A stretch of 46,922 nt of DNA from Thermomicrobiales bacterium. GTDB lineage: Bacteria; Chloroflexota; Chloroflexia; Thermomicrobiales; UBA6265. Below are positions 1 to 46,922 of this stretch, one piece after another. The stretch covers positions 1-46,922 of the forward strand of contig JBBJOE010000002.1 of NCBI GenBank assembly GCA_037721765.1, written 5' to 3'. The position numbers and the translations under genes are program-made. The notes under the pieces are model-generated. The model was given only the letters and a program-made list of their open reading frames with translations, was not told the DNA's origin and searched no databases. The first letter of the stretch is position 1. Each line of letters opens with the position of its first letter.

Positions 1-784
1 ATCGCATGTCGATCAACATCGAAGCCCGGGGGGCGATGGTGTTGATCGAGATCCCACCATCGATCATCCCGACGTTCAACGTCGTCTTGGGGCGGTTGGG
101 GACGCGGATCGCGGAGACTGAGGCGATCAGGTTCCCCAGGACATGGATCGCGCTCGACCGGCCGTAGTCGCCCCAACTGTGACCACCGGGCCCCTCGACC
201 ACGACCTCGATCCGGCGGCTGCCGACGGCGGCGTAAGTGACCCGGCCCAAATTGTGGCCCTCGATCGCGACCATGTTCCTAGCGGTCGGGAAACGGTCCA
301 TGATCGCCCGGATGCCGGCCAAGTTTCCGAGCCCCTCTTCCCCGACCGGCGCGGCCAGGACCACCGGACCGTCCGGCGTCACGCCCAGGCGACGGAACAG
401 GGCCGGCAACGTCAGCATCGCCGCGACGCCGAGGCTGTTGTCGCCGATTCCCGCGCCGTGGAGGCGGGTCTCGTCCCGGTGGATGAGGAGGTCCGTCCCG
501 GCGGCGAAAACCGTGTCGGTGTGGGCGGCGAGGACGACCGACGGCACCAGTTCCGGGTCGCCGATCGTCGCCCAAACGTTGCCGAGGCCGTCTGGTCCAT
601 GGACCTCCCCGCCCGGCCCAGCCGAGCCGGCGAGCACGCCGGCGATGTGGCGGGCCCGGGCGAACTCGTCGCCCGTCGGCGCGGGGATGCGGGCGATCGC
701 CTCGGTCAGGTCCAAGAGACCAGGGAGGAGGGCACGGGCGGCACCGAGGACGTCGTCGGTGGCGGGCACGGCAACGGTCGTCAC
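1..784 (-). CDS. M20 family metallopeptidase (ArgE/DapE/ACY1-like), N-terminal part; ORF runs off the left edge of the window
   Basis: Own translation of the minus strand from GTG at 784-782. It is absent from the ORF track because no stop lies in the window. Sequence: VTTVAVPATDD...VVLAAHTDTVF...HGAGIGDNSLG...APVGEEGLGN...LNVGMIDGGISINTIAP. The HTDTV, GDN and GEEG metal-site blocks are typical of M20. GGAG lies 7 nt upstream of the GTG. Confidence 0.8.
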   Translation of the reverse strand, partial: MTTVAVPATDDVLGAARALLPGLLDLTEAIARIPAPTGDEFARARHIAGVLAGSAGPGGEVHGPDGLGNVWATIGDPELVPSVVLAAHTDTVFAAGTDLLIHRDETRLHGAGIGDNSLGVAAMLTLPALFRRLGVTPDGPVVLAAPVGEEGLGNLAGIRAIMDRFPTARNMVAIEGHNLGRVTYAAVGSRRIEVVVEGPGGHSWGDYGRSSAIHVLGNLIASVSAIRVPNRPKTTLNVGMIDGGISINTIAPRASMLIDMR

Positions 785-1051
785 GGGCGAACTCCGGGAG
801 GTCACGCGGGGGGAGGGTCGATGGGTCAGTCGGTGCGTCCTGGGCGTCGTCCGGCGGTCGGTGGAACGCCGCCAGACCGCCGTTCGCGGGCGGGACTGCC
901 GAACCGACGCGGCGGTGCCTGGCCGGCGGACCAACGGTGCGCCGAGGCGTTGGTCGAGAGGGAGATGAGGCGACACCGGTGAGTATACCCGGGCCCAACG
1001 CGGGAGCGTGCATGCCCACCGCACCCCGGGTAGTGCCCGAACGCCCGTCGT

Positions 1052-1080
1052 CTTGACAGCCCACGGGGGCAAGGATAGGT
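1052..1080 (+). promoter_or_regulatory. putative sigma-70-type promoter of sdhAB
   Basis: TTGACA (1052-1057), exact 17-nt spacer, TAGGTT (1075-1080), about 80 nt upstream of the sdhA ATG. Pattern match only. Confidence 0.4.
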
Positions 1081-1161
1081 TTCATGCGAAGATTAACAGG
1101 CGAGGAATCCGGCTCGCGTCACCGATCCCGGCAGCCCATTTGGACGAGGCTGGAGGACCCC

Positions 1162-2892
1162 ATGGCCTATTACCAATTCGATGCGGTCGTCGTCGGCGCG
1201 GGCGGCGCGGGCCTGATGGCGGCCATCCAACTCGCGGGCAAGAGCAACACCGCCGTCGTCAGCAAGCTCTACCCGCCCCGCTCCCACACCGGAGCCGCAC
1301 AGGGAGGTATCAGCGCCGCGCTCGGCAACGTCGAAGAGGACCACTGGCGGTGGCACATGTTCGACACCGTCAAGGGCGGTGACTACCTCGTTGACCAGGA
1401 CGCGGCCGCGATCCTGGCCCGGGAGGCGATCGACGCGGTGATCGAGCTCGAACATATGGGCCTGCCGTTCAACCGGACGCCGGACGGTAGGATCGACCAG
1501 CGCCGCTTCGGCGGTCACACCCGGAACTACGGCGAGGGACCCGTCCGGCGGGCCTGCTACGCCGCCGACCGCACCGGCCACATGATCATCCAAACCCTCT
1601 ATCAGCAGGGCATCAAGCACGACTTGAACTTCTTCGACGAGCACCACCTGATTGACATCCTCTTCGCCGACGACGGCCGCTGCTGCGGCGTCGTGACGAT
1701 GGAGATCGAGTCGGGCGAGATCCACGTCCTGCACGCCAAGACGGTGCTGATCGCGTCCGGCGGGTTCGGCCGGGTCTTCAAGATCACCTCGAATGCCCTG
1801 GCCGGCACCGGTGACGGGGTCGCGATCCCCTACCGGCGCGGCATCCCGCTGATGGACATGGAGTTCTACCAGTTCCACCCGACCGGCCTCTACAAGCTGG
1901 GCATCCTCCTCTCTGAAGCGGCCCGGGGCGAAGGCGGCATCCTCCGGAACGGCGAGGGTGAAGCCTTCGCCGAGCGGTACGCCCCGACGCTCAAGGACCT
2001 CGCCCCCCGGGACATGGTGTCCCGCTTCATCCACGAGGAAGTCAAGGCCGGCCGGGGCGTCAACGGGAGCGACTTCGTTCACCTCGACCTGACCCACCTG
2101 CCGCCGGAACTCATCGACGCCAAGTTGCCGGACATCACCGACTTCGCCCGGACCTATCTCGGCGTCGAGCCGAAGACCGAGATGATCCCGATCCAACCGA
2201 CCGCACACTACGCGATGGGCGGGCTGCCGACCGACGTCGACGGTCGCGTGATCCAGGACGCGGCGGCCTCGCCCGTGCCGGGGTTCTACAGCGCCGGGGA
2301 ATCGGCCTGCGTCTCGGTCCACGGCGCGAATCGCCTCGGGACCAACTCCCTGGTCGACCTGGTCGTCTTCGGTCGCCGGGCCGGCAAGCACATGCTCCAA
2401 TATGTCCAGGAGAATGACTGGGCGCCGCTCCCGGAGGACCCCGAGTTCATCGGCCGGGCCCAGGTCGCGAATCTGCGAACCCGGACCAAGGGCGAGAGCG
2501 CCGCCGAGATCCGGGCCACCATGCAGACCGTGATGATGGACAAGGTGTCCGTCGTCCGGGAGGCGAACGGCCTCCGGGAAGCAGAGACCGCCATTCGTGA
2601 CCTCAAGAACGCCTACGCCTCAGTCGCCCTCCAGGATCGCGGCGTCATCTATAACACGGAGCTGACCGAGGCGCTCGAATTGGGGTGCATGCTGGACTGC
2701 GCCGAGGCCATCATCCATGGCGCCATGGCCCGGGAAGAGAGCCGCGGCGCCCACTACAGGACCGATTTCGAGACCCGGGACGACGTCAACTGGCTTGCCC
2801 ACACGTTGGTCTACAAGTCATCCGGCGGCCTGCGATTGGACAAGAAGCCGGTCACGATCACCGAGTTCCAGCCCAAGGAGCGCAAGTACTAG
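1162..2892 (+). CDS. sdhA: succinate dehydrogenase / fumarate reductase flavoprotein subunit
   Basis: Track ORF 1084..2892. Start trimmed to the ATG at 1162 ([24 protein letters not shown] dinucleotide-binding fold) with GGAGGA at 1153-1158. Family-typical blocks: [17 protein letters not shown]. Confidence 0.95.
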
Positions 2893-2945
2893 GGCGCCGC
2901 GCCATTCCGATTTAGCACCCCCTCGAGCACGCCGCGGAGGCACCC

Positions 2946-3644
2946 GTGAACGTTACCCTACGGATCAAGCGATACAACCCCGAACAGGATGTCAAGCCCC
3001 GGTTCGAGGAATACCAGGTCGAGGTCGAGCCGACCGACCGGGTCCTCGACGCCCTGAACCAGATCAAGTGGTACAAGGACGGCACCTTGACCTACCGGAG
3101 GTCCTGCGCCCACGGGGTGTGTGGCTCGGACGCCATGCGGATCAACGGTCGCAACCGCCTGGCCTGCAAGATCCTGATGAACGAGCTGGGCAAGCGGGTC
3201 ACGATCGAGCCCCTGATCGGGTTCCGGATCGTCAAGGACCTCGTCGTGGACATGGACAAGTTCTTTGAGGCCTACAAGTCGGTCAAACCCTACTTGATCG
3301 CGGATTCCCCGCGATCGGGCGGCGAGCGACGCCAGAGCCCCGCCCAGCGGGAAGCCTTCGATGACACCACCAAGTGCATCCTCTGCGCCGCTTGCACGAC
3401 CGCCTGCCCGGTGACCTGGACCAGCGACGACTTCGTCGGCCCCGCGGCCATCGTCAATGCCCACCGCTTCATCTTCGACAGCCGCGACACCGGCGCGCCC
3501 GAGCGTCTGCGTATCCTGAACGGCGGCTCGGGTGTCTGGCGATGCCGCACCATCTTCAACTGCACCGACGCCTGCCCGCGCGGCATCGAGGTGACCCGGG
3601 CGATCGAGCAGGTGAAGCGTGCGCTGGTGATGGACACCGCCTGA
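2946..3644 (+). CDS. sdhB: succinate dehydrogenase iron-sulfur subunit
   Basis: GTG start at 2946. Three Cys clusters: CAHGVCGSDAMRINGRNRLAC (2Fe-2S), CILCAACTTACP (4Fe-4S), CRTIFNCTDACP (3Fe-4S). Lies directly downstream of sdhA. Confidence 0.95.
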   Translation: MNVTLRIKRYNPEQDVKPRFEEYQVEVEPTDRVLDALNQIKWYKDGTLTYRRSCAHGVCGSDAMRINGRNRLACKILMNELGKRVTIEPLIGFRIVKDLVVDMDKFFEAYKSVKPYLIADSPRSGGERRQSPAQREAFDDTTKCILCAACTTACPVTWTSDDFVGPAAIVNAHRFIFDSRDTGAPERLRILNGGSGVWRCRTIFNCTDACPRGIEVTRAIEQVKRALVMDTA

Positions 3645-3702
3645 CGGGCGGCGCTCCCGCATAGCGGATCACTCGAGGGGAAATGAGCGGGGCGATGGCT
3701 GC

Positions 3703-3708
3703 TATACT
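3703..3708 (+). promoter_or_regulatory. candidate -10 box (TATACT) upstream of the 3753 membrane-protein gene
   Basis: An isolated AT-rich hexamer TATACT in GC-rich spacer, 45 nt upstream of the ATG. The same hexamer recurs upstream of other genes in this window. No convincing -35. Confidence 0.3.
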
Positions 3709-3752
3709 CCGGCCGCCGTCCTGACCGATCATTTGCCCCGAGGACACGAGCC

Positions 3753-4241
3753 ATGGACAACCCGTTTTCCTGGGATTACCAAACGACCGTGCCGGGTCCG
3801 GACGACGTCTTCGGCCCGTTCTCGACCGCCTACCTGATCCTCTTCGCGATCGGCCTGGTCGCCTCGATCGTCGTCTATAACGATGGGGCCCGGAGATTCT
3901 TCCGTAATGGCCTCCAGCGCCGGTTCGCCCAGCGGGCTTCCGGATACGCCATGATCATCTTCGGGATGGGATTGTTCTTCTTCCTGATCCGCTGGCTGCA
4001 GATCAATCCCTTCACCTTCGGGGCGCGCATTTGGTTGTACCTCTCGTTCCTCAGCCTGATCGGGTTCGCTCTCGCCGTCGCCAACTACCTGCGGACCGAC
4101 TACCCGGCCGAGCGGGAGGCGTACGAGTCGCGCAAGACGCGCCAGCATTATCTCAAGACCCACCCGAGCGGCTCACGACCGAACGCGATCCGGGCCGTCC
4201 CCGTCGGGCGACGCCCGGTGCGGCGACGGTTGCGCCGCTGA
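3753..4241 (+). CDS. hypothetical membrane protein, about 3 predicted TM helices with a basic C-terminal tail
   Basis: Track ORF. Hydrophobic stretches: LILFAIGLVASIVVY, YAMIIFGMGLFFFLIRWL, IWLYLSFLSLIGFALAVANYL. C-terminal RRPVRRRLRR. No recognisable family motif. Confidence 0.6.
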   Translation: MDNPFSWDYQTTVPGPDDVFGPFSTAYLILFAIGLVASIVVYNDGARRFFRNGLQRRFAQRASGYAMIIFGMGLFFFLIRWLQINPFTFGARIWLYLSFLSLIGFALAVANYLRTDYPAEREAYESRKTRQHYLKTHPSGSRPNAIRAVPVGRRPVRRRLRR

Positions 4242-4255
4242 ACGCGACGCCGACA

Positions 4256-4292
4256 TGTGAAAACCGGAGCGGCCCACCGAAAGGCGGGCCGC
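4256..4292 (-). terminator. intrinsic terminator downstream of the SRP RNA (minus-strand sense)
   Basis: Stem GCGGCCC (4269-4275) pairs with GGGCCGC (4286-4292) around a GAAA-containing loop. In minus sense the hairpin is followed by UCCGGUUUUCAC. May also stop the convergent 3753..4241 gene. Confidence 0.6.
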
Positions 4293-4308
4293 ATCGCGTC
4301 CGGGTTGT

Positions 4309-4575
4309 GGTCGTGCACCCTCTTTCGATGGACACCTTCCGGCTTGTCGCCGCTCGTTAGCTCGGGTCAGGCTGCCCCACGTCACCCGAAGAGTGCCGCT
4401 TACGGCTGCTACCTTCCGGTCCTGACCGGGTTCACGGTTCCCCGCCGCGCGGGACCCGACCGTCAACGCCACGTCACGTCGCTAGTCCCACAAGGCGCCA
4501 CCTAGAGAGGGAATTCAACCCCGCTACAGCGGATTGCGAGTACAGGGCACCGCCAGCTCCCCGTCTAGCACGACC
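4309..4575 (-). ncRNA. ffs: signal recognition particle RNA, large (Bacillus-type, Alu-domain-containing) form, about 267 nt
   Basis: The minus strand reads GGUCGUGCUAGACGGGGAGCUGGCGGUGCCCUGUACUCGCAAUCCGCUGUAGCGGGG...GUUGACGGUCGGGUCCCGCGCGGCGGGGAACCGUGAACCCGGUCAGGACCGGAAGGUAGCAGCCGUAAG...GCCUGACCCGAGCUAAC...GGUGCACGACC. The domain IV core GUCAGGNCCGGAAGGNAGCAGCC is at 4404-4427. The Alu-domain block GGUGCCCUGUAC-GCAAUCCGCU matches my recollection of B. subtilis scRNA. The 5' GGUCGUGC pairs with the 3' GCACGACC. Ends are good to plus or minus 5 nt. Confidence 0.9.
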
Positions 4576-4581
4576 GGGCCC

Positions 4582-4611
4582 AGTGTAGCCGCCCCGGGTG
4601 GCCCGGCGCAA
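4582..4611 (-). promoter_or_regulatory. putative promoter of the SRP RNA gene
   Basis: Minus sense: TTGCGC (4611-4606), 18 nt, TACACT (4587-4582). The -10 ends 7 nt before the inferred 5' end of the RNA. Confidence 0.5.
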
Positions 4612-4643
4612 AGACACGATCGAATCGACTCGCGTCGGTCCCC

Positions 4644-5021
4644 CTACGCGGGCGGCAGCGGTCCCTCGGCCGGCCACTCGTCCGGGCGTGGTCCCGGGTC
4701 GCCCATGTCAGGGTTGTCGCGCAACTGGCGCAGCACGCGCACCGTGAGATCCTCGCGCACCTGGACCTGACACGAGAGCCGCAAGGTCACCGGGATGTCG
4801 CCCAGGGTAGCCAGCTTGCTGGACTCGGCATCCGTCATCGGACCCGCGTCGCCGTCGAGGATCTCCACCCGGCACGTGGTGCAGCGGGCGTTGCCGCCGC
4901 AGCGGTGCAGGATATCGACCCCGGCGTCCTCGATGCACAGCACAAGCCGCCGACCGTCGGCGCAATCGGCCTCACCGAGGCCTTCCATGGTCACCTTCGC
5001 CACTGGATCCGTCCCTTTCAC
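4644..5021 (-). CDS. 2Fe-2S ferredoxin (plant/vertebrate-type fold)
   Basis: Track ORF. CGGNARCTTCRV plus a distal C in LRLSCQV. The start may be the GTG at 5003 (VAKVTMEG..., AAGGGA RBS) rather than 5021. Confidence 0.8.
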   Translation of the reverse strand: MKGTDPVAKVTMEGLGEADCADGRRLVLCIEDAGVDILHRCGGNARCTTCRVEILDGDAGPMTDAESSKLATLGDIPVTLRLSCQVQVREDLTVRVLRQLRDNPDMGDPGPRPDEWPAEGPLPPA

Positions 5022-5134
5022 GTCTCTCGTGGGCAGTCACGGCCACCGCCACGCCGCTAGCGTATCATCACCCGATCCCGACCCGATCGCGCCCGAACCC
5101 GCGTCCTCGCCTCATCACACCGGAGCGATGCTCG

Positions 5135-6325
5135 ATGGAAGACGACCGAGTCGCCATGGTCGGAGCGACGACGATCGTCCCGGTCGCCGATGTCCACCGG
5201 CGCCAGGACATCGTCCGGGCCGAGGCCGAGCGGCGCGGTTTCGCGGCGCTGGTGGTGGTCGGCCGGTCGTTCTACGACCGGTGCGGCGACCTCGCCTATC
5301 TCACCAACCATCTCCCCCCGTTCCCGACGGCGATCGGGGCGGAGGGCATCTCCGGACTCGGCCACGCGTTCCTGATCCTTCCCTCCACCGGTGAACCGAT
5401 CCTGCTGACCGACCTCCGCCGCCATCGCCAGGATATCGTCGCCGTACACGACACCCGCGCCCACGCCGACCTCGAAGCGGCCCTGCTCGACGCCATCGAC
5501 GCGCTGGGCCTGCCGGGCGGCCGTGTCGGCATCGCCGGCCTCGACCTCCTCCCGGCGACGCTCGACCGCCGCCTGCGCGAGCGGTTCCCACGCCTGGCGT
5601 TCGACGACGCCGGGGACACGGTCGCGGCCTTCCGGCAGATCAAAGAGCCGCTGGAATGGGACCTGCTGCGGGGAGCGGCCCGGTGCGCCGGCGCTGGCCA
5701 GATGGCGGCCCACGCGGCGATGGCCGCGTCCGGAGCCCGGGAACGCGATGTGGCGGCCGCCGGGATCGCCGCGGCCATCGCGGCCGGGGCCGACTTCATC
5801 CGCTATTTCCGGGTCCACTCGGGACCATGGTCGGCATCCGGTTCCCGTTGGCCCCCGGCGATGGACCGGCTGGTCGGCCCGGACGAGGCGGTGGTCACGG
5901 ACGTGATCGGCACGTTCCGCGGCTACCAATTCGACGTGAACCGGACGTTCGGCCAGCCCGGCCTCCTGGCACCTGCCCGGGACATCGCGGAGCTGGTCGA
6001 GGAGGCCACGCTGCGAGCCGTCGAAGCCTGCCGGGCCGGCGCCACCGTCGCCGAAGTCGCGGGGGCAGCCACGGTCGTCTTCGCCCGCTCATCCTACGCC
6101 GAGCACGGCGGAGCCTCGATGGGGCACGGGATCGGCCTCGAGACCGTCGAGCTGCCATATATCCGACCCGGGGACCAAACGACGCTTCGACCCGGCATGG
6201 TGCTCTGCGTCGAACCGACGCTGGCGGTACCGGGAACTGGGGGGGCCGCCATCGAACAAATGGTTATCATTCAGCCCGACGGCGGACCGGAGGTCATCAC
6301 TCCCACCCCTACCCGCCTCTGGTGA
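5135..6325 (+). CDS. M24 family metallopeptidase (Xaa-Pro aminopeptidase/creatinase fold) with canonical metal ligands
   Basis: Track ORF. Pita-bread C-domain blocks: VVTDVIGTFRGYQFDVNRTF (two Asp), MGHGIGLETVE (His), VLCVEPT (Glu), AAIEQMVII (Glu). Confidence 0.85.
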   Translation: MEDDRVAMVGATTIVPVADVHRRQDIVRAEAERRGFAALVVVGRSFYDRCGDLAYLTNHLPPFPTAIGAEGISGLGHAFLILPSTGEPILLTDLRRHRQDIVAVHDTRAHADLEAALLDAIDALGLPGGRVGIAGLDLLPATLDRRLRERFPRLAFDDAGDTVAAFRQIKEPLEWDLLRGAARCAGAGQMAAHAAMAASGARERDVAAAGIAAAIAAGADFIRYFRVHSGPWSASGSRWPPAMDRLVGPDEAVVTDVIGTFRGYQFDVNRTFGQPGLLAPARDIAELVEEATLRAVEACRAGATVAEVAGAATVVFARSSYAEHGGASMGHGIGLETVELPYIRPGDQTTLRPGMVLCVEPTLAVPGTGGAAIEQMVIIQPDGGPEVITPTPTRLW

Positions 6326-6407
6326 CGACGCGCGTGGACCATGTGGTTCGTCACCGCGTCACCGCCACGTCGCGCGGGGCCGGGCCGACCGGCCGCTGGA
6401 GGTTCTC

Positions 6408-6683
6408 GTGCAGCGGATCGTCGACGTCATCTTCCGCCGTGAGCGAAACGACCCAGACACCCCGGTCTGCCCCTCCCATGAGGTGGAGATGCGGTTGCGC
6501 GGCAAGCAGGGACAACCGACCCGGTTCAGCGACCAGACGGAGGAGCAGTACACCCTGCTCTACTTCTGCCCGGTCGACAAATGCGACCAGAGTGCCGAGC
6601 GGAAGCAGGTCCGGACCCAGATCCCGGTCCCCGGCGAACCACCCGAGCGCCCGCTCTTCTCCCGCCCAAACGACCGCACGTGA
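6408..6683 (+). CDS. small hypothetical protein with a zinc-ribbon-like CPxH...CPxxxC pattern
   Basis: GTG start with GGAGG 5 nt upstream. G/C-dominated third codon positions throughout. CPSH and CPVDKC pairs are about 38 residues apart. Confidence 0.55.
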   Translation: MQRIVDVIFRRERNDPDTPVCPSHEVEMRLRGKQGQPTRFSDQTEEQYTLLYFCPVDKCDQSAERKQVRTQIPVPGEPPERPLFSRPNDRT

Positions 6684-6714
6684 TCCGATCGATCGGTTTG
6701 GGCTCGCCCGCCCC

Positions 6715-7239
6715 CTAGCCGCTCCCGAGCCGCTCGCCCTGGTAGGAACCGGCATAGCCCTGGCCGGTGGTCCGGTCGAGGCGGAAGAAGACGAGTTGCA
6801 AGATCCGAGAGTCCGGTTCGAGGTCGAAGCCCGCCGGGTTCTGGACGACCAGGAGCGACGAGGACCGACCGTGATACCCCGCGTCCCAAACCGCGGAATG
6901 GATAGCGGCCCCACAACGGGCGATGCTCGACCGGGGCCGGCCCAGGGCCATCACGTCCAGGGGCAGCCAGACCGCCTCGTTGAACGTGACCAGGTACGCT
7001 CCCGGCCCCAACGTGAACCAGCCACCGTCGTCGGTCACCTGCGGTATCAAATCCGGCAGCGCGCGGTTGGCATTGGTCCTTCCGATCCGACCTCCGCCGG
7101 CGAAGGCGCTGACCGTCTCCACGGTCAAGTCGACCCCGTTCGGTTGGACCTGGGCATCCAGGTCGCGGTACCCAGAGAGCAGGGGCTCCGGCCCCTCGCA
7201 CAGTTCCCGGATCTGCTCGCCACTCAGGGCACCACCCAT
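6715..7239 (-). CDS. dCTP deaminase / dUTPase-fold (DCD-DUT family) protein
   Basis: Track ORF 6715..7359 trimmed to Met41 (MGGALSGEQIREL...). Family-like blocks: VQPNGVDLTV, LGPGAYLVTFNE, GRPRSSIARCG, VWDAGYHG. About 174 aa, the size of a housekeeping enzyme. Confidence 0.7.
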   Translation of the reverse strand: MGGALSGEQIRELCEGPEPLLSGYRDLDAQVQPNGVDLTVETVSAFAGGGRIGRTNANRALPDLIPQVTDDGGWFTLGPGAYLVTFNEAVWLPLDVMALGRPRSSIARCGAAIHSAVWDAGYHGRSSSLLVVQNPAGFDLEPDSRILQLVFFRLDRTTGQGYAGSYQGERLGSG

Positions 7240-7334
7240 TGCCGCACAACCCTTCCCGTCACTCGCGTCGCGTCGCCAGATCGTGCCCCGCCTGCGGTAA
7301 ACGCCCCTGAGGCCGACCCCACTCGGACCCAGCG

Positions 7335-8651
7335 ATGACTGATGCCAAACCTTCGGCACCCGAGCGAGCCTTCACGGTCTTGCGCTACCCGGACTTTCGC
7401 TGGTTCTGGATCGCGGAGGTGGTGTCTGTCCTGGGCACCCGCATCCAGGCCGTGGCGATCATCTGGCAAGTGTATCGTCTGACCGGCGACGCGCTTCAGC
7501 TGGGCCTCCTCGGTTTGTTCCGGTTCCTTCCCCTGCTCCTCTTCGGGATCATGGGCGGGGTGATCGCCGACGGCCAGGACCGGAGGCGGACCCTGCTCAT
7601 CACCCAGGTGATCTTGCTCCTGACGTCGGCTGCCCTGGCTATTCTGACCATGACCGGAGGGATCTCCCTCGTCGCCATCTACGCCATCACGTTCGTCTCG
7701 GCGGCGGTCGGGGCCGTCGCCCAACCGACCCGGCAGGCGCTGATCCCCTCGCTGGTCCCCCGGGCCGCCCTGGCGAACGCGATGACGATGAACATCTTCG
7801 CCTTCAATGTGGCGCTGGTCGTCGGCCCGGCCATCGGTGGCCTGATCATCGCCCGGGTCGGCGTCTCGGCGGCCTACCTGGTCGACGTCGTCTCGTTCTT
7901 CGCCGTGATAGCGGCGGTGCTGGCCCTGCGCCCGAGCGTGGTCCAGGTGCCGATGCGTCTCTCCGGCCTGGCGGCCGCCGTCGAGGGGGTGCGGTTCCTG
8001 CGCCGATCGCCGGTGTTGCTCGGGGTGATGAGCGTCGATTTCGTCGCCACATTCTTTGGCGCTAGCACGGTGCTGATGCCCATCTTCGCCGACGATGTCC
8101 TCGGCGCCGGGGCGTCCGCCACCGGTTATCTCCTCGCCGCCCCGGCCGCCGGAGCCGTGGCCGGCAGCGTCGTGATGGGATCGGTCCGGTCACCGGACCG
8201 GCCTGGGAGGGGGGTGCTGATCTCGGTGATCGCCTACGGGGCCTGCATCACCGCCTTCGGGTTCTCGACCTCGTTGCCGATGGCGATGCTCTTCCTGGCG
8301 GGTTCGGGCGCCGCCGACGCCGTCAGCATGGCCCTCCGCCACACGGTCCGAAACCTGATGACGCCTGACGCCCTACGGGGCCGGATCGCCGCCGCCCACT
8401 CCACCTTCGCGATGGGCGGGCCGCAACTCGGGGAGATCGAGGCGGGAGCCGTCGCCGCCCTGGCGGGCGTCAGGGCCTCGATCGGCGCCGGTGGCATCCT
8501 GACGATCCTGGCGACACTGTTCATCGCTCGCCAATTCCCCGCCATCGCCCGGACCCGCCTCGGGGACGCCATTCCCCCGGACGAGCCAGGCGAGCCGGTC
8601 GCCCGTGCTCACCCCGCGGCCGACAGGTTGGACCCGTCGCCCGGCGATTAA
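7335..8651 (+). CDS. MFS transporter (EntS/MFS_3-like)
   Basis: Track ORF. The N-terminus is typical of this MFS subfamily (LRYPDFRWFWIAEVVSVLGTRIQAVAIIWQVYRLTG). Multiple hydrophobic helices. Confidence 0.85.
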   Translation: MTDAKPSAPERAFTVLRYPDFRWFWIAEVVSVLGTRIQAVAIIWQVYRLTGDALQLGLLGLFRFLPLLLFGIMGGVIADGQDRRRTLLITQVILLLTSAALAILTMTGGISLVAIYAITFVSAAVGAVAQPTRQALIPSLVPRAALANAMTMNIFAFNVALVVGPAIGGLIIARVGVSAAYLVDVVSFFAVIAAVLALRPSVVQVPMRLSGLAAAVEGVRFLRRSPVLLGVMSVDFVATFFGASTVLMPIFADDVLGAGASATGYLLAAPAAGAVAGSVVMGSVRSPDRPGRGVLISVIAYGACITAFGFSTSLPMAMLFLAGSGAADAVSMALRHTVRNLMTPDALRGRIAAAHSTFAMGGPQLGEIEAGAVAALAGVRASIGAGGILTILATLFIARQFPAIARTRLGDAIPPDEPGEPVARAHPAADRLDPSPGD

Positions 8652-8760
8652 GATGGCCGCGACAGGTAGGTCGTCGCGCGTTTGTCCTGGCAACGGAAGG
8701 TTCGTGACAACGCTTTCGGCCCCGTTTCATGTCCCGACGCTCCGATGGAGGACCAACGCC

Positions 8761-9978
8761 ATGAGGAACCAGTTCGGCGATGCGGACGATGCCGGGGCCA
8801 AGCTCTGCCTCGGCCTGATCTCTGGCACCTCCGCCGACGGCATCGACGCCGCCCTGGTCGAGATAACGGGCGGCGGCGTGGACGCCGAGCTCCGTCTGGT
8901 CGCTGCCCATTCACTCCCCTACCCCGACGCGGTCCGGTCCGAACTCCTCGCGCTCTATGATCAGCCGGGGGATGCCATCGCCCGCCTGTGTTCCCTGAAT
9001 GTCGTGGTCGGAAACCTGTTCGCGGACGCCGCGCTGGCCCTCTGCGCCGGAGCGAACGTCGATCCGGCCTCTCTGCACGTCGTCGGCTCCCACGGCCAGA
9101 CCGTCTGGCACCAGCCCACCCACGACCCGCGGTGGCCGTTGTCGCGCCCATCGACGCTCCAGATCGGCGAGGCGGCGGTGATCGCCGAACGCCTGGGCGT
9201 GCCGGTGGTCTCCGATTTCCGCGTCGCCGACATGGCCGCCGGCGGACAGGGCGCCCCGCTGGCTCCCTATTTTGACTGGGTCGTCCTGCGTCACCCGGAA
9301 CGCCACCGGGCGATCCAGAACATCGGCGGCATCGGTAACGTCACGGACCTCCCCGCCGGTGCGGCCATCGACGAGGTCCGCGCGTTCGACACCGGCCCCG
9401 GCAACATCCTGATCGACGGCATGGTCACACTCCTCACCGACGGCCAGATGACCTACGACCGCGACGGGGCTCTCGCCGCCGGGGGAAAGGTGGACGAGGC
9501 GATCCTCGCCTCCCTACTTACAGATCCTTACCTGGCCATCTCGCCACCCAAGACGACCGGGCGAGAGGTCTACGGCATCCCGCTGTGCCGGGATATCCTC
9601 CGCGATGCCGGCCTGGCGGACCTCCGACTCGAAGACGACGCGTCACGGTCAAGGGATATCGCCGCTACGGTCACGGCCCTCACCGCCCGGTCGATCGCCG
9701 GGGCATATGAGCGATGGTTGCCCGGCCTCGACGAGGTCATCGTCGGCGGCGGCGGCGCCCGCAACCCGACCCTCCTCCGCATGCTGGCGGAAGCCGTCTC
9801 CCCCGTCCCGCTCACGACCCTCGACGAACACGGGATCGACAGCGAGGCCAAAGAGGCGATGTTCTTCGCTCTCATGGCCCACGATGCCCTCGCTGGTCGG
9901 CCGACCAACGTCCCGACCGCCACCGGCGCTCGGAAGGCCGTCCCGCTCGGTACGATCACCCTCGCTCACCCGCGTTGA
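8761..9978 (+). CDS. anmK: anhydro-N-acetylmuramic acid kinase
   Basis: Track ORF 8605..9978 trimmed to the ATG at 8761 (GGAGGA at 8746-8751; the longer form overlaps the MFS gene). LGLISGTSADGIDAALVE signature near the N-terminus, followed by QNIGGIGNV and FDTGPGN. Confidence 0.9.
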   Translation: MRNQFGDADDAGAKLCLGLISGTSADGIDAALVEITGGGVDAELRLVAAHSLPYPDAVRSELLALYDQPGDAIARLCSLNVVVGNLFADAALALCAGANVDPASLHVVGSHGQTVWHQPTHDPRWPLSRPSTLQIGEAAVIAERLGVPVVSDFRVADMAAGGQGAPLAPYFDWVVLRHPERHRAIQNIGGIGNVTDLPAGAAIDEVRAFDTGPGNILIDGMVTLLTDGQMTYDRDGALAAGGKVDEAILASLLTDPYLAISPPKTTGREVYGIPLCRDILRDAGLADLRLEDDASRSRDIAATVTALTARSIAGAYERWLPGLDEVIVGGGGARNPTLLRMLAEAVSPVPLTTLDEHGIDSEAKEAMFFALMAHDALAGRPTNVPTATGARKAVPLGTITLAHPR

Positions 9979-10074
9979 TCGCTCGACGCTGGTACGCTTA
10001 GATCTGCCGAGACGGCATGCGGTCGTGCCTTCTACGATTTGGACGCGAGGCGCTCGCGTGAGGAGAACGTCACC

Positions 10075-11646
10075 ATGACTCACCGGATCATCACCCGTCG
10101 CGACGCCATGAAGGTCGCGGCCGCCGGGGCTGCCCTGGGTGCCGTGGGGATCGTGCCAGCGGGACATGCCGGAGCCCAGGGGGGGACACCCGCCGCGTCA
10201 CCCGCTGGCGAGCTGACGATCGGCAAGGCGCAGGAGGCGGTCGGGTTCGATCCGGCCCTCATCACGGCGGCGTCGAGTTTCCAGGCGATCGCACCGGTCT
10301 ACGAGGGATTGGTGCGCTTCGATGCCCAGAACCAACCTCTGCCGGCCCTGGCCGAGAAGTGGGAGACCCCGGATGATACGACCTTCGTGTTCACCCTCCG
10401 CCAGAGTGTCACCTTCCACAACGGCCGGGCGCTGACGGCCTCGGACGTCAAGTACAGCCTGGAGCGGATCGCCAATCCGGACACCGCCTCCCCCTGGGCC
10501 AGCCAACTCGAACCGGTCGCCTCGATCGAGGCTCCTGATGACCGCACGGTCCGGATGACGCTCAGCCAACCCTATGGACCCCTCCTGGCAACGCTCGCCT
10601 CCGCGTGGGCGGTCATCGTTCCGCGGGAGGAAGTCGAGAAGACGGGCGACCTGCAGACGACCATGGTTGGGACCGGCGCGTTCCGGCTGAGCGAGTACGT
10701 CGCGGACACCCGGACCGTGATGACCGCGAACGAAGCCTATTGGGACCAGGGGCTGCCCATGCTCGGGCAAGTGACCTGGAGCATCCTGCCCGACGAGTCC
10801 GCCCGGCTGGCCGCGATCCGCACGGGCGAGATCGGCCTGACCACCCTGGCCGATGCCGCCTCGGTCGACCTGGCCGGGCAGAGCGACGGCGTCGTCGTGA
10901 TCAACCAGGAGACGACCGACTACTACCTGCTCGGTCTCAATACGCTCCAGGCCCCGTTCGACGATGTCGCCGTCCGGCAGGCGATCAGCCTGGCCGTCGA
11001 CCGGCAAGCGATCGTCGATACCGCGTTCTTCGGCAACGGCTCGGTGACCGGGCCGATCGTGCCGACGTTGGGCGAGTGGGCCTCGCCGGTCGATCAGCTC
11101 CCACTCTACGGTCGAGACCTCGACCGGGCTCGCCAACTTCTGGCCGAAGCGGGGTTCCCGGACGGCTTCTCGATGAGCATCGTCGCGTCGCCCCTCTATC
11201 CGGAGTTCATCAACATCGCCCTGATCGTGCAGCAGCAACTCCAGGAAGTCGGGATCGATGTCCAGCTCGACCAGGTCGAGTGGGGAACGTTCATCGAGCG
11301 GTGGCGAGCGCGCGATTTCCAATCGTTCGTCAGTTTCAACGGCAGCGGCAACGACCCCGACCGGGCCCTCTATCCGGTCTTTCACACCGGGGGTTCGGTC
11401 AACGCCTTCCAGTTCAGCGATCCCGAGGTGGACGCGTTGCTGGAGCAGGGCCGGACCACGCTCGACCCCGCCCAGCGACAGGAGATCTACCGCCAGGCCG
11501 AACAGCTGATCGCCGATGCGGCCCCCGGGATCTTCATCTCGACCCGCCTCGCTTACTTCGCCCATCGCGACGATGTCACCGGCTTCGAGCCAAACCCGAT
11601 CGATACCTGGGAAACGCTCAAGCGGACGGCGGTCACCGGTTCCTAG
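10075..11646 (+). CDS. ABC transporter substrate-binding protein, family 5 (peptide/nickel, DppA/OppA-like) with a Tat-like signal
   Basis: Track ORF trimmed to the ATG at 10075 (MTHRIITRRDAMKVAAAGAALGAVG). Family 5 blocks: LVRFD, W.TPDD.TF.F.LR..V.FH.G. Confidence 0.9.
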   Translation: MTHRIITRRDAMKVAAAGAALGAVGIVPAGHAGAQGGTPAASPAGELTIGKAQEAVGFDPALITAASSFQAIAPVYEGLVRFDAQNQPLPALAEKWETPDDTTFVFTLRQSVTFHNGRALTASDVKYSLERIANPDTASPWASQLEPVASIEAPDDRTVRMTLSQPYGPLLATLASAWAVIVPREEVEKTGDLQTTMVGTGAFRLSEYVADTRTVMTANEAYWDQGLPMLGQVTWSILPDESARLAAIRTGEIGLTTLADAASVDLAGQSDGVVVINQETTDYYLLGLNTLQAPFDDVAVRQAISLAVDRQAIVDTAFFGNGSVTGPIVPTLGEWASPVDQLPLYGRDLDRARQLLAEAGFPDGFSMSIVASPLYPEFINIALIVQQQLQEVGIDVQLDQVEWGTFIERWRARDFQSFVSFNGSGNDPDRALYPVFHTGGSVNAFQFSDPEVDALLEQGRTTLDPAQRQEIYRQAEQLIADAAPGIFISTRLAYFAHRDDVTGFEPNPIDTWETLKRTAVTGS

Positions 11647-11748
11647 CGAGCGCCCAACGTCCCGTCAGAGCCCGTGGGTTCTCGCCGATCGCGCCACGTC
11701 CGGTCGTTCGGTTGGCGAGACTCACGGGTTCACGGAGAATCGCCGGTC

Positions 11749-12702
11749 GTGTTGAGTTTCATCCTGCGCCGTGTCGTGACGGTCTTCGTGCCGACGCTGC
11801 TGGGGATCTCGGTCTTGGTCTTCGGGGCCATGCAGGCGATCCCCGGCGACTTCGTCGATGTCATGATCGGCCTCGGCCCCGATGTCTCCGACGAACAGCG
11901 CCGGGCCATCGCCCGCTCCTACGGATTGGACGCCCCGGTACCGGTCCAGTATGTCGTCTGGCTCGGCGACGCCGTGCGCGGAGACCTCGGCACATCGCTG
12001 CGGACCGGCCAGCCGGTCGCGCGAGAGATCGTCAATAGGCTGCCGGCGACGTTGGAACTCGCGGCCCTGGCGACGATCGCGTCGCTGCTGATCGCGGTCC
12101 CGGCCGGTGTCCTGGCGGCGGTTAACCGCAATGGTCCCATCGACCTGGTCGCCCGCCTAGGTGGACTGCTCGGCCTCTCGGTGCCGAACTTCCTGCTCGG
12201 GACGCTGCTGATCCTCTTCGTTTCCCTTCGCTGGCCGATCCTCCCCACGACCGGGTTCGTCCCGATCTCAGAAGGTCTCCTCGACAACCTGCGCTCGCTG
12301 GTCCTACCCTCCATCTCGCTCGGTGCCCTGCTCGCGGCATCGATCACCCGGATGACGCGTTCGGCACTGCTGGAGGAACTCGGCAAGGAATACCTCACCG
12401 TCGCCCGGGCCAAGGGATTGAGTAACCGGTCCGTCGTCCTGGGCCACGCGCTCCGGAACGCGCTCGTGCCGGTCATCACCGTCGTCGGTATCCAGACTGG
12501 CTATCTCCTCGGCGGCACGGTCATCATCGAGCAACTCTTCGCCATCCCCGGCATCGGGCGACTGGCCCTCGACGCCGTCCTCCAGCGAGACTACCCGCTG
12601 GTGCAGGGGACGACCCTCTTCATCGCCGGTAGCTTCGTGATGATCAATCTGCTGACCGATGTCGTCTACGGCCTCGTCGATCCCCGGATTCGTCGTCGAT
12701 GA
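11749..12702 (+). CDS. ABC transporter permease (DppB/OppB-like)
   Basis: Track ORF trimmed to the GTG at 11749 (fM-LSFILRRVVTVFVPTLLGISVLVF), with GGAGAA 9 nt upstream. Typical family N-terminus and EAA-loop region. Confidence 0.9.
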   Translation: MLSFILRRVVTVFVPTLLGISVLVFGAMQAIPGDFVDVMIGLGPDVSDEQRRAIARSYGLDAPVPVQYVVWLGDAVRGDLGTSLRTGQPVAREIVNRLPATLELAALATIASLLIAVPAGVLAAVNRNGPIDLVARLGGLLGLSVPNFLLGTLLILFVSLRWPILPTTGFVPISEGLLDNLRSLVLPSISLGALLAASITRMTRSALLEELGKEYLTVARAKGLSNRSVVLGHALRNALVPVITVVGIQTGYLLGGTVIIEQLFAIPGIGRLALDAVLQRDYPLVQGTTLFIAGSFVMINLLTDVVYGLVDPRIRRR

Positions 12703-13568
12703 CCGTCGGACGCACCGGTCGAACCCGAACCCTCGCGGCCGTGCGACGGGCCGGCCGGCGCAACCGGGCGGGCGTCGTGGCGGGACTCCTCCTGGTCATC
12801 CTCATCGTCGCGGCTTCCTTGGCACCATGGATTGCTCCCGAGGACCCCGTCACGATGTCACCGCTGGATCGCCTCCGTCCCCCGGGAGAAGGCGGTCTCC
12901 TCGGGGGTGATCTCTTCGGCCGGGACGTACTCAGCCGGGTCTTGCACGGCGCGCGTATCTCACTGGTCGTCGGTGCCTCGTCGGTGGTGGTCTCAGCCCT
13001 GATCGGAACGATCCTCGGTCTGGTGGCGGGCTACCTGGGCGGCTGGGTAGAGTACGTCGTCATGCGGATCATGGACGTGCTCTTCGCCTTTCCGTCCGTG
13101 CTCCTGGCGATCCTGATCGTGGCGATCTTCGAACCGGGATTCACGAGCATCGTCATCGCCATCGCCATCGTCTATACGCCCATCTTCGCCAGGGTGGTGC
13201 GAGGCTCGACATTGGCCCTCAAAGATGTCGAGTACGTCCGGGCGGCGGTGGCCTCCGGCGCCCCGCCGGGCCGCGTCATCGCGCGGCATCTCCTCCCCAA
13301 CGTCACCGCCCCGATCCTGGTCCAGATCACCCTCAGCCTGTCCGGGGCGATCATCCTCGAGGCAGCCCTCAGTTTCCTCGGCCTCGGCGCCGTGCCCCCT
13401 ACTCCCTCTCTCGGTTCGATGCTCAGCGAGAACAGGGTCTACATGGAGTTGGCACCGTGGACGGTCCTCTACCCCGGTCTCGCCCTGGCCCTGTTGGTCT
13501 TCGGCATCAACATCGTCGGCGATGCCATCCGGGACCTGATCGACCCTCGCCTACGCACCGAAGGTTGA
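12699..13568 (+). CDS. ABC transporter permease (DppC/OppC-like)
   Basis: ATGA overlap with the upstream permease. Typical DppC-like blocks: LLGGDLFGRDVLSRVLHGARISL, FAFPSVLLAI. Confidence 0.9.
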   Translation: MTVGRTGRTRTLAAVRRAGRRNRAGVVAGLLLVILIVAASLAPWIAPEDPVTMSPLDRLRPPGEGGLLGGDLFGRDVLSRVLHGARISLVVGASSVVVSALIGTILGLVAGYLGGWVEYVVMRIMDVLFAFPSVLLAILIVAIFEPGFTSIVIAIAIVYTPIFARVVRGSTLALKDVEYVRAAVASGAPPGRVIARHLLPNVTAPILVQITLSLSGAIILEAALSFLGLGAVPPTPSLGSMLSENRVYMELAPWTVLYPGLALALLVFGINIVGDAIRDLIDPRLRTEG

Positions 13569-13668
13569 CGGGCGCCCACCGCTGATTCACCTCGAGCATG
13601 GCGGTGGCACCGGCGGACACCATTCCTTGACCGGCTTCCCGTCTGCACACCGCCCCTGGACGGTCGGC

Positions 13669-13688
13669 TATACTCAATCATTGAGTAT
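13669..13688. promoter_or_regulatory. TATACT -10 box overlapping a perfect 19-bp AT-rich palindrome (candidate operator) upstream of moaA
   Basis: TATACT at 13669-13674. ATACTCAAT-C-ATTGAGTAT at 13670-13688 is a perfect 9+1+9 inverted repeat, about 50 nt upstream of the moaA ATG. It stands out in a GC-rich spacer. Confidence 0.5.
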
Positions 13689-13735
13689 GTCTCGTCGAAG
13701 CGGCGCCCGGGCGCGGCACCCGAGAGGATAAGCCC

Positions 13736-14779
13736 ATGGTCAGCCTCCTCGAACCGACCACCCATCCGCTCTCGTTGTCCGGTCACGGCTCACCCGTCAT
13801 CGCGCGAGATTCGTTCGGCCGGGCGATGACCTACCTCCGCATCTCGCTGACCGACCGGTGCAATTTTCGCTGCCTCTACTGTATGCCCGCGGTCGGCATG
13901 AAATTTCAACCCAAGGCGGAGATGCTCACCGACGACGAACTGCTCCGGGTGGTCCGGCTCTGCGGCGAGATCGGCTTCAACAAGCTGCGCTTGACCGGCG
14001 GCGAGCCGACGATCCGGCCGAACGTCGTCGAGTTGGTCCGCGCGATGAAACGATTCCCCGGCATCGAGGAACTCTCGATGACCACCAACGCCCTGCTGTT
14101 CAACCGCCTCGCCGAGCCGCTCAAGGAGGCCGGTCTGGACCGGGTCAACATCAGCATCGACACGCTCGATCCGGTCAAGTTCAAGTTCATGACTCGCGGT
14201 GGCCGCCTCGACCTGGTCTGGGAGGGCATCGAGGCGGCGGAGCGGGTCGGCCTGACGCCGGTCAAGTTGAACTCCGTCGTGGTCCGCGACCAGAATGACC
14301 GCGAGGTCGGGGACATGGCCGCCCTGACGATCGATCGCCCGTGGCAGGTCCGATTCCTGGAGATCATGCCCCTGGAGGGCGTCGGCGATGTCCACGACGC
14401 CAGTTTGGTCACCTCCGGCGAGACACTGGCCCGGTTGGAGGAACGTTTTGGCCCGCTGGAGCCGATCACCGCCGACGCGGCCGACCCCGCTCGCCTCTGG
14501 CGCATCCCCGGGGCGGCCGGGACGATCGGCTTCATCTCCCCGGTATCGGTACCGTTCTGCGCGACCTGCAACCGGGTCCGGCTGACCGCCGACGGCAAGC
14601 TTCGCCTCTGCCTCCTTCGCAATGACGAGGTCGACCTGCGCGATATGATGCGCGAGGGCGCCGGGGACGACGCTCTGCGGGCACAACTTCGAGCGGGTGT
14701 CTGGCGGAAGCCGTGGGGACACCTGTTGGCCGATGGCGTGCGGGACACGGTCCGGGGCATGTCCCAGATCGGCGGCTGA
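13736..14779 (+). CDS. moaA: GTP 3',8-cyclase (molybdenum cofactor biosynthesis protein A), radical SAM
   Basis: YLRISLTDRCNFRCLYCMP radical-SAM cluster motif. C-terminal CATCNRVRLTADGKLRLCL second-cluster motif. GAGAGGA RBS. Confidence 0.95.
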   Translation: MVSLLEPTTHPLSLSGHGSPVIARDSFGRAMTYLRISLTDRCNFRCLYCMPAVGMKFQPKAEMLTDDELLRVVRLCGEIGFNKLRLTGGEPTIRPNVVELVRAMKRFPGIEELSMTTNALLFNRLAEPLKEAGLDRVNISIDTLDPVKFKFMTRGGRLDLVWEGIEAAERVGLTPVKLNSVVVRDQNDREVGDMAALTIDRPWQVRFLEIMPLEGVGDVHDASLVTSGETLARLEERFGPLEPITADAADPARLWRIPGAAGTIGFISPVSVPFCATCNRVRLTADGKLRLCLLRNDEVDLRDMMREGAGDDALRAQLRAGVWRKPWGHLLADGVRDTVRGMSQIGG

Positions 14780-14831
14780 GCCGGACCTGGCGACCGGTTT
14801 TTCCCCGCCGCCGTTCAACAGGAGCGCGACC

Positions 14832-15827
14832 GTGTCATCTTCACCCTCCGCCGATCCTGGCAGGAGCCCCCTCGCTCGCGTCCTCGTCGGCGTACCCCTT
14901 TCGGAACCGATGCGTGACCGCTTGCGAGGCGAACACCCGGCGCTGGTCTTCGAGTTCTGGGAAGACGACGAGGGAGCGCGTGAGATCGGCGACGCCGACG
15001 CCTACGTGGGTTGGCAGGTGACGGGGGAACAAGTCCAGAACGCCGCGCGTCTCCGGTGGGTGCAGGCGATGTCCGCGGGGGTCGAGCACTTCCCGGCAGA
15101 GACGTTGAAGGAACGCGGGATCGTCGTCACCAATTCCAGCGGCGCTCACGCCATCAATATCGGCGAGCACGTCCTGGCGATGATGTTGGCATTCGCTCGC
15201 CAATTGCCATTGCTCGTCCGTGAGCAGGACCAACGGCGGTGGGACGCGCACGAGATGCGACAGCGCGTCTTCGAGTTGGAGGGCCAGACCCTGCTGGTCC
15301 TCGGGGCCGGGCAGATCGCCGAGGCGGTCGCTACCAGGGCGACCGGGTTCGGGATGCGCGTCGTCGGTGTCCGGCGCCGGGGCGACCAGCCGTCCCCGCC
15401 CGGTTTCGCCGAGGTCGCCACCTTCGACGGGCTCGATGATCTCCTCCCGACCGCGGATCACGTCGCGGTCTGCGTCCCGCTCACCGCCGCCACCCGGCAT
15501 ATGCTCGACGCTCGCCGGATCGGACTCATGAAGCCCGGCGCCCACATCTTCAACATCGGTCGCGGCGCCGTCATCGACCAGGAGGCCCTGATCGCGGCGC
15601 TGGGATCAGGCCAGATCGCGGGAGCCGGACTCGACGTGACCGACCCGGAACCGCTGCCGGCGGAGTCACCGCTCTGGGCGATGCCGAACGTGCTCATCAC
15701 GTCCCATACGTCTGGGGCGTCACCGCGGTACTTCGACCGCGCGCTCGCCATCGCGTCGGACAACATCACCCGTTGGCAGACCGGGCAGCCCCTCCGCAAT
15801 GTCGTGGATCTTGACCAGGGATATTGA
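14832..15827 (+). CDS. D-isomer-specific 2-hydroxyacid dehydrogenase family protein (NAD-binding)
   Basis: Track ORF 14697..15827 overlaps moaA. Trimmed to the GTG at 14832 (AGGAG at 14819-14823). LLVLGAGQIAEAVATRATGFGMRVVGVRR Rossmann motif. NIGRGAVID and ITSHTSG catalytic-region blocks. Confidence 0.85.
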   Translation: MSSSPSADPGRSPLARVLVGVPLSEPMRDRLRGEHPALVFEFWEDDEGAREIGDADAYVGWQVTGEQVQNAARLRWVQAMSAGVEHFPAETLKERGIVVTNSSGAHAINIGEHVLAMMLAFARQLPLLVREQDQRRWDAHEMRQRVFELEGQTLLVLGAGQIAEAVATRATGFGMRVVGVRRRGDQPSPPGFAEVATFDGLDDLLPTADHVAVCVPLTAATRHMLDARRIGLMKPGAHIFNIGRGAVIDQEALIAALGSGQIAGAGLDVTDPEPLPAESPLWAMPNVLITSHTSGASPRYFDRALAIASDNITRWQTGQPLRNVVDLDQGY

Positions 15828-15864
15828 TCGTCGCCCGCGTCCCGTCATGTCGAGTGCGACCGGA

Positions 15865-17079
15865 TCAGCCGTTCACGCCAGCCGCCGGGCCAAATCGGCA
15901 CGCCAGGACGCGATCGGTCCGGGCCAGCAGACCGTGTGGTGCGTGGTAGCCCGCGTCGAGCGCGGCGGTGATTGAACCCACATCCGCCGACCGGACGAGG
16001 GCCAGGACGCTGCCGCCTCCCCCCCCGCCCATCATTCGAGCCCCCGCCACGCCCGGTTGTCGAAGGAGCAGGGCGACCAACTCCTCGACCCGGGGATGGC
16101 TGACGTCATAGTCCCCGGCCGAGGAGCGGCCCGACTCGGACATCAGGCGGCCGAACTCTAACCAGTCTCCTCCCCGCAAGGACTTCGTCGCCATTGCCAC
16201 CCGGGCCGTCTCGCTGACGACGTGGGCCAGACGGGACAGCAGGACGGGCGGCAACGCCCCGGACCGCTCGACCGTCTCGTAGGCGGGCACGGACACGCGG
16301 GCCAGGTGACGATGGTTCTTCTTCAGAAGCGCGTTGACCCGGGCCAGTGTCTCGGCCGCCTCCCGGACCCGGTCGGGGTAGACCGACGCCGCCAGTGACC
16401 GGTCTACGCCCGAATCGGCGAGCAGGAAGGTAAACGCGCCGAGGTCGGGCCGGAGATGCCGGAACTCCGACGTGGCACCGTCGTAGAGGATCACGCCGCC
16501 GGCGACCGAGGCCGACTGGTCCATCGTGCCGCAGGGTGTACCGGCCCGGTGCTCGGCCTCCTGGGCGATCAGGACGACATCCAGATCGGAGGGCCGCGTC
16601 GCGGCCAGCGCCATCGTCAGGGCGACGCAGAGCGCCGCCGACGAACTGACCCCGAGTCCGAACGGCACGTCACCCGCGACGACCAGGCGGCTCGCGCCCG
16701 TCATCGACACGCCGCGCCCGGTCAAGGCCGCGACGACGCCGCGGGCATAGTCGGCCGGGACGATCTGGTTCCCAGAGCCACTCCATCCCGCCGTCGCCGT
16801 GACGTCGATCGATTCGATCCCGGACGCCCGGTCGGCGAAGACCACCTCGACGGTGCCCGGCGTGCCGGGGCCACCCAGCACCAAGGTCTGTCGGTCGATC
16901 GCGGCCGCCAGGACGGGTCCGCCGTTGTAGTCGAGGTGGTTCCCGATCAGCTCGATCCGGCCGCTCGCGCGCGCCAGCCGGGACATGGCCCAACTCGGGC
17001 CGAAGGAGGCCTGCCCCAGCTCCTCGGCCCGGCGCTCGATCGCCGCGAGCCTCGCGAATGGTTCGGGGACGTCCGTCAT
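15865..17079 (-). CDS. GHMP-family sugar kinase, galactokinase-like
   Basis: Track ORF trimmed to Met21 (ATGA overlap with the upstream gene at 17076-17079). Galactokinase signature GRIELIGNHLDYNGG. GHMP ATP motif VPFGLGVSSSAALCVAL. Confidence 0.8.
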   Translation of the reverse strand: MTDVPEPFARLAAIERRAEELGQASFGPSWAMSRLARASGRIELIGNHLDYNGGPVLAAAIDRQTLVLGGPGTPGTVEVVFADRASGIESIDVTATAGWSGSGNQIVPADYARGVVAALTGRGVSMTGASRLVVAGDVPFGLGVSSSAALCVALTMALAATRPSDLDVVLIAQEAEHRAGTPCGTMDQSASVAGGVILYDGATSEFRHLRPDLGAFTFLLADSGVDRSLAASVYPDRVREAAETLARVNALLKKNHRHLARVSVPAYETVERSGALPPVLLSRLAHVVSETARVAMATKSLRGGDWLEFGRLMSESGRSSAGDYDVSHPRVEELVALLLRQPGVAGARMMGGGGGGSVLALVRSADVGSITAALDAGYHAPHGLLARTDRVLACRFGPAAGVNG

Positions 17080-18230
17080 GCCCCTACGCCGGACAGGTCC
17101 AAGATGGCCGCCTTGCCCGTTTCCGCGTACGTGGGCCAAGCGGGATCGACGGTGACGATTTCGGGCCCGTCAGGCCCGGTGATGAAGGTGTCTTCGCTCT
17201 TCACCCCGACCAGAGATGGGTTCCAGGCGAACGCCTGATGCATGTGCACGACTCCGTCCGAAGCCAGCGTGACCCGGGTGTCGCGGCCGGTGTAGCCGGT
17301 CGAACCGCCCTGGTGATGATCGTGCCAGGCATCGGGTTCGCCGAGCGCCGCGTAGCCGCCGACGATGGCGTCCCGAAACACGTCTCGGAGGGGAACGCCG
17401 GGCACGGTCGCCAGCATGATGGCGTGGTCCATGGTCGAGATCGCCTCGTGCTTCCGTCTGGTCTCCTCTGGTAGGGGCGCCACGGCGACCATCCGGGTCA
17501 CGTTCGCCACCAGCCCCCATTTATGGGCGCAAAAGCTGACCATCGCCAGGCGCTCGATCGTCCGGTCGGAATAGAGCGCGTGGCGGTCCTCCCCGAGGCG
17601 GTCGTCTGAGCAGACGATGTCGACCTCTTGGGCGATGCCTAATCGCTTGAGACGACCGTGGGCCATCGCCACGACCTCCGCCTCCGGCATGCCGGGACGG
17701 ATCGTCCGGCAGACGTCGGATAGCACCCCCGTGGCCACCTCGCCGAGCCACCGGTATCGAACTCGCTCCCGTCCGGTCAACTCGGCCCGACAGGCGGCAA
17801 TGTCCCCGGTCATCAGCCGCGGTGCACCGCTTCGCCAGTCGAGAGCGGGCTCCGGGGAATCCGACCCCACCGGGCCGGAAACCAACTCGGCCACTGCCCG
17901 GGCCGGATCAGACTCGTGCCAGGGTTGGGCCAGGATATCGATCGGCAGGCCCGCGAACTCGTCGCGGGCTAGACGCGGGAGTTCGATGTTCTCTGTCACC
18001 AGCGTCGCCGTCTCGGGGGTCACCAAGAACCAGGCGACGCCGCCCTCGGCCTGGTGCCACACCTCGGAGCGCGATCCCTGGACGGCCGCGAGCGGTGCGT
18101 CGTCGGCCGGACCACTGCCGAGCCAGGCGACGTTGGAACGCGACCTCAAAACGAGACCCGACAATCCGTGAGACCTCATCAGTGCCCGCAGTCGTTCGTG
18201 CTTCGTCGCGAACTCCGTTCGCCTGTCCAC
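17076..18230 (-). CDS. M24 (creatinase/prolidase fold) homolog, apparently lacking several canonical metal ligands
   Basis: Track ORF. Creatinase/prolidase-type N-domain (HERLRALMRSHGLSGLVLRSRSNVAWL) and a pita-bread C-domain. By eye, the ligand positions read S/N/H/N/E instead of D/D/H/E/E. Confidence 0.7.
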   Translation of the reverse strand: MDRRTEFATKHERLRALMRSHGLSGLVLRSRSNVAWLGSGPADDAPLAAVQGSRSEVWHQAEGGVAWFLVTPETATLVTENIELPRLARDEFAGLPIDILAQPWHESDPARAVAELVSGPVGSDSPEPALDWRSGAPRLMTGDIAACRAELTGRERVRYRWLGEVATGVLSDVCRTIRPGMPEAEVVAMAHGRLKRLGIAQEVDIVCSDDRLGEDRHALYSDRTIERLAMVSFCAHKWGLVANVTRMVAVAPLPEETRRKHEAISTMDHAIMLATVPGVPLRDVFRDAIVGGYAALGEPDAWHDHHQGGSTGYTGRDTRVTLASDGVVHMHQAFAWNPSLVGVKSEDTFITGPDGPEIVTVDPAWPTYAETGKAAILDLSGVGA

Positions 18231-18260
18231 GGCGCCGTCCTCCCCGGGTAGCCCGACGGC

Positions 18261-18995
18261 CTACCGCCGCATCTGGATGACTTTGAAGGCCTCGGCCAAC
18301 TCGAACGGCTGGTCCGCGGCGAGTTCGGATGCCCGCTCCCTTAGTCGCTCCTCCATCCCGTCGCCCGTGCCGACCTGGCTCTCGTGGGCCATAAGCGCAT
18401 CCATTTTGGCGGCAAAGGTCCCGGTGATGTCGATGTGCTTGTCGGGCTGCTCGGCACCGAAGAGCCACAGCTCGGCCGTCTTGTGCGGCTCCAGGCCCTC
18501 CCGCAGGTGCGACGAAAAATTGTGCGGGTCCCGGGCAGCCGGGTAGACCGAGTCGGTCGTCGCGAGGCCGACGGCCCGGTGGTCGGGGTGGAGCGCGTAG
18601 GGCCGGAAGGCGTCATGCGAGATTACCACGTCCGGCTTGTGGCTCCGGATCATCCGGACGATGCGCTCCCGCAGCGAGAGGTCCGGCAGCAACTCGCCAT
18701 CGGTACAGCGGAGGAAGACGACCTCCGATACGCCGAGACGGCGGCAGGCGTCCCGCTCCTCTCCTTCCCGCACGGTCGCCATCGCGTGTGGCGAGACAGA
18801 CGGGTCCGAACTGCCCTTGTCCCCGGAGGTCACCTGGATCAGGATGGTCTTCTTGCCCTCCCTCGCCAGGCGGGCGACCGTCCCGGCGGAGGAGAACTCC
18901 ATGTCGTCCGGATGGGCGACGATGACCATGTACGTCTCGAAGGTGGGGTCGAATCCCCCCGGCTCGACTTTGTTCTCGACCTGTCCCGCGCTCAT
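18261..18995 (-). CDS. PIG-L/LmbE family N-acetylglucosaminyl deacetylase
   Basis: Signature VIVAHPDDMEFSSAGT...GDKGS... followed by HPDH. Its start overlaps the hisS stop. Confidence 0.85.
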   Translation of the reverse strand: MSAGQVENKVEPGGFDPTFETYMVIVAHPDDMEFSSAGTVARLAREGKKTILIQVTSGDKGSSDPSVSPHAMATVREGEERDACRRLGVSEVVFLRCTDGELLPDLSLRERIVRMIRSHKPDVVISHDAFRPYALHPDHRAVGLATTDSVYPAARDPHNFSSHLREGLEPHKTAELWLFGAEQPDKHIDITGTFAAKMDALMAHESQVGTGDGMEERLRERASELAADQPFELAEAFKVIQMRR

Positions 18996-20356
18996 GACTC
19001 GTCGTTCTCCACGAAGGCGGCCACGACCGCCGCGTCGTCCGTCGTACCCGACCGGCCCAGCACGTCCCGGACCGCGCCGGGAAGATCATCGAGCGGGACC
19101 CGAGACTGCTCACCGGTAGCGAGATCACGCACGAATGCCTGCCCAGCGGCGACCTCGTCGGAGCCGAGGATGATCCCGAGCGGGATGCCCTTCCGCGCCG
19201 CATACTTGAGTTGGTCACCGATGCCCCGGTGGCCGAGCAACGAGAGGTCGGTCGGTACCCCCGCCTCCCTCAGCGTCGTCGCTACCCCGATGGCCGCCGA
19301 CCGCGCCACCGGGACGTGTGCGACGAAGGCATGCGCCGTCGTCGTCGGCACGGTTAGCAGGTCGAACTCCCGGACCACTTCGAGGATGCGCTCCAAGCCG
19401 AGCGAGATGCCGGTCGCGGGCACCGCTTGACCGGACATCGACCCGACGAGGCCGTCATAGCGTCCGCCTCCCGCGATGGAACCAACCTTCGGCCGCTCCA
19501 CTACCGCCTCGAAGACGGCGCCGGTGTAGTAGTCCAATCCCCTGGCAAGTGAGAGGTCCAGCATCACCCGTCCTGCCGGGACCGAGAAGTCGCCGGCGGC
19601 GGTGAAGATCTCGTCCAACTGACCCAGGGCGACCGAGACAGCTTCGTCTCCGCCCATGCGCTCCCGAAGCGTCGCGAGCACCTGGTCGGGAGAACCGTCG
19701 AGGCTCGTCAGGTCAAGTACCCGGTCCGACGCGTCCTCTGCGATCCCGGCCTCGATCAGCAGGCCGCGGACACCGTCGCGACCGATCTTGTCGAGTTTGT
19801 CGATGCTTTTGTATACGCCCCCCGCCCGGTCGGCCGGGACTCCGGCGTGACGAGCGATCCCCTCTAGCAAGACCCGGTGGTTGACCCGTACCGTGAAGTC
19901 CGGCAGGCCGAGGCCGAGCATCGCCTCGACGGCCATGGCGATGTGCTCGGCGTCGGCGAGCGGCGACGCCGACCCGACCACGTCGGCGTCGCACTGCCAG
20001 AACTCTCGGAATCGGCCCCGCTGCGGCTTCTCGGCCCGCCAGACCGGGGCGATGTGGTACCGCTTGAAGGGCATCGGCAAGTCGTTCTGGTGCATCGCCG
20101 CGACGCGGGCGAGGGGAACGGTCAAGTCGTAACGAAGGCCGACCTCGCGCTCTCCCCCATCGAGGAAGCGATACATCAATTTCTCGTTCTCACCCGCCTT
20201 CCCGGTCAGGATGTCGAGATGTTCGATCGCCGGGGTATCGAGCGGTTCGTACCCGTGCCGTTCGAACAGCGTCCGGAAGTCGCCGATGACCCGCTGCCGC
20301 AGCAGCATGTCGGCCGGCAGGTAGTCCCGGAATCCCTTCAAGATACGCGGCTTCAC
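18992..20356 (-). CDS. hisS: histidine--tRNA ligase
   Basis: N-terminus GFRDYLP, RYDLTVPLAR, FKRYHIAPVWRAEKPQRGRFREFWQCD (class II motif 2), GGGRYDGL (motif 3). Confidence 0.95.
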   Translation of the reverse strand: MKPRILKGFRDYLPADMLLRQRVIGDFRTLFERHGYEPLDTPAIEHLDILTGKAGENEKLMYRFLDGGEREVGLRYDLTVPLARVAAMHQNDLPMPFKRYHIAPVWRAEKPQRGRFREFWQCDADVVGSASPLADAEHIAMAVEAMLGLGLPDFTVRVNHRVLLEGIARHAGVPADRAGGVYKSIDKLDKIGRDGVRGLLIEAGIAEDASDRVLDLTSLDGSPDQVLATLRERMGGDEAVSVALGQLDEIFTAAGDFSVPAGRVMLDLSLARGLDYYTGAVFEAVVERPKVGSIAGGGRYDGLVGSMSGQAVPATGISLGLERILEVVREFDLLTVPTTTAHAFVAHVPVARSAAIGVATTLREAGVPTDLSLLGHRGIGDQLKYAARKGIPLGIILGSDEVAAGQAFVRDLATGEQSRVPLDDLPGAVRDVLGRSGTTDDAAVVAAFVENDES

Positions 20357-20931
20357 CCGGTCACTCTCCCAGTCGTGGTGCGATCCCGGCCCCGGGCGGC
20401 TTCGCCGGCCATGTGACCGATCTCGGGCACCACCAGCCGATCCATGGCCAGGGCGACGCCTGCCGGCGAGCCGGGCATCGCCAGGATCACCGTCCCCCCG
20501 GCCAGGCCACCGACCGCGCGGGACAGCATCGCCGCCGAACCGACCTCGGCGTAGCTGAGCATCCGGAACAGTTCCCCGAACCCATCGATCCGCTTGTCCA
20601 ATAATCCGACCAGCGCTTCATAGGTGGTGTCCCGGCCAGCGATGCCGGTTCCCCCGGTCGTCAGAACAACCTGGACCCGATCGTCCTCGACCCAGGCCGA
20701 CACCTGGGCCCGGATCGCGTCTGGCTCGTCCGGCAGGATACGCTGGTCGATCACCTCATGCCCCGCCGCATCGAGGCGATCGTGGATCGCCCGCCCGCCG
20801 TCGTCGGTCTCGACGGTCCTGGTATCGCTGATGGTCAGAACGGCGCATCTGACGACCGCCGGGGCGTGGGCCCGGTGCTGCCGGACGGCCGGCGAACCCG
20901 CCTCGGCCGTGTCCGGGGCGTTCACATCCAT
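20353..20931 (-). CDS. moaB: molybdenum cofactor biosynthesis protein B (MoaB/MogA family)
   Basis: AVLTISDTR...TTGGTGIAGRDTT...GSPAG blocks. 4-nt overlap with the hisS start. Confidence 0.85.
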   Translation of the reverse strand: MDVNAPDTAEAGSPAVRQHRAHAPAVVRCAVLTISDTRTVETDDGGRAIHDRLDAAGHEVIDQRILPDEPDAIRAQVSAWVEDDRVQVVLTTGGTGIAGRDTTYEALVGLLDKRIDGFGELFRMLSYAEVGSAAMLSRAVGGLAGGTVILAMPGSPAGVALAMDRLVVPEIGHMAGEAARGRDRTTTGRVTG

Positions 20932-22172
20932 GGCTCACCGGCCGGTGCCGTCAGGGCCAGTGCCAGGACGGCGTTGCCGAGGACGGCCTCTTCGACCTGG
21001 GCCACCGAGATCTGGTCGTGGATCGTGTGGGCGTGGCGTTCCTCGCCCGGGCCAAAACCGATCGTCCTCACGCCGAGGTCGTGCAGGTGTCCCCCATCGG
21101 TGGCGAAGGTCCAGGTGCCGACCCGCACCGTCCGGCCGAAGGCGCTCTCCAGCGCGTCCCGGGCGATGGTCACCGCCGGGTCGTCGGCGGCGGTCTCGAA
21201 CGGCAGGGTCGAGGGCATAGCGTCGGTCATGCCGGTGTAGGTCGAAACCGGCCGGGCGGCGACCGTCACGTCGACGACGATCCCGTCCAGCCCGGTGATC
21301 GCCTCCTCCGCGACCCGCCGGACGGCGGCGATCACCGTCGCCTCGTCTTCGCCGGGGACGTTGCGCCAGTCCAGCGAGATCGAGACGGAGCCCGGGGTGA
21401 CGTTGCCGCTGACTTGGTCCGTCTCGATCGAGGTCGGGGCCATCGACGAGCCGCCGAAGGTGTCGCTCGGCGTCATCGGCATGGTCTCGATGGCGAGCAA
21501 GAATCTGGCGACGGCAAAGTGGGGATTCCGTCCCCGCTCGGGGGCACTGGCGTGGGTCGACAGGCCGGTGAAGGTGACGCGCACGAACAGGCGGCCCCGG
21601 TGACCGCGCCGGAGCTCGTTTTGACTCGGCTCCCCGACCACGGCGACGTCGGTCGCCAGGGTCGTCGCCAGGTGGCGACTGCCGAAGCCCCCGACCTCTT
21701 CCAACACCACGGCCACCACGAAGATATCTCCCCGTGGCGTCAATCCCGCCTCGCGCAGGGCGGGGACCAAGGCGATCTGGGCGGCCATCGACCCCTTCAG
21801 GTCCGAAGCGCCACGCCCGTAGAGGATCCCGTCCTCGATGACCCCGCCGAACGGCGGTCGGGCCCATAGGGCGTGGTCACCGGGCGAGACGTGGTCGAGA
21901 TGGGTATTGAACTGCACGCGGGCGCCGCTTCCGGCACCACGCAGGTGCCCGATGACGTTCCCGGCGTCGTCTCGCCAGACGTCGTCGTAACCGAGACCGC
22001 GCATCGCCTCGATGACGAGATCGGCGGCCCTCCTCTCGTCGCCGGAGGGGCTCGGGGTCTGGATCAGACGCCGGGCTAGAGCGGTCGTGGCGGGAAACGC
22101 GCCCCGCACGGCCGCTCTGAGTTGTTTGAGCGTGCCGGTCGTCGCGGGGGCACTCGTTCGCGTGGTCATCAT
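20922..22172 (-). CDS. M20 family metallopeptidase (ArgE/DapE/YgeY-like)
   Basis: Track ORF trimmed to Met50 (MMTTRTS...), because the longer form overlaps the upstream gene. Blocks: HLDHVSPGD, GRGASDLKG, LEEVGG, FATDGG. Confidence 0.85.
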   Translation of the reverse strand: MMTTRTSAPATTGTLKQLRAAVRGAFPATTALARRLIQTPSPSGDERRAADLVIEAMRGLGYDDVWRDDAGNVIGHLRGAGSGARVQFNTHLDHVSPGDHALWARPPFGGVIEDGILYGRGASDLKGSMAAQIALVPALREAGLTPRGDIFVVAVVLEEVGGFGSRHLATTLATDVAVVGEPSQNELRRGHRGRLFVRVTFTGLSTHASAPERGRNPHFAVARFLLAIETMPMTPSDTFGGSSMAPTSIETDQVSGNVTPGSVSISLDWRNVPGEDEATVIAAVRRVAEEAITGLDGIVVDVTVAARPVSTYTGMTDAMPSTLPFETAADDPAVTIARDALESAFGRTVRVGTWTFATDGGHLHDLGVRTIGFGPGEERHAHTIHDQISVAQVEEAVLGNAVLALALTAPAGEPWM

Positions 22173-22299
22173 CGTCGCATCCCCATGTCCAGACGTCACG
22201 CCTGGCAGCGAGCGAAGGATCCGAGAAAACGGGACAACGTGGCCCCGGCTCTGCCGGGGCCACGTTGGACCTGTTCGTCCGCGTGTCAGTCTACGCCAG

Positions 22300-22884
22300 T
22301 TAGGAGACCGGCGTGGCATCCGTGGAGACGCCGCCCGATAGGCCCTGGGCCAGGAAGACGGTCACGATCGTCTCCTCGCCCGTGCCCTGGAGCCAGGCCA
22401 CGCCGGAGAACCCGGAGCCGTTCTGCTCGGCCAGGCCGATGAACAGATTGCCGTCGGAGTCCGGCGTGCCGCCGATGGCCCCGCAGGCGATGTAGTTGCC
22501 AGCGTTCTCGGCACTCTCATGGACGTTGATCGCGTGCTCGGCCGACAAGATCACGTCCAGCGACGCGGCGACGGTGGTCACGCTGACCGCGGCCGGCATC
22601 GCTTCCATGGAGCCGGTGCCCATCGCCATCGGCGAAGCGGCCGGTGAGGCCATGTCCATGTCCATGCCGCTGCGCATCTCGACATCGGCCAGCGGGAGCA
22701 ACGGCGTCGGGTTCAGCGTCTCGCAGTTGCCCTCGTGAATATGGGCCGGGTGCGGCACGGAACTCACGTCACCCGCGACCGGCGTGCTGTCCTGTGCCTG
22801 ACCGACCAGGGCTCCACCCGCGAGGACTAAGGCCAAAGCCATGGCCACGCCCACTACACCGAACTTGCTCATCATCCGCGACAT
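22300..22884 (-). CDS. secreted protein with an HIHEGNC motif and a Met-rich segment (candidate copper-binding; CHRD- or Cu-SOD-like motifs)
   Basis: Track ORF trimmed to Met31, with AGGAGGA upstream of the ATG at 22884. Signal peptide MSRMMSKFGVVGVAMALALVLAGGALVGQAQ. PHPAHIHEGNC and INVHES...YIACGAIGG. Eight Met in residues 70-96 (MRSGMDMDMASPAASPMAMGTGSMEAM). Confidence 0.65.
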   Translation of the reverse strand: MSRMMSKFGVVGVAMALALVLAGGALVGQAQDSTPVAGDVSSVPHPAHIHEGNCETLNPTPLLPLADVEMRSGMDMDMASPAASPMAMGTGSMEAMPAAVSVTTVAASLDVILSAEHAINVHESAENAGNYIACGAIGGTPDSDGNLFIGLAEQNGSGFSGVAWLQGTGEETIVTVFLAQGLSGGVSTDATPVS

Positions 22885-22980
22885 GTGTCGTCCTCCTGAT
22901 GCCGCACGAGCGGCGACTTTTGACCTGCGCGACCACGCCGCGCGCCACGAACGATGATACGGGAACCAGCCCACCGAATG

Positions 22981-23367
22981 TTAGATCCCGATCACGTTCT
23001 CGTAATGCCGAACCGCATCAATCGCGCCATCGTCTCGGAGCGAGATCGCTACCAGGTCGATTCGCCAGATCGCCGTCTGCCATTCTGTATGTTCGGCCAC
23101 AAAACGCTCCCCCGCCAGCAGGAGACGACGGGCTTTTGCCGCCCCGACCGCGTCGTCCGGCCGCCCGGCCCGTTCACCCCGCCGTGTCTTGACCTCGACG
23201 AAGACCAACTCGTCCCCATGGGTCATCACCAGATCCAGTTCCCCGGCCGGGCAGTGCCAGTTGGCCCCCACGAAGACGTACCCGCGTGATTCGAGGAAGC
23301 GGCGGGCGTGTCCTTCTCCCGCCCGACCTAGGGTGACCCGATCCAGATGCCATACCGGTCGCGTCAT
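22981..23367 (-). CDS. yraN: YraN family endonuclease (UPF0102)
   Basis: GEGHARRFLESRGYVFVGANW....GELDLV......LVFVEVKTR pattern. Conserved position downstream of rnhB. Confidence 0.85.
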   Translation of the reverse strand: MTRPVWHLDRVTLGRAGEGHARRFLESRGYVFVGANWHCPAGELDLVMTHGDELVFVEVKTRRGERAGRPDDAVGAAKARRLLLAGERFVAEHTEWQTAIWRIDLVAISLRDDGAIDAVRHYENVIGI

Positions 23368-24224
23368 CGTCCTGAGCCCGGGCTGACTCCCAACATCTCG
23401 CGGAGCGGGCGGAACGACCGCCTGTGGAAGGGTCCCGGACCGAACCGGCGCACCGCCGCCAGGTGATCGGGCGTCCCGTAGCCCTTGTGAACGGCGAAGG
23501 CGTACCGGTCGTCGAGAACGTCCAGATCGGCCATCAGGGCGTCCCTGGTGACCTTGGCGACGATCGACGCCGCGGCGATCGACAGCGAATGCCGGTCACC
23601 CCGGATCAGCCCATACTGCGGCAACTCGACATCGATGGTGAAGGCATCCAGCAGCAGGGAGGCCGGCGGCTTCGGCAGGGCCAGCACGGCCCGCTCCATC
23701 GCCATGCGATTCGCCGCCGCGATCCCGAGCACGTCGATGTCCCAGGCCGGCACCGCACTGAGGCCGACGCCCTCGGCCACCTCCCAAATCCTGCCGGCGA
23801 GCCGGAGGCGGACCAGGGGGTGGACCTGCTTAGAGTCTCGGATGCCGCGCAGCATCGCCCGCAGGCGCCGCATCGGCGGCCCATCGCAGGCCGGGAAGAT
23901 CACGGCAGCCGCCACGATCGGCCCGGCCAGGGCGCCGCGCCCGACCTCATCCACCCCGGCGACCGGCCCCATCCCCTCGTCCCAACAAGCTCGTTCCCAT
24001 CGCAGTGTCGGGGCAGGGACCGGGCGAGGCCGGGCCGGTACCCGCGTCGGACGTCGATCCGGGCCGTTCACCCGGTATGTGTCAAGGGCCAGAGAGCGAA
24101 CATCCTCCTGGTCCGGCGGGAACGGTGCCCCGCGCTCGGGGGGACAGACCCTTCGGGCCGGCGAACCGGGGCCGACGAGCCGGGCACGCGCCGGACCGCG
24201 CCTGGGGAGGGGCACGGGCCGCAC
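23364..24224 (-). CDS. rnhB: ribonuclease HII
   Basis: VAGVDEVGRGALAGPIVAAAVI catalytic motif, DSKQ, and the HKGYGT-like HKGYGTPDH block. The N-terminal roughly 80 aa are Pro/Arg-rich and the true start is uncertain (alternatives: GTG near 24080 or ATG 23972). Confidence 0.85.
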   Translation of the reverse strand: MRPVPLPRRGPARARLVGPGSPARRVCPPERGAPFPPDQEDVRSLALDTYRVNGPDRRPTRVPARPRPVPAPTLRWERACWDEGMGPVAGVDEVGRGALAGPIVAAAVIFPACDGPPMRRLRAMLRGIRDSKQVHPLVRLRLAGRIWEVAEGVGLSAVPAWDIDVLGIAAANRMAMERAVLALPKPPASLLLDAFTIDVELPQYGLIRGDRHSLSIAAASIVAKVTRDALMADLDVLDDRYAFAVHKGYGTPDHLAAVRRFGPGPFHRRSFRPLREMLGVSPGSGR

Positions 24225-24253
24225 GGATCATCCATAAACTTCGACTCGGATGA

Positions 24254-24814
24254 TTAGGTCGTGGTCGGGCGCGAGGCGTCGTCGGCACCGACATCGGGAT
24301 CGACGGGACCGGTCGAGCCGACCGCGTCGGCCGTCTCGGGCTGGTCGCCCGGCGCCGTCAGGTCACCGGTCACGAGCGGGGACGAGACCACCGGCTCGTT
24401 CACCACTGCCACCTCAGCGACGACCACCTTCGGCCGGCCGTGCAACCCGACGGTTGGGTCCGGCCGGCGCCGCTCCTTGATCCGGGCGGCACGGCCGGTC
24501 AGGCCGCGCAGGTAGTACAGGCGGGCCCGGCGGACGCGGCCGAACCGGACCACCTCGACCCGGTCGACCCGGGGTGAGTGGATCAGGAACGTCCGCTCGA
24601 CGCCGACCGCGTGCGAGGCGATACGGCGGACGGTGAAGTTCTCATTCACACCCCCGCCCCGGCGCCGGATGACCATGCCCTCGAAGACCTGGATCCGCTC
24701 CCGCGTCCCCTCGACGACCCGGGCGTGGACCCGTACGGTATCGCCCGGTCCAAAGCTGGGGACGTCCTCTTTGTACTGCTCCGCTTCGAGGGAGCGGATG
24801 AGTTGCGCGACCAT
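24254..24814 (-). CDS. rplS: 50S ribosomal protein L19 with a C-terminal extension of about 65 aa
   Basis: The first 118 aa ([12 protein letters not shown]...[25 protein letters not shown]......FTVRRI...VGVERTF..HSP) are canonical L19. The frame stays open through an acidic/Pro/Val-rich tail to 24254. Confidence 0.9.
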
Positions 24815-24927
24815 GGTCGATCCTATCTCGCTATCGCTATGCGGCGTGTCGTCATCCGAACGCGACGGTAAGCTCCGCGGGGTCGAAACGTGCCTGCCGC
24901 GTCACCTATTTCACCCACGCGAACATG

Positions 24928-24964
24928 GCTTGCCCAGGGCAAGCAACCGGCGGCGAGTGTATCA
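24928..24964 (-). promoter_or_regulatory. putative rplS promoter (extended -10 TGaTACACT) followed by a 17-bp perfect palindrome
   Basis: Minus sense: TG-A-TACACT (24964-24956). GCTTGCCC-N-GGGCAAGC palindrome at 24928-24944, immediately downstream of the predicted start site and about 115 nt upstream of the rplS ATG. Confidence 0.4.
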
Positions 24965-25060
24965 CACGTGGCCCGGCACGACCGGCCCCGGCTGCTCTCC
25001 CGGGCGCTTGACCGGCCCGGCCACGACCGGTCCGGCAATTGACGGGGAACCACCGCCCAG

Positions 25061-26974
25061 TCACACGGGGGCAGCGACCGGGATCGCCTTGAGGACCTCC
25101 GCCGCGACCTCGTACCGGCCAAACGAGGGCATCAGGTAGACCCCCTGGACATGTGGCACGGCCGCCGCCAGGAGGTCCTGAGCCATCGTCACACCCGCCT
25201 GGCGGCCGTCCGAACCGGCCCCGCGCATGCGGGCCCGGGCCTCGTCGGTGAGGGTGATGCCCGGCACCTCATTGTGCAGGAACTCGGCGTGCTTGGTGGA
25301 TTGCAGCGGCAAGATGCCCAACATCACCGGCAGGCCCAGATCCGCCGTGCCCCACTCGGCCGCGTAAATTTCCAAGAACCGGTGCCAGACGGAGAGATCG
25401 AAGATGGGCTGGGTCATCACGAAGTGGGCCCCCGCATCCAGCTTCGCCCGCAACCGCCGGGCCTCGTCGGCCAGATCGGCCTTGGTCGGGTCGACCGCGC
25501 AGGCGATGGTGAAGCTGGCCCCCCGCCCGATCGAGGCCCCGGCCGAATCGACCCCCTCGTTGAGGCGCCGCAGGACCCGGATCAGGCCGACGGAGTCGAC
25601 GTCGTAGACGGCGGACGAGTCCGGGTAGTCGCCGAGGCTGGGCGGGTCCCCGGTCAAGGCGAGGATGTTTCGCACCCCGACGGCGTGAGCGCCGAGCAAT
25701 TCGGACTGGAGTCCCATCAACGAGCGGTCCCGGGTCGTGAAGTGGACGATGGTCTCGATCCCGACCCGGTGCTGGATCACGTAGCTGAGGGTCATCGCGC
25801 TCATCCGGACCCGCGCCATCGGGGAATCGGCGACGTTGATCGCGTGGACGCCGGCGTCCTTGAGCAACTGGGCCCCGGCCAGGGCCTTGGCCGGGTTGAA
25901 GCCTTTCGGAGGGTCGATCTCGACGCTGACCAGGAAGGTCTTCCCGAGGGCTTTCGCCACGTCGGTGGGCTCATCGGTCGGTTCGGTCCCCATCGCCAGA
26001 GGGTTTGCCGGGGCATCCGACTCCTCTCCGCGTGGGACGGTGACGCCCAAGCCATGCCGCTCCGGTCGGGCGACCCCGGCGTCGAAGGCACCGCGCAGGG
26101 CGGCGACGTGGGCAGGGGTGGTACCGCAGCACCCACCGACGATCGATGCCCCGGCCTCGATCGCTTCCTGGCCGAAGCCGGCGAAGTAATCCGGCGAGGC
26201 CTGGTAGATGACGCGGCCACCGACGTGGGTCGGCCAGCCCGCGTTCGGCATCACCACCAACGCCGGGGGATCGGGCAGATTCGCGACATCGAGAGCGGCC
26301 GAGAGGCGACGCAGCACCGCCAGGGTCCGGCTTGGCCCGACCGAACAGTTGGCCCCGATGGCGGCCGGACCCAGCGGCAGCAGTGCGGCTACCACGTGCT
26401 CCGGGGTCTCGCCGCCGATGGTCCGGCCATCCTCGGCGAAGGTCAGTAGGACCACGATCGGCAGCCCGCCGACCGCTTGGGCGGCCAATATTGCCTGACG
26501 GGACTCCGCGACCGACCCCATGGTCTCCAGGACCAACAAGTCCACGCCGCCTTCGAGCAGGGCGGAAATCTGCTCTTCGAATATCTCCCGCACCGTCTCC
26601 GGCGCGGTCATCCCGATCGGGGCGATGGTCCGGCCGGTCGGGCCGACGGCGCCCGCCACCAGGACTGGCGCACCGCTGATCTCCCGCTCCTCCCGGGCAA
26701 GTTTGGCCGCCCGGCGATTGATGTCACGGACCTGGCCACCCAGGCCGAACACCTCCAGCTTGGCCCGGTTCGCCCCGAAGGTGTTGGTCTCGATGATGTC
26801 GGCGCCGGCTCGGATGTAGGCCCGATGGATCGACGCGACCTGTTCGGGGTGAGTCAGGGTCAGGGCGTCGAAGCACTCGTCGAGGGCCGCGCCACCGGCG
26901 TAGAGCATCGTGCCCATCGCGCCGTCGAGCAGCAGCGGTCCCTGGCGAAGACGATCGAGGAAGGGGTGCGACAT
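25061..26974 (-). CDS. bifunctional homocysteine S-methyltransferase / 5,10-methylenetetrahydrofolate reductase (B. subtilis YitJ-like)
   Basis: N-terminal Hcy-binding domain (LLLDGAMGTMLY...ETNTFGAN...GGCCGTTPAHV). C-terminal MetF/MTHFR domain (FLVSVEIDPPKG...TTRDR...NILALTGDPP). Confidence 0.9.
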   Translation of the reverse strand: MSHPFLDRLRQGPLLLDGAMGTMLYAGGAALDECFDALTLTHPEQVASIHRAYIRAGADIIETNTFGANRAKLEVFGLGGQVRDINRRAAKLAREEREISGAPVLVAGAVGPTGRTIAPIGMTAPETVREIFEEQISALLEGGVDLLVLETMGSVAESRQAILAAQAVGGLPIVVLLTFAEDGRTIGGETPEHVVAALLPLGPAAIGANCSVGPSRTLAVLRRLSAALDVANLPDPPALVVMPNAGWPTHVGGRVIYQASPDYFAGFGQEAIEAGASIVGGCCGTTPAHVAALRGAFDAGVARPERHGLGVTVPRGEESDAPANPLAMGTEPTDEPTDVAKALGKTFLVSVEIDPPKGFNPAKALAGAQLLKDAGVHAINVADSPMARVRMSAMTLSYVIQHRVGIETIVHFTTRDRSLMGLQSELLGAHAVGVRNILALTGDPPSLGDYPDSSAVYDVDSVGLIRVLRRLNEGVDSAGASIGRGASFTIACAVDPTKADLADEARRLRAKLDAGAHFVMTQPIFDLSVWHRFLEIYAAEWGTADLGLPVMLGILPLQSTKHAEFLHNEVPGITLTDEARARMRGAGSDGRQAGVTMAQDLLAAAVPHVQGVYLMPSFGRYEVAAEVLKAIPVAAPV

Positions 26975-27071
26975 GGGGGTGGGCTCCAGGCGTCAGAGCA
27001 TCGTTCGTCCCCGGCAGCAGGTCCGGGGTCAGGGGACGGGAAGGGAACGGTGGCGACGGGCGATCGTGCGA

Positions 27072-27100
27072 TTGACGCGCCGTGATGACAACGCTACAGT
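27072..27100 (+). promoter_or_regulatory. putative promoter of the cphB-cphA1 operon
   Basis: TTGACG (27072-27077), exact 17-nt spacer, TACAGT (27095-27100). Predicts a 5' UTR of about 110 nt before the GTG at 27219. Confidence 0.5.
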
Positions 27101-27218
27101 CCCGGTGCACCACACCGACGTGATGATCGGGACCGTCCCGGCGTGCCAGCCCGGGACAGGTCTTCGTCGCATACGACCCAGCAACCCCTCACGGACCGTG
27201 GGGGACGGAGTGGCGAGA

Positions 27219-28067
27219 GTGAGCACGTCCCATGCGGACGCCCCGGCGATGGTGGTCGGCGATTCGAAACCAGCAGCGGTTCGCGTCGGTCCCATTATGG
27301 CAATCGGGGGAGCCGAAGACAAACTCGATGACAAGGTGATCCTGTCCACGTTCCTGCAGATCAGCGGGGGCAGCCAGGCCAGGATCGCGATCGTGCCGAC
27401 CGCCTCTTCGATCGAGGCGGCGGGGGAGCGGTACAAGGCCCTCTTCCTCGGGATGGGTGCCGACTCGGCCGAGGTCACCTTCTTCGGCAACCGGGCCGAT
27501 GCCCAGCGATCGAGCCTGCTGGCCGCGCTCGACCGGGCGACCGGCATCTTCCTCACCGGCGGCAACCAACTCCGCCTGTCGTCCATCCTGGGCGGCACCC
27601 CGGCGGCCGAGATCATCCGGCGGCGCAACGCCGAGGGTGCGACGGTGGGAGGCACGAGTGCCGGGGCCTCGATCCTCTCGTCGCACATGGTCGCCTATGG
27701 CGCCAGCGGCAACGCCCCCAAGCAGCGGATGGCCCAGATGGTCGCGGGGTTCGGCCTCGTCCCCGACGTGATCATCGACCAGCACTTCCGCCAGCGCGAC
27801 CGGATCGGTCGCCTCCTGACCCTCGTCGCGTCCAACCCCCGCCTGCTCGGCGTCGGCGTGGACGAGGACACGGCCGTCCTGATCGAGGGACTGGACGTGA
27901 TGGAGGTGATCGGCCGGCACAGCGTCACGGTGGTCGATGGGCGGAGCATGGAGTCGAATATCCACCAGGTGAAGCGCTACGGCGAGATCTCGGTGACCGG
28001 CGCCACGCTGCACATGCTGACCGCGGGCCGTCGCTTCGACCTCTCGACCCGAACCGTGGTCGATTAG
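27219..28067 (+). CDS. cphB: cyanophycinase (peptidase S51), intracellular CphB type (no signal peptide seen)
   Basis: Track ORF 26910..28067 overlaps the divergent gene. Trimmed to the in-frame GTG at 27219 (GGAG 9 nt upstream); ATG 27249 is an alternative. Blocks: IMAIGGAEDK, IAIVPTASS, IFLTGGNQ, GGTSAGASI (catalytic Ser), DQHF.QRDR.GRL. Confidence 0.9.
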   Translation: MSTSHADAPAMVVGDSKPAAVRVGPIMAIGGAEDKLDDKVILSTFLQISGGSQARIAIVPTASSIEAAGERYKALFLGMGADSAEVTFFGNRADAQRSSLLAALDRATGIFLTGGNQLRLSSILGGTPAAEIIRRRNAEGATVGGTSAGASILSSHMVAYGASGNAPKQRMAQMVAGFGLVPDVIIDQHFRQRDRIGRLLTLVASNPRLLGVGVDEDTAVLIEGLDVMEVIGRHSVTVVDGRSMESNIHQVKRYGEISVTGATLHMLTAGRRFDLSTRTVVD

Positions 28068-28166
28068 GCCGAACCTGATCCCCGCGTTATGATCCTTCCC
28101 CGCCCTGGCGCGGGAGAAATCACCTGACCGCCGAGACCACCCGGGACGACGTAGGGGAATCTGCCG

Positions 28167-30821
28167 ATGTTGACCATCCGGAGCACCAATATCTTGCGCG
28201 GCCCGAACATCTGGGCCCGGACCCCGGTCATTCACCACCTTGTGGACCTCGGTGAACTTGAGGATCGCCCGAGCAACAAGATCCCCGGGTTCTACGAGCA
28301 ATTGACGGAAATGATGCCGTCGCTCTACGACCACGCCTGCTCCGTCGGCCGGCCGGGCGGCTTCCTGCAACGGTTGCGGGAGGGCACCTGGATGGGTCAC
28401 GTCATGGAACACGTCGCCCTCGAACTCCAGAACTTGTCCGGCGCCGAGGTCCGGCGCGGCCTGACGCGGGGTTCGAGCGAGCGGGGCGTCTACAACGTCG
28501 TCTTCCAGTTCGACCAGGAGGACGTCGGCCTGGCGGCGGGACACCTCGCGGTCCGCATCCTCGACCACGCCATCTACGGCGCCGAACCCGACTTCGACTA
28601 CACCCACGAACTCGAAGAGCGGGTCATCAAGGTCGCCCAGCGCCTAGCCTACGGACCATCGACCGGAGCCATCGTCAGCGAGGCCGAGCGGCGCGGCATC
28701 CCCGTCCTCCGGCTCGATCCCAAGCGGTCGCTCGTCCAACTCGGACACGGCAGATACCAGGAGCGGATCTGGGCCACGGTCACCTCCCGGACGGCCAACA
28801 TCTCGGTCGACATCGCCAGCAACAAGGAGCTGACGAATCGCCTGCTGCACGAGGTCGGCATCCCCGTCCCCCGTGCCATGGTGACCGGGACCGAGGACGG
28901 CGCCGTGCGGGCCGCCGAGCGGATCGGCTACCCCGTCGTTCTCAAACCGCTCGACGGAAACCACGGCCGGGGCGTCTGCGTCAACTTAGCCGGCGAGGCC
29001 CAGGTCCGGGAGTTCTTTCCGGTCGCGATGGCCGAGAGCCGGGACGGCACCATCGTGGTCGAGACCTTCATCACCGGCAAGGACTTCCGCATCCTGGTCG
29101 TCCACAATCACGTCGTCGCCGTCGCCGAGCGCGTCCCCGCCCACGTCGTCGGCGACGGCACGCGCTCGATCGCCGAACTCGTCGACCTCGCCACCGCCGA
29201 CCCCCGACGCGGCGTGGGCCACGAGAAGATCCTGACCCGCATCTCGATCGACGCCCAGACGATGGAGGTCCTAGAGCGCCAGGGTCTCACCGTCGGCCAC
29301 ATCCCGGTGGCCGACGAGGTCATCACGCTCAAGTTGACCGGCAACATGAGCACCGGCGGCACCTCGATCGACCGCACCGACGACATCCACCCCGACAATG
29401 TCGAGATCGCCCGCCAGGCGGCAATGGTGGTCGGCCTCGACATCGCCGGCATCGACTTCATCACCAGCGACATCTCGCAGTCGGTCCGCAACACCGGCGG
29501 CGCGATCTGCGAGGTCAACGCCGGTCCCGGCTTCCGGATGCACACCAACCCGACCGAGGGACACCCCCGCCACGTCGGCCGGGCCGTGGTCGATATGCTC
29601 TTCCCCTCGGGCGCCCCCTCCCGGGTCCCGATCGTCGCCGTCACCGGGACCAATGGCAAGACCACCACGTCCAGGATGATCGCCCACATCCTGAAATTGT
29701 CCGGGCGCCGCGTCGGCCTGACGACGACGGACGGCATCTACATCGACGGCACCCAGATCATGGCCGGGGACACCAGCGGCCCGACCAGCGCCCAGATGGT
29801 GCTGAAGAACCCCTCCGTCGATTTCGCGGTGCTGGAGACCGCCCGGGGCGGCATCTTGCGCTCCGGCCTCGGGTACGACCGCTGCGACATCGCCGTCGTC
29901 ACAAACGTCGCCGGCGACCATCTCGGCCTGCGAGGCGTGGACACCCTGGCGGACCTGGCCCGGGTCAAGGCGGTCGTTCCCCAGTCGGTGCTGCGGGACG
30001 GTGCCAGCGTGCTGAACGCCGACAACGAGTGGACGGTGGAGATGGCCCGACGGGCCCGGGGCGAGATCGTCTTCTTCAGCCTCGACGACGACAACCCCGT
30101 CATCCGCGAGCACCTGCGCGAGCGGGGCCGGGCCGTCGTCCTGAAGCAGACTCGCCAGGGCGAGATGCTGACGATGATGGAACACCGGCGCGAGACCAGC
30201 CTGCTGCTCGCCCACCAGATCCCGGCGACATTCGAGGGCCGACTGAGAGTCAACATCGCGAACGCCATGGCCGCCGCCGCCGCCGCCTTCGCGGCCGATG
30301 TCCAATTGGAACATATCCGCAATGCGCTCCGGAGCTTCACGACCAACTTCTACCAGACCCCGGGTCGATTCAACATGCTGGAGTCAAACGGCCGCAAGGT
30401 GCTGATCGACTACTGCCACAATGTCGCCGGTCTGGAATCGCTGGCCGACTTCGTTCGCCGGACAGACCCGGCTCGCACGGTGGCGGTGATCGCCATGCCG
30501 GGCGACCGCAGCGACGGCGACGCCGATGCCTTCGGCCGCCTGGCCGCCAAGACGTTCTCGGAGATCGTGATCCGGGAGGATTCCAACCCGCGGGGACGGG
30601 CCCGGGGCGAGATGGCCGGGCTCCTGCGGGAGGCGGTCGTCGAGGGCGGCATGGCCGCGGACGCCATCACGATCGTCACCGACGAGATCGAGGCGTGTCG
30701 CGTGGCCATCGAGCGCGCGGGTCGTGACGACTTGGTGATCCTCATGGTCGACCGGCCGCAATTGGTCTGGTCCACCCTGACCGACCCGGACTCGGTCACC
30801 GCGGCCAGAGCCGTGAATTGA
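28167..30821 (+). CDS. cphA: cyanophycin synthetase (full-length N + ATP-grasp G + Mur-ligase M domains)
   Basis: 884 aa. N-domain (LRGPNIW...MEHVALELQ). ATP-grasp (IGYPVVLKPLDGNHGRGV...ITGKDFRILVV). Mur-ligase P-loop (VAVTGTNGKTTTSRM) and C-terminal domain. AGGGGA RBS. Confidence 0.95.
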   Translation: MLTIRSTNILRGPNIWARTPVIHHLVDLGELEDRPSNKIPGFYEQLTEMMPSLYDHACSVGRPGGFLQRLREGTWMGHVMEHVALELQNLSGAEVRRGLTRGSSERGVYNVVFQFDQEDVGLAAGHLAVRILDHAIYGAEPDFDYTHELEERVIKVAQRLAYGPSTGAIVSEAERRGIPVLRLDPKRSLVQLGHGRYQERIWATVTSRTANISVDIASNKELTNRLLHEVGIPVPRAMVTGTEDGAVRAAERIGYPVVLKPLDGNHGRGVCVNLAGEAQVREFFPVAMAESRDGTIVVETFITGKDFRILVVHNHVVAVAERVPAHVVGDGTRSIAELVDLATADPRRGVGHEKILTRISIDAQTMEVLERQGLTVGHIPVADEVITLKLTGNMSTGGTSIDRTDDIHPDNVEIARQAAMVVGLDIAGIDFITSDISQSVRNTGGAICEVNAGPGFRMHTNPTEGHPRHVGRAVVDMLFPSGAPSRVPIVAVTGTNGKTTTSRMIAHILKLSGRRVGLTTTDGIYIDGTQIMAGDTSGPTSAQMVLKNPSVDFAVLETARGGILRSGLGYDRCDIAVVTNVAGDHLGLRGVDTLADLARVKAVVPQSVLRDGASVLNADNEWTVEMARRARGEIVFFSLDDDNPVIREHLRERGRAVVLKQTRQGEMLTMMEHRRETSLLLAHQIPATFEGRLRVNIANAMAAAAAAFAADVQLEHIRNALRSFTTNFYQTPGRFNMLESNGRKVLIDYCHNVAGLESLADFVRRTDPARTVAVIAMPGDRSDGDADAFGRLAAKTFSEIVIREDSNPRGRARGEMAGLLREAVVEGGMAADAITIVTDEIEACRVAIERAGRDDLVILMVDRPQLVWSTLTDPDSVTAARAVN

Positions 30822-30934
30822 GCCGCGCGGACCACATCCGTTCCCGGGGGCAGCGGATGATCGCATGGGACGCGGTTCGAGACATCGTTTGAGTTCAAGG
30901 AAAAGCCACGGGTTGGTTTTGACCTCACGATTGG

Positions 30935-32608
30935 TCAGATCGGCGTACCGATCAGGGAGAGCCGAGCCCGTAGGTCGTCGCCGCCCTCGATGCACATCAT
31001 CGCGATGACGTCGCCCGGCCGGGCGGATTTCAAGAATATGTCCAGCGCCTCCGATTCCGTATCGACCGGAGTCGCCATCTCTTGACCACCCTCCTCGATG
31101 CCCTGCCGGAAGTGGCGCTCCATCTCGCCCGGCTCGCGGCCCCGCAGGTAGCGGTGCGTCCGCTTGACGAGAACCCGGTCGGCGCCGGTCGCCGCGATCC
31201 GGCCCAGGCCGACCAGTGTCTCGTCGGGGCGGTCCCCGGCCGTGCTGATCAGGGAGAGGAGGCGACCCTCCGGCCCGGCGAACGTGCGGGCGAAGGACAA
31301 CAGGTACCGGAGCCCCACCTCGTTGTGCGCGTAGTCGGAGATGACGGTCACGCCCGCGACGTCATAGGCGTTGAGGCGGCCGGGATTGGTGTCGGCCGCG
31401 TTCCGGAACGCTCTCAACCCCGCGGCGACCTGCTCCATCGTGAGGCCCAGCGCGAGGCAGGCGGCAGCACCGGCGAGGGCATTCTCGATCATGTGGGCGG
31501 CCCGGCCGCCGAAGGTCATCGGGACATCGGCCAACCCGATCAGGTCGTTCTCCCGGTTACCCCTGACGTGAACGAGCCGCCCGTCACGAACCACCACCGC
31601 CTCGCCGCCCGCCAGGACGTGGGCGGTGACGAACGCGTTCTCGGGAATCCGTGAGAACAGGCAAACCGAGGCGCGGACCGCCGATGCCAGTGTCTGCACC
31701 AGCGGGTCGTCGGCGTTGAGGACCACCGTGCCGCTCGAGCGGGTCGTCCTCGGCACGACCGCCTTCACTCGAAGCAAGCCCTCGATCGTCATCACGCCGT
31801 GCTGGCCAAGGTGATCCGCGGAGACATTGGTGACCACGGCCACGTCGTTGCTCTCGTAGGCCACGCCGCGCTGCAGTATGCCGCCCCGGGCGGTCTCCAG
31901 TACCGCCACCTCGACATCCGGGTGGTCCAGCACCCTGCGGGCCCCCCGGATGCCGGTCCAGTCTCCGGCGACGAGTTCGTCGCCGTTGACGTGGACACCC
32001 GTCGTCGAGGTCCACCCGACTCCCGTCCCGGTCGCGGCCAGGACCGAGGCGATCAACCGGGTAGTGGTCGTCTTACCGTTCGTGCCGGTGATCGCGACGA
32101 TCCGCTTTCGACGGTTCTGGTCGTGAACGACGAGCGGCGCGTCATGTGGTTCGGGTGCCGACGCCATGATCGCCGCCAACCGCGAGACGACCTGATCATG
32201 GTCGACGGGCTCGCCGGAGACCAGCGCCGCGATCGACTCGGCCACCGCCACGCCGGCACGGCGATGTCGCCAGCCGAAGGCCATGGTGACGTGGCCAGAT
32301 TCTTCCATGCGTTCCCACCTGGCATTGGGCGCCGGGACACCCGTGCGCTGGTGGAGCAGGTCGATGACCTGGATCAACGCGTCAAACGTCGCCGCGATCG
32401 GGTCGGGGTCGTCCCGGTCACGGTCGTCCTCGGGCTCGGCATCGTCCCCATCGAGCCCGGAGACTCCCCAGTGCTCGAGTCTCTGGAGCAGGCCCCGCGC
32501 GGCATCCCACGTGGCATCGACGGCTGTCACCTCGACTTCGACCTTGATGGCCGGTTCGAGGAGGAATACGTTTGGCCCGTCAAGCTCGCGGATCTCGACC
32601 AATCTCAC
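30935..32608 (-). CDS. cyanophycin synthetase-like protein lacking the ATP-grasp domain (N-domain fused directly to a Mur-ligase M domain; CphA2-like or novel)
   Basis: GTG start at 32608 with a GAGGGGG RBS. MRLVEIRELDGPNVF N-domain. From about residue 170, RIVAITGTNGKTTTTRLIASVL. Shares blocks with the CphA1 M domain: AVLETARGGIL, VVTNV.ADHLG, RVKAVVP, VLNADD, NPGR.N, DY.HN. Confidence 0.8.
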   Translation of the reverse strand: MRLVEIRELDGPNVFLLEPAIKVEVEVTAVDATWDAARGLLQRLEHWGVSGLDGDDAEPEDDRDRDDPDPIAATFDALIQVIDLLHQRTGVPAPNARWERMEESGHVTMAFGWRHRRAGVAVAESIAALVSGEPVDHDQVVSRLAAIMASAPEPHDAPLVVHDQNRRKRIVAITGTNGKTTTTRLIASVLAATGTGVGWTSTTGVHVNGDELVAGDWTGIRGARRVLDHPDVEVAVLETARGGILQRGVAYESNDVAVVTNVSADHLGQHGVMTIEGLLRVKAVVPRTTRSSGTVVLNADDPLVQTLASAVRASVCLFSRIPENAFVTAHVLAGGEAVVVRDGRLVHVRGNRENDLIGLADVPMTFGGRAAHMIENALAGAAACLALGLTMEQVAAGLRAFRNAADTNPGRLNAYDVAGVTVISDYAHNEVGLRYLLSFARTFAGPEGRLLSLISTAGDRPDETLVGLGRIAATGADRVLVKRTHRYLRGREPGEMERHFRQGIEEGGQEMATPVDTESEALDIFLKSARPGDVIAMMCIEGGDDLRARLSLIGTPI

Positions 32609-32751
32609 CGCGGTGCCCCCTCACGGCTCACTGGCTCCCAGGCCCGCGAACGCGGCCTGGAGAACGCACCGGGGCATGGTCGCACACCCATGGGGCAAGG
32701 ACGCACGAGGTGGACCATCGCAGGTCGCAACGACGGTTCGGGCGGCCATCG

Positions 32752-33762
32752 TCAGCCAAGGGAGGAGAGCAAGACCGCCACCGTGTTGTAGAGGGCGTGG
32801 GTGATGATCGCCGCCGTGGTGCCGTAGCGCTTGCGCTCGATGCCGAGGAGCACGCCGACACCGAACAGGCCGACGATGGTCCACGAGAATCCGTATTGGG
32901 TGTGGAGCAATGCGAAGAGGGCGGAGGTCAAGAGGATGCCGAAGCGGGGCTGCAACGCGCCGCGGAGCAAGAGTTCCTCGCCCACCCCGGCACTGATCCC
33001 GATCGCCAGCGCCCCGACCGGATTTTGAAAAGTGCCGAGCGACTCGCTCATCACTTCGTCGATGTCCTCGGTCAGGCCAGGCTGGAACACTTGCGTCAAG
33101 ATGCCACCGAAGGCCGAGGCGACGAACCCGAGCACCAAGAAGCCGACCGCGATGCCCAGGGTCTTGATCGTCGGTCTCCGCAACCCGAGTCGGGCGGACG
33201 CATCCGAGAAGCCGCGCTCGACCCAGAGGCCGACCGCCGCGTAGGAAACGCCGACCAGCAGGACGGCCTGGGCGATCAACTGGACATAGGTGATCTCACT
33301 GGCTTGGGCCCCGGTGACGTCCTCACCGATATTGATCAGGGTGATGACGAAGAAGAGGACCGTCGCCAGCATCACGGCCAACCCGACCATGTGGACTGGC
33401 GAACCGGGATCAATGGGCACGACCCGTGCGGCAAGCGCGCGGAACCGGCTGACGAGCGGCAGCACCAGCGCGAGGCCGATCGTCGTCAGCGTCAGGCCAT
33501 CGATATTCCCCGAGACGAGGAACGCCGCCCCCGCCACCAACAGCAAGATGCCCGGCAGGCCGAGTAATAGATAGAGACCCACCCGGGCCGAGCGGTCGTG
33601 CCGGGCGTGGTAGACCCAGAAGGAGAGTCCGAACGCGACCGCGATCAGACCGATGACGATCCCGACGACGATGATATCGGCCAACCGTGTTATCCCATCC
33701 CGCGAGTGACCAGGCGGAACACCCGGGTCATGGCGTCGATCGCCGAGGGCGACCCAATGCAC
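32752..33762 (-). CDS. CPBP family intramembrane glutamic endopeptidase (CAAX protease/Abi)
   Basis: Multiple TM helices. Motifs GEELLLRG, FALLH and THALYN near the C-terminus. Confidence 0.85.
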   Translation of the reverse strand: MHWVALGDRRHDPGVPPGHSRDGITRLADIIVVGIVIGLIAVAFGLSFWVYHARHDRSARVGLYLLLGLPGILLLVAGAAFLVSGNIDGLTLTTIGLALVLPLVSRFRALAARVVPIDPGSPVHMVGLAVMLATVLFFVITLINIGEDVTGAQASEITYVQLIAQAVLLVGVSYAAVGLWVERGFSDASARLGLRRPTIKTLGIAVGFLVLGFVASAFGGILTQVFQPGLTEDIDEVMSESLGTFQNPVGALAIGISAGVGEELLLRGALQPRFGILLTSALFALLHTQYGFSWTIVGLFGVGVLLGIERKRYGTTAAIITHALYNTVAVLLSSLG

Positions 33763-33790
33763 CTGGCTGACCCCGGCGTCAATGAATGTC

Positions 33791-33798
33791 AGTATACG
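33791..33798. promoter_or_regulatory. palindromic GTATAC core giving TATACT on the minus strand (CPBP gene) and TATACG on the plus strand (parB)
   Basis: AGTATACG at 33791-33798, in the divergent spacer between the CPBP start (33762) and parB. The minus-strand reading matches the hexamer recurring at other promoters in this window. Confidence 0.35.
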
Positions 33799-33902
33799 TG
33801 GGCGTCCGGCCCGGACCCGTTCCCGGGCGGTGGTGCCGGACCGGGCCGGTGGTAAGCTTATGGAACCTGATGGACGATAGGGGCGCCGATGGGGGGCAGA
33901 CG

Positions 33903-34850
33903 ATGGACGAGCGGAACCCCACGCGGCCGCGGCCAGAGCAGCGAAGCGAACCCCCGGCGGGCGGGCGGCGGGGCGGGCTCGGGCGCGGCCTCAGTTCGCT
34001 GATCCCGACCGCCCCGGCCCCGGCAGCCGCCCCGGCGGCCAGCGCCGGACCCCTCTCGGTGCCGATCGATGCGGTCGAACCCAACCCCTACCAACCCAGG
34101 GGCACGATGAACCCCGACCATCTCCAGACCCTCGCGGAGTCGATCCGCCAACACGGCATCGTTCAACCCCTGATCGTCACTCGCTCCCCCGAACCGGACC
34201 GCTACGTGTTGATCGCCGGCGAGCGACGCTGGCGCGCGGCGCGGCTGGCCGGGCTGACCGAAGTCCCGGTCGTGGTCCAGGACTCGTCGCCCCAGCACAT
34301 GCTGGAATTGGCCCTGGTGGAGAACGTCGTCCGGGCCGACCTCTCGCCGCTCGAGGAAGCGTCCGCCTACCGGCAACTGATCGAGGAATTCGGCCTGACC
34401 CAGGCCTCGGTCGCCCAGCGAGTCGGCCGATCCCGGGTCAGCGTCACCAATACCCTCCGCCTCCTCGCCGCCCCGGATGGCATCCAGGCCGCGCTGGCGG
34501 GCGGCGAGATCACCGAGGGCCACGCCAGGGCGCTGCTCGGCCTGGGCACCAGCGCCGACCAACTCGTCGGCCTGCGACATGTCATCGACCGGGGACTCTC
34601 CGTCCGGCAGACGGAAGAGATGGTCCGGCGATGGCTGGACAGCGACACGGCCGGGCCCCGGGCCGATCAGCCGGCCGGCCGGGACGTCGAAGAGCTCCGC
34701 CTCGAGGACCGCTTCCGGGGAGCCCTGAATACCAAGGTCGCTTTCAAGCGCCGTGGTCCAGGCAAGGGCGGCACCCTGACGATCCAATACTTCTCCGACG
34801 AGGAGTTGGACGCGCTCTACCGGCGCTTGAACGGCGAGGACATCTGGTAG
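33903..34850 (+). CDS. parB: ParB/Spo0J family partition protein
   Basis: Track ORF 33786..34850. The likely start is ATG 33903 (G-rich RBS) or 33870. Blocks: IDAVEPNPYQPR, IRQHGIVQPLIV, LIAGERRWRAARLAGL, HTH region QASVAQRVGRSRVSVTNTLRLL. Confidence 0.9.
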   Translation: MDERNPTRPRPEQRSEPPAGGRRGGLGRGLSSLIPTAPAPAAAPAASAGPLSVPIDAVEPNPYQPRGTMNPDHLQTLAESIRQHGIVQPLIVTRSPEPDRYVLIAGERRWRAARLAGLTEVPVVVQDSSPQHMLELALVENVVRADLSPLEEASAYRQLIEEFGLTQASVAQRVGRSRVSVTNTLRLLAAPDGIQAALAGGEITEGHARALLGLGTSADQLVGLRHVIDRGLSVRQTEEMVRRWLDSDTAGPRADQPAGRDVEELRLEDRFRGALNTKVAFKRRGPGKGGTLTIQYFSDEELDALYRRLNGEDIW

Positions 34851-34912
34851 GGAGACACGCGCGTTCCCGCGACTGGCCAGTGTCACCTCCTCCCATGCCA
34901 TCGCCCCGGTGA

Positions 34913-35839
34913 TCAGGTCTCCTCGCCGCACGGGAGCCGATCGCCATCGATGTCTTCGACCGCGAAGAGGACCTCCCCGGTCACCGCGTCGACGCGGACG
35001 AGAAGGGCCAGGTTATCTCCGGCGCCGCCGTCCTGATACGTGACGAGCCACGTTGGGTTCGAGGACTCCCGGGCGGCCGGCACCGGCGTCACGATGGCCG
35101 GCGGTTCCGCGGTGGGGGTGGCCACGACCATTGGGGTGACCATGGCCGGGCTCTCGCCGACGGCGGCGGGAGCGGTGGCGACGGTAGTCGAGGTTGGCTG
35201 GACCGGGAGATCCGGTGGGTCTGGAAGGCGGGCAAAGTCGGGTGTCGGCGCGAGCTGGAGACCGCCCGCACGTGCCATCTCGTCGGGTGGCAGATTCAGC
35301 GTGATCACGGTCTGGGATCGGGAGCCGGGGCACTCCGACCGGAAGGCCGTCCCGCCTGCTTCCTCGGCCGACCGTAGGGCCTCACCTGAGCTGACGGGGA
35401 AGGAGGCCAGCGGCAGGGTCGCCGCACCGGTCGACGGCCAGGGGATCTCCTCCGCCACGATGACCTCGCCGGTATAGCGCTCGACCTCCATCGCCAGGGC
35501 CCGGTTCACCCCGTCCTCGTCGGGGGCCATCACGACGAACGTCAGCCACCCGCCCGGCGGCAAGACCACGGGTTCTACGGCGGAACCGTCCAACGGCCAA
35601 TCGTACTGGGCGCTGGCGAATATCAGCCGAGCGTCCGGGTCCCAGGCCGTCGCCTGGCGCCGGACCACGTTCCCGGCTAACTCGAGCGTCAGGCCGCCCT
35701 CGTCGGGGATCCGGACATCGGGCTGATCGATGATGACGATCGCGGCGCTCGTCCGGTCATCCCACCACCGCGCGGCCAGTAGGCCGGCCAGACCGATCTG
35801 GATCCCCAGCAACATCGTGATCAACAGGCGAACCTTCAC
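34913..35839 (-). CDS. membrane-anchored hypothetical protein with PepSY-like repeats and a Pro/Thr/Ala-rich linker
   Basis: N-terminal TM MKVRLLITMLLGIQIGLAGLLAARWW. Two ...tGEV(i/l)... ends resembling PepSY (LAMEVERYTGEVIVAEE; LLVRVDAVTGEVLFAVE). The domain call is a weak by-eye assignment. Confidence 0.6.
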   Translation of the reverse strand: MKVRLLITMLLGIQIGLAGLLAARWWDDRTSAAIVIIDQPDVRIPDEGGLTLELAGNVVRRQATAWDPDARLIFASAQYDWPLDGSAVEPVVLPPGGWLTFVVMAPDEDGVNRALAMEVERYTGEVIVAEEIPWPSTGAATLPLASFPVSSGEALRSAEEAGGTAFRSECPGSRSQTVITLNLPPDEMARAGGLQLAPTPDFARLPDPPDLPVQPTSTTVATAPAAVGESPAMVTPMVVATPTAEPPAIVTPVPAARESSNPTWLVTYQDGGAGDNLALLVRVDAVTGEVLFAVEDIDGDRLPCGEET

Positions 35840-36186
35840 CCGGTGTCCGTCTCCATGTCCGGCGCCGGCAAGAAGAGCCGCCGCACGGGATAGACCGCCG
35901 AGCAGATCGCCGGTGACCCGCTCGCCATGGCCGCGTCATCCCGGCCGAGGACCTCCCACCCGGCCAGCGCGAGGTCGATACCGATCGTTTCCTGCGTCCA
36001 CTGGTCGGCGTGCCAGGCGAGGTCCTCGGTCGATGCTATGGGTCTCACGGCCGGTAAAACGTCCGACCGGACCCGGGTCACCGACCCTTTAGTTTCCAAG
36101 GATACCGTGATCCGGAGCAGCGAGCCCGGTTCCCCGCGCACCACCTCGACCACGCCCTGGACCCGGCCGAACTCGACCACTGGCAT
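35836..36186 (-). CDS. hypothetical protein (116 aa)
   Basis: Track ORF 35836..36279 trimmed to Met32 (GGAG-containing RBS before the ATG at 36186). 4-nt overlap with the downstream gene start. No recognisable motif. Confidence 0.5.
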   Translation of the reverse strand: MPVVEFGRVQGVVEVVRGEPGSLLRITVSLETKGSVTRVRSDVLPAVRPIASTEDLAWHADQWTQETIGIDLALAGWEVLGRDDAAMASGSPAICSAVYPVRRLFLPAPDMETDTG

Positions 36187-36229
36187 TTGCTCCTCGCCTG
36201 GCCACCCCGCGCCCGCTCTATGGACCCCG

Positions 36230-37549
36230 TCAGTCCGCCGGACCAGCGCTCTGCCGCAGCGGTGCCGCCGACGAGGCATCCGGGTCCCCGGGCACTCCGG
36301 TGGACGCCGGGACGTGATCTTCCCTGGTCGAGAGGACCGAGGCCGGGATGGTCAAGGCCAACGCGGCTGCCGCGAGCCCGAGGATCGCCAGCGACGCGAG
36401 GGCGACCGGGATACCGACCGCGTCGGCGATCCGTCCGGTGATCGGCACGCCGATACCGCCGGTCACGAACCCCAACCCCAGGATAATGCCCGACGCCACC
36501 CCGGTCCGGCCAGGCAGCAGGCGCTGGGCGGCGACCAGCGTCACCGCCAGGCTGGAATCGGCGGTCAGACCAAACGCCGCCCCGGCGATGAAGACCAGCG
36601 GGCCGGGCACGGCCGCGATCAGGAGGAGGAACGGCAACGACCCCAGCAACGAGACGATGAGCACGGCCCGCCCACCGATCCGATCCGCCAGGAAGCCGCC
36701 CATGAGCGTACCGGCCGCTCCGGCCAGGATCACCGTCGAGACCAGTGGCCCGTAGAACTCCCCGCCGTAACCGAGGTCGTCGTACCAGATCGGGAGAAAT
36801 TGGAGGACGGAGAGAAAGATCCAGGCCCGCAGCATGACGACCCCGACCACCCGCGAGAGGACCGGCCACGGCGTCGGTGGGGCCCCGGCAAGTGACGAGG
36901 GACCCGGCACCTGCACGGACGCCGTGGCACGTTCGGCCAGCCGCGCCGCCACCCCGGGATTGGGGGGGGCCAGCACCGCGGCCGCGACGAGCGACAGTGG
37001 GAGGAAGACGACGGACCCGGAGGCTCCAAACGCCCAGAGGGCGACTACCCCGACCACCGGTCCCAAGGCGAAGCCCGATGTGCCGCCGACCGTGTAGAGC
37101 GACATCGCCGTATTCCGCGTCCGGGGATCGGCCACGGCCGCGGCCCCCGATGCGCCAAGTGGGTGATAGGCCCCCGACGCGATCCCGGCCGCCGCCGCGC
37201 ACCCGAGCAGCACCCCGTAGGTGGGGGCGAGGCCATAGGCGGCGACGCAGAGGCCGCCCCAGACGAGTACGGTCGGAGGGAGCCACGCCTGGAACCGCCG
37301 ATCCGCGGCCCAGCCGAAGAACGGTTGCGAGATGGAGGAGGCGCTGGCGTAGGAGAGTGCGATCAGACCGGCCTCCCCGTTCGAGAGGTCGAACCGGTCG
37401 CGGGCGACGGGGAGGAAGACGGTCAGGAACCCGGCCAGCAGGTCGTTGCTGAAGTGACCGAACATCAGCGTCAGCAACGCCTGGTTCCGCAAGACCGCCC
37501 GCACCGATGTCGCTCCCCTCGCCCTGATCGTCCCGTCCACGCCCCACAC
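36230..37549 (-). CDS. MFS transporter (Fsr/fosmidomycin-resistance-like subfamily)
   Basis: LLTLMFGHFSNDLLAGFLTVFLP N-terminal signature of FSR-type MFS. About 12 hydrophobic helices. GTG start; its exact position is uncertain. Confidence 0.85.
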   Translation of the reverse strand: MWGVDGTIRARGATSVRAVLRNQALLTLMFGHFSNDLLAGFLTVFLPVARDRFDLSNGEAGLIALSYASASSISQPFFGWAADRRFQAWLPPTVLVWGGLCVAAYGLAPTYGVLLGCAAAAGIASGAYHPLGASGAAAVADPRTRNTAMSLYTVGGTSGFALGPVVGVVALWAFGASGSVVFLPLSLVAAAVLAPPNPGVAARLAERATASVQVPGPSSLAGAPPTPWPVLSRVVGVVMLRAWIFLSVLQFLPIWYDDLGYGGEFYGPLVSTVILAGAAGTLMGGFLADRIGGRAVLIVSLLGSLPFLLLIAAVPGPLVFIAGAAFGLTADSSLAVTLVAAQRLLPGRTGVASGIILGLGFVTGGIGVPITGRIADAVGIPVALASLAILGLAAAALALTIPASVLSTREDHVPASTGVPGDPDASSAAPLRQSAGPAD

Positions 37550-37575
37550 GTCAGTCGGGCGTCAGGGCGGCCCCA

Positions 37576-37592
37576 CCCGGTATACTACCGGG
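37576..37592 (+). promoter_or_regulatory. candidate prfB promoter -10 (TATACT) embedded in a 7-bp inverted repeat
   Basis: CCCGGTA-TAC-TACCGGG at 37576-37592, with TATACT at 37581-37586. About 75 nt upstream of the prfB ATG. Confidence 0.4.
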
Positions 37593-37660
37593 CATCGATC
37601 GACCATGTCGCCACGGGCTCCGACCATCGACCGTGGCATCGTTGCCCGGAGAACGTTGCC

Positions 37661-38789
37661 ATGCAGCCCCTGACGTCCGTCTCACTCCCCGATCTGTTGG
37701 ACCGGCTCGAGCGCATCCGGGTGCGTCTTTGACCTCGCTCACCTCGAGCGAGAGATCGAAGACATCGAACGCCAGAGCGGCGAACCCGGCTTCTGGGACG
37801 ACTCGAACGCCGCCCAGCGGGCGATGCGAGCCCTCGGCGACCTGAAAGCCACCGTGGGTGATGTCCAGGGACTCGGCGACACGCTGGTCGAACTCCAGAC
37901 CTTGCAAGAACTCGCCAAGGGCGAGCCCGAGTTCGCCGGCGAGGTCGAGTCGGAGGCCCGGGCCGCCGGTGAACGCCTCGGCCGGCTCGAGCTGAGCCTC
38001 GCCCTCAACGGTCCCCATGACCGGTCAGACGCGATCCTCGTCATCCATTCCGGTGAGGGCGGCATCGATGCCCAGGACTTCGCGGCGATGCTGTCCCGCA
38101 TGTACTTGCGTTGGGCCGACCGGCGAAATCTCAAGGCCGAACTGCTGGACGAGACCACCGGCGAGGAGGCGGGGATCAAGAACGCCACGATCGAGCTGAA
38201 GGGCCCCAACGCCTACGGTCTCGTCCGGGGCGAGGCCGGGTCGCATCGCCTCGTCCGCCAGTCCCCGTTCGATTCTGCCCACCGGAGGCACACGGCGTTC
38301 GCCCTGGTCGAGGTGTTGCCCGAACTGGAGGGTCAGTCCGAGATCACGATCAACCCTGATGATGTCCGGATGGATGTCTTCCGGGCCTCGGGCGCCGGTG
38401 GCCAACACGTCAACAAGACCAGCTCGGCGGTCCGCCTGACGCACGTCCCGACCGGTATCGTGGTGACGTGCCAGAACGAGCGCAGCCAGATCCAGAATCG
38501 GGAGACGGCCCACAAGATCCTCGGGGCCAGGTTGCTGGAGCGGCAGATGAAGGCCGAGGCCGAGGAGCGTACCCGTCTCAAGGGCGACATCCAGGCCGCC
38601 GGCTTCGGGAACCGCATCCGCTCCTATGTCCTCCACCCCTACACGCAGGTCACCGACCACCGGACCGAGACGAGCGTCGGGGACGCCAATGGTGTCCTCG
38701 ACGGCGCCCTGGACCCCTTCATCGATGCCTACCTGGAGGGGCAGATGGGGGTGGAGCAGGACCCCACGGCCGCTGGACCGGCGGCATGA
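37661..38789 (+). CDS. prfB: peptide chain release factor 2, expressed through a programmed +1 ribosomal frameshift: join(37661..37729, 37731..38789)
   Basis: ORF0 MQPLTSVSLPDLLDRLERIRVRL ends at the in-frame TGA 37730-37732, in the context CTT TGA C. The +1 frame continues DLAHLEREIEDIERQSGEPGFWDD... into track ORF 37824..38789, which carries the SPF (RQSPFD) and GGQ (SGAGGQHVNK) motifs. Confidence 0.93.
37719..37733 (+). promoter_or_regulatory. RF2 autoregulatory +1 frameshift site
   Basis: GGGUG CGU CUU UGA C. The slippery CUU, the UGA stop and the following C are identical to the classical E. coli-type site. A partial Shine-Dalgarno-like GGGUG lies 3 nt upstream of CUU. Confidence 0.85.
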
Positions 38790-39949
38790 CCGGCCGCCCG
38801 AGGGCACTCGGCGCCACGGTGACGTTCGTCCTCACCTGGGTACTCCTGATTTCGACCGTGGCACCGAATCCGGGCCCAACCGCTCTCGCGAGCGACACGG
38901 GCACGCCGGGAGCGAATCGGGGCCGCGAGATCGTCGCCACGGCTGCCGAAACGGCGACCCTGGCGACTGGAGTCACGTTCACCCTCGACGGGACAAGTCC
39001 GGTCCCGATCCGGTCGGCATCGGTGCGGTATCACCCGCGATGGCAAGAGACGGTCTATTCCCTCTCCACCCCCCTCCCGCCGGAGATGCCGGACGGGAGG
39101 TTCTCGCTTTCTCTGTCGATCGATCCCCGTCAGGACGGTCTGCCTCCCGGCCTGACCCTCGCGTCTGCCTGGCACCTCGTGTTCATCGACGGCACGACTT
39201 GGACGAGCCCGGCCCGAGATGTCGAATGGGTTGACGACCGGTTCGACTGGTCGATCCGGCGCGCCGGGAACGTCGAGGTGATGGTCGGGGCGGATGATGC
39301 CTCGGACCGGGGCGACCGGATCGTGGCCGAGGTCGCGCGCGCTCTGCCAGACATCGAGCGGCTGATCGCGACCACCGTTCCTGACCCCATCCGGTTCTGG
39401 GTCTATGATTCGAGCGCCGACCTGGCTGGAACGCGGACCGCGAATGTCGAACCGTGGATCGCGGCGAGTTCCTTTCCGGAGCTTGGCGTGACACTGGCCG
39501 CGATCCCTCCCGGAGACACCATCGAGATAGGCCGCCTGGTCCCCCACGAACTGGCCCACCACGTCCTCTACCACGCCGCCGTGAGCCCGTTCTCAGCGCC
39601 GCCCCTCTGGTTCGACGAAGGTCTTGCCGGGTGGTTCCAATCCTCGGGCACCGAAGGATTTTCGGCTCTGGTCACGGCCGCCGCGGCGGGAGGGACACTC
39701 CCGAGCGTGGCCGCCCTGGCGTCGTCGTTCCCCTTCGAGTCGAGCGAGGCGAGCCTCGCTTATGCCGCCTGTTGGAGCGTGATGACCTTCGTCATCGAGA
39801 CTCGCGGAGAAGCGGCAATCCCCCGTCTCGCGTCAGCCTTCGCCGCTGACCTGACCGACGACGCGGCCAGCCTCGCCGCGCTCGGTGTCGATCAACGGGC
39901 GCTTGACCGTGAGTGGCGTGCCTGGTTGGGTCCGGATCGACCAGGGTGA
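38786..39949 (+). CDS. secreted or membrane-anchored peptidase MA-like (HExxH) domain protein
   Basis: Track ORF 38468..39949 trimmed to the ATG at 38786 (ATGA overlap with the prfB stop). N-terminal hydrophobic segment ATVTFVLTWVLLISTVA. C-terminal VPHELAHHVLYH...WFDEGLAGW resembles Peptidase_MA_2-type domains. Confidence 0.7.
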   Translation: MTGRPRALGATVTFVLTWVLLISTVAPNPGPTALASDTGTPGANRGREIVATAAETATLATGVTFTLDGTSPVPIRSASVRYHPRWQETVYSLSTPLPPEMPDGRFSLSLSIDPRQDGLPPGLTLASAWHLVFIDGTTWTSPARDVEWVDDRFDWSIRRAGNVEVMVGADDASDRGDRIVAEVARALPDIERLIATTVPDPIRFWVYDSSADLAGTRTANVEPWIAASSFPELGVTLAAIPPGDTIEIGRLVPHELAHHVLYHAAVSPFSAPPLWFDEGLAGWFQSSGTEGFSALVTAAAAGGTLPSVAALASSFPFESSEASLAYAACWSVMTFVIETRGEAAIPRLASAFAADLTDDAASLAALGVDQRALDREWRAWLGPDRPG

Positions 39950-40009
39950 ACGGCCCCGTCCGATACCGAGCATGGCGTCCGGATCGCCGGCCGGGGGTCC
40001 CCCACCCCG

Positions 40010-40018
40010 TGATACACT
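40010..40018 (+). promoter_or_regulatory. candidate extended -10 (TGaTACACT) upstream of fixX
   Basis: TG-A-TACACT at 40010-40018, 75 nt upstream of the ATG at 40093. The 12-mer GTGATACACTCG is identical to the one at the rplS promoter (minus strand). Confidence 0.4.
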
Positions 40019-40092
40019 CGGACGCTCGAGGACCGACCCGATGTGACCGCTTCATCGAAGATCCAGCATCGCACTGAGGACCCGGGAGGCCG

Positions 40093-40416
40093 ATGAGCGC
40101 CGATCATCCCAATCGCTCAAGCATCCTCGACCCGGCCGCGATCGAGCGGAAATTGGCCCTGAACAGCTACAACGTCGATCGCTCCCGGGCCCATATCAGG
40201 ATCATCGACCACGAGGTCTGCTTGCACTGCGAGCGACAACAGTGCATCAATTGCTGCCCCGCTAACTGCTACGTCCCCGGGCCTGATGGTCGGGTCATCT
40301 TCTCGTACGAGGGCTGCGTCGAGTGCGGCACCTGCCGCATCGTCTGCCACGTCTTCGATAACATCGAGTGGACCTATCCTCGCGGCGGCTTCGGCATCCA
40401 ATACCGCTACGGGTGA
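40093..40416 (+). CDS. fixX: ferredoxin-like protein FixX (ETF-quinone oxidoreductase-associated type)
   Basis: 107 aa. NSYNVD....HI..........C....C...CPA.CY........I.F.YEGC.ECGTCRI.C......W.YPRGG.GI.YR.G pattern typical of FixX. GGGAGG RBS. Confidence 0.8.
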   Translation: MSADHPNRSSILDPAAIERKLALNSYNVDRSRAHIRIIDHEVCLHCERQQCINCCPANCYVPGPDGRVIFSYEGCVECGTCRIVCHVFDNIEWTYPRGGFGIQYRYG

Positions 40417-40522
40417 ACGGAGTCACGTGCCCCGGCGCGACGCGCCCCGCGTGATGCGGTGCGGACCACCATGATTGGCCACGACCACGTTTTCCCGCCG
40501 CCGCGACCCGGAGGGGACACCG

Positions 40523-41035
40523 ATGTACTGGACGAAGCGGCACGTCATGGTTTGTACCGCGATCCACTGCCAGCAGAAAGGCGGGATGGACGTGGCGGGA
40601 CGGCTCCGCCTCGACATCATCCGCAAGGGGCTGGACACCGAAATATTGGTCAACAATTGTGGCACCATCGATCTCTGCGATGTCGGGCCCAACATCGTCG
40701 TCTATCCTGACAACATCATCTATCACGGGGTCACGGTCAAAGACATTCCCGAGATCGTCGCCCATCTCCGGGGCGGACCCGTGGTCGAGCGCCTGCTGAT
40801 CGGTCCCGGCGAGACGCGGGAACGGGCCCGACACGACTTCTACGCGGCGGCCGTCTCGCCAGACCCGACACGTCCGAGCGCCGACTTCGATTGCCTCGCC
40901 GCCGACCACGGCTTCGACGCGACCTGGGTCACCGAGCAGCAGCGCCGCGGCTTCATCGCCCGCAAGCCCGGCGCCGACGAGGGTCCCGAGACCATCACCG
41001 TCACCACGAAGGCACGAACCCGTTACGGCGTCTGA
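40523..41035 (+). CDS. thioredoxin-like [2Fe-2S] ferredoxin domain protein with a C-terminal extension
   Basis: Track ORF 40475..41035 trimmed to the ATG at 40523 (GGAGGGG RBS). HVMVCTAIHC....G and NNCGTIDLCD Cys pairs. GPNIVVYPD block typical of COG3411-type ferredoxins. Confidence 0.7.
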   Translation: MYWTKRHVMVCTAIHCQQKGGMDVAGRLRLDIIRKGLDTEILVNNCGTIDLCDVGPNIVVYPDNIIYHGVTVKDIPEIVAHLRGGPVVERLLIGPGETRERARHDFYAAAVSPDPTRPSADFDCLAADHGFDATWVTEQQRRGFIARKPGADEGPETITVTTKARTRYGV

Positions 41036-41217
41036 CGATGCCGGTCGGTGCGGAGGATGTGGAGACCCGGTCGGAGGTCGGTGCGAAGGGGAGGCTGGCA
41101 CCGGGCGTCGCTGCGGCCAGCGCAACGAGGGGACGGCGTATACTGTCGTTCCACCATTAAGGGGAGATTACCTTTTCATGACCAGCGCGCCGCGTCAAGC
41201 GATGGAGACCCGATTCC

Positions 41218-42375
41218 GTGGCACGGCGATCATCTCCCACCCGCGACCGTGACACCGATCCGGACGGCCAGCCGCCCGTCTACCGCCCCGCGAACACGGG
41301 TCAGCACCCGATCCCCGACAGCCCGCTGCCCACTGCCGCCGCCGGTCCCGAGCGAGTTGAAAACGATCGAACCACCGGTGCGACCGTCACCGCGACGGGG
41401 GTAGACCTTGGCCCTCGGTGGTGGTCGGCCTACGGCCGGATCAGGGTACCCAGGCGGCAGTTCGCGATCCGGCTAGCGATGGCCGCCGTCCTCATCACCG
41501 CCGCGACGCTGACGAATCGATCGTTCCTCGGCTGGGGTCTGTTCGTCGTCTTCGCCGTCCTCTTCGTCCCCGGCACCCGGGCCCGCTCGTTTGTCCTGTC
41601 GTTCGTCCCCTATGGCGCCGTCTGGTTCGTGTTCGCCGCCCTGCGGTCGCTGGCCGACGAGACGGTCCTGGCCCGCACCGTGAACTTGCGTGCGGCCAAT
41701 CTCGAGCGTTACCTGTTCGGCGGCGAGCTCCCGACGATCGTCTTGCAACAGCGATTCTTCGACCCGGACAACATCCGATGGTGGGACTTCGCCTTGACGG
41801 CCGTCCACTGGTCCTATTTCCTTGTCCCCCACATCGTCGCGATCCGCCTCTGGCACAAGCACCCTGCCCTCTTCCGGCACTACCTTGGCGCGATGACGCT
41901 CTTGCTGGCGGTCGGTTTGGCTATCTACTTCCTGATCCCCTCGAATCCGCCCTGGCTCTCGGGGGAACGATTCAACAGCCCGGCCGCGCCGACCGTATTG
42001 CGGGTGATGCAACCGGTCGCGGAACAACTCAACGGCGGGCTCTACCGGGCCAGTTACCAGGTGATCGGCGAATCGAACCCGATCGCCGCGATGCCGTCGA
42101 TCCACATGGCGATCACGTTCTTGTTGATTTTTCCCGCCCGGAGAGTCGGTGGACGCTGGCACGTCCTCGCTTGGGTCTACGCGGCGTCGATGGGACTGGC
42201 CCTCGTCTACCTCGGCGAACACTACGTCATCGACGTGCTCGTCGGTGCCGTCGTCACCAGCTATGGCTGGTATGCCGCCGGAGCCTGGACCCGCCGGCTG
42301 CGAACGTTGCGGCACCACGAGGCGGACCAGGGGTCATCACCCTTCCCGTCGCCTCCCAATCAACCGGCTGCCTGA
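41218..42375 (+). CDS. PAP2-superfamily membrane protein (PAP2_3 / inositolphosphotransferase-like)
   Basis: Multiple TM helices. C-terminal MPSIHMAITFLL...GEHYVIDVLVG resembles the SxH...H..D phosphatase motifs of PAP2. Start uncertain (GTG 41218 or ATG 41479). Confidence 0.7.
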   Translation: MARRSSPTRDRDTDPDGQPPVYRPANTGQHPIPDSPLPTAAAGPERVENDRTTGATVTATGVDLGPRWWSAYGRIRVPRRQFAIRLAMAAVLITAATLTNRSFLGWGLFVVFAVLFVPGTRARSFVLSFVPYGAVWFVFAALRSLADETVLARTVNLRAANLERYLFGGELPTIVLQQRFFDPDNIRWWDFALTAVHWSYFLVPHIVAIRLWHKHPALFRHYLGAMTLLLAVGLAIYFLIPSNPPWLSGERFNSPAAPTVLRVMQPVAEQLNGGLYRASYQVIGESNPIAAMPSIHMAITFLLIFPARRVGGRWHVLAWVYAASMGLALVYLGEHYVIDVLVGAVVTSYGWYAAGAWTRRLRTLRHHEADQGSSPFPSPPNQPAA

Positions 42376-43160
42376 GTCGAGCCCGGCGCGGCACTCTCCC
42401 CACCGGTCAACCACTCGTCGAATTCTGGGTTCAGGACACCATACGCCCGCTGCATCTCCCTGAGATCCAAGAGCCGCCGCAGTGACCGGGCATGGGCTCG
42501 ATCCCATACCGAGACGTCTCCGAGATGGCCCGCGAGGGCGGCGTCGATGATCCGCACCCAGCATGCGCTGAAGCGGGCCACTGCCGCCCGCAACGATATC
42601 GCGGTCGCGGCGGCGACCGATGGCGGGGGCCAAGCGCCCAGCCGCTCCGGCGGCCAAGACTCAGGGTCGAATCCCGGGAACTCCCCGATCGCGGTCGGCT
42701 CCCCGTCCGGCCACGTCATCAGGGCCACTCGCGGCGGGGCATAGAGACCGCGCTGGCCGCCGTCGATCGCCACGATCGGGAGGGGAACCTCGACCGATCG
42801 TGCGTACCGGCGCGACGGGACCGGGAACCGGGCGACCGAACCCGGATGGTGGGGTGGGTTCTCGGCGCTGAAGGCTTGCGCCCGCCGGGCAAGGAGGTCC
42901 ATGGTTTCGGTTGAGTCCGTCTCACCCCGCATCGCTCCCATCGTACCCGCGTAGCTGGTGATGTCGAATTCTAGACAGTGTTCGGCCACCGCGAGCCGGA
43001 GCGTCGTCCTCCCGTCGCGGACCCGGCCCACCCGCGATCGTGAAGATCGCCAATCGACCGTGTCCAAGGCCCAGAGGCCGATCAGCGCATCGATCTCGGC
43101 GTCGGAGTCGACGGGGAGGGGCCCCCAGCCCGGATCGAACGGCACGAGATCACCGTTCAT
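42360..43160 (-). CDS. hypothetical protein (266 aa), no recognisable motif
   Basis: Track ORF. ATGA overlap with the upstream gene. Normal amino-acid composition (not Arg/Pro junk). Its 3' end overlaps the convergent PAP2 gene by 16 nt. Confidence 0.6.
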   Translation of the reverse strand: MNGDLVPFDPGWGPLPVDSDAEIDALIGLWALDTVDWRSSRSRVGRVRDGRTTLRLAVAEHCLEFDITSYAGTMGAMRGETDSTETMDLLARRAQAFSAENPPHHPGSVARFPVPSRRYARSVEVPLPIVAIDGGQRGLYAPPRVALMTWPDGEPTAIGEFPGFDPESWPPERLGAWPPPSVAAATAISLRAAVARFSACWVRIIDAALAGHLGDVSVWDRAHARSLRRLLDLREMQRAYGVLNPEFDEWLTGGESAAPGSTQAAG

Positions 43161-43837
43161 TCCCGGCTCGTCCCGACCGGTGGCCCGTCGGCGTCGACCG
43201 CGACGGTGGCATCGCGTGGGTCCGGCAACCGCCCCCCGGTCCAGCCGGCGTCGGGCGCACCCTGCGTCGCGCGGTTCACGGGGCCCAATTCGACCAGGAC
43301 ATCGAGCGCGACGGTAAGATCGTCAGCCGAAGGGATATCACGGCGGGTCCGCATCGGCCGGGCGAGCCGGAGCACACCGGGCGTCGCGAGATACTCGATC
43401 CGGAACCGGTCCCGGCGCGGGTCCAGTCCGGTCGCCAGCAGCGCCCCCGCGGCCCGTTCGAGGTGGTCCCCAAGGTTCGCGGTCACCCCGGAGAGGTCGA
43501 ACGGCGGCGAATCCACCGGATCGAGCTTCCGGGTCGATGTGGCCTCCCAGTCGCTACCCCCCGCGGCATCGACGATCTCGACCTGGAAGACCCGGCCCGG
43601 GCCGTCGGAGGCGTTGGCCATCCTGGCCGCCGCGAGGTGCCCCCGGTAGCGACCGTCGACCGATGCCGTCTCCAGGTCGACCGATCCACCGAGCGTGTCC
43701 GCCAACGGGGTCAGCGACGCCGTCAGGTCGCGCTTCGCGCCGCGGTTGAAGTGCGCCGCGAGATACCCGGTCAGGCCCAGCGAGAGCAGGGTGATCGAGC
43801 ACATTGCCACGGTGAACCAGATGTAGGTGCTCGACAT
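43157..43837 (-). CDS. hypothetical membrane-anchored protein (226 aa), single N-terminal TM
   Basis: Track ORF. N-terminal YIWFTVAMCSITLLSLGLTGYLAAHF. GGAG upstream and a TATGGT -10-like hexamer at 43889-43894 (minus). Confidence 0.6.
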   Translation of the reverse strand: MSSTYIWFTVAMCSITLLSLGLTGYLAAHFNRGAKRDLTASLTPLADTLGGSVDLETASVDGRYRGHLAAARMANASDGPGRVFQVEIVDAAGGSDWEATSTRKLDPVDSPPFDLSGVTANLGDHLERAAGALLATGLDPRRDRFRIEYLATPGVLRLARPMRTRRDIPSADDLTVALDVLVELGPVNRATQGAPDAGWTGGRLPDPRDATVAVDADGPPVGTSRE

Positions 43838-43913
43838 GCCGTGTGGCGCTCCGGTCCGTGAGGATCGTGGTCATCCCGATGCCAGGCCACCATACCGGGC
43901 GAGCGGGACGCGA

Positions 43914-45239
43914 TCAATCACCGCTGGGCAGCGGTGCGCGTTCGCCGGCGAGGAAGGGTCCGCCACGGCCTGCCTCGGGCGGGAGGGGCGGGGCCGGATT
44001 GGCCAGCGCACCGGCCAAGAACGCGGTCGCGGCGGCGGTGACCCCGGCCACTCCGTTGATCAACAGGGCTACCTCGTAATTCCCGGTCAGGTCGTAGAGA
44101 ACGGCGTCGAAGTAGGCTCCCGCCCCGAACCCGATGTTCATGAACGTGAACATCGTACCGAAGATGACGCCAAGGTGGGCAGGACCGTAGGTGTCTGCCG
44201 CCAGGGCCGCGGTCAGCGGCGTCGTCGCCGACCACGATACGCCGAGCACGATCGCATAGAGAAAGACCAATGGACCCTGCGGCACCAGGAAGAGCAGGAA
44301 GAACGAGATGCCACGCAAGGCATAGGTGAAGCCGAGGACGCTGCCGATGTCGAATCTGTCGGCCAGCCAACCGAGGAGCAACGACCCCCCGACACTGAAG
44401 ATCGCCGTCAGGCTGATGACGTCGGCGGCCGACCCGGCGTGCATCCCCATGTCGTGGGAGAAGGCCATGAAGTGGATACTGGCGAACGACATCGTGAAAC
44501 CGCAGACCAGGAAGCCGAAAGCCAGCAACCAGAAGACCGGACCGCGGAACGCCGCCCGGGGCGCTATCGATGCCCTTCCCTGTGCCGATCTGGCTGACAG
44601 CGTCCCGACGCCGGTGGCAGGACGTTCCTTGAGCAGAGCGATCCCGAGGGGGACGATCACCACTAGGAGCAGCACCGCCATCAGCCGGTAGGTGGACTGC
44701 CAGTCGGCTTGGGACAGCACGTAGACGGCTACCGGCACGATCAGGAGCTGGCCGAATGGCGTCCCCGAGGTCGCCAGGGAGAGGGCCGCCCCCCGGTGCC
44801 GGGTGAACCACCGGCTGACCATCGCCGTGGTGTTGACGGGGCTGGTGGCGGCGAAGGCGATCCCCCCCACCACGCCGTAGATCACGTAGACGTGCCAGAG
44901 CTGGCTGACGAAGGAGAGGGGGATCAGGAGGAGGCCGACAAGAGTGGCGCCAAGCATCAAGACCCGTTTGGGACCGAAATGGTCCGACACCCACCCGACC
45001 ACCGGCTGACAGATCGAGAGCACCACCATGTTGATCAGGACGGCGACGGAGAGCTGGGACCGGCTCCAGCCGAACTCTTCCTCCATCGGCAGCAAGACGA
45101 CGCCGAAGACGAACCGGGCCCCGGAAGTCGCCATCAGGATCGTGGCGATGGTGCCGACGATGACCCAGCCGTACCAGGGCGGGAGGTTCCCGGCGCTCCG
45201 TCCGCGTCCTCGCCTCACCCGACCTCCCGGTGACTTCAC
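43914..45239 (-). CDS. MFS transporter (oxalate/formate antiporter-like)
   Basis: Track ORF 43914..45410 trimmed to the GTG at 45239. Longer forms would cover the gcvPB promoter and RBS region. Typical 12-TM layout. [13 protein letters not shown] loop motif. Confidence 0.8.
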
Positions 45240-45302
45240 GGTCCATCGACTTCGTCCGGTGGCGTCGTGTCTCCCGGGCCACCCGGCCGACCCGAGGCCG
45301 CA

Positions 45303-45331
45303 TTGTTGGCCGTTGGACCCCATGCTACCAT
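45303..45331 (+). promoter_or_regulatory. putative gcvPB promoter
   Basis: TTGTTG (45303-45308), exact 17-nt spacer, TACCAT (45326-45331), about 63 nt upstream of the ATG at 45395. Pattern match only. Confidence 0.3.
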
Positions 45332-45394
45332 CGAAGATCGATCGGCGAAAACGCCGTGGCCGGGGCATCGAGACACACACAAAGGGAGTCGCGG

Positions 45395-46894
45395 ATGGCG
45401 GCAGAACCACTGATCTACGACCTGGGAAAAGCCGACCGCCGCGCGGTTCGCTTCCCGACCCCGGACGTGCCCGAGACCGACCTGCCGGCCGATCTCTGCC
45501 GGGAGTCGCTGGACTGGCCCGAGGTCAGCGAGATCGACGTCATCCGCCACTTCACCCGCCTCAGCCAGAAGAACCACGCCATCGACATCAATATGTACCC
45601 GCTCGGGTCGTGTACGATGAAGTACAACCCAAAGATCAATGAGGCCGTCGCCCGATACCCGGGCTTCGCCGGCATCCATCCGGATCAGGACCCGGCCACG
45701 GTCCAAGGCATGCTGGAGTTGATGTGGGAACTCCAGGGCATGCTGGCGGAAATCTCCGGCTTCGCCCACGTCACCCTCCAGCCCGCCGCCGGTGCCCATG
45801 GTGAGCTCACCGGGGTGATGGTGATGCGTTCCTACCACGAGGCCCGGGGCGACTCCGCGCGTCGCAAGATCCTGGTGCCCGACACCGCGCATGGCACCAA
45901 CCCCGCCACCGCCATCATGGCCGGGTTCGAGGTGGTCACCATCCCGTCAGACGCCCGGGGCAACGTCGACATCGACCGGCTCGAGGCCGAACTCGGCCCG
46001 GATGTCGCCGGGCTCATGATCACGAATCCCAACACCCTTGGCCTGTGGGACGAGCACATCGCTCACGTGGTCGCTATGGTCCACGAGTGCGGCGGCCTGG
46101 TCTACAACGACGGTGCCAACTTCAACGCGATCCTGGGCATCGCCAGGCCCGGCGACCTCGGCATCGACGTGATGCACTACAACTTACACAAGACCTTTTC
46201 GACACCGCACGGCGGCGGCGGACCCGGATCGGGCCCGGTAGGCGTCCGACACGACTTGGCCGCCTATCTGCCCGGCCCGCGGGTCGCCCGATCCGAGGTC
46301 GACGGCGAGGTCACCTTTGGCTGGCAACAGCCCGCCGAGTCATTCGGTCGCCTCCACGCCTTCCACGGCAACGTCGGCATGCACGTCCGGGCCTACTGCT
46401 ATATCCGGATGCACGGCGCCGCCGGACTCCGCGAGGTCAGCGAGGATGCCGTCCTCGCCGCCAACTACCTCCGGGCCCGCCTGAGCTCACGCTACGAGCT
46501 GGCCTACGATCGGACCTGCATGCATGAGTTCGTCCTCTCCGGCTCGCGGCAGAAGGCGAATGGGGTCAGGACCCTGGACATCGCCAAACGGCTGCTGGAC
46601 TTCGGGGTCCACCCACCGACGACCTACTTCCCCCTGATCGTTCCTGAGGCCCTGATGATCGAGCCGACGGAGACGGAGTCGATAGAGAGCCTCGACTACT
46701 TCGTCGCCGCGATGCTCCAGATCGCCGACGAGGCCGCGACCGCACCGGAGACCGTCACCAACGCCCCGCACCGGACCGAGTACAAGCGACTCGACGAGGT
46801 CGGCGCCAATCGGACCCTGAACCTCCGCTGGCGCCCACCGGTGCCGGTGACCGGGACGGTCCCCGCCCGGGGAACCCCGGTCGCCGCCGATTGA
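45395..46894 (+). CDS. gcvPB: glycine dehydrogenase (aminomethyl-transferring) subunit 2
   Basis: Track ORF 45230..46894 trimmed to the ATG at 45395 (AAGGGAG RBS). Blocks: [13 protein letters not shown]...[39 protein letters not shown] (PLP-Lys region). Confidence 0.93.
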
Positions 46895-46922
46895 CACGAC
46901 GGCGTCGCTCCTTCGTGAGTTC

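Follow-up and report, generated by a model that had tools for sequence, protein, structure and literature searches.

A cyanophycin synthetase paralogue composed of N and Mur-ligase domains, without an ATP-grasp domain, encoded beside cphB-cphA1 in a Thermomicrobiales bacterium

The cph locus and the domain layout of the paralogue

Analysis of a 46,922-nucleotide stretch of Thermomicrobiales DNA (the window) showed genes for the metabolism of cyanophycin, a nitrogen-storage polymer, lying next to the gene of a reduced cyanophycin synthetase (CphA) paralogue. On the forward strand, cphB (cyanophycinase; 26910..28067) matched TIGR02069 with 248.7 bits (cutoff 126.6) over ORF residues 129–375, and translation probably begins at one of two ATG codons, 27123 or 27249, cphB homologues being 280–303 aa long. 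It is followed on the same strand by cphA1 (28167..30821), encoding a full N+G+M cyanophycin synthetase 1 of 884 aa that scored 1166.6 bits against TIGR02068 (cutoff 850), matched Cyanophycin_syn, seven ATP-grasp families and Mur domains in Pfam, and carries the peptidase motif C58...H79VMEH83. The paralogue gene occupies 30935..32608 of the reverse strand, stop codon included, and converges on cphB-cphA1, the two stop codons being 113 bp apart, in agreement with the tail-to-tail placement given in a preliminary description of this sequence. Owing to this convergent orientation the paralogue and cphA1 are not co-transcribed in the window. A gene for an Rce1-like/CPBP membrane protease (32752..33762, reverse strand; Pfam PF02517) lies 143 bp upstream of the paralogue.

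The 557-aa product described earlier was recovered as a reverse-strand ORF with a GTG start, and this start was placed from the ORF list and from full-length homologues (47–99% identity), which can be aligned along the entire length from residue 1, the family alignment beginning at the same Met/Val. A Shine-Dalgarno-like GAGGGGG, read from the sequence, is located 7 nt 5' of the GTG (32616..32622, reverse strand). Simple scans of the gene's surroundings for promoters and terminators showed nothing exceeding shuffle expectation.

All parts of the protein are encoded on the reverse strand. Residues 1–150 (32159..32608) form a homologue of the CphA1 N domain from which the Cx19HxxEH metallopeptidase motif is missing, and a 16-residue linker (residues 151–166; 32111..32158; boundaries from BLASTP and hhalign) stands where CphA1 has its G domain of approximately 325 aa. 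The remainder comprises the Mur-ligase ATP-binding core, Mcore (residues 167–405; 31394..32110; PF08245, 81.7 bits), and a complete Mlid (residues 406–557; 30938..31393; PF02875, 48.8 bits). Mur_ligase_M (173–383) and Mur_ligase_C (410–538) were the only Pfam domains found, both above cutoff, and no ATP-grasp model matched the paralogue even at E≤0.1, in comparison to the seven families matched by the neighbouring CphA1. A search for a vestigial ATP-grasp domain across the window paralogue's family was likewise negative, and the secondary structure of the AlphaFold (AF2) model contained no additional fold between N and M. The paralogue is a CphA-type N domain joined to a complete Mur-ligase M domain, the G domain being absent as was first proposed.

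The N domain also contains an acidic insert, SGLDGDDAEPEDDRDRDDPDP, at residues 50–70 in a variable loop. The preliminary description was right about its presence and placed it at about nt 32383–32460; translation locates it at 32399..32461 (reverse strand). The insert represents a variable acidic loop that has expanded in a clade-specific manner, most family members having a shorter one (consensus SDDExxxG), and disorder in the AlphaFold model was confined to the insert (pLDDT <50 at residues 53–64).

CphA-type ancestry, catalytic residues and altered motifs

The relationship of the two N domains was detected only by profile-profile and structure comparison. Pairwise BLASTP of the paralogue N-terminus against the neighbouring CphA1 was not significant (E 2.9) and the Pfam Cyanophycin_syn/PF18921 model did not reach E 0.1 on the paralogue N domain, whereas hhalign aligned paralogue residues 1–149 to CphA1 residues 2–158 with a probability of 97.2% (E 4.5e-11). 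The AF2 model of the paralogue (pLDDT 91.9, pTM 0.89) found the CphA1 structures 7LGJ, 7LG5 and 7WAE as its best Foldseek matches (TM 0.82–0.84) in comparison to a TM of only about 0.55 for MurE over the two domains in common, and both N and M superposed on CphA1 in the same mutual arrangement with G appearing as a gap. Judged by profile-profile alignment and by Foldseek on the predicted model, the N domain is genuinely of the CphA type, which agrees with the likeness to CphA1 noted before. The N domain of the window's family ('X-type') occurred only in proteins of approximately 527–594 aa and in one of 745 aa.

For the M domain the relationship was evident at the pairwise level, as paralogue residues 167–539 aligned to residues 486–861 of the neighbouring CphA1 with 40% identity (E 3e-67), and all of the Mur-ligase blocks previously quoted as common to the two proteins are present. 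TIGR02068 matched the paralogue with 401.7 bits over model positions 474–848 only and below its equivalog cutoff of 850, in comparison to 122.4 bits for the MurE model TIGR01085 (cutoff 257.3), 68.7 for MurF (cutoff 288.6), 72.1 for MurC (335.1), 58.2 for MurD (212), and 34.8 and 27.6 for the MurT models (cutoff 800). No gene of the GatD type, the partner of MurT, was noted in the tabulated gene neighbourhoods. A profile search of the PDB with the paralogue gave 380 bits for CphA1 against 113 for MurE-MurF. These sequence comparisons indicate an M domain that is CphA-type rather than MurE/MurT-type, as had been suggested. Placement relative to MurE and MurT is by HMM score, since the fetched loci contained no MurE sequence usable as an outgroup and the neighbour-joining (NJ) tree of M domains (60 bootstraps) was midpoint-rooted.

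Residues known to act in CphA1 were then mapped onto the paralogue by alignment. The P-loop TGTNGKTTT (residues 174–182; 32063..32089, reverse strand) is invariant across the family, and its N177, K179 and T180 correspond to N497, K499 and T500 of TeCphA1, while T202, E238, R411 and H428 correspond to TeCphA1 T522, E558, R731 and H748, the roles of the ATP-binding, Mg-binding and catalytic residues being taken from PMC9427784. D265-H266 (31811..31816, reverse strand), also invariant across the family, corresponds with an offset of +320 to SuCphA1 D585/H586, whose substitution by Ala inactivates the M domain (PMC9262961). In the 49-sequence family alignment N177, K179, T180, E238, D265, H266, R411 and H428 are invariant and T202 is the single mapped residue that varies, being Ser or Thr; approximately 50 positions are invariant in both the paralogue family and CphA1. 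By this mapping the predicted catalytic set of the M domain is intact, with Mcore and Mlid complete.

Two segments showed group-wise differences from CphA1. The loop GDWTGIRGA (residues 215–223; 31940..31966, reverse strand) follows the family signature GD[YWF][TS]GPxGA in comparison to GD[CNAMT][TS]GPxSA in CphA1, and G222 is found in 100% of the paralogue family and 83% of a sister family where CphA1 has Ser (95%). In Mlid, alignment to TeCphA1 and SuCphA1 placed RYLRGR (residues 486–491; 31136..31153, reverse strand; family motif E-T-x-R-Y-L-R-G-R) opposite the CphA1 segment (E/Q)-D-x-x-x-R-G-R, relative to which it has a one-residue insertion, an invariant Tyr487 and no counterpart of the conserved Asp. 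We take this Mlid segment to correspond to the DNPR motif for amino-acid specificity in MurE. A second Asp conserved in CphA1, within GDRxDxD, is variable in the paralogue family. As both motifs differ systematically from CphA1 and this Asp varies, the acceptor and/or the donor of the paralogue may differ from those of CphA1.

Gene linkage and family distribution

The paralogue belongs to a large family in Chloroflexota and Actinomycetota, whose members carry generic automated names of the kind anticipated in the preliminary description ('Mur ligase family protein', 'cyanophycin synthetase', 'UDP-N-acetylmuramyl tripeptide synthase'). That description also regarded the architecture as uncharacterised, and our search, which largely covered literature outside subscription journals, found no paper describing a G-less CphA paralogue.

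Linkage to cph genes persists among relatives in other phyla: cphA1 lies within 10 kb of the paralogue in 15/18 informative family loci, accompanied by cphB where the locus reaches that far, and the linked loci include Kribbella, Terrabacter and other Actinomycetota. The three loci lacking cphA1 within 10 kb (L001, L082, L083) are of the Thermomicrobiales type, and for this lineage simple synteny could account for some of the linkage. The Rce1-like/CPBP gene, found immediately upstream of the paralogue in L081–L086 and L001 and missing from L002, from Actinomycetota and from other loci, is a lineage-specific neighbour that is constant in Thermomicrobiales-type loci. When other conserved neighbours were sought as a hint to the substrate, none beyond cphA1/cphB was common across phyla; in Kribbella, genes for a Dyp peroxidase and a PCuAC protein, apparently unrelated, lie between the paralogue and cphA1, and in L082 the genes after the paralogue encode an M14 peptidase and a peptide ABC importer of the Opp type, in place of cphA1/cphB. 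In the NJ tree the CphA1 proteins partnered with G-less genes fell into a pair of sister clades, and all intact ones (14/14, including that of the window) carry the Cx19–21HxxEH motif.

A sister G-less family was identified in Gammaproteobacteria, Myxococcota and Acidobacteriota (for example L046, 9470–11143, and P0121). Its members share with the window family the N+M architecture, Foldseek TM values of 0.82–0.84 to CphA1, the aromatic residue after GD, the S-to-G change and the invariant Tyr in YxRGR. They differ in retaining approximately 40 residues that weakly resemble the first G-domain element (hhalign E 1e-4, probability 56%), and in gene order, the sister-family gene being in tandem on the same strand directly downstream of cphB-cphA1 (after a 9-bp gap in L046) whereas the window gene is convergent. 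The two families grouped together in the NJ tree with a bootstrap value for monophyly of only 53%.

Proposed function and comparison with known systems

Our analysis points to a functional enzyme of a conserved, uncharacterised CphA-paralogue family. By analogy with CphA1 and the Mur ligases it would most likely be an ATP-dependent isopeptide (side-chain) ligase that stands alone and modifies, in trans, the cyanophycin that CphA1 synthesises, a proposal in which we place about even confidence and for which we infer the acceptor, the donor and the physiological role. The groove between N and Mcore would hold a cyanophycin chain, or a short fragment, made by the adjacent CphA1; ATP would be used to phosphorylate a carboxylate that is still free, by analogy the one at the beta position of an Asp not yet arginylated; and an amino acid would then be attached through its amino group to the activated carboxylate. 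The donor would be arginine by default, although the altered Mlid motif leaves room for another amino acid. As the G domain is absent, extension of the aspartate backbone is not expected of the paralogue, and the invariance of the catalytic residues argues against a pseudoenzyme. One point against a second side-chain ligase is that the window CphA1 is complete, with its own M domain seemingly intact.

The altered motifs can also be interpreted as marking a ligase that modifies the polymer, either by loading Asp side chains with a residue other than arginine (for example Lys, Orn, citrulline or an acidic one) or by extending the alpha-carboxylate of the side-chain Arg. This is unlikely, yet it would account for both G-less families sharing the Mlid changes, with the conserved Asp lost and an invariant Tyr gained, together with the substitutions in the GDxTGPxSA loop (S to G, and an aromatic residue), and heterologous hosts are known to yield cyanophycins that contain Lys or Glu (PMC8050183). 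Against it, the connection of these motifs to donor choice in CphA1 is drawn from sequence comparison, the other invariant positions are held in common with CphA1, and modified cyanophycin is unreported in Chloroflexota or Actinomycetota. Free Asp and Arg would be the substrates if the paralogue instead made beta-Asp-Arg or very short seeds for elongation by CphA1. The minimal CphA1 primer is (beta-Asp-Arg)-Asp (PMC9262961), the first isopeptide bond would result if an M-type ligase acted on free Asp, and the gene is tightly linked to cphA1; however, the Cx19–21HxxEH motif renders CphA1 primer-independent (PMC9262961), so that partnered CphA1 proteins that are all self-priming by motif would have no obvious need of a primer synthase, and the polymer-holding N domain that is kept in the paralogue argues for a polymeric acceptor. 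We consider such a role rather improbable.

The preliminary description had raised dipeptide recycling, in which beta-Asp-Arg released by CphB is repolymerised through M at one ATP per dipeptide, on the understanding that the G domain of cyanobacterial CphA2 is degenerate and that polymerisation proceeds via M. The reverse holds, as G is the sole catalytic domain of CphA2, M being truncated and without activity (PMC10273328), so that the analogy is inverted. In CphA1 also, backbone extension is the chemistry of G and M only acylates the side chain (PMC9262961), and extension of the alpha-backbone by a Mur-type domain would be without precedent in the cyanophycin system. The adjoining cphB, the M14 peptidase and Opp-type importer of L082, which would fit imported small peptides, and a donor-side motif that is unlike CphA1 and compatible with a dipeptide donor speak for recycling, which we nevertheless regard as quite improbable. 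It is highly improbable that the paralogue is a Mur-type ligase unrelated to cyanophycin (serving another peptide or a cell-envelope component) or a CphA1 partner or scaffold with no catalysis of its own. The three loci without cphA1 within 10 kb and the constant Rce1-like neighbour in Thermomicrobiales would suit such a role, but cphA1/cphB are the sole neighbours common to Chloroflexota, Actinomycetota and the sister-family phyla, both domains, N and M, are specific to CphA, the catalytic residues do not vary, and scores against MurE, MurT and other Mur models fall far under their cutoffs.

Returning to the ligase acting in trans, a bolder and tentative extension, which we think somewhat unlikely, is that G-less N+M proteins constitute a third functional class mirroring CphA2, with a new specificity, that together with CphA1 makes or repairs a chemically distinct cyanophycin. 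Such a polymer might have, for example, a non-arginine or extended side chain, in Chloroflexota, Actinomycetota and the sister-family Proteobacteria, Myxococcota and Acidobacteriota.

The current scheme of cyanophycin biosynthesis comprises CphA1 (N+G+M) and, as its second enzyme, CphA2 of cyanobacteria (N+G with a dead M). That a conserved partner with M-type activity alone adjoins cphA1/cphB in no fewer than five phyla implies a step outside this scheme, which could be side-chain ligation in trans, repair, priming or the addition of a different side chain. As a small single-activity enzyme the paralogue may be of use in dissecting the M reaction and polymer holding by the N domain, and it could in time serve to make tailored cyanophycins, polymers that interest industry. 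Testing the family should be straightforward, with cultured hosts in Kribbella and Terrabacter and with synthetic cyanophycin segments as established reagents.

Among known systems, CphA1 (SuCphA1 7LG5/7LGJ/7LGQ; TeCphA1 7WAC–7WAF) shares with the paralogue a homologous N domain, a complete Mcore and Mlid and the known ATP, Mg and catalytic residues, and differs in possessing the ATP-grasp G domain and, in its N domain, Cx19HxxEH; the paralogue in turn has the signature changes GD[YWF]TGPxGA and RYLRGR. MurE, MurC/D/F, Mpl and pMur resemble the paralogue in their Mur_ligase_M and Mur_ligase_C folds, P-loop, Mg-binding Glu and DH motif and, by analogy, would share with it an ATP-dependent acyl-phosphate chemistry. 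Their UDP-binding domain 1 is replaced in the paralogue by a CphA N domain, and the paralogue has no cell-wall gene context. CphA2, like the paralogue, is derived from CphA1, has lost one of the two ligase activities and has an N domain without the peptidase motif. CphA2 is cyanobacterial whereas the paralogue family is found in Chloroflexota and Actinomycetota, and the reduction is opposite, with an active G and a truncated, inactive M in CphA2 in comparison to no G and a full M with Mlid in the paralogue. As CphA2 catalyses through G, the G-less enzyme is its mirror image and not the more radical reduction of the same kind that was first supposed.

Gene neighbourhood and domain architecture of the N+M protein

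The gene coding for the N+M protein is a real ORF of the window's ORF set, as proposed earlier, and occupies positions 30935–32608 of the reverse strand, encoding 557 residues from a GTG start with GAGGGGG 7 bases upstream. It converges on cphA1 (28167–30821, forward strand), leaving 113 bp between the two stop codons, and the cyanophycinase gene cphB lies upstream of cphA1 within 26910–28067 on the forward strand (TIGR02069, 248.7 bits). That cphA1 encodes a genuine cyanophycin synthetase 1 is shown by its TIGR02068 score of 1166.6 bits (cutoff 850). A Cx19HxxEH motif at residues 58–83 of this CphA1 (nt 28338–28414; CSVGRPGGFLQRLREGTWMGHVMEH) predicts primer-independent synthesis. The N+M gene is immediately preceded, in the same orientation, by a gene for an Rce1-like/CPBP membrane protease (32752–33762, reverse strand), which held this position in all examined Thermomicrobiales-type loci (L081–L086 and L001) but L002, was shortened to 98 aa in L083, and was not found at the loci of other phyla. 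The window also contains genes for an SBP_bac_5 peptide-binding protein (10039–11646, forward), an M20/M28 peptidase (20922–22319, reverse) and a Peptidase_MA_2 protein (38468–39949, forward), together with an ordinary large bacterial SRP RNA (4311–4573, reverse; Rfam RF01854, 190.6 bits); no tRNA genes were found within it.

Pfam matches to the N+M protein were limited to Mur_ligase_M (173–383) and Mur_ligase_C (410–538), with no ATP-grasp family even at E 0.1; the window's CphA1 matched the Cyanophycin_syn N domain, seven ATP-grasp families and the Mur domains. BLASTP aligned residues 167–539 with residues 486–861 of this CphA1 (40% identity, E 3e-67), and all of the sequence blocks quoted in the preliminary description are present in that alignment. 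TIGR02068 matched over model positions 474–848 only (401.7 bits), and the MurE and MurT models scored 122.4 and 34.8 bits. The N-domain likeness was not significant in pairwise BLASTP (E 2.9), yet it proved genuine at the profile and structural levels. An hhalign comparison of a profile of residues 1–165 with a CphA1 N-domain profile of 84 sequences (83 from the fetched loci and the window's own) gave a probability of 97.2% and E 4.5e-11, spanning residues 1–149 against CphA1 2–158. The family alignment of 49 members has a strongly conserved start, MRLVEIRDLDGPN, in which E5, R7, L9, G11, P12, N13, P19 and K22 are invariant. The AlphaFold2 model built from this alignment was confident (pLDDT 91.9, pTM 0.89), and CphA1 structures (7LGJ, 7LG5, 7WAE) ranked first in a Foldseek search of the PDB, with query-normalised TM values of 0.82–0.84 over approximately 890 alignment columns in comparison to about 0.55 for MurE, indicating that the N and M domains both superpose on CphA1 with the G domain as a gap. 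Only 16 residues (151–166) separate the N domain from the P-loop strand, leaving no vestigial G domain, and these analyses together bear out the proposed N+M architecture. The acidic N-domain insert noted previously was located at residues 50–70 (nt 32399–32461); it is the sole disordered part of the model and an enlarged form of a shorter acidic loop in the family.

Family distribution and linkage to cphA1 and cphB

Protein database searches returned thousands of matches, the best 120 of which were full-length (512–607 aa, mostly about 545 aa), shared 47–99% identity and came from Chloroflexota (Thermomicrobiales, Chloroflexia); where named, these 120 were 'Mur ligase family protein', 'hypothetical protein' or 'cyanophycin synthetase', much the generic annotation that had been anticipated. 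The N-domain profile matched 133 proteins among 1.84 billion representatives, and those that were full-length were all 527–594 aa, except one of 745 aa, a size range confining this N-domain type to the N+M architecture. When one genome per species was scanned, full-length relatives turned up in Actinomycetota, among them Kribbella, Terrabacter and Nocardioides, as well as in other Chloroflexota. The Terrabacter sp. BE26 ortholog (L008, 9911–12187) has 758 aa with a C-terminally fused TPR_5 repeat domain (633–753), and L010 carries a fused ortholog of the same type.

Linkage was mapped by tblastn with separate N, G, M and CphB queries. Convergent cphB-cphA1 genes were found 0.1–8 kb downstream of the N+M gene in 10 of 11 informative loci (L005, which stops at a contig edge, was uninformative), and neither gene occurred within 10 kb in L001. 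Among six additional Thermomicrobiales-type contigs, cphA1-cphB was adjacent in three, 9 kb away in one and absent within 10 kb in two (L082 and L083). Counting the window, the N+M gene is linked to cphA1/cphB in 15/18 informative loci, other phyla included, which agrees with the cph linkage noted in the preliminary description. The Thermomicrobiales region is broadly syntenic (ParB, Rce1-like protease, PrfB, L19, RNase HII), so that linkage there could be inherited gene order. None of these syntenic neighbours occurred at the Actinomycetota or other Chloroflexota loci, where cphA1 and cphB are the only recurring neighbours, and it is this recurrence across phyla that argues most strongly for a functional tie. 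Downstream of the N+M gene at L082 (12213–19454) lie a Peptidase_M14 gene and five genes for a peptide ABC transporter of the SBP_bac_5/Opp type. The CphZ dipeptidases that act on cyanophycin products are members of an M14-like group (PMC9974463).

A second G-less Mur-domain gene was identified in six loci from Gammaproteobacteria, Myxococcota (Plesiocystis, Nannocystis) and Acidobacteriota: L046 (9470–11143), L080 (11413–13191), L071, L078 and L042 (downstream of cphA1 in these three), and L061. Five of the six have it immediately after cphB-cphA1 in the same orientation, as in L046 (cphB 5778–6653, cphA1 6675–9461); the sixth is a 3-kb contig. The N terminus of this sister family (M.L.DSRRLTGPN) gave a 92% match to the CphA1 N-domain profile, and its AlphaFold model (pLDDT 89) matched CphA1 at TM 0.82–0.84; a piece of about 40 residues (~118–152) weakly resembles the first G-domain element (E 1e-4, probability 56%). 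The family is abundant in metagenomes under generic names only. In a neighbour-joining tree built from 111 M domains, the G-less sequences fell into one clade without any CphA1. Over 60 bootstrap replicates this clade received 53% support, its tandem group 95% and its Chloroflexota and Actinomycetota group 72%. CphA1s that have a G-less partner gene formed two sister clades, which, in a simple, midpoint-rooted tree, fits a co-inherited two-gene unit.

Catalytic residues and proposed function

Residue roles were transferred from TeCphA1 (PMC9427784), whose numbering is offset by +320 in the alignment. The P-loop Lys and Thr (TeCphA1 K499/T500) correspond to K179/T180, the Mg ligands (T522, E558) to T202 and E238, the adenine-stacking Asn (N497) to N177 and the Mlid phosphate ligands (R731, H748) to R411 and H428; the pair whose mutation inactivates the M domain of SuCphA1 (D585/H586) corresponds to D265/H266. 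All are invariant in the 49 sequences except T202 (Ser/Thr), and the family shares about 50 invariant positions with CphA1 M domains. Judged from these residues, the M domain looks active.

Both G-less families differ from CphA1 in three common features. The CphA1 loop GD[CNAMT][TS]GPxSA reads GD[YWF][TS]GPxGA, the Ser being 95% conserved in CphA1 and the Gly 100% and 83% in the two families. In place of the CphA1 Mlid segment (E/Q)-D-x-x-x-R-G-R they have E-T-x-R-Y-L-R-G-R, which is one residue longer, carries an invariant Tyr487 and lacks an Asp that is approximately 90% conserved in CphA1. The GDRxDxD motif varies at its third Asp, which is 96% conserved in CphA1. The R-G-R segment presumably matches by position the MurE DNPR motif, which reads the incoming amino acid. 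These motif changes suggest a shifted acceptor or donor specificity.

The best-supported reading, to which we give roughly even chances, is that the N+M protein is a free-standing, ATP-dependent isopeptide ligase whose substrate in trans is CphA1-made cyanophycin or fragments of it. N and M are kept in the same mutual arrangement, preserving a complete site between N and Mcore, where the enzyme would spend ATP to turn a free carboxylate into an acyl phosphate and then join an amino acid to it; backbone extension would not be possible. Architecture, catalytic set, ancestry and gene linkage were demonstrated by the analyses above, and from them we infer an acceptor, a donor and a physiological purpose. 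That purpose may be to complete or repair Asp residues left un-arginylated, to prime synthesis, or to add a different side chain.

The motif changes common to both G-less families also fit a polymer-modifying ligase of new donor or acceptor specificity, which we regard as the leading alternative, albeit an improbable one. A primer synthase is less probable again, as the self-priming Cx19HxxEH motif is present in 14/14 intact CphA1s paired with a G-less gene. Slightly more doubtful still is a polymerase recycling the dipeptides released by CphB, as suggested in the preliminary description: its premise, a CphA2 with a degenerate G domain that polymerises dipeptides via M, is the reverse of what the literature states (PMC10273328), and recycling through M is without precedent. 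A pseudoenzyme, or a protein with no role in cyanophycin metabolism, is the least likely explanation given the cph linkage and the invariant catalytic residues.

Relationship to CphA2

No account of a CphA paralog lacking G turned up in the searchable literature; as this mostly excludes subscription journals, a prior description is possible. A bioinformatic survey of cyanophycin genes mentions neither Mur ligases nor M domains. Public databases already hold sequences of the N+M family, named generically, and the family would represent a third, uncharacterised architecture in the CphA lineage; it is conserved and widespread, shows linkage to cphA1/cphB and can be tested directly.

A second cphA-like ORF was observed just upstream of a full cphA1 in betaproteobacterial loci and in L056 (gammaproteobacterial) and L045 (Polyangiaceae). 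In L054, L052, L039, L032, L027, L053, L048, L013, L029, L057 and L056, where these ORFs begin approximately 3.5 kb upstream of the match, they comprise N, G and the first 175–245 or so M residues without Mlid, a CphA2-like architecture outside cyanobacteria; the L045 ORF matched about 320 M residues, with Mlid only partly missing. CphA2, termed a cyanobacterial enzyme (PMC9262961), keeps an active G domain, and its M domain is truncated and inactive (PMC10273328); the N+M protein thus mirrors CphA2 rather than being an extreme form of it.
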